From assembly GCA_031270825.1 (NCBI GenBank), contig JAISXH010000032.1, forward strand, positions 3,771-67,770: 64,000 nt of DNA, in the 5' to 3' direction. This document shows, in pieces, positions 1 through 64,000 of the stretch; position 1 is the stretch's first letter, and each line of letters begins with the position of its first letter. Both the position numbers and the translations under genes were made by a program. The notes below the pieces were generated by a model, which worked only from the letters and a program-made list of their open reading frames with translations, was not told where the DNA came from and made no database searches. Source of the stretch: Bifidobacteriaceae bacterium (GTDB lineage Bacteria > Actinomycetota > Actinomycetes > Actinomycetales > WQXJ01).

Positions 1-494
1 GTGATCACCACGGTCGACTTCGACGGGTCGGCGGCCGGTCCCGGCGGCCACTCCCAAACGACCTCAACGTACGAGCCGTCGAGTTCTTCCCAGTCCCCTT
101 CTGGCCAGTCTCCGACGAAAGCCGCCACCTCGCAAGTCCCGGAGTTCGTCCCTTCGAGCGGCAATTCCGCCACCCCTTCCGGCGAGGTCGGGACAGCAAT
201 CGCTTGTTCTCCCGTGTACACCAGCGGGCACTGCTCGCTTGCCTCGATCAAGAAGGTAACGTCCTGGCCGCCGACCGCCACGCCAGACTCGTCCTCGAGG
301 TACGCGGTCAAGGTGTAAGATTCTCCCACCAACAGAGGGCCGCTCGGCGTCACAGCGAACGTAGAATTCTCGATCGACACGCCGTCCAGGGCATCTGCCC
401 TGGCCGTGCCAGCATTTCCAACGGCCGCCACGCCTATGACACCGACGGCCAGCACCAGAGTAATTCCACTCGCGAAAAGTCTCGATGAGCGCAT
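1..494 (-). CDS. Secreted Ig-like (Big_1/invasin-type) domain protein, N-terminal part; gene continues past the left window edge
   Basis: Not in the supplied ORF track because it has no stop inside the window. ATG at 494 with AAGGAAA about 10 nt upstream. My translation is MRSSRLFASGITLVLAVGVIGVAAVGNAGTARA/DALDGVSIENSTFAVTPSGPLLVGESYTLTAYLEDESGVAVGGQDVTFLIEASEQ... This reads as a Sec signal peptide followed by a module resembling those of the giant protein. Open to position 1. Confidence 0.7.
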   Translation of the reverse strand, partial: MRSSRLFASGITLVLAVGVIGVAAVGNAGTARADALDGVSIENSTFAVTPSGPLLVGESYTLTAYLEDESGVAVGGQDVTFLIEASEQCPLVYTGEQAIAVPTSPEGVAELPLEGTNSGTCEVAAFVGDWPEGDWEELDGSYVEVVWEWPPGPAADPSKSTVVI

Positions 495-813
495 AATAAA
501 TTTCCTTTTCACTTGGGCTATGGGTCACTATCACTCTACACGACTCTTGGAAACCGCCCAAACCCGCAGAGCAGCGAAATGTCAGCGCATCCGCGCGCCG
601 ACCACGAACGAGAATGGCTCAGGCATCTCCGGAATTGCGTAGAGGCGAGCGGTCGGTAAACGGCATCGATTGCGGCCTAACCAAAGGGCGTGCAGACATC
701 GGCGCCTCTTCGACGGCATCGGACAACGGCCGCATAGTCGCTGCCGGGCAACCCTGAGCGGCGGGAGGGGGCGCCTCCTGGACTCGGGGGGCGGCTAACG
801 CCAAGCTAGAGGG

Positions 814-2394
814 ATGGTATTGCCTGTTCAAGCGCCGGAGGGGCCGGTTCCGCTGCGGCGGCGCGCCACCCGAGGCCTCAAGAACCTGCTGACCGTGTAC
901 CCGGCCTGGGAGCCGACCCTGTCGGCGCTGGTGCGCAATCTGGCGGGGGTGGTCTCGGTCGGTTCGGTGGTGATGGCCACCGCCAACGGGCTGCTGGCGC
1001 TGGGGCCGGCGGCTGTCGGGATCAACTTGGTCATCCCCATGGTGATCTTGATGGCGGTGCTGCACATCCGCAACACCGGCCAATTCACTGGGGCGTTCAT
1101 CTCTATGATCGTGCTGATCTTCCTGGTCGTTTTCCCGGTCGCCTTCTTCGTTTCCGGCGGAGTGGCCGGACCGGTGCCGTACTACTTCTTCATCGGATTG
1201 GCCCTGACCTCGCTCATGCTGCAAGGGCTCCGGTTTTACCTGGCGGTGGGACTGGAACTGGTGGTCTTTGTCGGCTGCATCCAGTTTTCTCTGGACCATC
1301 CCTGGCTAATGGTCAGTATGCCGGAAGCCACCCTCGAGAAGACGCTGCCGCTTGGGCTTGGCACCATCGGCGTGGCGATCGTCTTGGCGGTGCACTCTGT
1401 GTACCGCTTCTACCTGCGGACGGCATTGGAGCTGGAAAGCTCCAACAAACGCCTCCGGGCGGCGGCCAAGAACAAGGACGCATTCCTGGCGATGTCCGCG
1501 CACGAACTCAAGACCCCCATGGCGATCATGTCCACTCACGCCCAAGAAGTTGTGCGCATCCTGAGCGCCGTGCCGGCGCCTTCGCCGGCGTTGCGCCTGG
1601 CCAAGCGCGATGTCGAGATCATTATGACCCAGGCCGAATCCCTGTCCGCGATGGTCTCGCAGTTGCTCGATATCAGCCGCATCAACGAAGGACGCCTGGT
1701 CCTGTCGCTCCGTCCCATCTCGCTCGGCCAGGTCATCCAATCGACTTTGGCCGAATGCGCCCCGATCTGCGCCCAGAACGGCAATCAGCTGCTGTTGGCC
1801 AGAGGCGGCGCGCAGCCCCGCGTGATCGGCGACGCCGCCCGCCTCAGCCGGGTCTTGATCAACCTCATCGCCAACGCCACCCGCCACACCCGGGGCGGGA
1901 CAATCACCCTTTCGGTCACCAAGGAGGAGCGCTTAGCCCGCGTGATCATCCAAGACACCGGCGAAGGCATGAGCCCCAAAGCCCTTGAGGCCGCCCTCAA
2001 AGGCGAAGGGCCCGCCGCCGCCTCCTACGCCCGCCTGCCCCACGCTCCGGCCGCCAACGACTCCTCAGCGCCTCTCCGGGATGGGTTTGGCTCGGCCCAC
2101 CTCCACGCCGACGATGCGGACCTCCCGAGCCCCGCTGTTCCGCCACCATCCGGGCCCGCCAGGGCCGCGTCGGCCGACGATCCCATCTCTTCCTTGGGCC
2201 TGGCCGACCTCGATCCGGACGGCGGCGCCGCCGTCTCGCTGCCGATCCCGGTCGCGGCTGGCTCGGTGCATGGTGGACTCGGCCTGGGGTTGCGGATTGT
2301 CCGCCACATCGTCGAAGCCCACGGCGGTTCTTTCACCCTCGAAAGCGAGCTAGGGCAGGGGACTCGCGCCAGCTTCACGCTGCCGCTGGCCTGA
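814..2394 (+). CDS. Sensor histidine kinase with multi-pass membrane-embedded sensor and an unusually long ATP-lid insertion
   Basis: 526-aa ORF with about six hydrophobic helices in the first ~200 aa. H-box SAHELKTPM, N-box LINLIANATRHT, G1 IQDTGEGM, G2 GGLGLGLRIV. The start is uncertain because an AGAGGG purine run abuts the ATG at 814. Confidence 0.85.
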   Translation: MVLPVQAPEGPVPLRRRATRGLKNLLTVYPAWEPTLSALVRNLAGVVSVGSVVMATANGLLALGPAAVGINLVIPMVILMAVLHIRNTGQFTGAFISMIVLIFLVVFPVAFFVSGGVAGPVPYYFFIGLALTSLMLQGLRFYLAVGLELVVFVGCIQFSLDHPWLMVSMPEATLEKTLPLGLGTIGVAIVLAVHSVYRFYLRTALELESSNKRLRAAAKNKDAFLAMSAHELKTPMAIMSTHAQEVVRILSAVPAPSPALRLAKRDVEIIMTQAESLSAMVSQLLDISRINEGRLVLSLRPISLGQVIQSTLAECAPICAQNGNQLLLARGGAQPRVIGDAARLSRVLINLIANATRHTRGGTITLSVTKEERLARVIIQDTGEGMSPKALEAALKGEGPAAASYARLPHAPAANDSSAPLRDGFGSAHLHADDADLPSPAVPPPSGPARAASADDPISSLGLADLDPDGGAAVSLPIPVAAGSVHGGLGLGLRIVRHIVEAHGGSFTLESELGQGTRASFTLPLA

Positions 2395-2407
2395 CTCGCC
2401 GCGCCGT

Positions 2408-2488
2408 CCGCAAGATGACCGTCCGCCTGCGTAGTCCGCACTTGCGGAATCAGCACAATCACCGTCCCCGTGCGGAATTCTGCGTGGG
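2408..2488. repeat. 28-29-nt repeat family: one good unit plus degenerate flanking units, filling the HK/RR convergent spacer
   Basis: ...caagatgaccgtccgcctgcgta...ttgcggaatcagcacaatcaccgtccccgtgcggaattc. Same core as the 22304-22450 array, in reverse orientation. Confidence 0.85.
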
Positions 2489-2489
2489 G

Positions 2490-3215
2490 TTAGACGAGGA
2501 AGGTTAGGCGTTGGAAGGCGTAGCGGTGGTCGTCGGTTAGGACCAGCTCGAAGGGGGGGTTGGGACCCAGGCTGATCTTGCGGCGAAGCTTGGAGATGTG
2601 CACGCGGACGGTGTTGGTGGGCAGGCCCGAGGTGTCGTTCCAGACCAGCTCGAGCAGTTCGGACTGGGAGAAGCCGCGGCCGGCGTTGGTCGCGAACAGA
2701 GCCAAGAGCTTCAGTTCGGTGGCGGTCAAGCGCAGATCGCGGCCGCCGATCATGGCCTGCCCGGCCAACAGGTCGATTCGCAGCGGCGGCAGCTCGATCG
2801 GCGCCGGGGTGCCCACGCCAGAGCGTCTCAGCAAGCTCTTGATCCGGGCGCTCAACACGCCCAAGTTGAACGGCTTGGTGATGTAGTCGTCACCGCCGGA
2901 CTCCAGGCCGCGCACCACCGAGGCGTCCTCGCCCAGGGCGGTGGCAAAAATAATCGGCGCCGAGGTCATGCGCCGTATCTCCGGCGCCAGATCGAAACCG
3001 GAGCCATCCGGCAGCAGAACGTCCAGGATGACCAGGTTTTGCGAATGCACTCTGAGGACCGCGCGGGCCTGGGCAATCGACCCGGCCACGGCCACCTGGT
3101 AACCCTCCTCCTCAAGATGACGTGCCAACACGCTCGCCAACTCGGCTTCGTCTTCGACAATTAGGATGCGCCCACAGTTGTCCGGGTTGGGGCCCCGCCG
3201 GTCTGCCTGGTCCAT
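2490..3215 (-). CDS. OmpR/PhoB-family response regulator
   Basis: 241-aa ORF. Receiver motifs ILIVEDE, ILDVLLPDGSG, ITKPF. Winged-helix C-terminus LTATELKLLALF...VRVHISKLRRKI. Confidence 0.9.
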   Translation of the reverse strand: MDQADRRGPNPDNCGRILIVEDEAELASVLARHLEEEGYQVAVAGSIAQARAVLRVHSQNLVILDVLLPDGSGFDLAPEIRRMTSAPIIFATALGEDASVVRGLESGGDDYITKPFNLGVLSARIKSLLRRSGVGTPAPIELPPLRIDLLAGQAMIGGRDLRLTATELKLLALFATNAGRGFSQSELLELVWNDTSGLPTNTVRVHISKLRRKISLGPNPPFELVLTDDHRYAFQRLTFLV

Positions 3216-3302
3216 TGTTCAATGGTATAGGCCGACCACTTGTTTTCGCGGCGCGACCAGCCCATAGGCACGGGCCCGCCGGCCGTCCCGAAGGCATGGA
3301 AG

Positions 3303-3340
3303 AGGGGGTGTGAAGGCTCCGTAGAGCCTTCACACCCCCT
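3303..3340 (-). terminator. Strong hairpin (17-bp perfect stem, 4-nt loop) 21 nt downstream of the giant gene stop
   Basis: agggggtgtgaaggctc-cgta-gagccttcacaccccct. No U-tract, as is common in high-GC actinobacteria. Confidence 0.6.
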
Positions 3341-3361
3341 GATTAGGTTGCTAGACCTCGC

Positions 3362-6300
3362 TTAGCTGGTCTCTTCCGTCCGCCGGCGCCGCTTGGCGGC
3401 CAACAGCAGGAGCAGACCGGCCAAGAGCAGACCCAAGGTCGCGCCAGCCATGCCAAGGATTCCGTCAGCGCCGGTGAACGGCAGTGTCGGAGCCTTGACT
3501 GGAGCGGGCTTCGGCGGCTCGATGTCCGCTGGCACCCCACCGCAGGTGACACTGAAGTCAACCGTGTGGACACCAGAGAGAGGACCGCGCAGCGTCAACG
3601 TGTGGACATTGCGGGGCGTGTTCTCCGGGATGACCCACTGGAAGACCACCGCTCCATCGGAATTGGCCCTGATCTGTCCAACCCGAACCTCGCCGGAGGT
3701 GACCGCGGTGATGGTCTCGCCCGGCTGGAAGTTCAGGCCGGTGGCGACCTGGCGATCACCCAAGCACAATGTCGGTTTGGCCAGCGCGATTTCGGGAATA
3801 CCAATACGCCATGGCCTGTTGATTACATTGTGTGCGGCATCCTCTTCGGTGATGGTCAAGATGTCGCCCTCGGCCGCCGCCGGATTCAGGTCGCAAGACC
3901 AGGCCCGGTTGGCGCCGACAACGGCCTCGCACAGGACGGTGCCCTGGGCGTCGGTGACCGTGATCTGGTTGCCCTGCTCTTCGCCGATGCCAGTGAGGGT
4001 CTCACCGGCGCTCGGATCCGGCACGGGCAGGATCGGCGGGGTCGAGTCGATCGTGGCCGAAACCTGATCGGAGACGTTGTTGGCCCGGTCTATCACCGTC
4101 ACTTCGACGATCGTGCCGTCGGGGATCGCCGGATCGAAGGTGCAGGACCAACTGCCGTCGGCAGCGACCTGCGAGCGGCAAAGCTCCAAGCCGGTGTCGG
4201 GATCGGTGACAATGACCGTCAAATCGCCGTTGGCGGCATCGCGCAAGTCGTCTGACGGAACGAAACCGGTGACCTCATCGCCGCGTGACGGTTCGAGCAC
4301 CGGGGTGCCCGGAGACACGCCGTCGATCACGATCTCCGAATCGTTGGTGTTGCCGGCCCGGTCAACAATCTCCACCGTCACCTCTTCGCCATCTGGCAGG
4401 CGCGGGTTGAAGGTGCAGTTGAAGGTGCCGTCAACGTTCACCGGGCAGGTGGTGACAATGTCGCCGTCCTCATCCCTGACGACCACGCTGAGGTCGCCGT
4501 GCGCCGCGTCGCCCAAATCCTCTTCGGCGACATGACCGGTGACGTTGGTGCCATTCGACTCATTCAGGACCGGATCGCCTGGCGGAACAGCGTCCACCAC
4601 GCGGTCGACCGGGTTGGACTCGTTGCCAGCCGGATCGACAATCACCACGTGGATGGTCTCGCCATCCGGCAAGGCCGGGGCGATCGGGCAATCGAAGGTG
4701 CCGTCTGGCCGCACCTGGCACCTGGCGACAACGTCGCCGTCGTCATCGGTGACAACCACCGTCAACTCGCCGTCGGCGGCATCGCCCCTATCCCCTTCTG
4801 GGACCTCGCCGGTGACGTGCGTGCCGTCTGACTCGTCCACGATCGGCCGGCCAGGCGCCACGCCGTCGGTGACCACGTCAACCGGGGGCTGAGTTTCGTT
4901 GCCAGCCGGGTCGGTGATGACAATCTCCAACTCGGTGCCGTCCGGAACACCCGGATCGATCGGGCAGTCGAAGGTGCCGTCTGCCCGGACCGGGCAGGTC
5001 GCCACGACAGTGCCGTTCTCGTCGGTCACCACGACCACCAGGTCGCCGTTGGCGGCGTCGTCGAGATCCTCTTCCGCTACCGTGCCGTCGACATGCTCGC
5101 CGTCAGACGGGTTGACGACCGGCTGACCTGGCGGGATGCCGTCGGTGATGATTTCCACCGGCGGGTCGGTGCGGTTGTTGGACGCATCTTCGATCACAAC
5201 CTTCAGTTCGGTGCTGTCCGGAACCTTGGGCACGATCGGGCAATCGAAGGTGCCGTCGGTGTCAACCGCACATCTCGCCAAGACGACGTCGTTCTCGTCC
5301 GTCACCACGACCTCCAGCTCGCCGGCGGCGGCATCGGCCCGATCCTCTTGGGCGACCGAGCCGTCAACATGGCCGCCATCAGACGGGTTGACGATCGGGC
5401 GTCCCGGAGGAGTCGAGTCGGTGAAGGTGATGTGGGCCTCAGCGGCGCCCCTGGAGGCGACCACTCCGTCGGCGACCATGATCGGCTGGCCGTCAACGGT
5501 GGCCGTGATGTCATGGGTTCCGACCGCGCCGTAATACGTGATGCTAGCGGCGATCGAGGCGATCAACGGGTTCGGAGCCGAGAAGTCGATCAGGCTGGTG
5601 TGGGCTCGAACCCTGGCGGGTCCGGTGACCTGGGCCGCGCCTTGTCCGGTCCGTGTTTGGGCCGGCACGTCGAACTCCACTTCGCAGGTGACTTGGACGC
5701 CACCAGCCCAGCAGGCGGCCAGGTTGCCGTAGGCGTCCCGGATCACCGCCAAGACGGTCTGCCCAGCCGGATCGTCCGCCCTGGCGGGCGTGCTTGGGCT
5801 GATCAGCTCGCTGTGCAGAGCTGACGGCGAACCACCGGCGAAGACCACCTGGCGGGTGAACACGCTCCCGCCCGGCTCAGTCGGCAGATCCACGCCGGCC
5901 AGTTTGGCCCCAATCAGGGCCGCGCCCGCCTGCGTGCTCACGATCTGGAAGCTGACCTGGCCGTTCAAGTCCGTGGTGAACGAGCCAGCGCCGCAACCAG
6001 CGCTGTTCGGCAGCGGAGCCTTGACGGTCACATGGGCCGGCAGGTTCGGGGCCACGCAGGCGCCGGAGGCCGGCTTCAGACCGGTCGGGGTCTGGCCCAG
6101 GATCGTGGCCGTCACCGTGTAGGAGGCGATGCCGTTGGCCACCACCGCTGGCGCAGACGGGTCGGTCTGCGCAACGGTGAAGGAGCCTTGGCTGCCAGTC
6201 GGCGACTCGAAGCTGACCGTGCCGTGGCCGGCATCGTAGTTCGTGTTCGACTGCGAGACGGTCCCGCTGACCGGGAAGGCGCCTTCGTAGTTCGACACGA

Positions 6301-9300
6301 CCTCGACGTAAGCCAAGCCCGGCGTGTAGACGCCTTCGCGCTTGCACTGGTCCGGCACGGCGGTCAAGTTCCGCTCACAGGACCGGACCGTGAAGGTCTT
6401 CGAGGTTGGCGGCGTGTTGCCGTCAACGAAGACCGGCGTCCCCAACGTCCCGGCTTGGCTGGCCGGCAGCGTGAACGTCACGTCCAGGCCGCCGATGCCG
6501 TTCCCGTACTGGTCCTGCACCACCACGCGCGCCCAAGAGCGCGTCGCCAGGTCGTTCAGAACGGCGGGCCCGTAGGTTTCGAAGGACCGCTGGGTCTCGG
6601 TCGGGTCGACCGTGTCGGGCTGGAACTCCGCTCCGAGGACCGTCTGGGACGCGACCGGATTCGTCTGGCTGCCGCCAACGTTGATCCAGGCGCCGTCGTT
6701 GAACGCCGCTTTGACCCAGACCCAACCCGCCTCGTTATTCGGCGCCGCGAACTCATAGGTGGCCACGCCACTGGCGTCCGACAGGCCCGCGTTCACCGTG
6801 GTCCAGGTGGCGCCGGAAGCCGGTCCGCTCTGAGTCCCTGTGGTCCATTCGAACCGAACGGCCTTGCCCGGAACCGGGCTGTCGTTCTCGTCCTTGACCA
6901 CAACCCGGGCCGTGTGCTCGTCCGTCCCGCCAACGACCTTGGTCTGGCCGGCGGTCGGGATGGTCAGCACCGAATGGATGCCCGAGCCCGTGCCCGGGAC
7001 GTAGACCAACCGAACCTGTCCATTCCGGCCGGCGATCACCTGCCCGGCGGCGTCCTTGACCGTGGCGATGGCGCCGACCGAGGCCGCTGGTTCGCTGATT
7101 TCGGCGGTGACGATGTAGTACTCGCTGCCGCCCCCCACGGTCGTGTTGGCTGTGGTCGACACCACCCGGATGCCGGCTTCACCGGCAACGATGCTGACTT
7201 CGACATCCCTGGGGCCGGCTCCGGGGCTGGGGCCGCCCACTACCGACACACCCGCCGGCACATGGAACTCAACCTTGCCGGAGGTGGCCGGGTTGTTCGA
7301 GGAGTCGAACGCTTTGACAACCACCAACTGCTCAGCGGTGCCGTTAGCCACCGCCGTGCCGCCCGGCTCCACCAACCACGAGTGATCGGCCTTGGGATCG
7401 CCGGCTTTGTAGGTGATGGTGAATTGGGCCGGGGCGATGGTCATCCACTGGTTGCCCGCCCAGACCTGCACGTCGGCCGTGTAAGTGCCGGCCACGTCGG
7501 TGTACAGGGCCCAGGTGTAGGCGCCATATGAGCCAGAGCCCGGCACCCCGGTGGAGCCGGTGGCGGCGCCGGAGACGATCTTGATGTTGGAGTCAAGCCC
7601 GTTCAAACGGACCTGGGCATTCGGCACCAGGATGTGGTTCGCGGAGTTGACCGTGACCGTGACCGTGTACCGGTCGGCCGGGTTGTCCACCGCCGCCGGC
7701 CAGTTGGCCTGGACCGAGGAGTCCGGCGTGACCGTGTAAGAGGATTGCGAAGCGTCGGCCGGACCGGAGTCGAACGACACCTCCTTGGGCGCGCCGGTCA
7801 CCAACTGGTTGGCGATCGTGGCCGAGGCGTTGAACGTGCCCGGCTCGTTCGAGGTGATGTACACCAAGGCCATGCCGTGCTCCGTGCACCAGGCCGGCTT
7901 ACCGGAATCGTAGAAGTCGCAGGTGGTGACCAACCCGGAGGCTGGCGCCGTCACCGGACCGGCCACGTCAGCGGCCCCTTCGGTGACCGTGAACTGCACG
8001 CTCACGCCCGCCTTCGGGTTGCCGTTGGCGTCCTTGGCGATCACCCAAGCAGAGTGCTGCTCGGTGCCGTTGGCCAAGACTTGGTTCTTCGAGGCGTCGA
8101 ACACCGACGCGGCGGCGCTGACCCCGGTCGGGTCGAACTGGAGCGACACCGGCGAGCCGGACACGACATCGCCGGAAGCTGGTCCGCCCGTGCCCTTCCA
8201 AATCCCTGCCCGGGTCGTGGTGAAGGTCGTCGAAGCGACGCCGTCCCCGTCGGTCTGCACGTTGCGCACCACTGGGGCGACACCCTGGACCAGGGTCAAG
8301 CCGTCAGGGGTATACAGCTGCAATGTGATCGCGATTGGCGTCCCGGACACCTTGACAGGATTGTCGAAAGCGTCCTTCAACTCCACCGTCACCGTGTAGC
8401 TGTGCTCCGGCAGTCCGGTCGCGTCCCTTGGGCCGGCCGGGGACTTCGAGATCACCGAATGGGCCAGATCGACCGGTCCGGCGACGAAGTTCACCGCCGC
8501 CGGCGAACCGCCGACGATCGACGCATACGTCCCGGACGTTCCCTTGCGCGCCTCGGCCGTCACCGAGTAGGGGCCGGCATGGGTTGAGACCAACCGCAAG
8601 CGGGCCTGGCCGTTCGCGTCCACCTGGACCTCGGCGTCGGTGCCCTGGACCAACTGGGTGTTGGCCGGGACCTGGAACTTCACCCAAGCGTCGAGGACCG
8701 GGTTGTTATTGGCGTCCTTCACAGTCGCCGTCACGACTTGTTCGGCCACACCGTTGGCTTGCGCGCTGGTGTTCGGCGGCGTCAAGAAGGTCTTGTCCGG
8801 GTCCAGACTGATCGGACCGGAGTTGAACACGATCTGCTTGTCCGCAACCGGGACCTTCTCGCCCGCGATCAAAGCGTTGACGGTGTACGTCCCCGTCTTC
8901 TTGGCGGTGAAGTGAACCGTCAACACACCGGACGCGTTCGACGCATACCGACCCGTCTCAGTGATCGCGAGCCCGTCGACAACCGTCGGAGACCAGCTGA
9001 ACTGGACTTCCGCATCAGAAGCGATGTTGTGATATTGATCCCTGGTGTTCACCACGGCGGTGTACTGCTGCACGCCGTCAGCGGTGATTGGGCCGGCCGG
9101 GGTGATGGTCCAATCCGACTCCGCGGCCACGGCCGCGTCGTTCCTGAACAACGCCGTGCCTGTGCCGACCAGCCGGTTGCCGGAAAGGCTGCCCGAGACC
9201 GTCACAGTGCCCTCGTCCGGCGAGGCGAACTTGACCTCGACCACGCCCGTGTCGGAAGTGACCTTGGTGCAAGTCCTGGGATCGCAACCGGTGGTCACGA

Positions 9301-12300
9301 AATGGGCGTTGTCCAGGTTGGTCAACGCGAACGTCACCGACTCGCCGCTAACGAGGTTGTCATTGGCGTCCCGGATCGTCAGCGTCGCCGTGTGCGTCGC
9401 GCTGTCGTCTGCCAGCGCCTTGCCCGCGCTCACCTGGAACGACGAATGCTGCGCGCTAGCCAAGCCATGCACGAACACCACGGTCCTGATGGTCTGGTCG
9501 TCAGGCACACGACCTTGGACCGTCCCCGAGCCGACCTCGGCCAAGATCTCGTAGGTGCCGGCGACCGGCTGCGTGAATGACCACACCGCCACACCAGCCG
9601 ACGTAGTCGGCACTTTCGGCCCTTCCTGCCAGGCCGAGGTGTTCTGCAACCGGTAGGAGAAGTACACATCCCGCGACGCCGTGAAGACGTTGCCAGAAGC
9701 GTCCTTCAACACCACCTGAGCGGTGTGCGAATCCACACCGGCAACCTTCGGCGGCGTCGAAGTGATGGTGAACTCCGAATCCGACAACGACAAGGCGGTG
9801 TTCACAAACTCCACCCGCGCCGGCGAACCGGTCGTGATGTCCGCGGCACCGATCTTCGCCGTGACATCGAACAGACCTGTCTTGGCGGATGCCAGCACCA
9901 GCCGGGCCGTTCCCTTGACGCCACCAGCCGAACCGTCCGAGGTCGTCACGGTCACAGTCGGACCGGCCACCAACGAGCCGCCGACCTTGGCCCGAATGTC
10001 AGTCGGGATGGTGAACACAACCGAAGCGCCCGGAATCGGGTTGTCATGCGCGTCCTTGATCTCGGCCAGAACAATCTGCTCATCCGAGCTGTTGGCCTGG
10101 GCCGGGCCGCCCGTTGGGCCAACCAACCGGCTGTGGTCCGCCGCCGGCGGGCCGGGCTGGAACACCACCGGCCATTCCCGCGGAGTCAACAGCGGATCGT
10201 CCTCACGCGGAACCGCGCCTGCGCCGATCTGCACGGCTATCTTCCAATCGCCGGCATAGGTGGTCTTGAAATCGAAGGTCGCGGTGCCGTCAGTGCCAGT
10301 CGTCACCGTGGGCGAGGACGCCGAAGCGCCGGCAGTCGTGTCCACCGGGGTGATCACGACAGTCCCCGAAGAACCCCTCAGCAGGTCCCCGTTCTCGTTC
10401 CGCAGGGTCACCGTCACCCGGTAGCCTTCGGCGCCATCCGCCACAGCATTGGCGGTCCCGCCATTCGGCGTCAACCGATCCACCCGGAACCGCGAAGTCG
10501 TGGTCGAGGCCGGATCGCTGGCGAAGTTCACCTGCTTGTTCGCACTCACTTGCTGGTCCAGCTCGGCGCGCACATTCACACCCAGCCGCTCCCAGACCGA
10601 GAAGATATTGGCCGAAGCGAAGCCAGTCGCCAGCGACGTCACCGTCACGAACATCGGACCAGTCAAAGCGTTATTGAACTTCGGGCCGTTCTCTGTTTCC
10701 GGATACTGCAGCCGCAGGACCAGAGCCACGCCCGCGACCGGGTTGCCCTGCGCGTCTTGGGCCTTGACCCGCGCATAAGCCGGCGCCATTCCGTTGGTCG
10801 GCTTGGTGTCCGAATCGACCTCGAACGAATCCAAGGTCCTGCGCACATCGACCGGACCGGCCACGAAGGTGGCAGTCTGCGGCGAAGCCGAGACCTCGAC
10901 TCCTTGGATCGTGGCGCTGATCTCCCAATCGGTCGCCACCAGCGAAGTGAAGTCACGCGATGCCACACCGGCCGCGTTGGTCGCGACCGCCGGCCAGCTA
11001 CCAGTCACTTCGGCGCCGGCCAAGTCGGTGTGCTTGTACGAGAACACGACCTGGGCGGCGCCAGCGCCAACCAGGTTGCTATTCGAGTCGCGCACCACGA
11101 CCTCGGCCCTGTGCGCCTCGGCGCCGTTGGCGATCTTGGTTCCCGGCGTCCCCGCCGCTGTCGGGATCGACAACACCGAGTTCGCCGCCTCAGGCTGACC
11201 AGGAGTGAACACGATGTGGACCACGCCGTTGCGGTTAGCGATCACCGTGCCTGCTGGGTCCTTGACCGTGGTGATATCGCCAACCGAAGCCTGCGGCGCC
11301 GTCACCCGCGCCGTCACCCCGTAGTACGGGGTGCCCGGGTTGACGTTGGCAACAGTCGACACCACCCGGATGGCGGCCTCGCCAGCCTGCACTTCGACGT
11401 CCACGTTCCTGGGGCCTGCCCCTGGGTTCGGGCCGCCCACAACCGACACACCCGCCGGCACGGCGAACCGCACTGTGCCAGAGGTTGCCGGATTGTCCGA
11501 ATCGTCAAACGCCTTGACAACCACCGATTGCTCGGCGACTCCATCGGCCACCGCGGAGCCGCCCGGCTCCACCAACCACGAGTGGTCGGCCTTCACCACG
11601 CCGCCATGGAAGCGCAGCTCGATTGGCGCGCCGACCTGGTGGTATCCGGTGGTGGCGCCCACTGTCGCCCACAACTCGACGTGCGCCTGATAGACGCCGC
11701 CCGCGTTGGTCGTCACGTCCCAGTAGTAAGTGCCGTAGTGATCAGACGTCGCCTCACCGGTGATCTGCGGGTTGGTTTGATCCTGCGGAGTGACCGTGAG
11801 CACGCCGGCGCCGGTGTCGATGACCAGGCGGACGTTGGCCTTGTCGACCTTGATGTTCGCGATCGAAATGATCTCGGTGGTGATCCGGTAGCTGTCGCCC
11901 TTGACGACGCTGACGTCCGGGTCGCTATCGGTGTCCGGGACCACCCAACGGCTGGACTTGGACGGGTCCGGCTCCCCAGCGGAGAACTGAACCGACCTGG
12001 GCGAGTTGCCGACCAACTGCGTCGGCGCCGCCGAGGTGCCCAAATAGCCGTTGACCGCGAAGGTCCCGGGCTCGTTCGAGGTGATGGTGACCTTCGCCAC
12101 GCCTGCCGCGTCCGAACTGACCGTGGTCCCGGAGAGCGTTGGGCCGGTGATGGAGGTGTTGCCCGGATCAATCGTGAAGAACACATCTTGACCCGCCACC
12201 GGGTTGTCGAAGGCGTCGCGGACCACAACGGTCGCGTCATGGGTGTCCGCCCCATTGGCCAGGACAGCGCTGCCGGTGGTGGTCAAAGTCGACTTGCTCG

Positions 12301-15300
12301 CGACGGCCGGGCCGGCCTCGAACTCGATCTCCTGGTCCTCGGGGCGCGCGTTGCCGCCCCCGACGCCGGCGTTGACCGTGTAAGCCTTGGCCGTGGTCGA
12401 GGTGAACGTCACCACAACCTGTCCATTCGAGTTGGTGGTGTACGGACCGGCCGGCGTGACCGTCACTCCGGCGGAGTCGAATTCGAACGTGACCGGCTTG
12501 CCGGCCAGCGCGATGTTGTTGATGTCACGAACCGTGACGACGCCCTGGTAGTAGTCGACACCGTTCGCGTCAGGCGTGCCCGAAGCCGGGTTCTGAGTGA
12601 TCACGAAGGATGAATTCGCCGGCGATGGGCCGCCGGCGACGAAGTTGAAGACATGCGTGGCGACCGGCGTGCCGGTGGTGCTACCCAGCCAAATCTTCAA
12701 AGTGACGTCCTCATCGGCAATGCCGGCCTTCTTGATCCGGACACCGACCACGCCCACGTCGCTGGTCGTCAGGGTTTGCGTGCCCTGCCCCAGGTTCTGG
12801 TTGTTCTGGTCAACGAAGTGTCCCAGCGCCGTCTCAAGGGTGAAGAACACATTCGCGCCGCTGACCAAGTTGTCATGCGAATCCCGCAAGGTCACCTGGG
12901 CCGTGTGCACGCCGATGTCGTCCGGCAAGGCGTCGCCTTGTGAGTAGACAACCGAGCTCTTGGTCCAATCAGGCTCGCCGGCCACGAACTCAACCGGGAC
13001 CTCCTTGACGGTGCCTCCAGGAGCGGTCGCGATGGCCGTGGAGCCGAATTTCGCCTGCACCCGGTAGATCCCCGCGACCGTCGTCTTGATCTGGTACGTG
13101 GCGATACCCAAGGACGTGCCCGTGCCTGAGCGCTCGCCCTGCGCCACCAGGACGTCATTGCTGCTGCCGCTGGGGCTGGCGTAGATGTCCACCGGATAGT
13201 TGCCGATCAGATGGTTGTCAGAATCGCGCACCACCACGGTGACGGTGTAGGAGTCGACGCCATCGGCGATCGCCTTGGTCGGCGAAGTGTTGCCGGGTGT
13301 GCGTGTGACGCTGAATTCGGACTTCTCCGGGTCAGGCGCCTGGTTCTGGAAGTTCGCCTTCGGGCGGGAAGCGTCCGGTCCGGGCGACTCGAAGGTCTTG
13401 AAAGTGCCTTTGACCGGGTAGGCGCCCTCGTAGTAGCTGACGATTTGGACCGTGCACTTGCCGTCCAATCCGGTCGGGTCGCTCACGGTGATCGTCTTGG
13501 GGGTGGCCTGGGGGGCGCCGACGAAGACAGGGCCGTTGCCGGTGTAGATCAGGTCGAACTTGCAGCCGTCGGTGTTGCCCTGGATCGCGTTTCCATGGGC
13601 GTCTTGGACAATCATGTACGCTTCGGCCGCTGCCACGCCGTCAGCCCGGTGGTTGTCCTGATCGACCGTCAACGAGTCCGCGGTGGCTTGTGGATCGACG
13701 ACGTCGGGGACATAGACAAGGCGCACCTGGTCGCGGTTAGAGCCATCTTGGTTAAGCAACACGGTGGTCTCGTCGGCCGACTTGACGGTGGCGATTGCGC
13801 CGCCGTTCTTCACGCCAGCGGTCACCGCATGGTATGGCGGGGTGTTGTCCCCGGTCGCGTCGGTTGACGTGACGGCGATCTGAGCCCAACCGGCGGAGAC
13901 GTTCACCTCGATGTCCGCCGGGCCGGCTTGGCCGCTGACCGAAACCCCGGACGGAATATGGAAGATGATGGCGCCGGCGCCCGCGTCGTTGCCCGAGCCA
14001 TCCTTCGCGTGCACCCTCACCAGTTGGGTTGCGGTGCCGTTCGCGGTCGCGGATCCGTCAGGTTGGACCAGCCACGAATTCGCGGCGATGACCGGGCCAG
14101 CGCCGAACACCAGGTGGGCGATGCCGTCGTTCCTCAGAATCGGCAGGGCTTCGGTTTCTGACCGCACAGCCAGAACCGAATCGTTGCCCGACTTGGCAGT
14201 GATGCCGTAGAACGAGCCCGGGGCGTTGGCCGTCTCAGAACTGACCTCAATTGTCGCATAGCCGCCCACGGTGGTGGCGGGCACGTCGATCGGCCCGGTG
14301 TAGGTCTGACCACCGCTGACAGCCCGGGTCAACGCCGGGATGTGGAAGGTGACGGCCACGCCGTCCGCGACATCGTTACCCAGGCCGTCCTTGGCCCGGA
14401 CCTTGACCGTCAACGTGTCGGCGCCGTTGGCCTCAGCCGAACCGGAAGGCTCGATCAGCCACGACGAACCGGGAACCCAAGGACCCGGGTCGAAGACCAG
14501 GCGGACTACGCCGTCGGTGCGGATGGGACTGGCGGCCGCAGTGTCGACATCCTTGACGGCGGTGATCGACTCACCACCAACCTTGGCGGTCACCGCATGG
14601 TAGGCCGGGGTGTTGTCCCCGGTCGCGTCCGTCGACGAGACGGCCAAGGTGGCCAAACCGTTGGTCGTGTTAGCGACAATGCTGGTACTGGGGCCGGCGG
14701 TGCCGTTGCCGGTGGTGTTAGCCGGAATCGTGAAGGTCACCGGGGTCCCGTCGGCCACATTATTGCCACTGCAGTCGCGCACATGGGCGACCACGTTCTG
14801 GGTGGTGGCGCCGACCTCCACCGAACCAGCCGGCTGCAGCAACCAAGCCTCATCGGGGGCGCAGGGTGGGCCCGAGGTGTAGACCAGACGGACGTCGCCG
14901 GTGGTGCGGATTGCCGGGGCGGCCGAAGTGTCGACATCCTTGACGGCGGCGATCGAGGCGGAGCTGCTCACGATCACAGCGGTGATCGAATGGTATGGCG
15001 GGGTGTTGTCCCAGGTAGCATCGGTCGAGGTCAGGTCGAGGTCGGCATAACCGCCCGCCGTCGCCTGGACCACAGTGGCCGGGCCGCTGGTTGAACCGGC
15101 CGAGACTCCCAACGGGATGGAGAACCGCACCTGGGTGCCGTCGGCCACGTTGTTCTCATAGGCGTCCTGCAGATGCGCCCGCACCTTCAGGGTTTCGACG
15201 CCGTTGGCCAAAGCCGTCCCCGCCGGCTGGACCAGCCACGACTTCTCCGGCTTGGGATCATCCGGGTCGAAGACCAGGCGGACATCGCCGCTGTTGCGGA

Positions 15301-18300
15301 TAGGCGTGGTGGCCTCGGCCGCATTGCGGACCGCAGTCACCGGCACGCCCGAAATCTCGGCCGTCACCACATGGTATGGGTCGGTGTTGTCGACAGTGGC
15401 GTCCGTCGACGTCACCGTGACCGAGGCATAGCCGCCCGTGGTGGTCGTCGCCACATCACGCGGACCCTCCTGGCTGCCCTCCCAGACACCGGCCGGGATC
15501 GTGAAGACCACCGGAGTTCCATCGGCGGCATCGTTCCCGTTCGAGTCCTTGGCGTGAACCCGGACAACGTACAAATCAGACTTGTTCGCTTTCTGCCCGG
15601 TTCCGTCCGGCTGGATCAACCAGCCGTCGGCGCCCACCAGCGGCGAGAAAGTCAACTCGACCTTGCCGTCCTGCGGCCCATCGGCCGCGGTCTCGGCCGC
15701 ATTCTTGACCGCCGAGATGGCGTCGCCGCCAGCGGTCTCCGCGGTGATCACATAGCTGTCAGCCGTGGTCGTCTTGTACGCCACCGTGGCATAGCCTGCG
15801 GCGATATCGGCCACGATGGTGCTGCCAGAGGCCCCGCCCGAGACAGTCGTAGACCCCGACTGAGCGGTCATACGTGCCGGCACCACGAAGGTGACAGTGC
15901 CGGTGTTGAGGTCGTTATCGAGCGCGTCTTTAGCACGCGCCTTGACCGTCAAGGTCGCCTGGTTGTCGGCCAAAGCCGTGGCCGGGCTCGGCTGGACCAG
16001 CCACGACTGGTTCGGACCGATGGGCCCTGGCTCGAAGACCAGGCGGACTATGCCGTCGGCGCGGATGGGGGTGGCGGCCGCAGTGTCGACATCCTTGACG
16101 GCGGCGATTGGAACACCGCCCACCCTCGCGGACACCGCATGGTACGCCGGGGTGTTATCCCAGGTCGCGTCAGTCGACGAGACGGCCAAGGTGGCCTTAC
16201 CCCCGGTGGTGGTCGCGACAATGCTGGTGCTGGGTCCAGCAGTGCCGTTGCCGGTGGTGTTGGCCGGAATGGCGAAGGTCACCTCGGTCCCATTCGCCAC
16301 ATCGTTGCCCCTGCAGTCCCGCACATGGGCGACCACGTTCTGGGTGTCGGTGCCTACCTCCACCGAACCAGCCGGCTGCAACAACCAGCTCTCGGTTGGG
16401 CACGGCGTGCCCGAGGTGTAGACCAGTTGGGCGTCGTTATTCGGACGGGTCAACTGGGTGGTCTCGTCGGCGGCGCGGATGTCGGTGATCTGGGCGCCCC
16501 CGTTCACGATAACAGCGGTGATCGAATGGTACGGCGGTGTGTTGTCCCAGGTCGCATCGGTCGAGGTCAGGTAAATGTCGGCATAGCCGCCCGCCGTCCC
16601 CACAACCACAGTGGCCGCCCCGCTGGTTGAACCCGCAGAGACTCCGGTCGGGATGGAGAACCGCACCTCGGTGCCGTCCGCCACGTTGTTTCCAAAGCCG
16701 TCGCGCAGATGCGCTCGCACCTGCAGGGTCGTGGTGCCGTTGGCCTCAGCCGTCCCCGCCGGTTCGACCAGCCACGACTGGCCCGGCACGGGATCGTCCG
16801 GGGCGAAGACCAGGCGGACTATGCCGTCGGTGCGGATGGGGGTGGCGGCCGCAGTGTCGGCATCCTTGACGTTGGCGATGGAGGCGCCGCCAACCGTGGC
16901 CGTCACCGCGTGGTATGCCGGGGTGTTGTCCCAGGTCGCGTCCGTCGACGAGACAGCCAAGGTGGCCAAACCATTGGTCGTGGTCGCGACGATGCTGGAG
17001 CTGGGGCCGGCGGTGCCGTTGCCGGTGGTGTTGGCCGGAATCGTGAAGGTCACCGGGGTCCCATCCGCGACGTCATTGCCATAGAAGTCCCGCACATGGG
17101 CGACCACGTTCTGGGTGGGGGTGCCGACCACCACCGAACCAGCCGGCTGCAACAGCCAACTCTGGGGTGCGCGCGGCGTGTCCGGCTCGAATTTGGCCCA
17201 CTCGTTGCCGTTGGGCGTCAGCAGGGCGATCGGCTGGCTGTTCACAATCGCCGAGAGCTCCCAGCCAAGCGCGTTGTCTTCGTTGACCTTGGTGCCGGTG
17301 AAGGTGGCGGTGTACTCGCCGGGCGTGGTGCTGGAGTGAGTGAACGTGCCGACGTTGACACCGCTGGTCGCCTGCCCAACCACGCTGTCGGCTGAGATGT
17401 CGCCGGCCAAGGTGGTGATTGGGAGGCCATTCGCGTCCCGCAGGTGAACGGTGACGGTGCCTGTGTCGGTGCCATTAGCGACCACTGTGGCGGTTGAGAC
17501 GGTGAAATCGGACGAAGCCACCTGCGACTCTTTCCAGGTCAGAGTCTTAGGCGAGTTGGGCGCGGCCTGCCAGGTGCCTTCGATCTGGATTTCGGCGCTG
17601 AGCACACAAGTGGTCGCGATGTTCGAGCGGACCTCGACCGAGATCTTGCCCGTTGACGACGTCTGGCCGGAACTCGCGCCCACGAACGTCGCGGCGCATG
17701 TCCCTGACTGCGGGTTCGAGAGAACGAACCGCACGTTCGCGTTTTCGATCGGGTTGTTGCGGCCCAAGTCCCAGACCCGAACCCCGGGGTGGAACGAACC
17801 GCCGAGAACGCGGTCGATCGGCGCGCCGTTGGGGTAATACAAGGTGCTGTCATCGTTGAACTTCTTGTCCCAGTCATCCTGGGGGTTGGTTTCGCCCGGG
17901 TTGGTCACTGTGTCGCCCAGGACGAAGACCGTCGAGGGAAGGTGAATCGGACCGGCGATGTACGTCGCCGTGACGTAGCGGTTCTCGTTCGGCGGTGCGG
18001 GCGAGTTCGCATCCCGGAGGTTATGGCTCGCCGCCGGGTCCTCACCTTCATAGTGGACCACGATCCGCTTGGCGCCAGCTGCCGAGGCGTAGACGTCGAG
18101 CTTGTAGACGCCACTCGGGCACTTGCTATCGCTGTCGAGGGGCACCGAGCATGAGAACTCGCCGCCGTTGGCGAAGTGGACCCCGGGATACAGGGCCGAA
18201 TCCGCGCTGGCCGTCAGGCGCGCGATTCCGCTGGTGTAAGGATTACCGGCCGAATCCGCCAGCGTGGCGGTGATCGTCTGCTTGCCCCAATCCGCCGCGC

Positions 18301-21300
18301 TCAGGCCGGGCGCGCCATGGTTAGCCACCTGATTGGCGGTGGTGGTGATCACCATGGATGGGTCCGTCGCATCCCTGGTCTTGAAGACGACCTCTTGCGG
18401 CGCGTCCAGATCCACCACATTTCCCGCCAGGGTATAACGCACGGTGAGGTTCTGATAAGTCGTTGCCGCCGAAGAATAGATCTTGACGTTGTACTTGCCC
18501 TCGTTGCCGGGGGTGGTGTCCTCGGTGATCTCAACCAAGCCAGCCGGAGGCGCCGTCTCATTCCAGTTCAGGCGGACAAGGGCCCCGGTGATCGGGTTCT
18601 CATTGGCGTCCAACAAGGTGACGACGCCAGTGTGATAGTCCTCTGGGTTGCCGGTCTTGCTGGTGGCGGCGAACTTCTGCCCAGTGGAGGTGATCGCGAA
18701 CGACGACTCGGGGCCCGGTTCGTTGTCTGCGGTGAACGTGATCTCCACCGGATAGGTACTCGTGGGCTGGAGGTTGCTGAGGTTCTTGACATAGACTCCA
18801 CCGCTCTGGGCTTTGAGCAGATAGGTCCCGCTCTTGGTGGCGCCGACCCTGACTTGGCTGGAGCAGTTGTAGTTAGTGCCAATCACGCAGATGTAAGACT
18901 GCGCCGTGGTTTCGATCCAATCGGTGCCGTTGTAGTAGATAAAGAACGCTCCGGTGGCAGTGGCCAGGGTTCCCCCGTCGGGCTCCAGCGTCAGCGTCAC
19001 CTCGGTGCCCACCGCCGGGGCGCCAACCAGATCACCGACAGCGTTACGGACCTGCGACTCGGCCCTGACAACGACGTCTGAGGTGGCCTTCACCGTCAGG
19101 GGGCCATTATTGGCCGTGATGGTCGAAGTGGCCTCATCCCAGGCCGGGATGTAGGTGAGTTCGCAAATAATCTCCTCTGGCAACTGCCCGCCACCGGCCG
19201 GGGCCGGCAGGGTCAGGTTGTTGCCGGTGATCGCTGGTGTCAGGTTCTGCTGAGTCTTGGTGTCATAGCAGCGGGTGTCCGCGGCGCCGGTGGCAAGCTT
19301 CCAATTGCCTGCGTTGGTGGCGGTCTGAGCGCCAACACCGGTGGTGGAGATGGTGATGCCTTGGGTGCGGTTGCTAACGGCATGCCCGGTGGTGGAGGGC
19401 ACAAAGGCATTCGCGCTGTTGGTCAGGATCGAATCAGTGGTCTGGGACAGCGGCGGAGAATTGGCGATGTTGGTGAACGACAGGTTCACATTGGCGGCCA
19501 CGCTTCCGAGAGTCCGCGCCTGGATCCTGAGCACAGATCCCGCCACCCCAAGTTCGTAGTCCTCGATTTCGCCCGCGGGCACCCAGGAGGAGGCCGACGG
19601 ATCGGCGGGATCCCGCGAAGTCGCGGTCACGCCCGGATCGTTGGAAATGCGCGCGCGGACCTGAACCGCGGCGATCCCGCCGCTGGGCAGAGTTCCAGTG
19701 GGGGTGTAATCGCAGTACACGTAGCCGTTGACATCAGGCGTGGATGTTTGGCAGGCGACTGCGGTATCGAAGCTGGTGGCCGCTTGCCCCGAGGCCGTCA
19801 GAGACGTCAGCCAGATCTTGACGTGGGACGCCGACACGGCCGCCGCGTCGCCAGCTGCCTTCGCCCTGAACCGATAGGCCTGGTCCTTCACCATGGTGAA
19901 GCCCTGCGCCGGGGCCCAGGTACCGGATGCCGGCTGGCCCTGGCTGTCCAGGGGCACAACGTAGAGGCCGTCATCGGTGTTGTGGGCGGCCGCATGCGGA
20001 TCGTTTACGCCGTCCGGCCAAAGCTGCGCGTTCTCACCCAGACGCAGGTACTGCAGGCCGGCTCGCAGCGGGTTGGCGTAGGGGCCGCTCTGGGCATTGG
20101 TGGTGTGCAACAAAGGCGAGTCGCCCCAAGAGGCCGCCTTGGTGAGGCCGAAGTCGGCCTGCACCACGGCCAGGTCCGTGGTCATGGTCACCTTGGAAAC
20201 AATCGCGGCGCCCCCCGTGGCCGCGAACGGGTCGCCGGTCGCGCCTTGGGCCGTGTTCAGGGCGTCGATGCCGTCGTTGCGGGCGCCGGGGCAGACGTTG
20301 TTTTCGGCTGTGGAGGCGGTGTAGTCGCCCCCGTTGGTAGTGGTGCAGTATGCGGTCAGCGTGTTGTGCGTCCCGCTGGTGCCCGATTCATAGAAGGAGC
20401 CCGCGCTGGCGTAGGTCTGTTGGGCGTTGACCCCGTCGATCTGGGGGCGCTTCACGCGCACCGCGAACTCGGAGCTGGCCGAGTTGAGCAAGGCCGAATA
20501 GGTTCCGTTGGTGGCGGTGACGACTTCGCCGCGCTTGGTCCACTGGTTGGCGCCGGTGTTCTGGAAGATCTCCACGGTGACGTTGGGCACGCCGCCCTCG
20601 CCGGTCCCGATGGTGCCGTCGCCGTTGACGTCGTTGTAGACCGTGCCACTGATGACTGGAGCCATCTGCGCGCCCGCCAGGTCAAGGGCGGCGCCATTGG
20701 CGTTGCCGAGCGAGGTTTGCACCCCGGAGAGCGTGTCCCATCGACGGATCTGGCTGCCGACGCCGGCGGTGTACAGGTTGCCGTCGATAAAGGCCATGCC
20801 GTAGATGTTCTCGTCGCCGGAACTGGCCTGAGTGAACGCTTTCACCAGGGTGTAGGTCCATGGGACGCCCGCCTTGGGGGTGCCGTCCGCGTTTTGGTCC
20901 ACGTTGATCCGTACCAGTGCGTGCCTGGAGTCGTTGGCGGGCTGGCCACCGCTGGTCGAACCGGTCTTGCGCAGGAAGGTGTAGAAGTTGCCTTCGGCGT
21001 CGATCGCCATATCAGACGATGCGTTCCAGTTGCCGCTGGCGGGTTGTCCGGTCATTGCCGTCCACTGCGCGTTGAGTGTGCCTCCTGCGTCGGTGACGCT
21101 ATTCGCCGCTGCCAGGCAGTCAATGGTCCCGGGGCCTTTGTTGAGGCGGTAGATCGCCAGGGCCAAACTGATGGCGGAATTATCGCCGTTCCAGGTCGGA
21201 GCCGCGCCGGTGCCGATCTGATAAAGGTAGCCGTTCTTTTGGTTGATCTCGCCGCTCCACCGATTGGAGAAGTCGCACCAGCTCGCGGTCACTCCGCTCA

Positions 21301-21838
21301 CCGCGGTCGCGTCGTCGAAGTCCCCGAAGTCGGTGTAACTCAAGGTGTTGGCGCCGCCTGAGCCCGCCACGGTGCTCAGCACATGCACTCGCCCGGCCGA
21401 GCCCCAGGTCACCATGTGCCGTGCCTGGTCTTGCTGGCCCCCCGTCGACTGCTTGAACACCGGGCCGACGGCTATGGTCTCGCCCCAGTTGACGGCGGTG
21501 TTCCCGGGGTCGCTGGAATCCCGTTCGAACTTGATTGGCGGGTCCGAAGAGGTAACGCTGGTGATGGCCCCCGGCGAATCCCAGGCGCGGAAGGTCCCGT
21601 AGGCGACGTTCTTGTACCAGAGCTGGTCCTTGGTGAAGACGCCGTCCCAGCCGTTAGAGAACGTGATGGCGTCCGCCTCTTGGGCGCTCATCCAGGTTTG
21701 GACCAGGGTCACCCCCCCGAGAGCGATCGCGCCCGAGACCAGCAACGCGACCGGCTTGACCAGGCGGCGCGGCAGGCGCTTGACAACGCTCGAAACAGAC
21801 AGGGTGGGGGAATTCGTGGCAGTGGAACTGGCGTTCAT
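3362..21838 (-). CDS. Giant (~6,158 aa) LPXTG cell-wall-anchored surface protein made of tandem Ig-like modules (putative adhesin)
   Basis: Single uninterrupted ORF. Preferred start is ATG 21838: AAGGAAG lies 8 nt upstream and the N-terminus MNASS...KRLPRRLVKPVALLVSGAIALGGVTLVQTWMSAQEADA is signal-like. The track start is 21973. N-terminal ~440-aa non-repetitive head, an SdrD-B-like segment (GTVYNDVNGDGTIGTGEGGVPNVTVEIF) and a GEIEDYEL motif. These are followed by tens of ~90-130-aa modules of the pattern S.F..(T/S)....ANG.D...(A/V)TV.(V/L).D..(G/D)N.V. Confidence 0.9.
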   Translation of the reverse strand: MNASSTATNSPTLSVSSVVKRLPRRLVKPVALLVSGAIALGGVTLVQTWMSAQEADAITFSNGWDGVFTKDQLWYKNVAYGTFRAWDSPGAITSVTSSDPPIKFERDSSDPGNTAVNWGETIAVGPVFKQSTGGQQDQARHMVTWGSAGRVHVLSTVAGSGGANTLSYTDFGDFDDATAVSGVTASWCDFSNRWSGEINQKNGYLYQIGTGAAPTWNGDNSAISLALAIYRLNKGPGTIDCLAAANSVTDAGGTLNAQWTAMTGQPASGNWNASSDMAIDAEGNFYTFLRKTGSTSGGQPANDSRHALVRINVDQNADGTPKAGVPWTYTLVKAFTQASSGDENIYGMAFIDGNLYTAGVGSQIRRWDTLSGVQTSLGNANGAALDLAGAQMAPVISGTVYNDVNGDGTIGTGEGGVPNVTVEIFQNTGANQWTKRGEVVTATNGTYSALLNSASSEFAVRVKRPQIDGVNAQQTYASAGSFYESGTSGTHNTLTAYCTTTNGGDYTASTAENNVCPGARNDGIDALNTAQGATGDPFAATGGAAIVSKVTMTTDLAVVQADFGLTKAASWGDSPLLHTTNAQSGPYANPLRAGLQYLRLGENAQLWPDGVNDPHAAAHNTDDGLYVVPLDSQGQPASGTWAPAQGFTMVKDQAYRFRAKAAGDAAAVSASHVKIWLTSLTASGQAATSFDTAVACQTSTPDVNGYVYCDYTPTGTLPSGGIAAVQVRARISNDPGVTATSRDPADPSASSWVPAGEIEDYELGVAGSVLRIQARTLGSVAANVNLSFTNIANSPPLSQTTDSILTNSANAFVPSTTGHAVSNRTQGITISTTGVGAQTATNAGNWKLATGAADTRCYDTKTQQNLTPAITGNNLTLPAPAGGGQLPEEIICELTYIPAWDEATSTITANNGPLTVKATSDVVVRAESQVRNAVGDLVGAPAVGTEVTLTLEPDGGTLATATGAFFIYYNGTDWIETTAQSYICVIGTNYNCSSQVRVGATKSGTYLLKAQSGGVYVKNLSNLQPTSTYPVEITFTADNEPGPESSFAITSTGQKFAATSKTGNPEDYHTGVVTLLDANENPITGALVRLNWNETAPPAGLVEITEDTTPGNEGKYNVKIYSSAATTYQNLTVRYTLAGNVVDLDAPQEVVFKTRDATDPSMVITTTANQVANHGAPGLSAADWGKQTITATLADSAGNPYTSGIARLTASADSALYPGVHFANGGEFSCSVPLDSDSKCPSGVYKLDVYASAAGAKRIVVHYEGEDPAASHNLRDANSPAPPNENRYVTATYIAGPIHLPSTVFVLGDTVTNPGETNPQDDWDKKFNDDSTLYYPNGAPIDRVLGGSFHPGVRVWDLGRNNPIENANVRFVLSNPQSGTCAATFVGASSGQTSSTGKISVEVRSNIATTCVLSAEIQIEGTWQAAPNSPKTLTWKESQVASSDFTVSTATVVANGTDTGTVTVHLRDANGLPITTLAGDISADSVVGQATSGVNVGTFTHSSTTPGEYTATFTGTKVNEDNALGWELSAIVNSQPIALLTPNGNEWAKFEPDTPRAPQSWLLQPAGSVVVGTPTQNVVAHVRDFYGNDVADGTPVTFTIPANTTGNGTAGPSSSIVATTTNGLATLAVSSTDATWDNTPAYHAVTATVGGASIANVKDADTAAATPIRTDGIVRLVFAPDDPVPGQSWLVEPAGTAEANGTTTLQVRAHLRDGFGNNVADGTEVRFSIPTGVSAGSTSGAATVVVGTAGGYADIYLTSTDATWDNTPPYHSITAVIVNGGAQITDIRAADETTQLTRPNNDAQLVYTSGTPCPTESWLLQPAGSVEVGTDTQNVVAHVRDCRGNDVANGTEVTFAIPANTTGNGTAGPSTSIVATTTGGKATLAVSSTDATWDNTPAYHAVSARVGGVPIAAVKDVDTAAATPIRADGIVRLVFEPGPIGPNQSWLVQPSPATALADNQATLTVKARAKDALDNDLNTGTVTFVVPARMTAQSGSTTVSGGASGSTIVADIAAGYATVAYKTTTADSYVITAETAGGDAISAVKNAAETAADGPQDGKVELTFSPLVGADGWLIQPDGTGQKANKSDLYVVRVHAKDSNGNDAADGTPVVFTIPAGVWEGSQEGPRDVATTTTGGYASVTVTSTDATVDNTDPYHVVTAEISGVPVTAVRNAAEATTPIRNSGDVRLVFDPDDPKPEKSWLVQPAGTALANGVETLKVRAHLQDAYENNVADGTQVRFSIPLGVSAGSTSGPATVVQATAGGYADLDLTSTDATWDNTPPYHSITAVIVSSSASIAAVKDVDTSAAPAIRTTGDVRLVYTSGPPCAPDEAWLLQPAGSVEVGATTQNVVAHVRDCSGNNVADGTPVTFTIPANTTGNGTAGPSTSIVANTTNGLATLAVSSTDATGDNTPAYHAVTAKVGGESITAVKDVDTAAASPIRTDGVVRLVFDPGPWVPGSSWLIEPSGSAEANGADTLTVKVRAKDGLGNDVADGVAVTFHIPALTRAVSGGQTYTGPIDVPATTVGGYATIEVSSETANAPGSFYGITAKSGNDSVLAVRSETEALPILRNDGIAHLVFGAGPVIAANSWLVQPDGSATANGTATQLVRVHAKDGSGNDAGAGAIIFHIPSGVSVSGQAGPADIEVNVSAGWAQIAVTSTDATGDNTPPYHAVTAGVKNGGAIATVKSADETTVLLNQDGSNRDQVRLVYVPDVVDPQATADSLTVDQDNHRADGVAAAEAYMIVQDAHGNAIQGNTDGCKFDLIYTGNGPVFVGAPQATPKTITVSDPTGLDGKCTVQIVSYYEGAYPVKGTFKTFESPGPDASRPKANFQNQAPDPEKSEFSVTRTPGNTSPTKAIADGVDSYTVTVVVRDSDNHLIGNYPVDIYASPSGSSNDVLVAQGERSGTGTSLGIATYQIKTTVAGIYRVQAKFGSTAIATAPGGTVKEVPVEFVAGEPDWTKSSVVYSQGDALPDDIGVHTAQVTLRDSHDNLVSGANVFFTLETALGHFVDQNNQNLGQGTQTLTTSDVGVVGVRIKKAGIADEDVTLKIWLGSTTGTPVATHVFNFVAGGPSPANSSFVITQNPASGTPDANGVDYYQGVVTVRDINNIALAGKPVTFEFDSAGVTVTPAGPYTTNSNGQVVVTFTSTTAKAYTVNAGVGGGNARPEDQEIEFEAGPAVASKSTLTTTGSAVLANGADTHDATVVVRDAFDNPVAGQDVFFTIDPGNTSITGPTLSGTTVSSDAAGVAKVTITSNEPGTFAVNGYLGTSAAPTQLVGNSPRSVQFSAGEPDPSKSSRWVVPDTDSDPDVSVVKGDSYRITTEIISIANIKVDKANVRLVIDTGAGVLTVTPQDQTNPQITGEATSDHYGTYYWDVTTNAGGVYQAHVELWATVGATTGYHQVGAPIELRFHGGVVKADHSWLVEPGGSAVADGVAEQSVVVKAFDDSDNPATSGTVRFAVPAGVSVVGGPNPGAGPRNVDVEVQAGEAAIRVVSTVANVNPGTPYYGVTARVTAPQASVGDITTVKDPAGTVIANRNGVVHIVFTPGQPEAANSVLSIPTAAGTPGTKIANGAEAHRAEVVVRDSNSNLVGAGAAQVVFSYKHTDLAGAEVTGSWPAVATNAAGVASRDFTSLVATDWEISATIQGVEVSASPQTATFVAGPVDVRRTLDSFEVDSDTKPTNGMAPAYARVKAQDAQGNPVAGVALVLRLQYPETENGPKFNNALTGPMFVTVTSLATGFASANIFSVWERLGVNVRAELDQQVSANKQVNFASDPASTTTSRFRVDRLTPNGGTANAVADGAEGYRVTVTLRNENGDLLRGSSGTVVITPVDTTAGASASSPTVTTGTDGTATFDFKTTYAGDWKIAVQIGAGAVPREDDPLLTPREWPVVFQPGPPAADHSRLVGPTGGPAQANSSDEQIVLAEIKDAHDNPIPGASVVFTIPTDIRAKVGGSLVAGPTVTVTTSDGSAGGVKGTARLVLASAKTGLFDVTAKIGAADITTGSPARVEFVNTALSLSDSEFTITSTPPKVAGVDSHTAQVVLKDASGNVFTASRDVYFSYRLQNTSAWQEGPKVPTTSAGVAVWSFTQPVAGTYEILAEVGSGTVQGRVPDDQTIRTVVFVHGLASAQHSSFQVSAGKALADDSATHTATLTIRDANDNLVSGESVTFALTNLDNAHFVTTGCDPRTCTKVTSDTGVVEVKFASPDEGTVTVSGSLSGNRLVGTGTALFRNDAAVAAESDWTITPAGPITADGVQQYTAVVNTRDQYHNIASDAEVQFSWSPTVVDGLAITETGRYASNASGVLTVHFTAKKTGTYTVNALIAGEKVPVADKQIVFNSGPISLDPDKTFLTPPNTSAQANGVAEQVVTATVKDANNNPVLDAWVKFQVPANTQLVQGTDAEVQVDANGQARLRLVSTHAGPYSVTAEARKGTSGTYASIVGGSPAAVNFVAGPVDLAHSVISKSPAGPRDATGLPEHSYTVTVELKDAFDNPVKVSGTPIAITLQLYTPDGLTLVQGVAPVVRNVQTDGDGVASTTFTTTRAGIWKGTGGPASGDVVSGSPVSLQFDPTGVSAAASVFDASKNQVLANGTEQHSAWVIAKDANGNPKAGVSVQFTVTEGAADVAGPVTAPASGLVTTCDFYDSGKPAWCTEHGMALVYITSNEPGTFNASATIANQLVTGAPKEVSFDSGPADASQSSYTVTPDSSVQANWPAAVDNPADRYTVTVTVNSANHILVPNAQVRLNGLDSNIKIVSGAATGSTGVPGSGSYGAYTWALYTDVAGTYTADVQVWAGNQWMTIAPAQFTITYKAGDPKADHSWLVEPGGTAVANGTAEQLVVVKAFDSSNNPATSGKVEFHVPAGVSVVGGPSPGAGPRDVEVSIVAGEAGIRVVSTTANTTVGGGSEYYIVTAEISEPAASVGAIATVKDAAGQVIAGRNGQVRLVYVPGTGSGIHSVLTIPTAGQTKVVGGTDEHTARVVVKDENDSPVPGKAVRFEWTTGTQSGPASGATWTTVNAGLSDASGVATYEFAAPNNEAGWVWVKAAFNDGAWINVGGSQTNPVASQTVLGAEFQPDTVDPTETQRSFETYGPAVLNDLATRSWARVVVQDQYGNGIGGLDVTFTLPASQAGTLGTPVFVDGNTPPTSKTFTVRSCERNLTAVPDQCKREGVYTPGLAYVEVVSNYEGAFPVSGTVSQSNTNYDAGHGTVSFESPTGSQGSFTVAQTDPSAPAVVANGIASYTVTATILGQTPTGLKPASGACVAPNLPAHVTVKAPLPNSAGCGAGSFTTDLNGQVSFQIVSTQAGAALIGAKLAGVDLPTEPGGSVFTRQVVFAGGSPSALHSELISPSTPARADDPAGQTVLAVIRDAYGNLAACWAGGVQVTCEVEFDVPAQTRTGQGAAQVTGPARVRAHTSLIDFSAPNPLIASIAASITYYGAVGTHDITATVDGQPIMVADGVVASRGAAEAHITFTDSTPPGRPIVNPSDGGHVDGSVAQEDRADAAAGELEVVVTDENDVVLARCAVDTDGTFDCPIVPKVPDSTELKVVIEDASNNRTDPPVEIITDGIPPGQPVVNPSDGEHVDGTVAEEDLDDAANGDLVVVVTDENGTVVATCPVRADGTFDCPIDPGVPDGTELEIVITDPAGNETQPPVDVVTDGVAPGRPIVDESDGTHVTGEVPEGDRGDAADGELTVVVTDDDGDVVARCQVRPDGTFDCPIAPALPDGETIHVVIVDPAGNESNPVDRVVDAVPPGDPVLNESNGTNVTGHVAEEDLGDAAHGDLSVVVRDEDGDIVTTCPVNVDGTFNCTFNPRLPDGEEVTVEIVDRAGNTNDSEIVIDGVSPGTPVLEPSRGDEVTGFVPSDDLRDAANGDLTVIVTDPDTGLELCRSQVAADGSWSCTFDPAIPDGTIVEVTVIDRANNVSDQVSATIDSTPPILPVPDPSAGETLTGIGEEQGNQITVTDAQGTVLCEAVVGANRAWSCDLNPAAAEGDILTITEEDAAHNVINRPWRIGIPEIALAKPTLCLGDRQVATGLNFQPGETITAVTSGEVRVGQIRANSDGAVVFQWVIPENTPRNVHTLTLRGPLSGVHTVDFSVTCGGVPADIEPPKPAPVKAPTLPFTGADGILGMAGATLGLLLAGLLLLLAAKRRRRTEETS
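3365..3484 (-). other. Sortase sorting signal: LPFTG + hydrophobic segment + KRRRR tail
   Basis: C-terminal 40 aa LPFTGADGILGMAGATLGLLLAGLLLLLAAKRRRRTEETS. LPFTG is encoded at 3470-3484. Confidence 0.9.
3790..5420 (-). repeat. Six tandem ~90-aa Cys-pair modules forming the wall-proximal part of the giant protein
   Basis: Each unit reads PPG.P(V/I).(N/D/E)(P/E)S.G..V.G.V.E.D..DAA.G.L.VVVTD..G.V...C.V..DGTF.C...P..PDG..(L/V).V.I.D.AGN. Confidence 0.85.
13700..17190 (-). repeat. Nine ~129-aa modules arranged as a higher-order repeat (A1 | B1 A2 C1 D1 | B2 A3 C2 D2), period ~1.54 kb
   Basis: Long near-identical DNA stretches, e.g. around 14601, 16141 and 16911 (...ggccggaatcgtgaaggtcac...cgcacatgggcgaccacgttctgggtg...ccaccgaaccagccggctgca...). 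At protein level, the A modules begin SWLLQPAGSV.VG..TQNVVAHVRD and the B modules begin SWLV.PAGTA.ANG..TL.VRAHL.D. Confidence 0.85.
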
Positions 21839-21996
21839 CGACTGACTTCCTTGGGGGTAGGTCCAAATCCCTGGCCGGGCTAGGTCAGAGACTGGTCTGG
21901 TCTTGGCCTGCAGACTGCAGAACAAGGCCATGCCCGGCGGAACCACTCCGCCGTCCCGGGACGAAGCCGGCACGGTGGGGAAGCCCCGACGGGCAC

Positions 21997-22055
21997 GCTA
22001 ATGGGCACAGGTCCCAAAAGCGGACTAATGGGAGGCTAACGGCTGGGCTGATGAC
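21997..22055. promoter_or_regulatory. Phased direct repeats CTAAyGG upstream of the giant gene (candidate response-regulator sites)
   Basis: gCTAATGGGcac at 21997. Then aCTAATGGGagg, CTAACGGCtggg and CTGATGACg starting at 22025, 22036 and 22048 (11-12-nt phasing). They lie 160-215 nt upstream of ATG 21838. Confidence 0.3.
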
Positions 22056-22184
22056 GATTAAGGGCAACTGTGTAGTTCCACTCACAACGAAATTCTTGGT
22101 TATCGAGTCCCCGGCATAGCCCTTGACCTCGGCTTACGCTTCTGCTCTTAGCACCCACTTAACTCTACCGTGTCCGCCACGCCA

Positions 22185-22302
22185 CCCCCCGGGCAAAGAA
22201 CCCGGCACGCCCCCCGCCTCCCCCACGCGCCCCCGCCAACCAGATCCTCCCCCCCGAACGGCCCCCAAACGGCATCGTTTCGCCCCCTTCGCCCACGTCC
22301 CC
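22185..22302. repeat. Dense cluster of C5-C7 runs (G-runs on the minus strand): potential G-quadruplex / i-motif region
   Basis: At least eight runs of >=4-7 C within ~120 nt (cccccc, ccccc, ccccc, ccccc, ccccccc, ccccc, ccccc, cccc). Confidence 0.5.
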
Positions 22303-22303
22303 A

Positions 22304-22450
22304 CGCAAGGGGACGGTGATCCTGCTGATTCCGCAAGGGGACGGCGATTGTGTTGATTTCCGCAAGGGGACGGCGATTGTGTTGATTTCCGCAAGGGGAC
22401 GGTGATCCCGCCGATTCCGCAAGGGGGACAGTGATTGTGTTGATTCCGCA
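22304..22450 (+). repeat. Five abutting 28-29-nt tandem units of the dispersed repeat family (no spacers)
   Basis: CGCAAGGGGACGGTGATCCTGCTGATTC / CGCAAGGGGACGGCGATTGTGTTGATTTC (x2) / CGCAAGGGGACGGTGATCCCGCCGATTC / CGCAAGGGGGACAGTGATTGTGTTGATTC, followed by CGCAG. Confidence 0.95.
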
Positions 22451-22529
22451 GACCACGGTCCCACCAGCACATAGGAGGTCTGACCGGCGATCTTGCGCAG
22501 TGGTTGCGGCGCGGCGCCCCGAATCGGAG

Positions 22530-22603
22530 TGCCCCCAGCGAGACTCGAACTCGCACCGGACCGGTTTTAAGCCGGCTGCCTCTGCCAATTGGGCTATGGG
22601 GGC
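22530..22603 (-). tRNA. 74-nt tRNA with anticodon loop CUUAAAA (anticodon UAA = Leu/UUA by the code) but class-I architecture (5-nt variable loop); isotype uncertain
   Basis: Cloverleaf read by eye. Acceptor GCCCCCA/TGGGGGC + A73, U8, D-loop AATTGGCA with GG. Anticodon stem GCCGG/CCGGT, loop CTTAAAA, variable loop CCGGT, T-arm GCGAG-TTCGAGT-CTCGC. No encoded CCA. Confidence 0.75.
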
Positions 22604-22641
22604 CTGCGCGGCAGACGCCGCCAGACTCAGTTCGGACCAGA

Positions 22642-23625
22642 CTATAAGGAGAAACAGCGTCTCGGGTGGCGCGCCGCCGACAGAGCGATCCCGTCCAGAA
22701 TGTCATGCTCCGAGGTGACGACGTGCTCCAAGGCTCCGCCATTCGCCTCCACCTCCAGGCGCACCCGCTGGACCACCCGCGACCAGACCAGCGCGCCAGC
22801 GCCGATCACATCGGCCCGGCCCGGATGCATAAAGCCCATGCGAGCACGCTCCTGGCGCGCCGCCTGCCACAACTCCTCGCAGGAACGCAAGACCTGGCCC
22901 ACAGTCAAGACCGCGCCGTCGATCCGTTCCGGCTGGTAGCGCGTCAGCCCCAGGGCATGAGCCGTGATAGTGGTGATCGAGCCGGCCAAGCCGATCAAGG
23001 TGGCCGCCTGGCCCAGCGGCACATGGCCGGCGGCCGCGTCCAAGACCGCGTCCACGGCCCGGATGGCGGCCGCGACCTCATCGCCAGTCGGCGGATCGGA
23101 CCGCAAGTAGCGTTCGGTCACGCGCACACAGCCCACATCCATCGAATAGGCGAAGTCCGGCTCGGCACTCCCCAGGACCAATTCGGTGGACCCGCCGCCC
23201 AGGTCGACGCACAAGTACGGCTGTTCCAGGCCGCTCGGCAAGGCCGTCAGCGCGCCGGCGAAAGATAGACGAGCCTCCTCCAGACCGTCGATCACCTCCG
23301 GCTCGACGCCCAGTTCCGCCCGCACCCCGTCCAGGAAGACATTGCGATTGGCCGCGTCGCGCGTCGCCGACGTGGCCACGAAACGCAGGCTGCCCACCCG
23401 CTCTTGGCGGCAGAGCTGCCCGAACCGCGCCACCGCGCCCAAGGTCCGCTCGAGCGAATCGGGTGCGAACCGGCCCGTCCGGTCCACGTCCTGGCCCAGT
23501 CGCACGATCTCCATCAGCCGGGTGACATCCCGCAGCCGCCCCGCGGCCGGGTCCACATCTGCGATCAGCAGCCGGATCGAATTGGTCCCGCAGTCGATCC
23601 CGGCGGCCCGCACCCGCTCAGCCAC
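22642..23625 (-). CDS. ppx: Exopolyphosphatase / GppA family (Ppx)
   Basis: AAGIDCGTNSIRLLIADV near the N-terminus and DLGGGSTELV. The ORF track start (24027) overlaps the upstream gene by 400 nt. An in-frame GTG at 23625 (VAERVRAAGIDCGTN) is preferred, but the start is not certain. Confidence 0.8.
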   Translation of the reverse strand: MAERVRAAGIDCGTNSIRLLIADVDPAAGRLRDVTRLMEIVRLGQDVDRTGRFAPDSLERTLGAVARFGQLCRQERVGSLRFVATSATRDAANRNVFLDGVRAELGVEPEVIDGLEEARLSFAGALTALPSGLEQPYLCVDLGGGSTELVLGSAEPDFAYSMDVGCVRVTERYLRSDPPTGDEVAAAIRAVDAVLDAAAGHVPLGQAATLIGLAGSITTITAHALGLTRYQPERIDGAVLTVGQVLRSCEELWQAARQERARMGFMHPGRADVIGAGALVWSRVVQRVRLEVEANGGALEHVVTSEHDILDGIALSAARHPRRCFSL

Positions 23626-24391
23626 GCCGCGCCCCCGGGCCGCCCTGGTTCGCGCCTGCGCCCGGCCGCTCCCCGACGCGCGATGCCGTGCCGCCGGGGC
23701 CGCTCCGGTCTCCGCTTCCATTCGGCTGGGCTTGCGCCTCAGGGCGCGATGCCGTCTCCCCCGGGACGCTCTGGCCTCCGCTTCCGTTCGGGTGGGCTTG
23801 GCCTTCAGGGCGCGATGCCGTTCGGCAGGCGCAGCTATCCGGCCGCCACCGATCCGCCACGGCCACGAGCGCCTGGTCTCCGAAGGGGTTGACTCCCGGT
23901 CCAGCGGCCAGGGCATGGGCCGCCAGCGCGTGAAGACACTTGACCCGATCCGGCATGCCCCCGGCCGAGACCCCCTCGATCTCGCTGACCCGGCCGAGTC
24001 TCTCGCGGTCCGCCAAATAGGCGCCATGCGCCCGCCGATAGGCAGCGGCCACAGTCGCGTCTTGGCGGAGCTGGAGATTCATCGCGGCCATCAAGCCTTC
24101 CGATTCCAGGCGTCTAAGAGCGCGGTTAGCGACCGGATGCGTCAAGTAATACAGGGTCGGGAACGGCGCCCCGCCTGGCAGCCGGGGGGCGGTCATAGCA
24201 ACCAATGGGGCACCGCAGACGCAGCGGGCGGCCACCGCCACAATGCCGCGCACCGGGCGGCCCAGTTGTTCGGCGATCGCCCGGATGTCGCCATCCCCGA
24301 CCACCGGATCGGCGCGGTCGCCCTGCGGCACCGGCACGGTCGAAAACTCGGCCTCAGGGTGGGCTGGGTGCGGCGAGACGGCATCGTGCAT
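23618..24391 (-). CDS. DUF501-family protein (Rv1025-like) with repeat-encoded C-terminal tail
   Basis: PFPTLYYLTHP and KCLHALAAHALAAG motifs. ATG 24391 (MHDAVSP) lies 8 nt after the ftsB-like stop. Confidence 0.7.
   Translation of the reverse strand: MHDAVSPHPAHPEAEFSTVPVPQGDRADPVVGDGDIRAIAEQLGRPVRGIVAVAARCVCGAPLVAMTAPRLPGGAPFPTLYYLTHPVANRALRRLESEGLMAAMNLQLRQDATVAAAYRRAHGAYLADRERLGRVSEIEGVSAGGMPDRVKCLHALAAHALAAGPGVNPFGDQALVAVADRWRPDSCACRTASRPEGQAHPNGSGGQSVPGETASRPEAQAQPNGSGDRSGPGGTASRVGERPGAGANQGGPGARRG
23678..23825. repeat. 66-nt tandem repeat (2.2 copies) encoding the DUF501 tail TASRPE(G/A)Q(H/Q)PNGSG...
   Basis: gcgcgatgccg recurs at 23678, 23744 and 23810. Confidence 0.85.
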
Positions 24392-24399
24392 AGGAACTG

Positions 24400-24972
24400 T
24401 CACGGCTGGACGTTTCCGGCCACGACAACGGACTGCCACAACTGGGCGTACCAAGGATCGGGTTGCTCCGAAGGGTCAGGCTGCAACAGGTGCGTCGGCG
24501 CCGCCGGCGAGGGCGCCACGGTCGGCGTGACCGGCGCGTTCTCAGGGTCGGAGACACGATAAGTGCGGTCGCCAGGCATGGCGAAACTGAGGCGTTGGCG
24601 GGCCTGCGCCTTCACATAACTAGGGTCCTGCCAGCGTTTGAGTTGGGCCTCCAACTCCTGGTTGACCTCAGCGGCGGCCTCGACCTGGGCTTTGAGTTCG
24701 GCGGTCTGGAGTTGCTGAGCCATGTACAGACGCAAGGTCGGAAACACCAAAGAGAACGCCAACAGCCCAATCATGACCAGCAGCACAATCTGAAAGCCGA
24801 TCCTCAGGCGGCGACCCGCCTGGATCGCCTGGGCACGCTTCGAGGCCTCGATGCCGTCGGCTTTGGCCCGCAGGCGGCGGGCGCCCGTTGGACGGCGCGC
24901 GCCCGGACCCGAGTTATTCGGCATCCATCCATGATGCCCCACCGACCTGGTCCGGGGCGGTTGGCCGGCCAC
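24400..24972 (-). CDS. ftsB: Septum formation initiator (FtsB/DivIC-like)
   Basis: Single TM segment (IGFQIVLLVMIGLLAFSLVF) followed by a coiled coil (LRLYMAQQLQTAELKAQVEAAAEVNQELEAQLKRWQDPSYV). Sits between eno and DUF501, as in other actinobacteria. Start may be the internal M (MPNNSG, 24924). Confidence 0.75.
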   Translation of the reverse strand: MAGQPPRTRSVGHHGWMPNNSGPGARRPTGARRLRAKADGIEASKRAQAIQAGRRLRIGFQIVLLVMIGLLAFSLVFPTLRLYMAQQLQTAELKAQVEAAAEVNQELEAQLKRWQDPSYVKAQARQRLSFAMPGDRTYRVSDPENAPVTPTVAPSPAAPTHLLQPDPSEQPDPWYAQLWQSVVVAGNVQP

Positions 24973-25123
24973 GCGCGGCGGTTCTTGGATTCCGGTGGGC
25001 CTTTACGCTTCCCCGCTCTATTCGGGACGGCTCTGGTCCAGGTTGATTCCAAGACCGATCAGCGCAGGTGCTCAGTACCCTCTTGCCGCGACGGCGGCGC
25101 GGCCCGGCACAGTCTTGAGGTTG

Positions 25124-26416
<1,293 letters not shown>

Positions 26417-26518
26417 CTAAAACTCGAAGAAGACGAACCGCTTGTGCGTCAAACATGGTAGCGCGCAGCGATTGGGACGCTCGACCGGCCCCGCCCCGGC
26501 TCGCTGGGCAAGAACCCC

Positions 26519-26646
26519 CCGCCAACTCCGCAAGGGGACGGTGATTGTGCTGACCGGCGCCGCCTCGCGGGCCGGTCCCACCCGCCGCCAGTTCCGCACG
26601 GGGACGATGATTGTGCTTACTGGCGGCGCCTCGCAGCCCGATCCCA
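26519..26646. repeat. ~64-nt tandem duplication, each copy carrying one unit of the 28-29-nt family
   Basis: Copy 1 is ccgccaactCCGCAAGGGGACGGTGATTGTGCTGACcggcgccgcctcgcgggccgg. Copy 2 is ccgccgccagttCCGCACGGGGACGATGATTGTGCTTACtggcggcgcctcgcagcccg. Confidence 0.85.
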
Positions 26647-26661
26647 GCCCATCCCAACGGT

Positions 26662-28722
26662 TTATGGGCGGGGCGGACCGGCCAGAAGGGAGCGCACTGC
26701 GGCGCCGAGCGTGTCCAGCGCCGCCGCCGCCTGGCGGCGGACCGCCGTCACAGCCGCCAGGTCGGCCGTGGCCGGCACCGGAACCACAACCTCCAAGTAG
26801 CACTTGATCTTGGGCTCCGTGCCGGACGGGCGCACCACCACGCGCGAGCCATCGGCCAAGTTGAAGATCAGTGCGTCAGCCGGCTCCAATCCCTCCCAGC
26901 CCAGCGCCAAATCGATGGTCCGGCTGACCGGCACGTCACCAATGGCCGCAGGCAAAGCCCGGCGCAGCCGCCTCATCGCGTCAGCCAACTCCGAGCTTCT
27001 GTCGAAACGCAGCGCCACCTGGGCGGTGGCATAAAGACCATAGCGCCGAGCCAAGTCATCAAGCAGATCGATCAACGTCTTACCAGTCAGTTTCCCCTTG
27101 GCCGCCAGCCGCGCGATGGCCAAGCCCGCCGTGATGCCGTCCTTATCGCGCACCATGTCCGGCCGGACGCAATAGCCGATCGCCTCTTCGTAGCCGAACA
27201 CCAGCCCCGGCGTCCGCACAATCCACTTGAACCCGGTCAGCGTCCTTTCATAGCGCAGCAGGTAGTCGCGCGCGATCCGCGCCGCCAGCCGCGACGAGAC
27301 GACAGAAGACGCCAAAGCGGGCCGGACGGCATCGTGCGCCAAAGGAACGTCACGCCAAACCTTGGCGGCCTCCTCCCCCAACAGCGAGCCGACCTCATCG
27401 CCGGTCAACATCCGCCAAACGCCGCCACGCGGACCGTGAGGATCGAACACGGCGGCGGCGCAACGGTCCGCGTCCGGGTCGTGGGCTATCACCAGATCGG
27501 CGCCGATACGCTCTGCCAACGCTGTGGCCAGGTCAATCGCCCCCGGCTCCTCCGGATTCGGAAAGACGGCGGTCGGGAAGTCAGGGTCCGGCTGGGCCTG
27601 GGCCGCGACCGAATGGACATCCCCGAAACCGGCCTGGGCGAACGCCTCCAGCGCGATCCGGCCGCCCACGCCATGCATGGCCGTGTGCACAATCCGCAGG
27701 TCGGCGGCGCCGGGCGCGGGCGCCACGCCTTCGACCGCCTGACGTAGATACTCGCGCTCCAGATCGCCGCCCACATTCCCCCAGCCTCGGGCCGCCCGTT
27801 TGATCTGGTTCGCCGGCGGCGCCTGGGCGATCAACTCCGCGATCTCGGCGTCCGCCGGCGGCACTATCTGCGCGCCTCGGGCCGGCCCGCTCGCCACCCG
27901 TCCCCCCAGGTAGACCTTGTATCCGTTGTCACCGGCCGGATTGTGCGATGCCGTCACCATCACGCCCGCATCCGCCGCCAGCTGCCGCACGGCGTAGGCC
28001 AGCAGCGGAGTGGGACAGTTCACCTCCCACAGCAAGGCCCTGCCCCCCGCCGCGACCACGACCGCCGCCGTGTCGAGCGCGAAGGCCGCCGAGCCATGCC
28101 GCCCGTCGTAGCCGATCACCACCTTTGGCGGAGCCGCCGTGCGGAACTTGGCCCGCCTCAGCAGGGCCAGCGCGCCGGTTTGGTTGAGTTGGCGGAAGCC
28201 GCTGGTCAAAGCTGTCGCCACGGCGGTCGGATGGTCCGTTCGGCCGCGCGCGGCTCGCCTTCGCCGGCCTGCGCCCGACCACGCGGCGAGGTCGGCATCT
28301 GTCGGGAGCGGCTCTTGGCCGGTTGTCGGCTGGGCGGTTCTTGGCTGGGCGCCGTCTTTGGCGGTTGGCAGGGGCGTACCGTCTTTGGCGGTTGGCGAGG
28401 CGTCGTCTTGGGCTGTTGGCGCGGCATCGTTGTGGCGATCGGGTTGTCCGATGACGCCCCGCAGGTAGGCCATCAGCCCCGCCGCCGTTCGGATCACCAC
28501 CGCCCGGTTCATCCGGCCCGGTCCCGGGCCCAGCGGCCCCCGCAGTCCGGCGGTGCCGAAAGCCAACGGCCCGGCGAAGGCCTGGGTCAGCTCGGCCTGG
28601 GCGGTTTCATCGCCGGCCTCGGCTTGGGCCAGGGTATTGGCCAACGCCTCCTGGTCTTGGGGGTCCGGATCAGCCTTGATCCATGCCTCGACCTTGGACT
28701 TGAGTGCGGCGGTCACGCTCAT
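26662..28722 (-). CDS. Phosphohexomutase-superfamily phospho-sugar mutase (possibly phosphopentomutase role, given ATGA coupling to deoC) with ~108-aa insertion
   Basis: FGTAGLRG and active-site TASHNPAGDNGYKVY. The ATG at 28722 overlaps the deoC stop (ATGA). Confidence 0.85.
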   Translation of the reverse strand: MSVTAALKSKVEAWIKADPDPQDQEALANTLAQAEAGDETAQAELTQAFAGPLAFGTAGLRGPLGPGPGRMNRAVVIRTAAGLMAYLRGVIGQPDRHNDAAPTAQDDASPTAKDGTPLPTAKDGAQPRTAQPTTGQEPLPTDADLAAWSGAGRRRRAARGRTDHPTAVATALTSGFRQLNQTGALALLRRAKFRTAAPPKVVIGYDGRHGSAAFALDTAAVVVAAGGRALLWEVNCPTPLLAYAVRQLAADAGVMVTASHNPAGDNGYKVYLGGRVASGPARGAQIVPPADAEIAELIAQAPPANQIKRAARGWGNVGGDLEREYLRQAVEGVAPAPGAADLRIVHTAMHGVGGRIALEAFAQAGFGDVHSVAAQAQPDPDFPTAVFPNPEEPGAIDLATALAERIGADLVIAHDPDADRCAAAVFDPHGPRGGVWRMLTGDEVGSLLGEEAAKVWRDVPLAHDAVRPALASSVVSSRLAARIARDYLLRYERTLTGFKWIVRTPGLVFGYEEAIGYCVRPDMVRDKDGITAGLAIARLAAKGKLTGKTLIDLLDDLARRYGLYATAQVALRFDRSSELADAMRRLRRALPAAIGDVPVSRTIDLALGWEGLEPADALIFNLADGSRVVVRPSGTEPKIKCYLEVVVPVPATADLAAVTAVRRQAAAALDTLGAAVRSLLAGPPRP
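28325..28430. repeat. Degenerate 27-nt tandem repeat inside the phosphomutase insertion (encodes PTAKDG-type units)
   Basis: ccgtctttggcggttggc occurs at 28352 and 28379, with degenerate copies on either side. Confidence 0.7.
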
Positions 28723-29492
28723 TCCGGCAGACCCGCCAGCACTTGCTCAGTCGCCGATAAGCCCAAGCGGGTGGCTCCGGCCCGAACCATGGCCAAAGCT
28801 TGGTCGGTGGTGCGGATTCCGCCCGAAGCCTTGACACCCACGGCCGGCCCGACCGCCTGCGCCAACAGTTTGACCGCCTCAACCGTGGCGCCTCCGGCCG
28901 GATGGAAGCCAGTCGAGGTTTTGACAAAGTCAGCCCCGGCCTCGGCGGCCGCCTCGGCTGCCCGGACAATCATGCGGTCGGTCAGAGCCGCAGTCTCAAG
29001 AATCACTTTCAACACCAATGGACGTGGGAAAGCCGCACGGACAGCGATCACATCTTGACTCACCCGCGCCCAATCTCCCTCGACGATCCAGCGCAGATTC
29101 GTCATCATGTCGAGTTCATCGGCCCCGTCGGCTCGCGCCCGGGCGGCCTCCGCCGCCTTGACCTCCGGATAGTGGGCGCCGGACGGGAAACCAGCGACCA
29201 CGGCCACTTTGAGTCCGCCCCTGCCGAGCTGATCCAGGCACTCGGATCCCTGCTGGGGCTCCGCTGGCCCGGCCGCCGCAGACCGGGCCAGCGGGTCGGG
29301 GCCAAGCGCCGAGACTTTGACGGCGTGGCCTGACGTCACGGCGTCTCCCAGTGGAATCAGACTGGGAGAAAGGCAGACCGCCCATACGCCAAGGCGGCGG
29401 GCCACTGCCACATGTCGGGCGACGTCTGCGGCAGTGGCCTCCGGCCTGAGCAAAGTGTGGTCGATCAGCTGGGCGAGTTCGCTGCGTTTCAT
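28719..29492 (-). CDS. deoC: Deoxyribose-phosphate aldolase
   Basis: LIDHTLLRPEAT, FVKTSTGF (Schiff-base Lys), VKASGGIRT. Contains an extra ~40-aa segment relative to typical DeoC. Confidence 0.85.
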   Translation of the reverse strand: MKRSELAQLIDHTLLRPEATAADVARHVAVARRLGVWAVCLSPSLIPLGDAVTSGHAVKVSALGPDPLARSAAAGPAEPQQGSECLDQLGRGGLKVAVVAGFPSGAHYPEVKAAEAARARADGADELDMMTNLRWIVEGDWARVSQDVIAVRAAFPRPLVLKVILETAALTDRMIVRAAEAAAEAGADFVKTSTGFHPAGGATVEAVKLLAQAVGPAVGVKASGGIRTTDQALAMVRAGATRLGLSATEQVLAGLPE

Positions 29493-29639
29493 CTGTGAAT
29501 TCTCTCATTGCCACCAGGGCCGCGGTGGGCCACCGCCGCCCGATCGCGCAAACCGAGGTGGCGGCCTTAGCGGGTGCGGGGTCCGGCGTGCGAACAAGAA
29601 GGGCAGGCGCGGCGGGCTGGTTGACGTGGAACCGCAGGC

Positions 29640-29705
29640 CCGCGTCCCCTCGCGTACCTTGCGGAATCAACGCAATCACCGTCCCCCTGCGGAATCAGCA
29701 CAGAT
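29640..29705. repeat. 28-29-nt repeat family, one full unit plus partial flanking units (deoC/cdd spacer)
   Basis: gcgtcccctcgcgtaccttgcggaatcaacgcaatcaccgtccccctgcggaatcagcaca. Confidence 0.85.
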
Positions 29706-29814
29706 CGAATTCGGCGGTTTGCAGCCTTTTCTCCGTCGAGTTCGGCGGAGCGATTCGGCCAGTTTTCATTGGGTGAAATGGGCTGTTTCCGCTAGCCGAT
29801 ATCGGCTGTGTCGG

Positions 29815-30189
29815 TCATGGTTGCCAGGCGTCGGGGAGGAGATCTGACATGGGGCGCTCACCGGCGGGAGTCAGCACCCTCAGGTCGGGGCCGCCGTGCT
29901 CCCACAGGAGTTGACGGCATCGTCCGCAGGGCAGGATCACCTGGCCCAGGCCGTCGACGCAAACAAACTGGACCAGACGGCCGCCACCGGACATGCGCAG
30001 GGCGCTGACCAGCGAACACTCGGCGCACAGGGTCAAACCGTAGGATGCGTTCTCGACATTGCAACCGGTCACCACACGTCCGTCCTCGGCCAAGCCGGCG
30101 GCGCCCACCACATAACCCGAATAGGGCGCGTAGGCGTGGACCGTGGCGGCCGAAGCCCGCACGATCAGATCATCCCACTGCGCGGTCAT
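29815..30189 (-). CDS. cdd: Cytidine deaminase
   Basis: 124 aa. Zinc ligand motifs CAECSLVSAL and PCGRCRQLL. Confidence 0.9.
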   Translation of the reverse strand: MTAQWDDLIVRASAATVHAYAPYSGYVVGAAGLAEDGRVVTGCNVENASYGLTLCAECSLVSALRMSGGGRLVQFVCVDGLGQVILPCGRCRQLLWEHGGPDLRVLTPAGERPMSDLLPDAWQP

Positions 30190-30199
30190 CCCGCCCCCC

Positions 30200-32221
30200 T
30201 CACGCCACCAGCGCCGGAATCAGCCGCGCCAGCAAAGACATGCCGTCGGGCGACAGGGCCGATTCGGCGTGCCCCTGCAGCGACGCGAAACCGGGGCCGC
30301 GCAATGCGACCACCTCGTCGGTGCCCCGTCGCCGCGCCACCTCCAGCCCGGCGGGCGCCTCGAGCGGGGCCACCGCCGTGAAAGTGTTGTAGTAGCCCAA
30401 CGTGGCCTGCTCGCCGAACAAGTCGTCGGTGAGCTGTTCGCCCTGATGAGGGCGCGTCAGTTGGCGCAGCTCGAGCCCCAGGCTATGAGACAGGATTTGA
30501 TGCGACAAGCAGACTGCCAGGAACGGCTGGCGCCGTTCAAGCCTGAGCCTGATCACTTGTCGCAGCTTTTCGATCCTCGGCTCAGTTCCGGACGGGTCGC
30601 CTGGGCCGGGGCCTGGAATCACTAGAGATTCGCCATCACCTTCCGGCCTGAAATCGCGCCACGATTCGACCCGGGCCCTGGCGCCGAGGCGTCTGAGCAG
30701 ATGCGCCAGCATCTCGGAGAAGTGATCCTCCGCGTCCACGATTGCCACATCGAGACCGGCCAATGGGCTGGCAGCGCTGATCTGGGGCCGCAGCCAGAAC
30801 TCGGCCAGACGCTCATTCCGGTACAACAGAGTGGCCTTGACCTGCGGGTCTGCGGCCACTGCGGCCGGTGTGCCGGATGTGGTCGGACGGGCTGGGGGGG
30901 TGGCGGGGGATGGGGCGACGGCATCGGGCAAATTCGGGGAAACGGTGGCGCCGATCGCGGCGAGGACTCCGGCGGCCTTGGTGCGGGTCTCGGCGACCTC
31001 GGACAAGGGATCGGAATGGCGGACCAGGGTGGCGCCGGCCGGCACCGACAAGCGCCCGGAGGGCTCAACGTACGCGGTGCGGATGAGGATCGGAGCGTCG
31101 ACGTCCCAGACTCCGGCCGGACCGGGTTCGAACAGCGCCATCACGCCCGCGTAGTAGCCGCGCGGGCGGCGCTCCCGGCGCGCGATCACGGCGCAGGCGT
31201 TCTGCATGGGCGCGCCCGTCACCGTGGGAGCGAACATGGTCTGGCGCAGAACGTCGCGCGGATCGGCCTCGGTCAGGCCCTCCAGCAGGTACTCAGTGTG
31301 GGTGACCTGGCTCATGGCCTTGAGATACGGGCCGATCATGCGGCCGCCGCTGGGGCAAATGGCACTCATGAGCTTGAGTTCCTCATCCACCACCATGAAG
31401 AGTTCGTCGACCTCCTTGGCGTCCGTCAAGAAGGCGAGCATGCCCGGCACGGTGGGGCCTTCGGCCGGGTGGCGGTAGGTGCCAGAAATGGGATTCATGG
31501 TCACCACGCCCGACTTGACGGTCAGGTGGCGTTCAGGGCTCGCGCCCGCGAATGCGAGCCCGTCGGTGAAGACCGCATAAGTCCAGTACGCGCCCTGCTC
31601 GCCGCGCGCCAACGCGGCGAACCAAGCCAGCACCGCCGTCCGGCTGTCCGCCGCGACCTCGCCCCTGAAGGCTCGATGGAGCACAAAGTTCGCGCCCTCG
31701 CCTTGCCCGATCTCTTCCGCGATGACTTGTTTGACCTGGGCGGCGTACTCCGCGTCGGAGATGTCGAACCCGTCCGAGCGGATCGCGGGGGGATTCGCGG
31801 GGAGCGCCGCCAGTAAGTCGGCGATGCCGACCTGGCGGCGCTCGGCCACGATCAGACAGCGCAACGGCATTTGGTCATCCACGACGTCGAACCCTCGCTC
31901 GGCGATCTGGCGGAATGGCACCACGGCCAGCACCGCTTCGCCTTCCAGGGGGATGTCGGCGGTGGCGCCAACATCGCGGACTTGGCCGGTCAAGACCTCC
32001 ACCAGGGCTGAGTCACCGCGCCTGATCAGCGCGAACGGCTGCCCGGCCGGCGGCAGCGGGCCGGGCCGGGGGCTGGGCTGGGGGCCGGCCTGGGCGGCGG
32101 GCCGCGGGGCGGCGGGCGGCAGCGGACTGGGCTGGGGGCCGGCTTGCCGAGCGCCTTCGGCGACCTGCGGGGCAGCCTGGGCAGGGGGTGCCGGCGGAGC
32201 GGCATTCTGAGTGGCGTTCAT
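30200..32221 (-). CDS. Fused chorismate-utilising enzyme + class-I glutamine amidotransferase (TrpE(G)/PhzE-like anthranilate synthase family)
   Basis: ATG at 32221 with GGAGGA 3 nt upstream (track start 32482 rejected). Chorismate-binding part has GYYAGVM...APILIRTA. C-terminal GATase has FLAVCLSHQ and LQGHAES. Pro/Ala-rich ~70-aa N-terminal extension. Confidence 0.8.
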   Translation of the reverse strand: MNATQNAAPPAPPAQAAPQVAEGARQAGPQPSPLPPAAPRPAAQAGPQPSPRPGPLPPAGQPFALIRRGDSALVEVLTGQVRDVGATADIPLEGEAVLAVVPFRQIAERGFDVVDDQMPLRCLIVAERRQVGIADLLAALPANPPAIRSDGFDISDAEYAAQVKQVIAEEIGQGEGANFVLHRAFRGEVAADSRTAVLAWFAALARGEQGAYWTYAVFTDGLAFAGASPERHLTVKSGVVTMNPISGTYRHPAEGPTVPGMLAFLTDAKEVDELFMVVDEELKLMSAICPSGGRMIGPYLKAMSQVTHTEYLLEGLTEADPRDVLRQTMFAPTVTGAPMQNACAVIARRERRPRGYYAGVMALFEPGPAGVWDVDAPILIRTAYVEPSGRLSVPAGATLVRHSDPLSEVAETRTKAAGVLAAIGATVSPNLPDAVAPSPATPPARPTTSGTPAAVAADPQVKATLLYRNERLAEFWLRPQISAASPLAGLDVAIVDAEDHFSEMLAHLLRRLGARARVESWRDFRPEGDGESLVIPGPGPGDPSGTEPRIEKLRQVIRLRLERRQPFLAVCLSHQILSHSLGLELRQLTRPHQGEQLTDDLFGEQATLGYYNTFTAVAPLEAPAGLEVARRRGTDEVVALRGPGFASLQGHAESALSPDGMSLLARLIPALVA

Positions 32222-32300
32222 CTGTCCTCCAAGTACTGAATCCGGGCGTGCGGTGGGGCCCCTTGCGCTCCCGCGACGGCATCGGCGGCCAACGCCAACA

Positions 32301-34802
32301 TCAGTCGAACCCCGCCCCGTGTATGGGGTCGAGCTGCTCTGGGGACTGACGCTCGGCCGGGTCGGCTGTTTGGAGCCCGGCGCGGGCGCCAGTTGCCCAC
32401 CCTGGGCCCACCGCCGGGTCGGCGCCGCCGTAAACGCTTCGAAGCGCCTCGATCTCCCGCCGCCAAAGGCCGGCCGGGACATCCGAGGGCTGGCGCCAAT
32501 CGCCCCTGGGCGACAAGGCTCCGGCTCGCACCACTTTGGGACCGTTCGGCAAGGCCGAACGTTTGAACTGCTGGGAGAAGAACCGCTGATAAAAGACCTC
32601 CAGCCAGTGCAACAACTCCTCCGGCTCGTAGCCCCGGCGGTCCGCGTCTGGCACGCCCTGCGGCCAGCGGCCGCGCTCGGGATCCTCCCACGCCTGGCGC
32701 AGCCGGAAGAAGACCTGACTGGGCGTCAGCCCGAACCTCAGAGTGTAATAGAGCGCGAAATCCTGCAGAGCGTACGGCCCGACCGCCGATTCCGTCGATT
32801 GGATTTCGCCATCTGGGTCCGGGGGCACTAATTCGGGGCTGATCTCAGTGTCAACAACCGCCTGAAGAGTGGCACTCACTCGGTTATCGAACTGGGCCGT
32901 CTTGATAACCCAGCGGATCAAGTATTGGATCAGCGTTTTCGGCACGCCGGCGTTGACGTTGTAATGCGACATCTGGTCGCCCACGCCATACGTACACCAA
33001 CCCAGAGCTAATTCCGACAAATCTCCTGTCCCAAGCACAATTCCGCCTCGGTGATTTGCGAGCCGGAACAAGTAATCGGTCCTCAAACCCGCCTGGACGT
33101 TCTCAAACGTGATGTCGTAATCCGCCCGGCCATGGGCGAACGGATGGTCCAAATCCGCCAGCATCTGGTTAGCCGCAGGCCGAATGTCGAGTTCCTCGAA
33201 GCTCACCCCCAGCGCGGTGGCAAGCGCCGTCGCATTCGCCTTGGTGGCCTCCGTGGTTCCGAATCCCGGCATGGTGTACGCCAGAATGTCGCGCCTGGGC
33301 CGGCCTAACCGATCCATCGCCTGGGCCGCCACGATCACCGCCTGGGAGGAGTCCAACCCGCCCGACAAACCGATCACGATCTTCGGCCGCCCGATCGCTG
33401 CCAGACGTTGGACCAGGGCGCTGACCTGGATGTTATAGGCCTCGTAGCAGTCCTGGTCGAGCCGTTCCGGGTCGTCCGGCACAAACGGGAAACGCGCGAT
33501 CTCGCGCACCAGAACGCTTTGGCCGGCGGCGTCGTCGCTTTCGCCGCCGGTCGCCCCCGCCTGTTGCACGATGCCGTCCGCCCGCTCACCAGCCCCACAT
33601 CTCGCCATGCTCTGGTCACCGCGCAGACGCCCATTCCGCAAGGGGACGGTGATTGTGCTGATTCCGGCATCCTGGGCGGGCGGGAGCGCGGCGGAGACAA
33701 CTTGGAGATCGGCCGTCCGGTGGGCATGGGCGGCGCGGTTGTCGTCGAAGGTGCCCTGGCGCAATCGGTCTTGTCGAATTAACGCAAGATCGATGTCGGC
33801 GAGAATAGTGACGGCGGCATCCGAGAAACGCGGGCCTTCGGCAAGCAATTCGCCACGCTCGTGCACAATTGTCTGGCCGTCCCAGCTAAGGTCTGTCGAG
33901 GACTCTCCTTTCCCGCTGGCAGCATAAACGTAGCCGCATATCAGCTTCGCCGATTGGACTTCGCTGAGGCGGCGGCGCTCGCGCGCCTTCGCCACGGTAA
34001 TAGGGCTTCCGGAGATGTTGGCGATGATTTCGGCGCCGGCCAGCGCGGCCTCCGCGCTCGGCGATATGGGCACCCACAGGTCTTCGCAGATTTCAACACC
34101 GAGCCGGAAGGTCGGCGCTTCGAGGGTCGGTCCGGTTGGAGGCGGCGCCTCGGCGCCTTCGGCCGGGGCGGCGGTGACAGTGGCGGCGCCTTCGGCGGGC
34201 GGGACGACAGCGGGCCGGGCGGCATCGGCGGACGGTGCTGTCGCGGTTCGGGCGGCATCGGCGGACGGTGCTGTCGCGGGCCGGGCGGCATCGGCGGACG
34301 GCGTCACGGCGATATCGAAAAGCTGCTTGGGGCTGACGCGGATGGGCTCGGCCTGACCGGGCAGGTGGATTGTCGCGCTGGCGTCGACACCAGAGGCGAA
34401 TTGACGGTGCTCGTAGAACTCGCGGTAGTTGGGCAGGTAGGACTTGGGCACAGCACCGAGAACTCGGCCGGCCGCGATCACAACCGCGCAGTTGTACAGG
34501 CGGTGGCCGGCGCGCAGCGGCGCTCCTGCCACGATCGCGATTGGCAGGTCGGCGCAGGCCGCCGCGAGTTCGGTCAGCGCTCGCTCAGCCGCGTTGATGA
34601 CGGCCGACTGCATGAACAAATCGTCCAGCGAATAGCCGGAGACGCTGAGTTCAGGGAAGACCGCGAGACTAGCCCCCGCCTGCGCGGCCGCCTGCGCCTG
34701 CGCCGCGATGGCGGCGGCGTTGGCCTGAGGGTCGGCCAGGCGGACTGGGAACGAGCAGGCGGCCACTCTAACGAAACCGGCCGCAGCGGCGTCATAATTC
34801 AC
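32301..34802 (-). CDS. nadE: Glutamine-dependent NAD+ synthetase (CN-hydrolase + NAD synthetase domains) with two insertions
   Basis: FVRVAACSFPV...FPELSVSGY (nitrilase-like) and RFPFVPDDPERLDQDCYEAYNIQVSALVQRL...GLSGGLDSS (synthetase). GTG 34802 (VNYDAAAAGF) is preferred because the track start overlaps pntB. Confidence 0.9.
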   Translation of the reverse strand: MNYDAAAAGFVRVAACSFPVRLADPQANAAAIAAQAQAAAQAGASLAVFPELSVSGYSLDDLFMQSAVINAAERALTELAAACADLPIAIVAGAPLRAGHRLYNCAVVIAAGRVLGAVPKSYLPNYREFYEHRQFASGVDASATIHLPGQAEPIRVSPKQLFDIAVTPSADAARPATAPSADAARTATAPSADAARPAVVPPAEGAATVTAAPAEGAEAPPPTGPTLEAPTFRLGVEICEDLWVPISPSAEAALAGAEIIANISGSPITVAKARERRRLSEVQSAKLICGYVYAASGKGESSTDLSWDGQTIVHERGELLAEGPRFSDAAVTILADIDLALIRQDRLRQGTFDDNRAAHAHRTADLQVVSAALPPAQDAGISTITVPLRNGRLRGDQSMARCGAGERADGIVQQAGATGGESDDAAGQSVLVREIARFPFVPDDPERLDQDCYEAYNIQVSALVQRLAAIGRPKIVIGLSGGLDSSQAVIVAAQAMDRLGRPRRDILAYTMPGFGTTEATKANATALATALGVSFEELDIRPAANQMLADLDHPFAHGRADYDITFENVQAGLRTDYLFRLANHRGGIVLGTGDLSELALGWCTYGVGDQMSHYNVNAGVPKTLIQYLIRWVIKTAQFDNRVSATLQAVVDTEISPELVPPDPDGEIQSTESAVGPYALQDFALYYTLRFGLTPSQVFFRLRQAWEDPERGRWPQGVPDADRRGYEPEELLHWLEVFYQRFFSQQFKRSALPNGPKVVRAGALSPRGDWRQPSDVPAGLWRREIEALRSVYGGADPAVGPGWATGARAGLQTADPAERQSPEQLDPIHGAGFD
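33633..33668. repeat. Unit of the 28-29-nt family lying in frame inside nadE
   Basis: cattCCGCAAGGGGACGGTGATTGTGCTGATTCcggc. Read on the minus strand as ...[11 protein letters not shown]... Confidence 0.9.
34217..34315. repeat. 33-nt tandem repeat x3 inside nadE (encodes PSADAAR(P/T)ATA)
   Basis: gggcggcatcggcggacgg at 34217, 34250 and 34283. Confidence 0.9.
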
Positions 34803-34835
34803 CAACCCAGTTTCCCAGATGCGGCGAACACCAAT

Positions 34836-34862
34836 GTCCGCAAGGGGACGGTGGCTATTGGA
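34836..34862. repeat. Truncated unit of the 28-29-nt family overlapping the pntB stop codon
   Basis: gtCCGCAAGGGGACGGTGgctattgg. The pntB TAG is the reverse complement of 34855-34857. Confidence 0.7.
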
Positions 34863-36303
34863 GGGCGTGGACGATGTCTTCGACGCGGGTCTTGGCGTCG
34901 CCGAACAGCATGGCTGAGTTGTCGTTGAAGAACAACGGGTTCTGGACGCCGGCGTAACCAGTCGCCATCGAACGTTTGAACACGACCACTTGGCCGGCCT
35001 CCCACACATGCAACACGGGCATGCCCGCGATCGGGGAAGACGGGTCGTCCAGGGCGGCCGGGTTGACCGTGTCGTTCGCGCCGATCACCAACACCACGTC
35101 GACTTCGGGGAAGTCGTCGTTGATCTCGTCCATCTCGAAGACGATGTCGTACGGCACCTTCGCCTCCGCCAGCAGCACGTTCATGTGGCCAGGCAAGCGG
35201 CCCGCCACGGGGTGGATCGCGAACCGCACGTCCACGCCCTTGGCCCGCAGCTTCGACGTCAAGTCCGCGACCGCCCCCTGGGCTTGCGCCACAGCCATCC
35301 CATAGCCCGGCGCGATCACCACGCTCGAGGAGTTCACCAGCAGGTCCGCCACGTCTGCGGCGTTGGTCTCGCGATGCTCCCCGTAGTCCTTCGCCTCGCC
35401 GACCACCGCCCCATCGGACCCGAACCCGCCCATGATCACCGAGATGAACGACCGGTTCATCGCTTTGCACATGATGTAAGACAGATACGCGCCGGACGAG
35501 CCCACCAAAGCCCCGGTGATGATCAGCAGATCGTTGTTGAGGGTGAATCCGGCGGCCGCGGCCGCCCACCCGGAATACGAGTTCAACATCGACACGACCA
35601 CCGGCATGTCCCCGCCGCCGATCGCCGCGACCAGATGCAAACCCAGCAGCAAAGCGATCAAAGTCATAGCAGACAACAAGACCAAGCCGAGCGTGCCCCC
35701 GGCGCCCACATGGTCGGCATCGGGCAAAATAACGAACCAGACCGTCAATCCCACAAACGCGACGATGGCGGCCAAGTTGATCAGATTATGGTGCGGCAAC
35801 GCCAACGGCGCGGACTTCATTTTCGCGGACAGCTTCAAATACGCGATGATCGACCCGGTGAACGTCACCGCGCCGATGAACACCCCGATGAACAACTCCC
35901 CGTAATGCAACCCGGCGTTCACCTCCGGGGCGCCTTCCAAATAGGACACCCAACCGACCAGCACCGCCGCCAAACCGACAAAGGAGTGGAACAGGGCGAT
36001 CAGCTCTGGCATCCCGGTCATCTCGACCCGCAACGCCCTGAACACGCCGATGCCCGCGCCCACCAGCATCGGCGCCAGGATCGCGGCCAGGCCCCACCCG
36101 GGCAGACCACCAGCGACTTCGTCGCCGCCGGACTCGACGCCCAGCTGGGTCGCGAGCACCGTCACCACCAAGGCGACGCCCATGCCGACCGACCCCAGAA
36201 TGTTCCCGCGCTTGGACGACTCGTGCTTCGAGAGCCCCGCCAACGCCAGAATGAATAACAACCCCGCCAGGATGAAGGCGCCCGCCTGCAACGAATAAGA
36301 CAT
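34855..36303 (-). CDS. pntB: NAD(P) transhydrogenase subunit beta
   Basis: 482 aa, multi-TM N-terminus. C-terminal [23 protein letters not shown]. Confidence 0.93.
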
Positions 36304-36309
36304 GACCGG

Positions 36310-37872
36310 TCAGCCTTTCTGGAACATCTTCAGCATCCGCTGGGTCACAGTGAACCCGCCGAACACGTTGATCGAAGCCAACAAAATCCCCGCCACCGAC
36401 AACACCAAAATCGCGATGTCCGTGCGGCCCTCATGCTGCGACTGGGTGAGCCCCGCCAAAGAGCCCACCACGATAATCCCCGAAATCGCGTTCGTCACGC
36501 TCATCAACGGCGTGTGCAACGAATGGGACACGTTCCCGATCACGTAATACCCCACCACCACCGCCAGCATGAACACCATGAAGTGCCCCAGCAGCCCCGC
36601 CGGCGACACCCAGAACAGAGCCAGCAGCGCCGCCGCGCACACCCCCAGCACCGTCCACGTCACGCGCGGATCCCGCTTCTTCTTGCCCGATGCCGTCTCA
36701 CCTCCCCCAGCGCCCGCCGGCTCGGGCGGCGGGGCGGCCGGCGCCGCGGACACGCTCACCGGCGGCGGCGGCCACGTCACCTCCCCGTCCAACACCACCG
36801 TCATGCCCCGCACCACCACGTCCTCCTGGTCCAACACCAGCTCCCCGTCCTTCCCGGGGGTCGCCAGCTTGAGGAAGTTCACAATGTTCTGCGCGAACAG
36901 GTTCGACGCCTGGGTCGGCATCCGCCCCGCCAGATCCGTGTACCCGATGATCGTCACACCGCCCGCCGTGACCACCAGTTGGTCCGGCTTGGAGCCGGCC
37001 ACGTTCCCGCCCGTCCCGGCCGCCATGTCCACCACCACCGAACCCGGCCGCATCGACGCGACCATCTCCTCGGTCAACAACCGGGGCGCGGTCTTCCCCG
37101 GGATCTGCGCGGTAGTCACCACGATGTCGACGTCCTTGACCTGCTCCGCGTACATCCTCGCCGCCGCCGCAGCGTAATCCTCCGACGCCTCCTTCGCGTA
37201 CCCGTCCGCGGACTCCTGCGACTCCGCCTCCACGCCCACAAAATCCGCGCCCATCGACTCGACCTGCTCCGCGACCGCCGCCCGGATGTCCGTGGCCCGC
37301 ACAATCGCGCCGAGCGCGCGGGCCGCGCCGATCGCCGCCAACCCCGCCACGCCGGCCCCGGACACGAACACCTTCGCCGGCGGGACCTTCCCCGCGGCGG
37401 TCACCTGGCCCGTGAAGAACGAGCCGAACACGTTCGCCGCCTCGATCACCGCCCGATACCCGGCGATATTCGCCATCGAAGAGATCACATCCAACGCCTG
37501 CGCCCTGGAGATCCGCGGCACCGAGTCCATCGCCAACACGGTCACCCCCGCTTTGGAGAGCTTCTTCAACAGCTCCGGGCTCCTAGGCGCCGCGACCAGC
37601 GACACCAGCACCGCGCCTTTGCGCAGCAGCTTGATCTCCGCGTCTGTAGGCGCGTCGATCTTCGTGACGACATCCGCGCCCCAGGCCGCCTGTCTGGACA
37701 CCACATCCGCCCCGGCCTCCACATATTGGGAGTCCGGGAACGACGCCGCCGCGCCCGCGCCTTCCTCCACCGCCACCCCATAACCCAGCTTCACCAGCTG
37801 CGCCACGGACTTCGGAGAAGCCGCCACACGCCGCTCCCCCTTCGCCGACTCCCTCGGCACACCGATCAACAT
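36310..37872 (-). CDS. pntA: NAD(P) transhydrogenase subunit alpha (fused dI + membrane part)
   Basis: [17 protein letters not shown]... alanine-dehydrogenase/PNT fold, [13 protein letters not shown] dinucleotide motif, C-terminal TM helices. Confidence 0.93.
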
Positions 37873-37949
37873 CCGCCACTCCTTCCGTTAGACACAGCCC
37901 AAACCCCCACACGCCACACCTTCGACACGGCCGCCGCCCGCCGGGCACG

Positions 37950-38112
37950 GCCGCCGCGAAAACTAAGCACAATCACCGTCCCCCTGCGTAAACAACACAA
38001 TCACCGTCCCCCTGCGTGGCGCACCGTCGGCGGGGCCGGCGGGGGCGCCGCGAAAACTAAGCACAATCACCGTCCCCCTGCGTAATCAACACAATCACCG
38101 TCCCCCTGCGTG
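37950..38112. repeat. 94-nt tandem duplication, each copy holding two abutting units of the 28-29-nt family; overlaps the mazG 3' end
   Basis: gccgcgaaaactaaGCACAATCACCGTCCCCCTGCGTAA(A/T)CAACACAATCACCGTCCCCCTGCGTGG at ~37950-38018 and ~38044-38112. Confidence 0.9.
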
Positions 38113-38859
38113 GTGGGGGGTCGACTCGCGATCTTTGATTCGGGCCTCCAGGCGGCGAGTCGCCGCGCGGAGCTCTTTTTCGGCGTCCAGGCCGAGCAAA
38201 TCGGCCTCCCATGCTAGAGCCGCCAGGCGCTCGCCCAAGTCGCGCGCCCGGTCTTCCGATGTCGCCTCGGGCGTGCCCGCGTCGGTCCCAATGTCGGTCA
38301 AGCCTGCCCGACGGGCGCGCGCGAACACCTTCTGGGCCCGGGCCAGAGCCGACTGGCCAACCGGGATTCCATCCAACACCGAGCCGCGAGCCTTCTCGGC
38401 CGCCTTCATTTGATCCCAACGCCCCAGCGACTCGTCGGCTGAAATGCCTTCCGCCGCCCCGGCGGCGAAGACATGCGGGTGACGACGCACCAGTTTGTCA
38501 GCCACTCCCCTGGCCAAGTCGTTGAGATCAAACGGGTCATCGCGGTGTTCAGAACCGACGCAGGCGTGGAAGACGACCTGCAAGAGCACATCGCCCAATT
38601 CTTCGCGGAGGTCGTCGCGGTCGCCATGCTCAATCGCCTCGGCCGCCTCATAGGCCTCCTCGAGGAGGTATTGGACCAGCGAGTCATGCGTCTGTTGGGC
38701 GTCCCAGGGGCAGCCGCCCGGGGCCCGCAAGCGCGCCATGGTGTCGACCAGATAGGCCACGCCGTCCAAATCCCTAGTGGCCAGACCCGCGCCGCCCGGC
38801 GCTGAAACATGCGTCGGGAGGGAGTCGGAAAGATGCGGTTGATCTGGAGAAGCGCTCAC
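38095..38859 (-). CDS. mazG: MazG-family nucleoside triphosphate pyrophosphohydrolase
   Basis: LLEEAYEAAEAIE and EELGDVLLQVVFH motifs. GTG start overlaps the upstream lipoprotein stop (GTGA). The last codons and the stop lie inside a repeat unit. Confidence 0.85.
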   Translation of the reverse strand: MSASPDQPHLSDSLPTHVSAPGGAGLATRDLDGVAYLVDTMARLRAPGGCPWDAQQTHDSLVQYLLEEAYEAAEAIEHGDRDDLREELGDVLLQVVFHACVGSEHRDDPFDLNDLARGVADKLVRRHPHVFAAGAAEGISADESLGRWDQMKAAEKARGSVLDGIPVGQSALARAQKVFARARRAGLTDIGTDAGTPEATSEDRARDLGERLAALAWEADLLGLDAEKELRAATRRLEARIKDRESTPHHAGGR

Positions 38860-39506
38860 TGGACCGGTTCCGGGACAGGCGCGAGGTCCGAATCCGTCCC
38901 GGCGGCATCGGCCAGGGTTAGCAAGTCCAGCGAGATCCGCCAGGGCGGGCTCACCGCCTCGATGGCGACAGATGGCTGTTCCCCCTGCGGCAATTGGCCG
39001 TAGCGCGGATTGACTTCGACCTTCTCGAGGGCCGCCTCCAGTTCTTCGGTGCTCACCTGCCCGGAGTCGTAAGCTCCCTGGAGGACCTCCACGCGGGACT
39101 GAGTGAACACGTAGAAGGCGTCCGGCCCCATCGCCTCGACGCGCTTGATGTCGGCGTCATCGCCGACGCCGTTCTCCCTCAGCCAGGTGGCGAAGTCCTT
39201 GATGGTCAACGCCTGGGTGGCCTCGACCAGCGCCTGGTCGCCGGTCGCCTCGATCAAGTGGGCGGCCACACGATCGAGGATGACTTGGCTCAAGATGTCC
39301 GCGGCCGCGGCCGGTTCGGCCTGGGCGTACAGCGCGATCATGAAGTTGTAATCTTCAGTTATGGTCGCCAGCTGATCTTGGGTGATCTTCTCCGTGTCGA
39401 CCAGGGCCGCCACATCCGGTTGATCGCAAGCTGTCAGCACCGGTCCGGCCAGCAGCGCTCCGGCCAATATCAGCCCAGCGCGCCGGGTCAAGCGCTTCAA
39501 AGCCAC
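38856..39506 (-). CDS. Lipoprotein of unknown function (SurA-N-like?)
   Basis: Signal peptide + lipobox: MALKRLTRRAGLILAGALLAGPVLTAC/DQ. Confidence 0.65.
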   Translation of the reverse strand: MALKRLTRRAGLILAGALLAGPVLTACDQPDVAALVDTEKITQDQLATITEDYNFMIALYAQAEPAAAADILSQVILDRVAAHLIEATGDQALVEATQALTIKDFATWLRENGVGDDADIKRVEAMGPDAFYVFTQSRVEVLQGAYDSGQVSTEELEAALEKVEVNPRYGQLPQGEQPSVAIEAVSPPWRISLDLLTLADAAGTDSDLAPVPEPVQ

Positions 39507-39564
39507 ATCGGGCCCCTTCCTCGGGTCAATGGGTCGCCGTCAACCGGCCAATTCCGCCCCTATC

Positions 39565-43484
<3,920 letters not shown>

Positions 43485-43488
<4 letters not shown>

Positions 43489-43598
43489 GTCGGGCTGCCT
43501 TCTTCAACCGGCGGCCTCCCGCCGCCAGCGGCCGCCGGCCTGGCGGCGGCCGTGTGGGCGCCTTGGGCGAGCAGGTCGGGTAGGTGGCTCAGGGTCAC
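43485..43598 (-). CDS. Hypothetical 37-codon relay ORF between pth and mfd (MTLSHLPDLLAQGAHTAAARPAAAGGRRPPVEEGSPT)
   Basis: GTG at 43598 overlaps the pth TGA (GTGA). No internal stop. Its TGA (43487-43485) overlaps the mfd GTG (GTGA). The first 12 codons are identical to mfd. Expression is unproven. Confidence 0.3.
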
Positions 43599-44305
43599 GC
43601 GGGCCCGCCCTCTTCGGGCGACGGTTGGCCGTCGCCGGCGGCCTTGTCGGACGCCTTGTCGGACGCCTTGTCGGCGGCCTGGTCAGACGTCTCGCCTGCG
43701 GGGGTCTTGGGATTGGTGTGGAAAGCCAGCTGGGCGGCGTCTAGACCGAACAGAACTAGCTCCGTGGCGGCATCGGCGGCCTTGTCGGCCAACAAAGCGA
43801 CGTCGGCGCGCTGACTGGCCGGGAAATCTCGCAACACGTAGGCGCTGGCGTCCTGATTGCCCGGTGGCCGGCCGATCCCGCAGCGGACGCGCAGGTAATC
43901 CTTGCTCCCCAGCGCCTTGGTGATGTCCCGCAAGCCGTTGTGACCGCCCTCGCCGCCGCCGCGCTTGATCCGGATCTGCCAGGCCGGCAGATCGATGTCG
44001 TCGTGGACCACAATGACGTGGTCCACCCCGACACCGAAATAGTCCGCCAGTTCGGCCGTCGGGCCGCCGGAAAGGTTCATGAAAGCCAAGGGCTTGGCCA
44101 GGACCGCGCGCGGTCCGGGCGCGCCGCCCGCCGCCACGCCGATCCGCACCGCGGCCGCCAGCGCCCGCCCATGGGCGCGGGTCGCGAAGGACGCCCCGGA
44201 CCGCTGAGCCAGGACGTCCACCGCCATGAAACCGAGGTTGTGGCGGTTGCGGGCGTAATCGGGCCCTGGATTGCCCAGGCCCACAACCAGCCAGACGTCG
44301 TTCAC
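43595..44305 (-). CDS. pth: Peptidyl-tRNA hydrolase with low-complexity C-terminal tail
   Basis: WLVVGLGNPGPDYARNRHNLGF, HNGLRDI. Tail is ...DQAADKASDKASDKAAGDGQPSPEEGGPA. Confidence 0.95.
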   Translation of the reverse strand: MNDVWLVVGLGNPGPDYARNRHNLGFMAVDVLAQRSGASFATRAHGRALAAAVRIGVAAGGAPGPRAVLAKPLAFMNLSGGPTAELADYFGVGVDHVIVVHDDIDLPAWQIRIKRGGGEGGHNGLRDITKALGSKDYLRVRCGIGRPPGNQDASAYVLRDFPASQRADVALLADKAADAATELVLFGLDAAQLAFHTNPKTPAGETSDQAADKASDKASDKAAGDGQPSPEEGGPA

Positions 44306-44327
44306 AGTTCACCCACGGTACGCGGAA

Positions 44328-44918
44328 TCACTCCTCGCTGAAGGCCTGAGTCGCTTCTGTCTCCGGTGTGAGCGCCGGCTCTTCGCCCTGCGGCGAGGTG
44401 ATCGTGACCACGTTGGTGTCCGGATGGTCGACCGCCTCCACGCCCTCAGGCAGCTGCAAATCGGCGATCCTGACGGTCTCGCCCTCGTTCAGGCCGTCCA
44501 CGGAGATCGAGATGACCTCGGGGACGTTGGTGGCCTCAGCGCGCACATGCAGTTCCTGCGAGTCGAGGATGGCCAGGCCCGTCGTCGGCTCGCCGGCGAT
44601 GTGCAGCGGCACCGACGCCTCGATCTTCTCGCCCCGCTTGACGATTTGGAGGTCTATGTGCTGGAGGGTGTCTTTGAGCGCGTCGCGCTGGATCTCGCGG
44701 GCGATGGTCAGAGTCTGCTCGCCGTCCAACTCGATCGTCAGCACCGCGTTGACGTGGCGCAACGCCAAGTAGGCGTCATGGCCCGGCAGCGAAATATGGA
44801 TCGGCGACTCGCTGCGGTCATGCATCACGGCCGGGACCAGCCCGGCCCGGCGGGTGCGCCGCGCGGCGCCTTTGCCAAATTCGGTCCGCTGCGCGGCCTT
44901 GAGGACAATCTCAGCCAT
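44328..44918 (-). CDS. rplY: 50S ribosomal protein L25 / Ctc form
   Basis: 196 aa from ATG 44918 (AGGGAG upstream): MAEIVLKAAQRTEFGKGAARRTRRAGLVPAVMH... The track start 45353 is a spurious extension. Confidence 0.9.
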   Translation of the reverse strand: MAEIVLKAAQRTEFGKGAARRTRRAGLVPAVMHDRSESPIHISLPGHDAYLALRHVNAVLTIELDGEQTLTIAREIQRDALKDTLQHIDLQIVKRGEKIEASVPLHIAGEPTTGLAILDSQELHVRAEATNVPEVISISVDGLNEGETVRIADLQLPEGVEAVDHPDTNVVTITSPQGEEPALTPETEATQAFSEE

Positions 44919-45193
44919 CTTGGGCTCCCTTTCGGTTGATGAGGCCCCGGGCTCGAGACGGCCGGTCCGCTGGCGGCGGACCACTCCAGAACTCGACCCA
45001 GTGCCGGGTTGGTTCAGCCCGGGTCGAGGGCGCCCGCCCACCGGGCCGGCGCCGCATGCAAGTCGATCACGGAGGTCACGGCAGGGCACCGGCCATTCAC
45101 TATCCCCAGTCCGATGCCGCCCGCGGCCTCCCTCGCCAAGGCAACCGTGCCATCCTACCCGCCGCCGCGCGGGGGCGGCGCCAACAGAGAGGG

Positions 45194-45697
45194 TCAGCAG
45201 GGGCCCGATTCGGGCACGCCCGAATCGGCGGAGACGTGGGACTGCGTTTGGCCGTTGGAGCCCTGGAGGCACCAAGTCGTCGCGCCCAGACGAGCCAAAG
45301 CTATCTGGGTGCCCTGGGAGGCGCCCGAGATGACCGTGCCCGCGCTCGCGCAATCAGACTCGGAAGCACCGCAGATGTAGTAGCTGCCGCCGCTGACCTG
45401 GACCTTCGGGTCTTCCCCAGCCGAGGTGTACCAGCTGGCCACCTCCTTGGCGACAATGCTCAACTCGGCCTCGAGCGCGCCGGCGCCAACCGCCGCCACT
45501 TTGCTCTCGCCAGTCAGGGCCTCGCCCAGATCATCCTTGGCCTGGTCGCAGCCGCCCAAACCAGTTCCGACCAGAGCGACCAGAGCGGCGGTGGCCGCAC
45601 CCAGGGCACCGCCGCGCAGGCGCGCCCCCAAGCGGGAACCTAGGCGGGGAGACGAACGCGGATGGGTGGACGGCATCGGGCAACTCCTTTGTCTCAA
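45194..45697 (-). CDS. Small lipoprotein of unknown function
   Basis: Lipobox ...ALVALVGTGLGGC/DQ. Occupies the position of lpqT in the mycobacterial gene order (from memory). Start may be the internal M at 45676. Confidence 0.55.
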   Translation of the reverse strand: MRQRSCPMPSTHPRSSPRLGSRLGARLRGGALGAATAALVALVGTGLGGCDQAKDDLGEALTGESKVAAVGAGALEAELSIVAKEVASWYTSAGEDPKVQVSGGSYYICGASESDCASAGTVISGASQGTQIALARLGATTWCLQGSNGQTQSHVSADSGVPESGPC

Positions 45698-45815
45698 GCC
45701 ATATCAGGCGTGGCAACCGGCCCCATTGTGCCACCCGCGCCCACCCCCAGGCCAGGGTGCGGCACGCCGACGCGACTCCCGCAAGAGCCGCAGGCGCCGC
45801 CAACGCGAAGGCGCG

Positions 45816-46379
45816 TCAGATCTGGCCGACCAACTCCGCCGAGGGCTTGAGCGTGTCCGCGCCCAGAACCCAGCGCGCCGGGCAGACTTCCGCCGGATTG
45901 GCGGCGACCCACTGGGCGGCTTTGACCTTGCGCAGCAGGTCTCGGGCGTCGCGGCCGACAGCCCCGTCCGAGATCTCGATCGCCTTGATGATCCCATCCG
46001 GATTGATCAGGAAGGTGGCCCGTTCGGCCAGGCCGCTCGCTTCGATGAAGACGCCGAAACCGCGTGTGATCTGCCCCGACGGGTCGCCGACCATGGGAAA
46101 CTCGATGGCGCCGATGGCGTCCGAGGTGTCATGCCAAGCTTTGTGCGCGAAGTGCGTGTCGGTGGACACCGAGTAGATCTCGGTTTGCGCGGCCTTGAAA
46201 TCGCCGTAGAGCGAGGCCAGATCGGCCAACTCGGTGGGGCAGACGAAGGAGAAGTCGGCCGGGTAGAAGAACACCACCGACCAGCCGCCCAGCAGGTCTT
46301 GGTCGCTGACATCGCGGAAATCGCCGTTGGCGTAGGCGGTCGCGTTGAATTCGGGGATGCGGGTGTTGAGGCTAGACAC
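45816..46379 (-). CDS. ahpC: Alkyl hydroperoxide reductase C (typical 2-Cys peroxiredoxin)
   Basis: 187 aa. FFYPADFSFVCPTEL (peroxidatic Cys) and C-terminal EVCPARW (resolving Cys). Confidence 0.92.
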   Translation of the reverse strand: MSSLNTRIPEFNATAYANGDFRDVSDQDLLGGWSVVFFYPADFSFVCPTELADLASLYGDFKAAQTEIYSVSTDTHFAHKAWHDTSDAIGAIEFPMVGDPSGQITRGFGVFIEASGLAERATFLINPDGIIKAIEISDGAVGRDARDLLRKVKAAQWVAANPAEVCPARWVLGADTLKPSAELVGQI

Positions 46380-46584
46380 GGTTCGGTGTGGACCTTTCTT
46401 GGTTTGGTGGCTCGGGTACCGGCGGTTCGCCCATCTTTCGGCGGACGATGCCGAGCGCCCTGTTCGCGCCCCGCGTCCCGACCGCTTTGAGTTACGCCGG
46501 GATCAGTCTAGGACAGTAGTCCCAGACTCCGCGAATCGATCGTTACCCTGACGGCAGGCGCCGTTACCGGGCCGAGAGGCCGGA

Positions 46585-46720
46585 TGGGGTCGAATCGGAC
46601 GGTTGGCTTGCCCGGTCGGGTCGTATCGGTCGCCCGGTCGGGTCGAGTTGCTTGCCTGGTTGCGTCGAGTCCCGGTCGGGTCGTGTCCGGTCGAACTCGA
46701 CGGTTTGCTTGCCCAGGCGG
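46585..46720. repeat. Degenerate short tandem repeats (CCCGGTCGGGTCG x3; TTG(G)CTTGCC x3) between prs stop and ahpC start
   Basis: cccggtcgggtcg at 46611, 46633 and 46671. ttggcttgcc / ttgcttgcc / ttgcttgcc near 46603, 46648 and 46704. Confidence 0.75.
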
Positions 46721-46726
46721 AGCGGA

Positions 46727-47710
46727 CTAGGAGTTGCCGTCGAAGAGGGACGTGACCGAGCCGTCGTCGAAGACTTCGCGGATGGCGCGGGCGATCAAAG
46801 GGGCGATCGACAGGACTGTCAGCTTGTCGATGCGTTTGTCCTCCTCGATCGGCAGCGTGTCCGTCACCACGATCTCGGAGATGCCCGAGTTCTTGAGGCG
46901 GTCCACGGCCGGACCCGACAAGACCGCATGGGTGGCGGCCACGATCACCTGGGCGGCGCCGTTGCTTATCAACGCCTCGGCCGCTTGGACAATGGTGCCG
47001 GCGGTGTCGATCATGTCATCGACGATCACGCAGGCCCGGCCCTCCACTTCGCCGACCAATTCATGCACTTTGACCTGGTTCGCCACCTTGGGATCGCGGC
47101 GCTTGTGGATGATGGCGAGCGGGGCGCCAAGGCGATCCGACCACTGGTCGGCCAGGCGGACACGGCCCGCGTCCGGAGAGACGATCGTCAGCCGTGAGCG
47201 GTCAACCCGCGTGCGGACGTAGTTGGTCAGGATCGGCAGCGCCCAGAGATGATCGACCGGTCCGTTGAAGAAGCCCTGGATTTGGGCGGTGTGAAGATCG
47301 ACGGCCATCAGCCGGTCGGCGCCGGCGGTCTCGAACAGGTCGGCCACCAGACGGGCTGAGATCGGTTCGCGCCCGCGGTGCTTCTTGTCTTGACGGGCGT
47401 AGCCGTAGAACGGGGCGATGGCGGTAATCGACTTGGCGGACGCGCGCTTGAGCGCGTCGCACATGATCAAGTGCTCCATAATCCACTGGTTGATCGGCGC
47501 GGTGTGGGACTGGAGGCAGAAGGCGAAAGCGCCGCGCACCGATTCCGCGAAGCGGACGTAGACCTCGCCGTTGGCGAAGTCATAAGCCGAGGTCGGGACA
47601 AGTTCGCAGTTCAACTCCCGAGCCACGGCCTCGGCGAGTTCAGGATGCGCCCTTCCGGACACCAGGACCATCCTCTTCTCCGTGTCATGGCTGATGATTC
47701 CACTGGACAA
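46727..47710 (-). CDS. prs: Ribose-phosphate pyrophosphokinase
   Basis: 327 aa. YARQDKK, VIVDDMIDTAGT. Confidence 0.96.
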   Translation of the reverse strand: MSSGIISHDTEKRMVLVSGRAHPELAEAVARELNCELVPTSAYDFANGEVYVRFAESVRGAFAFCLQSHTAPINQWIMEHLIMCDALKRASAKSITAIAPFYGYARQDKKHRGREPISARLVADLFETAGADRLMAVDLHTAQIQGFFNGPVDHLWALPILTNYVRTRVDRSRLTIVSPDAGRVRLADQWSDRLGAPLAIIHKRRDPKVANQVKVHELVGEVEGRACVIVDDMIDTAGTIVQAAEALISNGAAQVIVAATHAVLSGPAVDRLKNSGISEIVVTDTLPIEEDKRIDKLTVLSIAPLIARAIREVFDDGSVTSLFDGNS

Positions 47711-47739
47711 GGCTTTGCCCCTTCTGGTCGGTGGTTGAT

Positions 47740-49623
47740 TCAGTTGTTCTCGGGGATCTCGCCGGACGGCGCCGCTGGCCCGGCCGACCAGGCGAGCGTA
47801 GTCGGGTCGAGCGCTCCTTGGCCAGACGGCTCTGCTGTCGACGAGGTCTCTCCGTTAGCGGCCGGGGCGGGGACGGGCGCGGGAGGGGTGTTTTCGGCGG
47901 GGATGGTTGCGGCCGGGGTGTCCGCGGCGGGGATGGTTGCGGCCGGGGTGTTTTCGGCGGGGACGGCTGCGGCTGGGGCGCTCCCAGCGGGAATGGTTGC
48001 TGGCGGGATGTTCCGGGCGGAACCGGTCTGGGTGGACAACGCCCGCTCGGCGGCGAGCGCGCTGTCTGAGCCGGGGCGCTTGCGCATGGTCCAACCCTCG
48101 ATGACGCGCTGCGGACCGGCGCTCACCGCCAGGGCGCCCGCGGGCACGTCCCCGCGCACAATTGCTCCCGCCCCCGAATAAGAACCGGCGCCCATTTCCA
48201 CCGGCGCGACTATCACGTTGTTGGAGCCGATGCGGACCGCTGGGCCGATCACGCACTTGGACTTGGTGACCCCGTCGTAATTGGCGAAGATGGTGCCCGC
48301 GCCGACGTTGGCGAACTCGCCCACATCTGCGTCGCCGACATAGGCCAGATGCGGCACCTTGGCCCCATACCCGACCCGGGCGGCCTTCAATTCCGTGAAA
48401 GAACCCGCCTTAGTTGCCTGGCCAAGCACTGTTCCAGGCCTGAGGTGAGTGAACGGACCGACCGTGGCGCCGGTGCCTACGCGCGCGCCGTTGGCCACCG
48501 TCCGGTCGATGATCGCGCCTTGGCCCACCACCGTGTCGACCAGCGTGGTGAATGGTCCTATCACGCTGCCCGCCCCGACCGCTGTGGCGCCGCTGAGGCG
48601 AGTGCCCGGCATCAGCGTGACATCGGGTTCGAGTTCCACGCCAACATCTATCCAAGTCGACGCCGGGTCAATAACAGTCACGCCGTCGATCATGGCCTGG
48701 GCCACGATCCGCTGGTTGATGGCGGCGGACGCCTGGGCCAACTGAGCCCTGTCGTTGACGCCCTGGACCACCGACGGGTCCTCGGAGATGATGGCCCGAA
48801 CCGTTCGACCGGCGGCGCGCGCCGCCGCCACGACATCGGTCAGGTAGAACTCGCCCTGGCTGTTGTCGCGGTCGAGCCCCTGCAGCGCCGAGCGCAGCAG
48901 GTCGACGTCGTAGACATAGACGGAAGCGTTGATCTCGTTGATCGCCGCCTGCTCCGCAGTCGCGTCAGCCTCCTCCACGATCCGCGCCACCTGGCCGGTC
49001 TGATCGCGCACAACCCGGCCGTAGCCAAAGGGGTCTTCGACCACCGCGGTCAGCATGGTGACGCCATTGCCGTCCGCTTCATGAGCCGCCACCAAGGCCT
49101 GAAGCACCTCGGAGTCGATCAGCGGCGTGTCGCCGCAAATGACCACGATCTGAGAGTCTCCGCCTGGCTCGGCCGCCTGACCGGCGGCCGCCGCCGGGTC
49201 TGGCGAATCGACGGCGCCCACGTCGCCGGACCCGGTCGTTGACGGTGCTGGGACTGAGCGCACGGCATCGGCGGCCTGGTCACCAGTGGCGTCCCCAGGC
49301 CGCTCCGGAACCGGCTCGGTTAAGACACCGGAAGCGGCTTGGTCGAGCGCCGCCAAAGCGCACTGAACGGCCCGGCCGGTGCCCGGCGCCTGGTCCTGGT
49401 CGGCGATCAGGACGGCCGGGCCGAAGCGCTTGGCCTCGGCGGCGACTTGATCGCGGCCGTGGCGGACCACCACGACGACGCGGCTGGGGTCCAGCCCCTG
49501 GGCGGCGGCGATGGCGTGGCCCAGCAGGCTCCTTCCGGCCGCCTGATGGAGCACCTTGGGCAGGGCGGACTTCATGCGCGTGCCTTCGCCGGCGGCAAGA
49601 ACGATCACTGCGGGTTTGGTCAT
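47740..49623 (-). CDS. glmU: Bifunctional GlcNAc-1-P uridyltransferase / GlcN-1-P acetyltransferase with internal insertion and ~110-aa repeat-rich C-terminal extension
   Basis: ATG 49623 (GGAGAG 7 nt upstream): MTKPAVIVLAAGEGTRMKS. Left-handed beta-helix hexapeptide region. The C-terminus continues past the usual end. Confidence 0.93.
   Translation of the reverse strand: MTKPAVIVLAAGEGTRMKSALPKVLHQAAGRSLLGHAIAAAQGLDPSRVVVVVRHGRDQVAAEAKRFGPAVLIADQDQAPGTGRAVQCALAALDQAASGVLTEPVPERPGDATGDQAADAVRSVPAPSTTGSGDVGAVDSPDPAAAAGQAAEPGGDSQIVVICGDTPLIDSEVLQALVAAHEADGNGVTMLTAVVEDPFGYGRVVRDQTGQVARIVEEADATAEQAAINEINASVYVYDVDLLRSALQGLDRDNSQGEFYLTDVVAAARAAGRTVRAIISEDPSVVQGVNDRAQLAQASAAINQRIVAQAMIDGVTVIDPASTWIDVGVELEPDVTLMPGTRLSGATAVGAGSVIGPFTTLVDTVVGQGAIIDRTVANGARVGTGATVGPFTHLRPGTVLGQATKAGSFTELKAARVGYGAKVPHLAYVGDADVGEFANVGAGTIFANYDGVTKSKCVIGPAVRIGSNNVIVAPVEMGAGSYSGAGAIVRGDVPAGALAVSAGPQRVIEGWTMRKRPGSDSALAAERALSTQTGSARNIPPATIPAGSAPAAAVPAENTPAATIPAADTPAATIPAENTPPAPVPAPAANGETSSTAEPSGQGALDPTTLAWSAGPAAPSGEIPENN
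47885..48034. repeat. 30-nt tandem repeat x5 encoding PAATIPAENT-type decapeptides in the glmU C-terminal extension
   Basis: ggggtgttttcggcggggatggttgcggcc and variants starting at 47885, 47915, 47945, 47975 and 48005. Confidence 0.9.
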
Positions 49624-49939
49624 GTGCTGGCTCTCCAACGCTCGAGTGGCGGCCCAGGAATCCGCTCTGTAGAGCCGACCCGGGGCCGGAACCGTGTTCG
49701 CCTTCCGCGTTCGCGCCGGGCGGCTCGGCGCCGCCCCACGTCAACACGGCTGGAACGCCCTTGCTCGGCGCGCTCCTGGGACCTGAACGAATACAGCTTA
49801 GTCCGGCCCGGCTCAGCCTCGATCCATTGATCCTGTCCCGCCGCGCCGCGCCGGACAGGCACGCTGGCCGCCGCTGGCCAGGCTCGGCCCGGGCCCAGTT
49901 CTGCGCTCGCCTGCGGTCGTGGCAGACTTGATCCTGCTT

Positions 49940-50011
49940 TCCGCCTTGGTGTAATTGGCAGCACAGGGGTTTTTGGTGCCCTTAGTCTAGGTTCGAGTCC
50001 TGGGGGCGGAG
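49940..50011 (+). tRNA. tRNA-Gln (anticodon UUG)
   Basis: 72-nt cloverleaf. Acceptor TCCGCCT/GGGCGGA, D-arm GTGT-AATTGGCA-GCAC, anticodon stem GGGGT/GCCCT with loop TTTTGGT, T-arm CTAGG-TTCGAGT-CCTGG. No encoded CCA. Confidence 0.9.
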
Positions 50012-50047
50012 CCGGGGTCGCAAACGCGACTGGCGGCGGCTGGCAAG

Positions 50048-50803
50048 ATGGATACCGTGGCACGGCGCGCGAAACAACTGGCCCGACCGCGCATGACCGG
50101 GCGCGAGCGGCGCGAACAACTGGTGTCGGTGGCGCGCAGCGTCTTCGCCGAAAAGGGTTTCGAGCCGGCCAGCGTTGAGGAGATCGCCGCTCGGGCGGAG
50201 GTGTCCAAACCCGTGGTCTATGAGCATTTCGGCGGCAAAGAGGGCATTTACGCGGTGGTGGTGGACCGGGAGGTCCAGGACCTGTCCAACCGGCTGACCG
50301 CCGCGCTCGGCGTCCGTGACCACCCCAAACGCATCGTTGAACGCACAGCGCTGGCCCTGCTCGACTACGTCGAGGAAAACGAAGACGGCTTCCGGATTCT
50401 GGTCCGCGACTCGCCGGTCGCCCAGGCCACCGGCCCGTTCTCATCGATGCTGGGGGACATCGCGCGAACGGTCGAAGCTCTGTTGGCGACCGAGTTCCAC
50501 AATCGCGGGCTGGATCCGGCCACCGCCACGCTCTACGCTCAGATGTTGGTCGGCATGATCGCTTTCACCGGACAGTGGTGGCTGGAGGCTAAAGAGCCTG
50601 ACAAGGCGACGGTCGCAGCCCACCTGACCAACCTGGGTTGGAACGGACTGCGCGGCATGGAACCGGCGCCCCGCCTCACCGCCGGGGCGTATACCGCCGG
50701 CGCTTACACAGCCGGGGCCTACCCGGCCGGGACTCGCCGATCCGACGCGGCCGCCAGGCCGGCGAACCCAGGGGACGCCCAAGGCGGAGACGCCGCTTCC
50801 TGA
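50048..50803 (+). CDS. TetR-family transcriptional regulator
   Basis: N-terminal HTH RREQLVSVARSVFAEKGFEPASVEEIAARAEVSKPVVYEHFGGKEGIY. Ala/Gly/Tyr-rich C-terminal tail (AGAYTAGAYTAGAYPAG). Confidence 0.88.
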   Translation: MDTVARRAKQLARPRMTGRERREQLVSVARSVFAEKGFEPASVEEIAARAEVSKPVVYEHFGGKEGIYAVVVDREVQDLSNRLTAALGVRDHPKRIVERTALALLDYVEENEDGFRILVRDSPVAQATGPFSSMLGDIARTVEALLATEFHNRGLDPATATLYAQMLVGMIAFTGQWWLEAKEPDKATVAAHLTNLGWNGLRGMEPAPRLTAGAYTAGAYTAGAYPAGTRRSDAAARPANPGDAQGGDAAS

Positions 50804-50921
50804 GGAGCCGCCTTAGGCGACACCGAAAGCTTCGCGGGCAGGCTCGGCCCGAAGAAGATTGACCGCCCCGGGCAGTCACGACCAAGGACTCTCGACGTGG
50901 AGCGAAGCTGGGCTATGGTGG

Positions 50922-51527
50922 ATGCTCATGAGCACTCCGCCCCGCATCCGCAAGGATGCCACCGGCCAAGTCGTCGAGGCTTGGGGCCGCGAGCGGCCCG
51001 ACCTCGACGCTTCACCTTTGGAAGTTTTTTCGCGCGTCACGCGCCTGGCCAAGTACTTGGATCAGGTGCGACGCGACTCCTTCGACCGCTACGGCTTACA
51101 GGGTTGGGAGTTCGACGTGCTAGCGGAATTGCGCCGTTCGGGCGAACCCTACGAGTTGACCCCCGGCCAGATGTCCGCTGCCATCCTGCTGTCCACCGGC
51201 GCGATGACCAACCGGCTGCACCGGATTGAGGCCGCCGGCCTGATCCAGCGGCGCGAGGATCCGTCTGACGGTCGCGTGGTGCGCGTCAGTCTCACCGACG
51301 CCGGACGCCAACGGGTCGATGCCGCTTTGGCCGATTTGCTGCAACGTGAAGCCGAGCTGCTGGCGCCGGTTTCGGCCACCAACTTCTCGCGGGTGGCCGC
51401 CACCTTGGCCCAGCTTCTGACTCCCTTCGAGCAGACGGTTGAACGGCACGGCAACGGCGCTGGAGCCACCGGGGAGGCCCGGGGCGCCGGCGCCGGGCGC
51501 GCTGATGGCCCATCTGATCGGCGCTGA
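50922..51527 (+). CDS. MarR-family transcriptional regulator
   Basis: Winged HTH LTPGQMSAAILLSTGAMTNRLHRIEAAGLIQRREDPSDGRVVRVSLTDAGRQ. Start uncertain (track TTG 50859; ATG 50922/50928). Confidence 0.8.
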   Translation: MLMSTPPRIRKDATGQVVEAWGRERPDLDASPLEVFSRVTRLAKYLDQVRRDSFDRYGLQGWEFDVLAELRRSGEPYELTPGQMSAAILLSTGAMTNRLHRIEAAGLIQRREDPSDGRVVRVSLTDAGRQRVDAALADLLQREAELLAPVSATNFSRVAATLAQLLTPFEQTVERHGNGAGATGEARGAGAGRADGPSDRR

Positions 51528-53691
51528 AGCAGTCTCCATCGCCTTCACCGGCGATCCGGTGCTGGCGCAGGTGTCTTTGGGGTTGGCGGATGGCGACCGG
51601 ATTGGGATCGTCGGTCGCAACGGCGCCGGCAAATCGACCCTGATGGCCTTGTTGGCCGGACGTCTGGAACCGGATTCGGGCCGCGTGACGGCCCGTGCGG
51701 GTATCCAGGTCGGATGGCTTGATCAGGCCGATCGACTGCCTGCGGGCACCAGCCTGCGCGATTTGGTGGCCGGCGGCCAGCCGGACCACGTCTGGGCGGC
51801 GGATGCGCGCTCGCGCGAGGTGGTGGCGGCGCTGCTAGCGGGCCTCGATCTGGAATCGCCGCTGGACGCCCTGTCCGGTGGCCAGCGTCGCCGTGCGGCC
51901 CTGGCCGCCATTCTGATCCAGGACTGGGACGCCCTCTTCCTCGACGAGCCGACGAACCATCTTGATATCGAGGCGATCAACTGGCTGGCGGGCCATTTGA
52001 AAGCCCGCTGGCCGGCCCGGCGCGGTGCGCTGGCCATGGTCACCCACGATCGCTGGTTCTTGGACCAGGTCTCCCAAGACACCTGGGAAGTCCACGACGC
52101 GACGGTCGAGCCGTTCGAGGGCGGCTATGGCGCCTACGTCCTCCAACGAGTCGAACGCGACCGCCAGCAGGCGGCCCAAGCGGCCCGGCGGCGCAGCATT
52201 CTGCGCAAGGAACTGGCTTGGCTGCGGCGCGGGGCGCCGGCCCGGACCTCCAAACCGAAGTTCCGCTTGGACGCGGCCGCCGCTCTGATCGCCGGCGAAC
52301 CCGAACCCCGCGACGCGCTGCAGTTGAAACGCCTGGCCATGACCCGCTTGGGCAAGGACGTTCTGGAGTTGGCCGGGGTCAGCGCCGGCTACAGCCAGGA
52401 CGCCACGCCGACCACCGATGCCGCCAGCCCGCAAGACGGCGGCGACCATGCCGACCAGGGGGCCGCCAGCGCCAGCGGCAGCGGCAGCGGCAGTGGCAGC
52501 GGCAGCGGCAGTGGCGGTGGCAGTGGCGGTGGCGAGGTTCGCACTGTGCTCCACGACATCGACTGGATCCTCGGGCCGGGCGACCGGATCGGGATCCTCG
52601 GGGCCAACGGAGCCGGCAAGACCACCTTGCTGAAGGTGCTGATCGGCGACTTGGCGCCGCTGGCCGGGCGCGTCCATCGGGGCAAGACCGTCCGGGTGGC
52701 CTGGCTGTCCCAGACCATGGCCGACCTCGAACAGATGGCTGACCAGCGCATATTTGACCTCTTGAGTGAACTCAAGGCCTCTTATCAGGCGGGCGGACGC
52801 CGCAGCGGGGACTGGACTGGCGGCGGCCGGGACGCCACCGCCGGCTGGGCCTGCGGGACCGTCGACCTCAGCCCGACCGCCGTCCTGGAGCGTCTCGGAT
52901 TCACACCGGCCCAATTCAGCACCCCCGTCCGCGACCTCTCCGGCGGCCAGCGCCGCCGCCTCCAACTGGCCCTCACCTTGTTCGCCGAACCCAATGTGCT
53001 GATCCTGGATGAGCCGACCAACGATCTCGACACCGACATGCTGGCCGCGATCGAAGACCTGCTCGACACCTGGCCGGGCACGCTCTTGGTGGTCACCCAC
53101 GACCGCTACCTGATGGAGCGGGTCACCGACCGCCAGTACGCCGTCCTCGACGGACGCCTACGCCACCTGCCCGGCGGGGTTGACGAGTATCTCCAGTTGG
53201 CCTCGGCCCCAGGCGCCCAGTTGCCCGATGCCGTGCGCCACGTCCCAGCATCGGGCGGCCTTGGGGTTAGGGGGAGCGGGACGGCATCGGGCCCGGGTTC
53301 AGGCGGGCTAACGCGGTCTGGGCGGGGCAAGGCCGGGAGCGGCGAGACGGCATCGGACTCAGATGCGGGCGGGAAAGTGCGGCCGGGGCGGGGCGGGGCC
53401 GGGAGCGGCGAGGCGGCATCGGGCTCAGATGCGGGCGCGGGAACACAGACCGGGCCGGCCAAGACCGGGGGCGCCCGGGCCGTCCGCGAGGCGAAGAAGG
53501 CGCTGGCGGCGGTCGAGCGACGCCTGGAACGGCTGCGAGCCGAGGCACACGGGCTGAGCGGCGAACTGACCGCGACGGACCCGGCCGACTGGACCGCCAT
53601 CCAGCGCCTGAGCGAACGCCTCGGCGAACTGGACCAGGCGATCGCGGCGGCCGAAGACCAGTGGTTGGAACTGGCCGAGACCATCGGCTGA
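51505..53691 (+). CDS. ABC-F family ATPase (two ABC domains, no TM; Uup-like C-terminal coiled coil) with Gly/Ser and repeat insertions
   Basis: Walker A motifs GRNGAGKST and GANGAGKTT. Signatures LSGGQRRRAALA and LSGGQRRRLQLA. ATG 51505 (MAHLIGAEAVSIAF) preferred. Confidence 0.9.
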   Translation: MAHLIGAEAVSIAFTGDPVLAQVSLGLADGDRIGIVGRNGAGKSTLMALLAGRLEPDSGRVTARAGIQVGWLDQADRLPAGTSLRDLVAGGQPDHVWAADARSREVVAALLAGLDLESPLDALSGGQRRRAALAAILIQDWDALFLDEPTNHLDIEAINWLAGHLKARWPARRGALAMVTHDRWFLDQVSQDTWEVHDATVEPFEGGYGAYVLQRVERDRQQAAQAARRRSILRKELAWLRRGAPARTSKPKFRLDAAAALIAGEPEPRDALQLKRLAMTRLGKDVLELAGVSAGYSQDATPTTDAASPQDGGDHADQGAASASGSGSGSGSGSGSGGGSGGGEVRTVLHDIDWILGPGDRIGILGANGAGKTTLLKVLIGDLAPLAGRVHRGKTVRVAWLSQTMADLEQMADQRIFDLLSELKASYQAGGRRSGDWTGGGRDATAGWACGTVDLSPTAVLERLGFTPAQFSTPVRDLSGGQRRRLQLALTLFAEPNVLILDEPTNDLDTDMLAAIEDLLDTWPGTLLVVTHDRYLMERVTDRQYAVLDGRLRHLPGGVDEYLQLASAPGAQLPDAVRHVPASGGLGVRGSGTASGPGSGGLTRSGRGKAGSGETASDSDAGGKVRPGRGGAGSGEAASGSDAGAGTQTGPAKTGGARAVREAKKALAAVERRLERLRAEAHGLSGELTATDPADWTAIQRLSERLGELDQAIAAAEDQWLELAETIG
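52468..52533. repeat. (GGCAGY/GGCGGT)n hexanucleotide microsatellite encoding (GS)n(G)n inside the ABC-F gene
   Basis: agcggcagcggcagcggcagtggcagcggcagcggcagtggcggtggcagtggcggtggc. Confidence 0.9.
53270..53450. repeat. 66-nt tandem repeat (~2.5 copies) in the ABC-F C-terminal region
   Basis: gggcggggcaaggccgggagcggcgagacggcatcggactcagatgcgggcggg versus gggcggggcggggccgggagcggcgaggcggcatcgggctcagatgcgggcgcg. Confidence 0.85.
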
Positions 53692-53834
53692 CCCGGATTT
53701 TGCGGGCAGTTCGACGGGCCTGAGAGCGGCGTGGCCGTCGGCCCGGGAGCGTGGTGAACAACCACGCTCCGACCGTGTTGACGCAGGGCAGCGGAACGTT
53801 GACCAGCGGAAACGCGGAAGGCAAAGACTCCTTC

Positions 53835-53872
53835 GGCCTAGGAAACCGGTTTGCTCACCGGTTTCCTAGGCC
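53835..53872. terminator. Perfect 16-bp-stem hairpin between convergent ABC-F and ketopantoate-reductase-like genes (bidirectional terminator candidate)
   Basis: ggcctaggaaaccggt-ttgctc-accggtttcctaggcc. Confidence 0.6.
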
Positions 53873-54037
53873 TCCTCCGGCGGGCTTCGCGGCCGCCCGC
53901 GCCACCGCCCTGCCTTCGAGACATTGATTCTGTCCGGCTGGGCCGCCGCGAATCGGCGGCCCCGGTTCTGCGCCGGTTGATTAGCAGTTGCCGTTGTCAT
54001 GCCCGGCCTGGGCGAGCGCCACGAGCGCCCCGCGGGT

Positions 54038-55150
54038 TCAGGGCCGGTACAAGCTTTGCCGGTGCTCCAGTTGGCGCGCCAACAAAGCGCAGCCTGGCAT
54101 TTCACGGCCGCGGGCGGCCGCCCAGCGGATCGGGTTCCAATAGATCGCCTCGATCTCCATCGGACGGCGGGCCAGGCAATCCAGGCGCATCGACGGATTG
54201 TAGGCCGCCATCGAGTCGGTGGTGCCGAGCATCTTGACGGCGAAGTCGGGTTCGATCGCGATGCCGCCCGCGGCCGCCGCGCCGATCACCTCTTGCATCA
54301 GCGCCAGGATCGCGGCCCTGGCCGCCGGCGAGCCGGACAAGTCGCCGGTGGTGGCGTCCAGGACCACGCTCAGGCCGTTGAAGGGGATGTTCCAAACCAG
54401 TTTGCGCCACCGCGCCTCCAGGGCCGCGCCCAAGACCTCGGTCTCGATTCCGGCTTCCCGGAAGATCGCCGCCAGCTCTAGCACCGTCAAGCCGGGGGCT
54501 CGCCCTGGCGTGGGTCGGCCTTCGCGATCCAGCGGAGCGCCGGGGCCTGAGTCGGGTTGGAGGTCTGATGGGGCGCCGGCCGTTGCCGGCGCGACTGCCT
54601 CTAGCGGAGCCGTCTGCGTCGAGGGCGCCGCTTCTTGGAGCGTCTGGGCCGGAATCGTCTCCGGCGGCGCGACTGCGGTCAAGGGCGCCAGCGAGGCCAG
54701 GCCGTAGGCGACGTGGTGGATGATCCAGGGCCGGGCGTCGCGGAAGGAGCAGATGAAACAGAGGCCGGCGAACACAGCCGCCTGCGGGTAGCAAGCCGCC
54801 AAGCGCTCCTCGGCGCCCAATCCGTTCTGCATCGCCACCAGGGCCGTGCCGGGCCTGACAGCCGAACCGAGCGCCGGCAAGACGGCATCGTTGCCGGTCG
54901 CCTTGGTCGCCACCAAGACCAGGTCGCAGGGTGGCAAATCGGCGGCGGAGGCATAGACGAGGGGGCGGTCGACCCGGAAATCACCGCTGCTGGACAACAC
55001 TGTCAATCCGTGTTCGCGCAGCGCCTCGGCGCTCGACCGGGCCATGAAGTGGACTCGGTGTCCGGCCCGGGCCAGCCGGCCGCCGTAGTAGCCCCCGATC
55101 GCCCCGGCGCCGATCACGGCCACATCGAGCCGACTCCCCTGGGGCGTCAT
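54038..55150 (-). CDS. Ketopantoate reductase (ApbA/PanE) family oxidoreductase with ~65-aa Pro/Ala-rich insertion
   Basis: ATG 55150 overlaps the GntR stop (ATGA). MTPQGSRLDVAVIGAGAIGGYYGGRLARAGHRV is a Rossmann motif. Substrate unknown. Confidence 0.75.
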   Translation of the reverse strand: MTPQGSRLDVAVIGAGAIGGYYGGRLARAGHRVHFMARSSAEALREHGLTVLSSSGDFRVDRPLVYASAADLPPCDLVLVATKATGNDAVLPALGSAVRPGTALVAMQNGLGAEERLAACYPQAAVFAGLCFICSFRDARPWIIHHVAYGLASLAPLTAVAPPETIPAQTLQEAAPSTQTAPLEAVAPATAGAPSDLQPDSGPGAPLDREGRPTPGRAPGLTVLELAAIFREAGIETEVLGAALEARWRKLVWNIPFNGLSVVLDATTGDLSGSPAARAAILALMQEVIGAAAAGGIAIEPDFAVKMLGTTDSMAAYNPSMRLDCLARRPMEIEAIYWNPIRWAAARGREMPGCALLARQLEHRQSLYRP

Positions 55151-55845
55151 GTGTCCGTCCCAGGCGCCTGGGCGGTTAGGCGGTCGAGCGCGTCTTGGAC
55201 CCGGCTCAAATGGGTGGCCTGGGCGCGACGAGCTGCCGCGGCGTTCCTGGCCGCCACCGCCTGCACGATCCGCCGGTGTTCTGCGTTCGACTCCTGGATT
55301 CGGCCATCGAGTTGGTTGATGAACCGCGACTGCTGGGCCAGCGCGATCCTGAGGCTCTCCACCTCTCGGGCGAAGACCGGGTTGCCGGAGGCGGCCGCCA
55401 GCGCGACATGGAAGCGGGCGTCCAGATCCACCCACCGCATCGGGTCGGTCTCTGCCTCCATCGCCTGAACCAATTGTTGGCAGGCGGCGAGCTGAGCGGC
55501 GGTATGGCGCTCGGCCGCGTAACCCGCAGCCGGGACTTCCAGGTGGTGGCGCACTTCTTGGAGGTCGCGGGCGGAGAAGCCGCCGAACTCCTTCGGGTCG
55601 CCCGGAACGGAACTGCGCACGAACGTCCCAACGCCGTTGCGAGTCTCCAGCACCCCGCGCGCCCGCAGCACGCCCAGCGCCTCGCGCACCACCGAGCGGG
55701 AGGCGCCCAGCCGGGCGCCTAGCTTCGCTTCCGGAGGCAGCCGGTCGCCCAGACCATACTCTCCGGCGGCGATCGCGGCCGTCAGCTCGTGGATCACGAC
55801 ATCGATCATGGCGACTGGCCGCAGCACCTCGCGTTCGCCGGGCAT
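55147..55845 (-). CDS. GntR/FadR-family transcriptional regulator
   Basis: ATG 55845 with GGGAGGAGG upstream. HTH LPPEAKLGARLGASRSVVREALGVLRARGVLETRNGVGTFV, followed by an FCD-type helical domain. Confidence 0.85.
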   Translation of the reverse strand: MPGEREVLRPVAMIDVVIHELTAAIAAGEYGLGDRLPPEAKLGARLGASRSVVREALGVLRARGVLETRNGVGTFVRSSVPGDPKEFGGFSARDLQEVRHHLEVPAAGYAAERHTAAQLAACQQLVQAMEAETDPMRWVDLDARFHVALAAASGNPVFAREVESLRIALAQQSRFINQLDGRIQESNAEHRRIVQAVAARNAAAARRAQATHLSRVQDALDRLTAQAPGTDT

Positions 55846-56066
55846 AGCCGCCTCCTCCCTCCGTCCGCTCAGTGGCGGTTCCGCGCCGCGCTCGGGGTCC
55901 CCCGGTCCGGCCGAAGCCGGCGCCTGGGAAACCGCCGAACCAAGCGAATTCCTCGGCTCAGACCGCGTTTCCTTGCCCGTGGCCAAGCCACAGGCGGGGG
56001 TTTCCGCTGGTCAGCGTGCCGCCGACTGTAGTCAACCGGGCCGGAGGGTGGTTGTTCGCCGCACTC

Positions 56067-56951
56067 CTAGTCCGCGAAAGGCTGGCGGCGACGGAAATCC
56101 GCCGCGCAGTCTTCGAATGTCATCCATTCAACACCCTCGTGTTCCTGGATGAAGTCGAAAACCCGGCCCAGCATCAACAAGTTCTGCGGGCGGCCGGACA
56201 CATCCGGATGAATTGTGAACGGAAAGACCGCGTAGTCGAGGTTCTCGTGGACCCACCTGAATTGGTCTTTCCAGAGCTGTTCAATGACTTGCGGAGCGAC
56301 GAAACCATGCGAATTGGGGTAGGCCTTGATGTACATCATGGGCGGAAGATCGTCGACGTACCAGTTGGCGCCGACCTCCACCAAGTCCACCGGGCGCCCG
56401 TGTATCAGCGGTTTCATCCAGGTGGCGGCCTCCTGCCCGTAGTCGACATTGGTCCAGGAGTCGCCGACCCGCGCGTAGAAGGGAGTGAAATCGTTGTATG
56501 ACTGCGAGTTGTCATAGGAGAAGCCCTCGGCGATCAGAAGCTCGGCCGTCTGGGCGGACATCTCCCACCAGGGCGCCACATAGCCGCGCGGGCGCCGGCC
56601 CGTCAGGCCGACAACCAGCTCAATCGACTTGGCGAGCACATCCCGCTCCTGTTGCTCGCTGAGGGCGACCGGGTTCTCGTGCGAGTAGCCGTGGCAGGCG
56701 ATTTCAGCGCCTGCGGCCGCCACGCGCTCGACCTGGCGCGGGAAAGTCTCGATCGAATGGCCGGGAATGAACCAGGTGGACGGCAGCCCCCGGGAAGTCA
56801 GCAGGTCCAACAAGCGCGGCATACCGACCTCGCCGGCCCAGACGCCCCGCTGGATGTCGTTCGGAGAATCCTGGCCCCCATAGGAGCCCAGCCAGCCCGC
56901 GACCGCGTCGACGTGGGTTCCCACCACCACTTTGATTTCTTTGCCTGCCAT
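56067..56951 (-). CDS. Polysaccharide deacetylase / PuuE-like (carbohydrate esterase 4 fold) hydrolase
   Basis: 294 aa. [31 protein letters not shown]. Confidence 0.7.
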
Positions 56952-56973
56952 GTCTTGTCTCCTCTTCGTTGGC

Positions 56974-58368
56974 TCAGTTGGCGGTCCGCGTGGCCCGCAG
57001 CGCGTAGTGGAGCGTTGCGTGCAGCGCCATGGTTATCAGGAGGGCGGCGATGCCGGCCGGGAACCCACCGGGGAGCGCCACACCGTATTGGAACACCAGC
57101 CCCAGAGCCGCGCCCGCCGCGAACGAGATCACTCCGGGCCAGCGCACCGGCGCCTGGGCATGCGGCGAGGCGCCATATTGACCGCGCCGAGTGAAGTAGA
57201 AGTCAACAATGATGGGGCCGGCCAAAGGCACAAAGGCGGCGCCCAAGATGTTGATGAAGTCGGCGAAGAACAGTTGATAGAACGCCGCCGATCCCAAGAT
57301 GGTGCCGACCACGCCGGCGATCAGGATCAGTTTGGTTCGCTTGGCTTTGACCCCGAAGGCGTCCAGGACAGGCCCGGTGTACAGAGCGTTGCAGTACAAC
57401 TCGGAGTTGTTGGTGGTCCACAGGGAGGTGGTCCAGACCAGCACGCCAATGATGGACAAGAAGACGCCGGACCGGTACATCCAGTTGACGAAGTTGAAGT
57501 CTCCGCTGGCGACCGATGCCGCGTAGCCGATCACGTTCAGCACCGGGTTGGTCAAGATGAAGCAGGCGGCCCCGCCGATCAAGACGGCGCGGAGGTGCTT
57601 GGCGAACCGGAAGATGTCCACGCCCATGATCGCCCCGGCGATCCAGGCTCCGACCACCGTTGTGATACCAGCGCCGAACCCGAGTCCGCTGACGGCGTGG
57701 GACTTGTCGACCATGGCGCCGAAACCGCCGCTCTCAGCGATGATCGCACCGCCCACCCAGACCGCGACCACCAGGACGAACGGCGCCACCGGCAGGGCCA
57801 CGCGCTCGATCGCGGCGATCCCCCGGTAGGCGGTCCAGGTGAATAGCGCCCCGAAGACCAGACACGAGGCCAAGACTTCCAAGGTGACCGGCGCGCCGGT
57901 CTTGCCGAACCAGGCTGGATCGATCACCGTCACGCCGGTCGGATTGCCGAGCCAGCCACCCCAAATGTCGCCGATCATGCCCAGGATGGATGCGAACCAA
58001 CCCAGGGTCAGCAAGCCCATCACCGCCATGGGCAGAGCGAAACCTTTTGAGCCGTACGAATACTTGGACAGCAGGGACAGGTTCAGTCCGGTGCGCATCG
58101 CGGGGATGCCGAGCAGGATCGTCAGAGCGAACAGGAGCAGCTCCCCGACCGCGATGGCGCCCATGGCCTGGTCGAAGGGCATCCCGACCCCGGTGCCCTG
58201 GCCGGCGAGTGTGCCTCCCACCACCAACCCCGTGACCACGAAACCGAACCCGATCCAAATGGCCGCGATCCCGACGGTGCTGCGCCGCGCCCCGCGAGGG
58301 ACCGGCTCGAGCATGAATTCGTCCTCGCCGGGGCGCCTGGCGTCTTGTTGGGCGGTGCTATTGGTCAT
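56974..58368 (-). CDS. NCS1-family (cytosine/purine/allantoin/hydantoin-type) permease
   Basis: 464 aa, ~12 hydrophobic segments, CodB-like N-terminus ...[22 protein letters not shown]... Confidence 0.75.
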
Positions 58369-58371
58369 TGT

Positions 58372-59496
58372 TTACTCCTTCTCGATGTGGTTTGCGGTCA
58401 GTGCTGACGCGCCGAGCGTGGACCGGATCTCAGCGGCGTCCAGGCCGATAGCGGCCAGATAGCGGATAGCAATTCCAGCGGCTTCGCTGGTCAGGCCCTG
58501 TCCGTCGATGGCGCCGGCGTCCGCCAGGCGACGTCCGGTGGCGTAACGTCCCAGATCGACGCGGCCGCCCTGGCAGCGGCTGGTCACCACGACGACCGTG
58601 CCCCGCACGGTCAGGCGGCGGATGGCCCTCTCCACGCCCGTGCCGTCCAGCGGAGCGGTCCCGGCGCCGTATGCCTCCAGGACAACCCCCGCGCAGGCGG
58701 CGCCCGCCCGCGCCAGTTCTCTTCCCCCGAACCCGGGGTAGATCGCCACCAGCGGCACCCGGAAAGCGCTCAACCGATGGCGCAGCGGCCGTCCCGCAAG
58801 CGCCGCCAAGCGGCCGGCCAGTGGCGCGGCGCCGTGATCGTGTTTTCCGGCCAGAGCAAACTCCGGCGCTGGAACCTGGAAGCCGTCCGGCGCCAGCGTC
58901 GTGGTCTTGGTGACGCCGAAGCCGGGCAGGATCCGGTCGCCGAAGGCGACCCAGGCGCCCCTGGCCGATTCGCGGCCGAAGCGGGCTGCGAGCGTGAGGT
59001 TCCGAGCGGCATCGTCCGCCCCGCGCCCTCCGCCCGCCAACGAGGCCTGGGCCCCGGTCACCACCACCGGTCCGGACGCGGTCGCCGCCAAGGCGAGGAG
59101 GGAGGCGGTGTAGGCCATGGTGTCGGTGCCCTGCAGCACCATCACGGCGGCCCGCTCCTGTCCGGCGGCGTTGACTTCTGCGACCAGGTCGTCCCAGGTC
59201 CAGGGGGTGAACTGGGCCGAGTCGCGCGGCGGCCAGGGCGACCGCAATTGGATCGTGGCGCCGGGCGCGGCCTCCCGCAGGAGGGACTCGATGGTGTCGA
59301 TGCCGTCAGCCGAGGCACGCCACCCGCGCGGGGACTTCGCCATTCCCAACGTGCCGCCCAGGTAAAGCACCTCGATCCGGTCGGGTGCTGGCTGGTCGCC
59401 GGCCGTCTGCTCGCCCGCCGTCCGGTCGCGCGCTGGCTGGTCACAGGCTGCTTGGTGGCCGGGCGCCGCCGACCCGGGTTGTTCAAAAACAGTCAC
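58372..59496 (-). CDS. L-asparaginase-family amidohydrolase
   Basis: IEVLYLGGTLGM (TGGT-like nucleophile motif) and VLQGTDTMAYTAS. GTG start at 59496. Stop lies 3 nt before the permease start. Confidence 0.75.
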   Translation of the reverse strand: MTVFEQPGSAAPGHQAACDQPARDRTAGEQTAGDQPAPDRIEVLYLGGTLGMAKSPRGWRASADGIDTIESLLREAAPGATIQLRSPWPPRDSAQFTPWTWDDLVAEVNAAGQERAAVMVLQGTDTMAYTASLLALAATASGPVVVTGAQASLAGGGRGADDAARNLTLAARFGRESARGAWVAFGDRILPGFGVTKTTTLAPDGFQVPAPEFALAGKHDHGAAPLAGRLAALAGRPLRHRLSAFRVPLVAIYPGFGGRELARAGAACAGVVLEAYGAGTAPLDGTGVERAIRRLTVRGTVVVVTSRCQGGRVDLGRYATGRRLADAGAIDGQGLTSEAAGIAIRYLAAIGLDAAEIRSTLGASALTANHIEKE

Positions 59497-59515
59497 ATTG
59501 CACCTTTGCTGTCCG

Positions 59516-59528
59516 GCTGTCTGACAGC
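59516..59528. promoter_or_regulatory. Perfect palindrome GCTGTC-T-GACAGC 20 nt upstream of the asparaginase start (candidate GntR-type operator)
   Basis: ggctgtctgacagcagg. Fits the generic GT-Nx-AC pattern of GntR-family operators. Confidence 0.3.
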
Positions 59529-59838
59529 AGGATAGCAGGGCAGCTAGCTCAGGCCTCTGGGACCTGTCTTGAGCCGCGAAAGCACCAGCCGCAACTGGGG
59601 CACGGAGCAGGAATCCGGCCTCTTCCCGCGAGCCGGGCGATGCGGGCCGTCAGCGAACGCCAGTCGCCTGAGGCGCCAGCGGCGGGGCGCTCGCCCCGGC
59701 CCGAACCCGGAGGCGGGACGGTCGCCCGGGGCCCGGGGCCGGTCGCCCGGCCCGAACCCCCGGCCCGAACCCGGCGCCGCACCCCTCGAGGCCCCCCAAA
59801 CCCGGCGGTCACTTGCGGAAATAACGACGCCCGGCTAC

Positions 59839-61245
59839 CTACTCCGGCCTTAACTCATCCAAATTCAGAAGACGGTCCAACTCGGCATCGTCCAAATAGC
59901 CGTGCTCCAAGACGACCTCCCTGACCGACTTGCCGCGAGCGGCGGCCTCCTTGCCGATCTGGTCGCCCAACTGGTGCCCCAACACCGGGTTGAGGTAGGT
60001 CACCAGCCCGATCGACCGGCTCACATAGCCCTGGGTCACGTCGGCGTTGACCTCGATCCCGGCGACACAGTAGACGCGCAGCGTGCGCGCGGCGTTGCGC
60101 AAGAGGCTGATCGACTCCATGACGGCCTGGGCAATCACCGGCTCGAAGGCGTTGAGTTGGAGCTGGCCCGCCTCGGCGGCGTTGGTCACCACGATGTCGT
60201 TCCCCATCACCTTGAACGCCACCTGTCCCACCACCTCGGGGATGACCGGATTGACCTTCGCCGGCATGATCGAAGAGCCGGCCTGCCGTTCCGGGAGACG
60301 GAGTTCGTTCAGCCCGGCGCGCGGGCCGGAGGACAAGAGGCGCAAGTCATTGGAGATCTTCGACAGCTTGACCGCTATCCGCTTGAGGGCGCCGTGGCAA
60401 GACACATAGGCGCCGCAGTCGGAGGTCGCCTCGATCAGATTCGGGGACAGGATCACCGCCAGACCCGTGACGCGGGCGAGTTCCGCGACCGCGCGCTCGG
60501 CATAGCCCTTGGGGGCGTTGACACCGGTCCCGATCGCGGTAGCGCCCAGATTGACCTCCAACAGCAGCTCCGCCATCGCCGTCGAGTGTTTGCGTTCTTC
60601 CGCGATCAGCACGCCGAAGGCGGCGAACTCCTGGCCCACGGTCATGGGGACGGCGTCCTGAAGCTGCGTCCGGCCCATTTTCAGCACTCGTCTGAATTCG
60701 TGCGCCTTGGCCTCAAAGGCCTCCTGCAGGCGGGCCAATTCGGCCACCAAGGCCTCAAGCTCCAGGATGGTGGCCACGCGCAACGCGGTGGGGTAGGAGT
60801 CATTAGTCGACTGCGACATGTTGACGTCATCGTTTGGGCTGACGGTGGCGTAGTCGCCTTTTTCGCGGCCCATATGCTCCAAGGCCAGGTTCGCGATCAC
60901 CTCGTTGACGTTCATGTTGGTGGACGTTCCCGCGCCGCCCTGGAAGACGTCGATCGGGAACTCGCCATCCAGGTCCCGCACTGCGATGAGCCTGTCGCAG
61001 GCGGCGATAATGGCTTCGGCTTTCCCCTCCGGCAACGCGCCCACCTGCCAGTTCGCCAGCGCGGCTGCCTTCTTGACCATCGCCAACGCCCTGATCAGAT
61101 TGGGGTGGCGCCCGATCGGGTGCCCCGAGATCTGGAAGTTCTCCACCGCTCTGGCGGTGTTGATGCCGTAGTAGGCCTCGGCCGGTATTTCCAACGATCC
61201 GATCAGGTCGGTCTCAGTGCGCGTGGCAGTGGGTCCCAGATTCAT
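59839..61245 (-). CDS. aspA: Aspartate ammonia-lyase (aspartase)
   Basis: ATG 61245: [33 protein letters not shown]. Fumarate-lyase signature [11 protein letters not shown]. Confidence 0.9.
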
Positions 61246-61380
61246 CCGATGAGCGTAGCGTCCCGCCCGAGCACTCCGGCCAGCCGCATGGCTCTTCCGT
61301 CGCAAGCCGCTGACTGGTAATGACGCCCAGTCTGTTCGCCGTGGGCGAAACCCGCTGCGGCATGGGCCGGCGCTGACCAA

Positions 61381-62340
61381 TCAGCCCGCCAGGACCGCCG
61401 CCCCGCCAACGGAACCGGTCGCGCGGAGAATCCGGGCGGCCGGGTAGCAATCGGCAAGGGCAGACCGCAAGGCCTCGGCCTCCGGAGCCGAACCGGCCAG
61501 GCACGCCACAGTGGGCCCAGCCCCGGAGACCACCGCGCCGCGGGCGCCGGCGTCCAGGGCGCCTGCGACCACGTCGGCGAGCTCCGGGCGCAACCAGAAC
61601 GCCGCCGGCTGGAGGTCGTTGACCAGGCTCGCGCCCACCCGTCCGGCGTCACCGCCGGCCACTCCCGCCAACAGCTCTGCCGGGATGGCCGGCGGCTCGG
61701 TCAGATTCCGGGCCCCCTCCAGCGCGTCGAAACGAGCGAACACCTCCGGAGTCGACAACCCCGCAGGGCTGGTCACCAGCACCCATTCGAACGAGTCGAC
61801 CGCCGCCAGCGGGCGCAGGTCTTCACCGCGTCCATGCCCCACGGCATTGCCTCCCAGCACCGCGAAAGGCACGTCTGAACCCAATTCGGCGGCCAATTCG
61901 ACCAGCCGGGCCGGACTCAAACCCAGATCCCACCAAGCGTTCAAGGCCACCAGGGCGGCGGCGGCGTCGGCGCTGCCGCCGGCCAGTCCACCCGCCACCG
62001 GGATCGACTTGACGATGCTCAATCGCACGGGCTCAAGCGGCCCGAACCGACGCCGCAACAACGCCGCCGCCCGGCAAGCCAGATTGGACTGGTCCAGCGG
62101 CACCGCTTCGGCTTGCGGCCCGGTCACGGCCAACTCGTCGCACCCCACCCTCGCGAAGGCGTCCGCACGGCCGGCGAGGCCCGTCCCCGCCGCCACCACC
62201 CCGACTGTCACCCGTTCAACCAGGTCGACCGCATGAAACAAACTGTTCAGCGGATGGTAGCCATCACTCCGGCGGGGGCCCACCCGCAGCGCCAGGTTGA
62301 TCTTGGCGGGCGCGGCCGCAGTCAATTCAGCCGGCCGCAT
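61381..62340 (-). CDS. ispE: 4-diphosphocytidyl-2-C-methyl-D-erythritol kinase
   Basis: ATG 62340: MRPAELTAAAPAKINLALRVGPRRSDGYHPL. GHMP motif IPVAGGLAGGSADAAA. Confidence 0.9.
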   Translation of the reverse strand: MRPAELTAAAPAKINLALRVGPRRSDGYHPLNSLFHAVDLVERVTVGVVAAGTGLAGRADAFARVGCDELAVTGPQAEAVPLDQSNLACRAAALLRRRFGPLEPVRLSIVKSIPVAGGLAGGSADAAAALVALNAWWDLGLSPARLVELAAELGSDVPFAVLGGNAVGHGRGEDLRPLAAVDSFEWVLVTSPAGLSTPEVFARFDALEGARNLTEPPAIPAELLAGVAGGDAGRVGASLVNDLQPAAFWLRPELADVVAGALDAGARGAVVSGAGPTVACLAGSAPEAEALRSALADCYPAARILRATGSVGGAAVLAG

Positions 62341-62501
62341 GATCGCTCCCGCCGCCAGACCGGTGGCCTCGGGCGCCGCACTGGGCGCTGGCGGCCCCGC
62401 CGCCAGCAGTTTCCGCCCAGGCGGCCCCCATTGCGCCATGGGGATCGGCCTGCACGGCGCCATCGGGATCAGCCCGGCTGTCGGCCAGCGCCGGCGCCGT
62501 G

Positions 62502-63479
62502 TCAGGCCGCCTCATGACTGCTCCCCTTAGACCCTGCGCCGACGACGGCCAGCGCCGCCGCCAAACGCCCGAAGGCCGCCACGTCCAAGGTCTCGCCACG
62601 AGCCATCGGGTCGATCCCGGCTGCCCGCAAGGCCGCCTCAGCCCGCGCGGATCCGCCTGCCAATCCGGCCAGAGCGGCCCGCAAGGTCTTACGACGAGCG
62701 GCGAAAGCGGCATCGACCACCGCGAAGACCTGGCGACGTTCGGCGCCGGCGGCAGGGGCCGGGCGCCGCTCCAGATAGACCAAGGCCGAGTCGACCCGCG
62801 GCACCGGGAAGAAGGCGCTTCGGGGCACCCGCCCGGCCAATCGCGCCGACGCCCACCAGGCCGCCTTGACGCTCGGGATCCCGTAGACGCGCGAGCCGGG
62901 CGCCGCCACCAGCCGGTCCGCGACCTCCGCCTGGACCATCACCAGCCCCCGCCGGATCGACGCTAATCGCTCCAGGCAGCGCAGCAACACCTTGGTGGCC
63001 ACTCCGTAGGGCAGATTGGCCACCAGTGCCGTCGGCGGGGGTGGGGGGAGCACCGCCAGCTCCAGCGCGTCGGCGGTCAGGACGGTCAGGCGTTCGCCCA
63101 GGCCTGGTGCCCGTAGTTCGGACGATGCCGTGTGGCCACCGCCGCTCGTCCCCTCGCCTGTCGTCGCCCGGGAGTAAGCACAATCACCGTCCCCCTGCGG
63201 ATTTTGGTGGCGGGAGGCGATGGTGGTGGGGAGGGCGGTGGCTAGGAGGGGGTCGATTTCGACTGCGGTCACGGTCATGCCTGCCTCCAGCAATGCCAGA
63301 GTTAGCGAGCCCAGGCCGGGGCCGATTTCTAGGACACGTTCGCCGGGGGCCAAGTGAGCGGCCGCCACGATGCGGCGGACCTGGGCTGGATCGACCATGA
63401 AATTCTGGCCCAGGGCCTTGGCTGGGCGCAGCCCTAGCTCGTTCACCAGGGCGCGGACGTCGGTCGGGGTCAGCAGCAC
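62502..63479 (-). CDS. rsmA: 16S rRNA (adenine1518/1519-N6)-dimethyltransferase with ~35-aa repeat-derived insertion
   Basis: [33 protein letters not shown] start at 63479. Confidence 0.92.
63174..63206. repeat. Unit of the 28-29-nt family lying in frame inside rsmA
   Basis: gtaagcacaatcaccgtccccctgcggatttt. Read as ...[12 protein letters not shown]... Confidence 0.9.
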
Positions 63480-63643
63480 AATTCGGGTCCTTCGCCGGCC
63501 CGGCGCGGGTCGGGGCGGGCAGCCGGCGGCCTCGGAGTGATTCGAGTGTCGGAAAGGCGGTCGCTGTGGCCGTATCGGGTCAGTGACGCGAGCATTTGGG
63601 CATCATCCCCGAGCGGAAAAGCGGCGGCCGTCTCCGCGTCCGG

Positions 63644-64000
63644 TCAGTACCAGCCCTTGGACTGGAAAGCGCCCCAGGCGCCGCAAGGCGTCCCGTAGCG
63701 CCCGGAGATGTAGCCCAGACCCCATTTGATCTGAGTCGTCGGATTGGTTTGCCAGTCGGCGCCGGCCGTAGCCATCTTCGAGGCCGGCAAGGACTGCGGG
63801 ATGCCATAAGCGCCGGTGGAGCGATTGGCGGCGTTCGCGCGCCAGCCCGATTCCCGTTGCCACAGCGATACCAGGCAAGCGAACTGGTCGTCGCCCCAGC
63901 CGTAAGAATCGGCCATCATCCGTTTGGCGACTCCCTGGGCGCTGCCGGGATCGACGTCGATGTTCACGTCAGGCGCCGACGCGACCGGCTTGGTGCCGAT
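63644..64000 (-). CDS. Lysozyme-like / lytic-transglycosylase-domain protein, C-terminal part (gene continues past the right edge)
   Basis: ...LWQRESGWRANAANRSTGAYGIPQSLPASKMATAGADWQTNPTTQIKWGLGYISGRYGTPCGAWGAFQSKGWY. The frame stays open from the track GTG (63967) to position 64000. Confidence 0.7.
   Translation of the reverse strand: MGTKPVASAPDVNIDVDPGSAQGVAKRMMADSYGWGDDQFACLVSLWQRESGWRANAANRSTGAYGIPQSLPASKMATAGADWQTNPTTQIKWGLGYISGRYGTPCGAWGAFQSKGWY

Follow-up and report, generated by a model that had tools for sequence, protein, structure and literature searches.

Introduction

REP sequences are imperfectly palindromic, adopt a stem-loop fold, and are not normally found within open reading frames (ORFs). 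The uptake sequences, namely the USS of Haemophilus and the DUS of Neisseria, are not arranged in tandem; they arise mainly by point mutation in combination with uptake bias, reach a genome-wide density near 1 per kb, and go along with preferential uptake by the competent host. To our knowledge, nearly all characterized small interspersed families, including REP, MITE, RPE, BOX, and Correia elements, are palindromic and have a plausible route of mobilization. In PMC3184786, MIRU units are described, after Supply et al. 1997, as about 40 to 100 bp long and intercistronic; they run in the direction of the operon and contain small ORFs that extend over the adjoining stop and start codons. RPEs are presented in section 15 of the same source as palindromic elements of 100 to 150 bp, and RPE, BRE, and BOX/RUP elements as elements that fuse in frame into genes.

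Here, we describe a repeat family found in a 64-kb stretch of DNA (referred to as the window), which comes from an uncultured actinobacterium, has a GC content of 67%, and whose proteins are closest to those of metagenome-assembled genomes labelled "Bifidobacteriaceae bacterium." The family constitutes an unusual but precedented small interspersed bacterial repeat that is asymmetric, 27 nt in length, and both dispersed and tandem.

Results

A preliminary description of the window had reported a spacer-less array at 22304-22450 and about 19 related units at nine loci. The array is real, as TRF returned a period of 29 nt with 5.1 copies and 84% matches for this region. When the 16-nt core GGGGACGGTGATTGTG was searched with up to 3 mismatches, 18 matches were obtained in the 64-kb window compared with 1.14 expected, and none of 100 shuffles attained this number; two of the 18 matches, at positions 2604 and 17450, are attributable to chance. 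Units were then counted with an nhmmer profile built from the repeat units, in which full units reached E values of ≤2 × 10−7. This census, the scope of which is 64 kb of one genome, agreed with the preliminary description and yielded nine loci with 16 full and 3 partial units in both orientations, as follows.

2446-2476, minus strand: full unit in the spacer between the convergent histidine kinase and response regulator genes (Pfam), 13 nt past the response regulator stop codon (nhmmer E value of 4.7 × 10−10)
2415-2433, minus strand: degenerate unit ACGCAGGCGGACGGTCAT just past the histidine kinase stop codon, adjacent to and in register with the full unit, weak on its own in nhmmer (E value of 1.3)
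22303-22447, plus strand: five-unit spacer-less array with a 28/29-nt period (TRF; five nhmmer matches with E values of 2 × 10−9 to 2 × 10−7)
26514-26650, plus strand: two 66-nt composite repeats, each consisting of one unit (26527-26554 and 26593-26621) and about 38 nt of GC-rich sequence
29663-29702, minus strand: full unit (29663-29693) with a preceding 12-nt partial unit (29691-29702, weak on its own, E value of 6) in the 322-nt cdd/deoC spacer (nhmmer)
33635-33665, plus strand: full unit inside nadE, antisense to this minus-strand gene (nhmmer E value of 9 × 10−11)
34837-34853, plus strand: half unit TCCGCAAGGGGACGGTG that abuts the pntB stop codon (nhmmer E value of 0.0016)
37962-38112, minus strand: four units in the mazG/pntA spacer, arranged as two copies of a unit-unit-38 nt block (two units at 37962-38018 and two at 38056-38112)
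43273-43300, minus strand: single unit inside mfd, on the sense strand, translated as RKGTVIPLT
63171-63201, minus strand: single unit inside ksgA/rsmA, on the sense strand

The units are clustered, with an overall density of about 0.3 units per kb in the 64-kb window; both the 18.6-kb giant ORF and the interval from 43.3 to 63.1 kb are free of copies. The flanks of the copies are unrelated, while the copies themselves are 85 to 100% alike. The contig, 88,240 nt long, was assembled from a metagenome, and array copy numbers derived from short reads can be unreliable, so that an assembly artefact or a chimeric contig had to be weighed. However, the units within the arrays differ among themselves, each of the nine loci has a context of its own that is collinear with that in relatives, and the reading frames are kept through the ORF-internal copies, which renders this explanation barely credible.

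The repeat module is about 27 nt long (27 to 29 nt), asymmetric, and reads CGCA-N-GGGGACGGTGAT-TGTG-YTKAYT. Across 14 distinct units, the sixteen positions of CGCA-N-GGGGACGGTGAT are either invariant or deviate in just one unit. The three bases that follow this core vary (TGT or CCT/CCC/TCC/TGC), and so does the tail, G-Y-T-K-A-Y-T. Two types of 3′ end were distinguished, the first of which (...GYTGATT) continues into the next unit (CCGCA...), whereas the second (...GCTTA(C/G)T) is found at the end of arrays and of single copies, with GC-rich sequence beyond it. Tandem units are joined head to tail without spacers, with periods of 28 and 29 nt, and the only DNA that intervenes between units is a duplicated 38-nt GC-rich block. 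Two higher-order repeats were found: at 26514-26650, one unit plus 38 nt of GC-rich sequence forms a 66-nt period that is present twice (2.1 copies by TRF), and at 37950-38112, a 94-nt period (28 + 66) is likewise present twice.

The preliminary description had also stated that the units do not form hairpins, and folding bore this out. The arrays gave z-scores of +0.81 and +0.42, and single units with their flanks gave values of −0.5 to +1.7; taken over repeat units, arrays, and flanks, as RNA or DNA and on either strand, no significant folding was detected (z-scores of −1.6 to +1.7, most of them positive). The sole inverted pair in the window is a 7-bp stem (22296-22315) that precedes the first unit of the five-unit array, and the perfect 9-bp inverted repeat that flanks the copy at 26594 is peculiar to that locus. 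No promoter-like or terminator-like site was located on the repeat units in a scan of the window. In an Rfam search over the window, a check that the preliminary description had named, only two tRNAs reached the gathering score and no family overlapped the repeats even at an E value of ≤0.5. It is true, as had been pointed out, that five of the six reading frames of the unit are open; this carries no weight, however, since five or more open frames are also seen in 39% of shuffled units.

These properties allowed us to compare the family with the described systems. With CRISPR arrays it shares the direct-repeat arrangement and the 28- to 29-nt unit, a length that equals that of many CRISPR repeats, but it differs in having single dispersed copies, some of them within genes. 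The CRISPR assignment was rejected: there are no spacers and no palindromic stem, the units abut with a 28/29-nt period, and Cas proteins were absent from the 32 Pfam-scanned ORFs that flank the repeat loci. REP/BIME elements are similarly short, abundant, mostly extragenic, species specific, and often clustered; this assignment was also rejected, as the units are not palindromic and form no stem-loop in DNA or RNA folds, and no RAYT gene was found in the window. The preliminary description had envisaged that the units might turn out to be terminal repeats of an IS element or a MITE, in line with the dispersal of the copies. When 12 copies were aligned with their flanks, neither terminal inverted repeats nor a consistent target-site duplication was seen, and the window contains no transposase and no longer element between the copies; because inverted ends, a consistent target duplication, and a window transposase are all lacking, the units are not such terminal repeats. 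On these grounds, we regard it as highly improbable that the family represents remnants of a known class, be it a degenerate CRISPR array or IS/MITE ends. Readings as iterons, as dif/Xer sites, and as promoters or terminators were ruled out by symmetry, spacing, and context.

The likeness to MIRUs extends to the actinobacterial host, to spacer-less tandem direct repeats at many dispersed loci, to the mainly intercistronic location in strings of housekeeping genes, and to the absence from orthologous sites of relatives; furthermore, the 66-nt composite period, present at two loci here, falls within the MIRU size range. Nevertheless, the repeat period is not a multiple of 3, copies are found in both orientations and within genes, and there is no sequence similarity. 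A MIRU identity was rejected on account of the 27- to 29-nt unit, the mixed orientation, and the lack of an ORF bridging neighbouring stop and start codons. The window also harbours a second repeat family, with 66-nt units and the core GACGGCATCG, which is more MIRU-like.

According to Pfam, the minus strand of the window carries the string L25-pth-mfd-hyp-mazG-pntA-pntB-nadE-pabB, which continues from pabB as cdd-deoC-phosphomutase-eno-divIC-(DUF501)-ppx-tRNA-Leu-giant gene; the product of the giant gene is a 6203-aa Big_1/invasin-like surface protein. A convergent histidine kinase/response regulator pair is located at 0.8 to 3.2 kb, and ksgA at 62.5 to 63.5 kb. Six of the repeat loci are intergenic, namely those between histidine kinase and response regulator, tRNA-Leu and the giant gene, phosphomutase and eno, cdd and deoC, pntB and nadE, and mazG and pntA. 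For five of them (histidine kinase/response regulator, enolase/phosphomutase, deoC/cdd, pntB/nadE, and pntA/mazG), the gene boundaries had already been named in the preliminary description and were upheld by Pfam. Relatives for comparison were reached via enolase and Mfd, and the two closest were GCA_031281585.1 (L121; enolase 97% identical at the amino acid level, genes 74 to 86% at the nucleotide level) and JGI 3300042606 (L123; Mfd 84% at the amino acid level, genes mostly 74 to 88% at the nucleotide level), with L122, L107, L108, and L109 being more distant. According to the alignment with L121, the array at 22303-22447 lies in a variable slot that is limited on one side by tRNA-Leu, whose 3′ end is at 22529, and on the other by the conserved leader of the giant adhesin gene (from about 22130); the array is antisense to local transcription. 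At 26514-26650, the two composites make up essentially all of the nonconserved part of the phosphomutase/enolase spacer.

Copies had also been placed inside ORFs, and translations corroborated this for nadE, mfd, and ksgA, in each of which the copy is translated in a different frame. As revealed by an alignment of 13 NadE proteins, the 12 residues encoded by the nadE copy belong to the hypervariable linker that joins the CN-hydrolase domain to the NAD-synthase domain. The N-terminus of Mfd carries exactly 9 additional amino acids (RKGTVIPLT) compared with nine orthologs, and at the DNA level the comparison with L123 displays a single 27-nt gap that matches the module, with no recognizable target duplication and with diverged flanks. 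In ksgA, the copy is read in the other open frame (11 residues) and is the first part of some 30 aa inserted into a surface loop, at a place where the structure of the Thermus thermophilus protein (3FUT) has 9 residues; the insertion is absent from 9 of 11 homologs. Finally, mazG terminates at the TGA (38095-38097) of the first unit in the adjoining array, and the C-terminus of MazG is replaced. An in-frame repeat at permissive variable sites of housekeeping proteins, here Mfd, KsgA, and NadE, is reminiscent of RPEs as well as of BRE and BOX elements, and such insertions would be compatible with selfish DNA that is tolerated by the protein. The resemblance to Rickettsia RPEs is, however, limited to in-frame insertion: the repeat described here is 27 nt long (9 aa), has no dyad symmetry, forms tandem arrays, and belongs to an unrelated lineage.

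Comparison with the two closest relatives revealed filled and empty sites. Over 43 kb of L121 and L123 DNA collinear with the window, no unit was detected (best nhmmer E values of 0.29 and 1.5). The mazG/pntA spacer measures 244 nt in the window (37888-38131) and 21 nt in L123, a difference of 223 nt. These alignments show that the lineage gained modules once it had separated from the closest sequenced relatives. At the sites that correspond to the nadE-linker unit and to the half unit past pntB, L123 has GGGGACGG/CCGTCCCC sequences; judging from this correspondence, these two copies may predate the clearly new insertions. At four junctions, the window and a relative differ in gene content, as follows.

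Phosphomutase/eno slot (26508-26648): 141 nt in the window, equal to the two-copy 66-nt array; a 715-nt PemK toxin-antitoxin cassette in L121
cdd/deoC slot (29496-29813): 318 nt in the window; 1423 nt including deoA in L121
pntB/nadE slot: 34 nt in the window (stop codon, half unit, and 12 nt); 3147 nt with GH1 and aldo-keto reductase (AKR) genes in L123
Slot from the tRNA-Leu 3′ end to the adhesin leader: about 400 nt in the window; 6.9 kb in L121, with a 6-kb gene beside tRNA-Leu

The repeat is present at all four of these junctions compared with 1 of the 13 others (Fisher P = 0.002), a test that is confounded by spacer length because longer spacers give more room. No pseudogene remnants of deoA or the AKR gene were found in the window. 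Because units mark gene-loss junctions, we considered that they might be repair scars, i.e., filler templated from an abundant source, such as a reverse transcriptase product or an extrachromosomal iteron array, at breaks or deletion junctions. The match of four loci with gene-content differences (deoA, GH1 plus AKR, the toxin-antitoxin pair, and the tRNA-Leu island), the truncated half unit located exactly at the 34-nt pntB/nadE junction, the absence of inverted ends and target duplications, and the spacer-less arrays would all accord with such scars. However, the 27 nt added to mfd and the 223 nt added between mazG and pntA are pure insertions without gene loss, Pfam detected no reverse transcriptase or plasmid-like gene in the window, no bacterial pathway is known for repeated insertion of the same 27-mer, and the junction association is subject to the spacer-length effect. 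We therefore consider repair scars decidedly unlikely.

Other tandem expansions relative to L123 were also seen in the window, comprising three copies of a 66-nt unit in an ABC-F linker, 30/60-nt repeats at the 3′ end of glmU, 15-nt and 6-nt arrays, and a 110-nt duplication of the pth/mfd junction. Given that such expansions are many, local duplication is a general habit of this genome.

Several relatives carry repeats of their own. L108 contains a 31-nt family (GTGCCCGCTTTTGCA...TCGA), both tandem and inverted, as well as a second family, whereas a 157-nt array is found in L109 and a 27-nt array in L105. Both L123 and L108 carry GGGGACGGTACCT(A)TTTC, which has only the 9-mer GGGGACGGT in common with the unit of the window. 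Three direct in-frame copies of this motif lie in the nadE linker of L123, and an inverted pair between the convergent pntB and GH1 genes of L123 forms a perfect 24-bp hairpin with A and U runs alongside (ΔG of −56.6 kcal/mol, z-score of −11). Homology of the window family to the L108 and L123 repeats is not supported, as the profiles gave no significant cross-match (best E values of 7.7 and 1.5); we accordingly treat a shared origin as a lead rather than an established finding.

The hairpin of L123 bears on the possibility that the units act at the RNA level as a terminator, processing site, rut site, or small RNA that derives from a terminator-like repeat such as that of L123. In support of this, the related L123 motif is a bidirectional terminator, several copies in the window are 3′ or intercistronic, and the antisense strand is C-rich and unstructured. 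However, the nine loci are split into four sense, four antisense, and one convergent with respect to local transcription, which makes an RNA-level role unlikely. Moreover, the fold z-scores are not significant, inverted pairs are absent save for the 7-bp stem at 22296-22315, and the units have neither terminator- or promoter-like sites nor an Rfam match at an E value of 0.5. The idea of an RNA-recognition site, raised in the preliminary description, is thus disfavoured by orientation, structure, and Rfam alike, and we consider an RNA element very unlikely.

Conservation is far stronger in the core than in the tail, and the main rival is therefore a site under selection for recognition by a trans-acting factor, such as a nucleoid-associated protein, a regulator, or a recombinase, or else a signal of the uptake sequence type, with the arrays serving as multivalent binding sites. 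The family indeed resembles DUS and USS in having a core that is short, asymmetric, and conserved and is embedded in a longer motif (about 29 nt), in occupying coding and noncoding sites in both orientations, and in that the inverted pair of L123, whose motif contains the same 9-mer, forms a terminator. The invariant 16- to 17-nt asymmetric core with its variable tail, the orientation-independent behaviour at the DNA level, and array periods of 28 to 31 nt both here and in L108 with its own family would fit such a site, and the fact that the short repeat of L123 and L108 begins with the same 9-mer recalls the "dialects" of uptake sequences. Nevertheless, the families do not resemble each other significantly at the profile level (the best E values being those given above), and the sites follow no obvious regulatory logic, as they lie inside ORFs, between convergent genes, and past stop codons. 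Near identity over 27 nt and the insertion of whole modules suggest copying rather than convergent evolution of sites. Unlike uptake sequences, which form no tandem arrays, the repeat is tandem and inserted as whole modules, its density is lower, and Pfam found no candidate binding protein or competence gene in the window. Collectively, these data leave a recognition site as a rather unlikely explanation, albeit one to be taken seriously.

The family was also sought in other collections. A 22-nt pattern gave no match in the JGI metagenome contigs, and a pattern of two cores in tandem returned 11 arrays from the JGI metagenomes, all of them unrelated; one of these unrelated contigs looks haloarchaeal, with acidic proteins and 70% GC. 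No repeat copy was detected in IMG/VR, in PLSDB, or in phage genomes (the latter two by blastn), the translated arrays had no match at an E value of ≤10 in the protein database, and a string search of the literature for the repeat sequence returned no occurrence. The bare 16-mer core, a pattern too short for such a search, was run against 596 Gb of GTDB genomes; the matches listed were due to chance, and the extended motif was present in none among them.

Discussion

With modest confidence, we favour the reading that the family is a lineage-restricted interspersed repeat, i.e., selfish or neutral filler at the DNA level that inserted recently, was then amplified in tandem, and is tolerated only at permissive sites. 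The preliminary description had proposed a lineage-specific element, which fits with the lack of units in 43 kb of orthologous DNA of the nearest relatives and with the filled and empty sites, and its suggestion of selfish DNA or a minisatellite fits with the tandem arrays and their higher-order periods. The data show that the family works at the DNA level, that it is recent relative to the nearest relatives, and that a module of about 27 nt was inserted and then multiplied locally by tandem duplication, giving the 28/29-, 66-, and 94-nt periods. Copies survive only at harmless places, among them variable slots between conserved blocks, several of which hold extra genes in relatives. In protein surface loops or linkers, the unit is read in whichever stop-free frame results, and at a gene end it is cut back to the stop codon or itself supplies the stop.

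Because the unit has no inverted ends, target duplication, structure, or coding capacity, we infer that it spread by copying. New sites would presumably be reached by recombination- or repair-dependent copying or by an enzyme encoded elsewhere, with no self-encoded transposition, and the units probably have neither a dedicated cellular function nor an RNA product. Several observations run counter to the filler reading, which is drawn from 64 kb of one genome. The uneven conservation within the unit could reflect selection for recognition and not recent origin; neither an enzyme that would mobilize the unit nor inverted ends nor a target duplication came to light; the two copies matched by L123 sequences, in the nadE linker and past pntB, may be old rather than inserted; and the link with gene-loss junctions could mean that the units are active in deletion or repair.

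A bolder proposal, which we regard as unlikely, is that the 27-nt module is itself mobile, smaller than any described bacterial mobile DNA, and inserted in either orientation by an undescribed mechanism. One candidate mechanism would be templated repeat addition where the DNA is broken, carried out by a reverse transcriptase or a repair polymerase; another would be the action of a trans-acting recombinase that recognizes the GGGGACGG core. If the module is mobile in this way, lineage "dialects" of the same system would be expected among relatives, and the GGGGACGGTACCTATTTC repeat that L123 and L108 carry would be one of them.

Whichever route the units take, the filled and empty site in mfd documents that a conserved gene was entered as one 9-codon module. 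Should dispersal be enzymatic, an undescribed insertion mechanism would be indicated; should it be recombinational, the family would represent a clear case of minisatellite-like DNA reshaping both intergenic spacers and protein loops. In practical terms, the repeat-derived codons in mazG, nadE, mfd, and ksgA call for caution in annotation, and the units offer candidate variable-number tandem repeat (VNTR) markers for strain typing in this lineage.

Second dispersed repeat family

Besides the main family of 27-29-nt asymmetric interspersed repeats, we observed a second dispersed family in the window, whose core reads G(A/G)GACGGCATCG(G), at the following positions:

23678-23821, 53276-53473, 30896-30931, 36683-36718, 45669-45679: second family

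The GRCGGCATCGG motif of this family occurs 17 times, compared with 0.47 occurrences expected, and the family is closer in character to MIRU than the main family is. At the DUF501/ppx junction, it forms 66-nt tandem units that add 122 nt relative to the relative L121 (GCA_031281585.1), in which the DUF501 and ppx genes instead overlap, and this array is translated as a C-terminal extension of the ORF at 23618-24454. Tandem units of 66 nt also lie in the ABC-F linker (+140 nt relative to L123, a relative from JGI 3300042606), and copies of approximately 36 nt are found in the interdomain linkers of pabB and pntA. The pabB linker of L121 carries an 18-nt x12 array whose motif is common to the second family of the window.

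Coding minisatellites and repeats of the relatives

34210-34301: 33-nt x2.8 (PSADAARPATA), loop of the NadE CN-hydrolase domain
47862-48016: 30/60-nt minisatellite, glmU 3′ end
50677-50731: 15-nt x3.7 coding minisatellite
52467-52533: (CAGCGG)x10 coding minisatellite
L123 18540-18615 and 22844-23000, L108 5783-5875: repeat GGGGACGGTACCTATTTC(CGG)
L108 2965-3310, 111-136 and 6410-6641: L108 repeat families

The segments holding the glmU, 15-nt and (CAGCGG)x10 arrays have no counterpart in L123. As for the relatives, two inverted copies of GGGGACGGTACCTATTTC(CGG) in L123 make up a bidirectional terminator hairpin, 24 bp long and perfectly paired (z −11). The L123 nadE linker contains three in-frame copies with a 63-nt period (NGDGTYF). 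A structured element 3′ of pabB in the more distant relative L108 (z −5.2) has one copy at its base. L108 also has a 31-nt family of its own, GTGCCCGCTTTTGCA...TCGA, whose spacer-less units stand both in tandem and inverted, and a second family, AAAGACAAATTCCCTGGATGTCGA, in its cdd/phosphomutase spacer.

Gene content and conserved upstream sequences

Loci 29493-29814 and 34803-34854 of the window were compared with L107, L109, L121, and L123. The deoA gene, located between cdd and deoC in L105, L107, L109, and L121, is missing from the window, as is the aldo-keto reductase gene found between pntB and nadE in the relatives (together with GH1 in L123); no remnants of either deoA or the aldo-keto reductase were detectable in the window.

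34780-34830, L108 ~225-262, L123 ~21684-21710: GCATCTGGGA(A/G)ACTGG

This sequence is conserved in three lineages directly upstream of the annotated nadE start and would encode RIWETGLV, with the lineages differing at synonymous positions only. The true start of nadE may lie upstream of the annotated one, or the sequence may constitute a conserved ribosome-binding or leader element. The approximately 100 nt upstream of eno (26408-26507) share ~85% identity with L121, far above the surrounding spacer, and probably represent the eno promoter or 5′ UTR. The main-family repeat array next to eno ends exactly at the edge of this segment.

Giant ORF for a probable surface adhesin

3362-21973 (−): single 6203-aa ORF, Big_1/Invasin_D3/Big_6 Ig-like domains

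This ORF, which contains internal repeats of 273-276, 387, and 771 nt, probably encodes a giant surface adhesin, and its leader of approximately 150 nt (21974 to ~22130) is conserved with L121. Within the ORF, ARAGORN called a 92-nt tRNA-Gly at 16986-17077 (+) that lacks Rfam support and is probably a false positive.

Duplication at the pth/mfd junction

43487-43643: 110-nt tandem duplication, pth/mfd junction

Within mfd, a far sub-threshold Rfam match to Ysr141 at 41031-41217 (+) is probably spurious. At the junction itself, the duplication yields two copies of the first 37 nt of mfd, including the GTGA stop/start overlap, and thereby generates a 37-codon ORF between pth and mfd, the start of which overlaps the pth stop and the stop of which overlaps the real mfd start. 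The duplicated arrangement is one that would preserve translational coupling.
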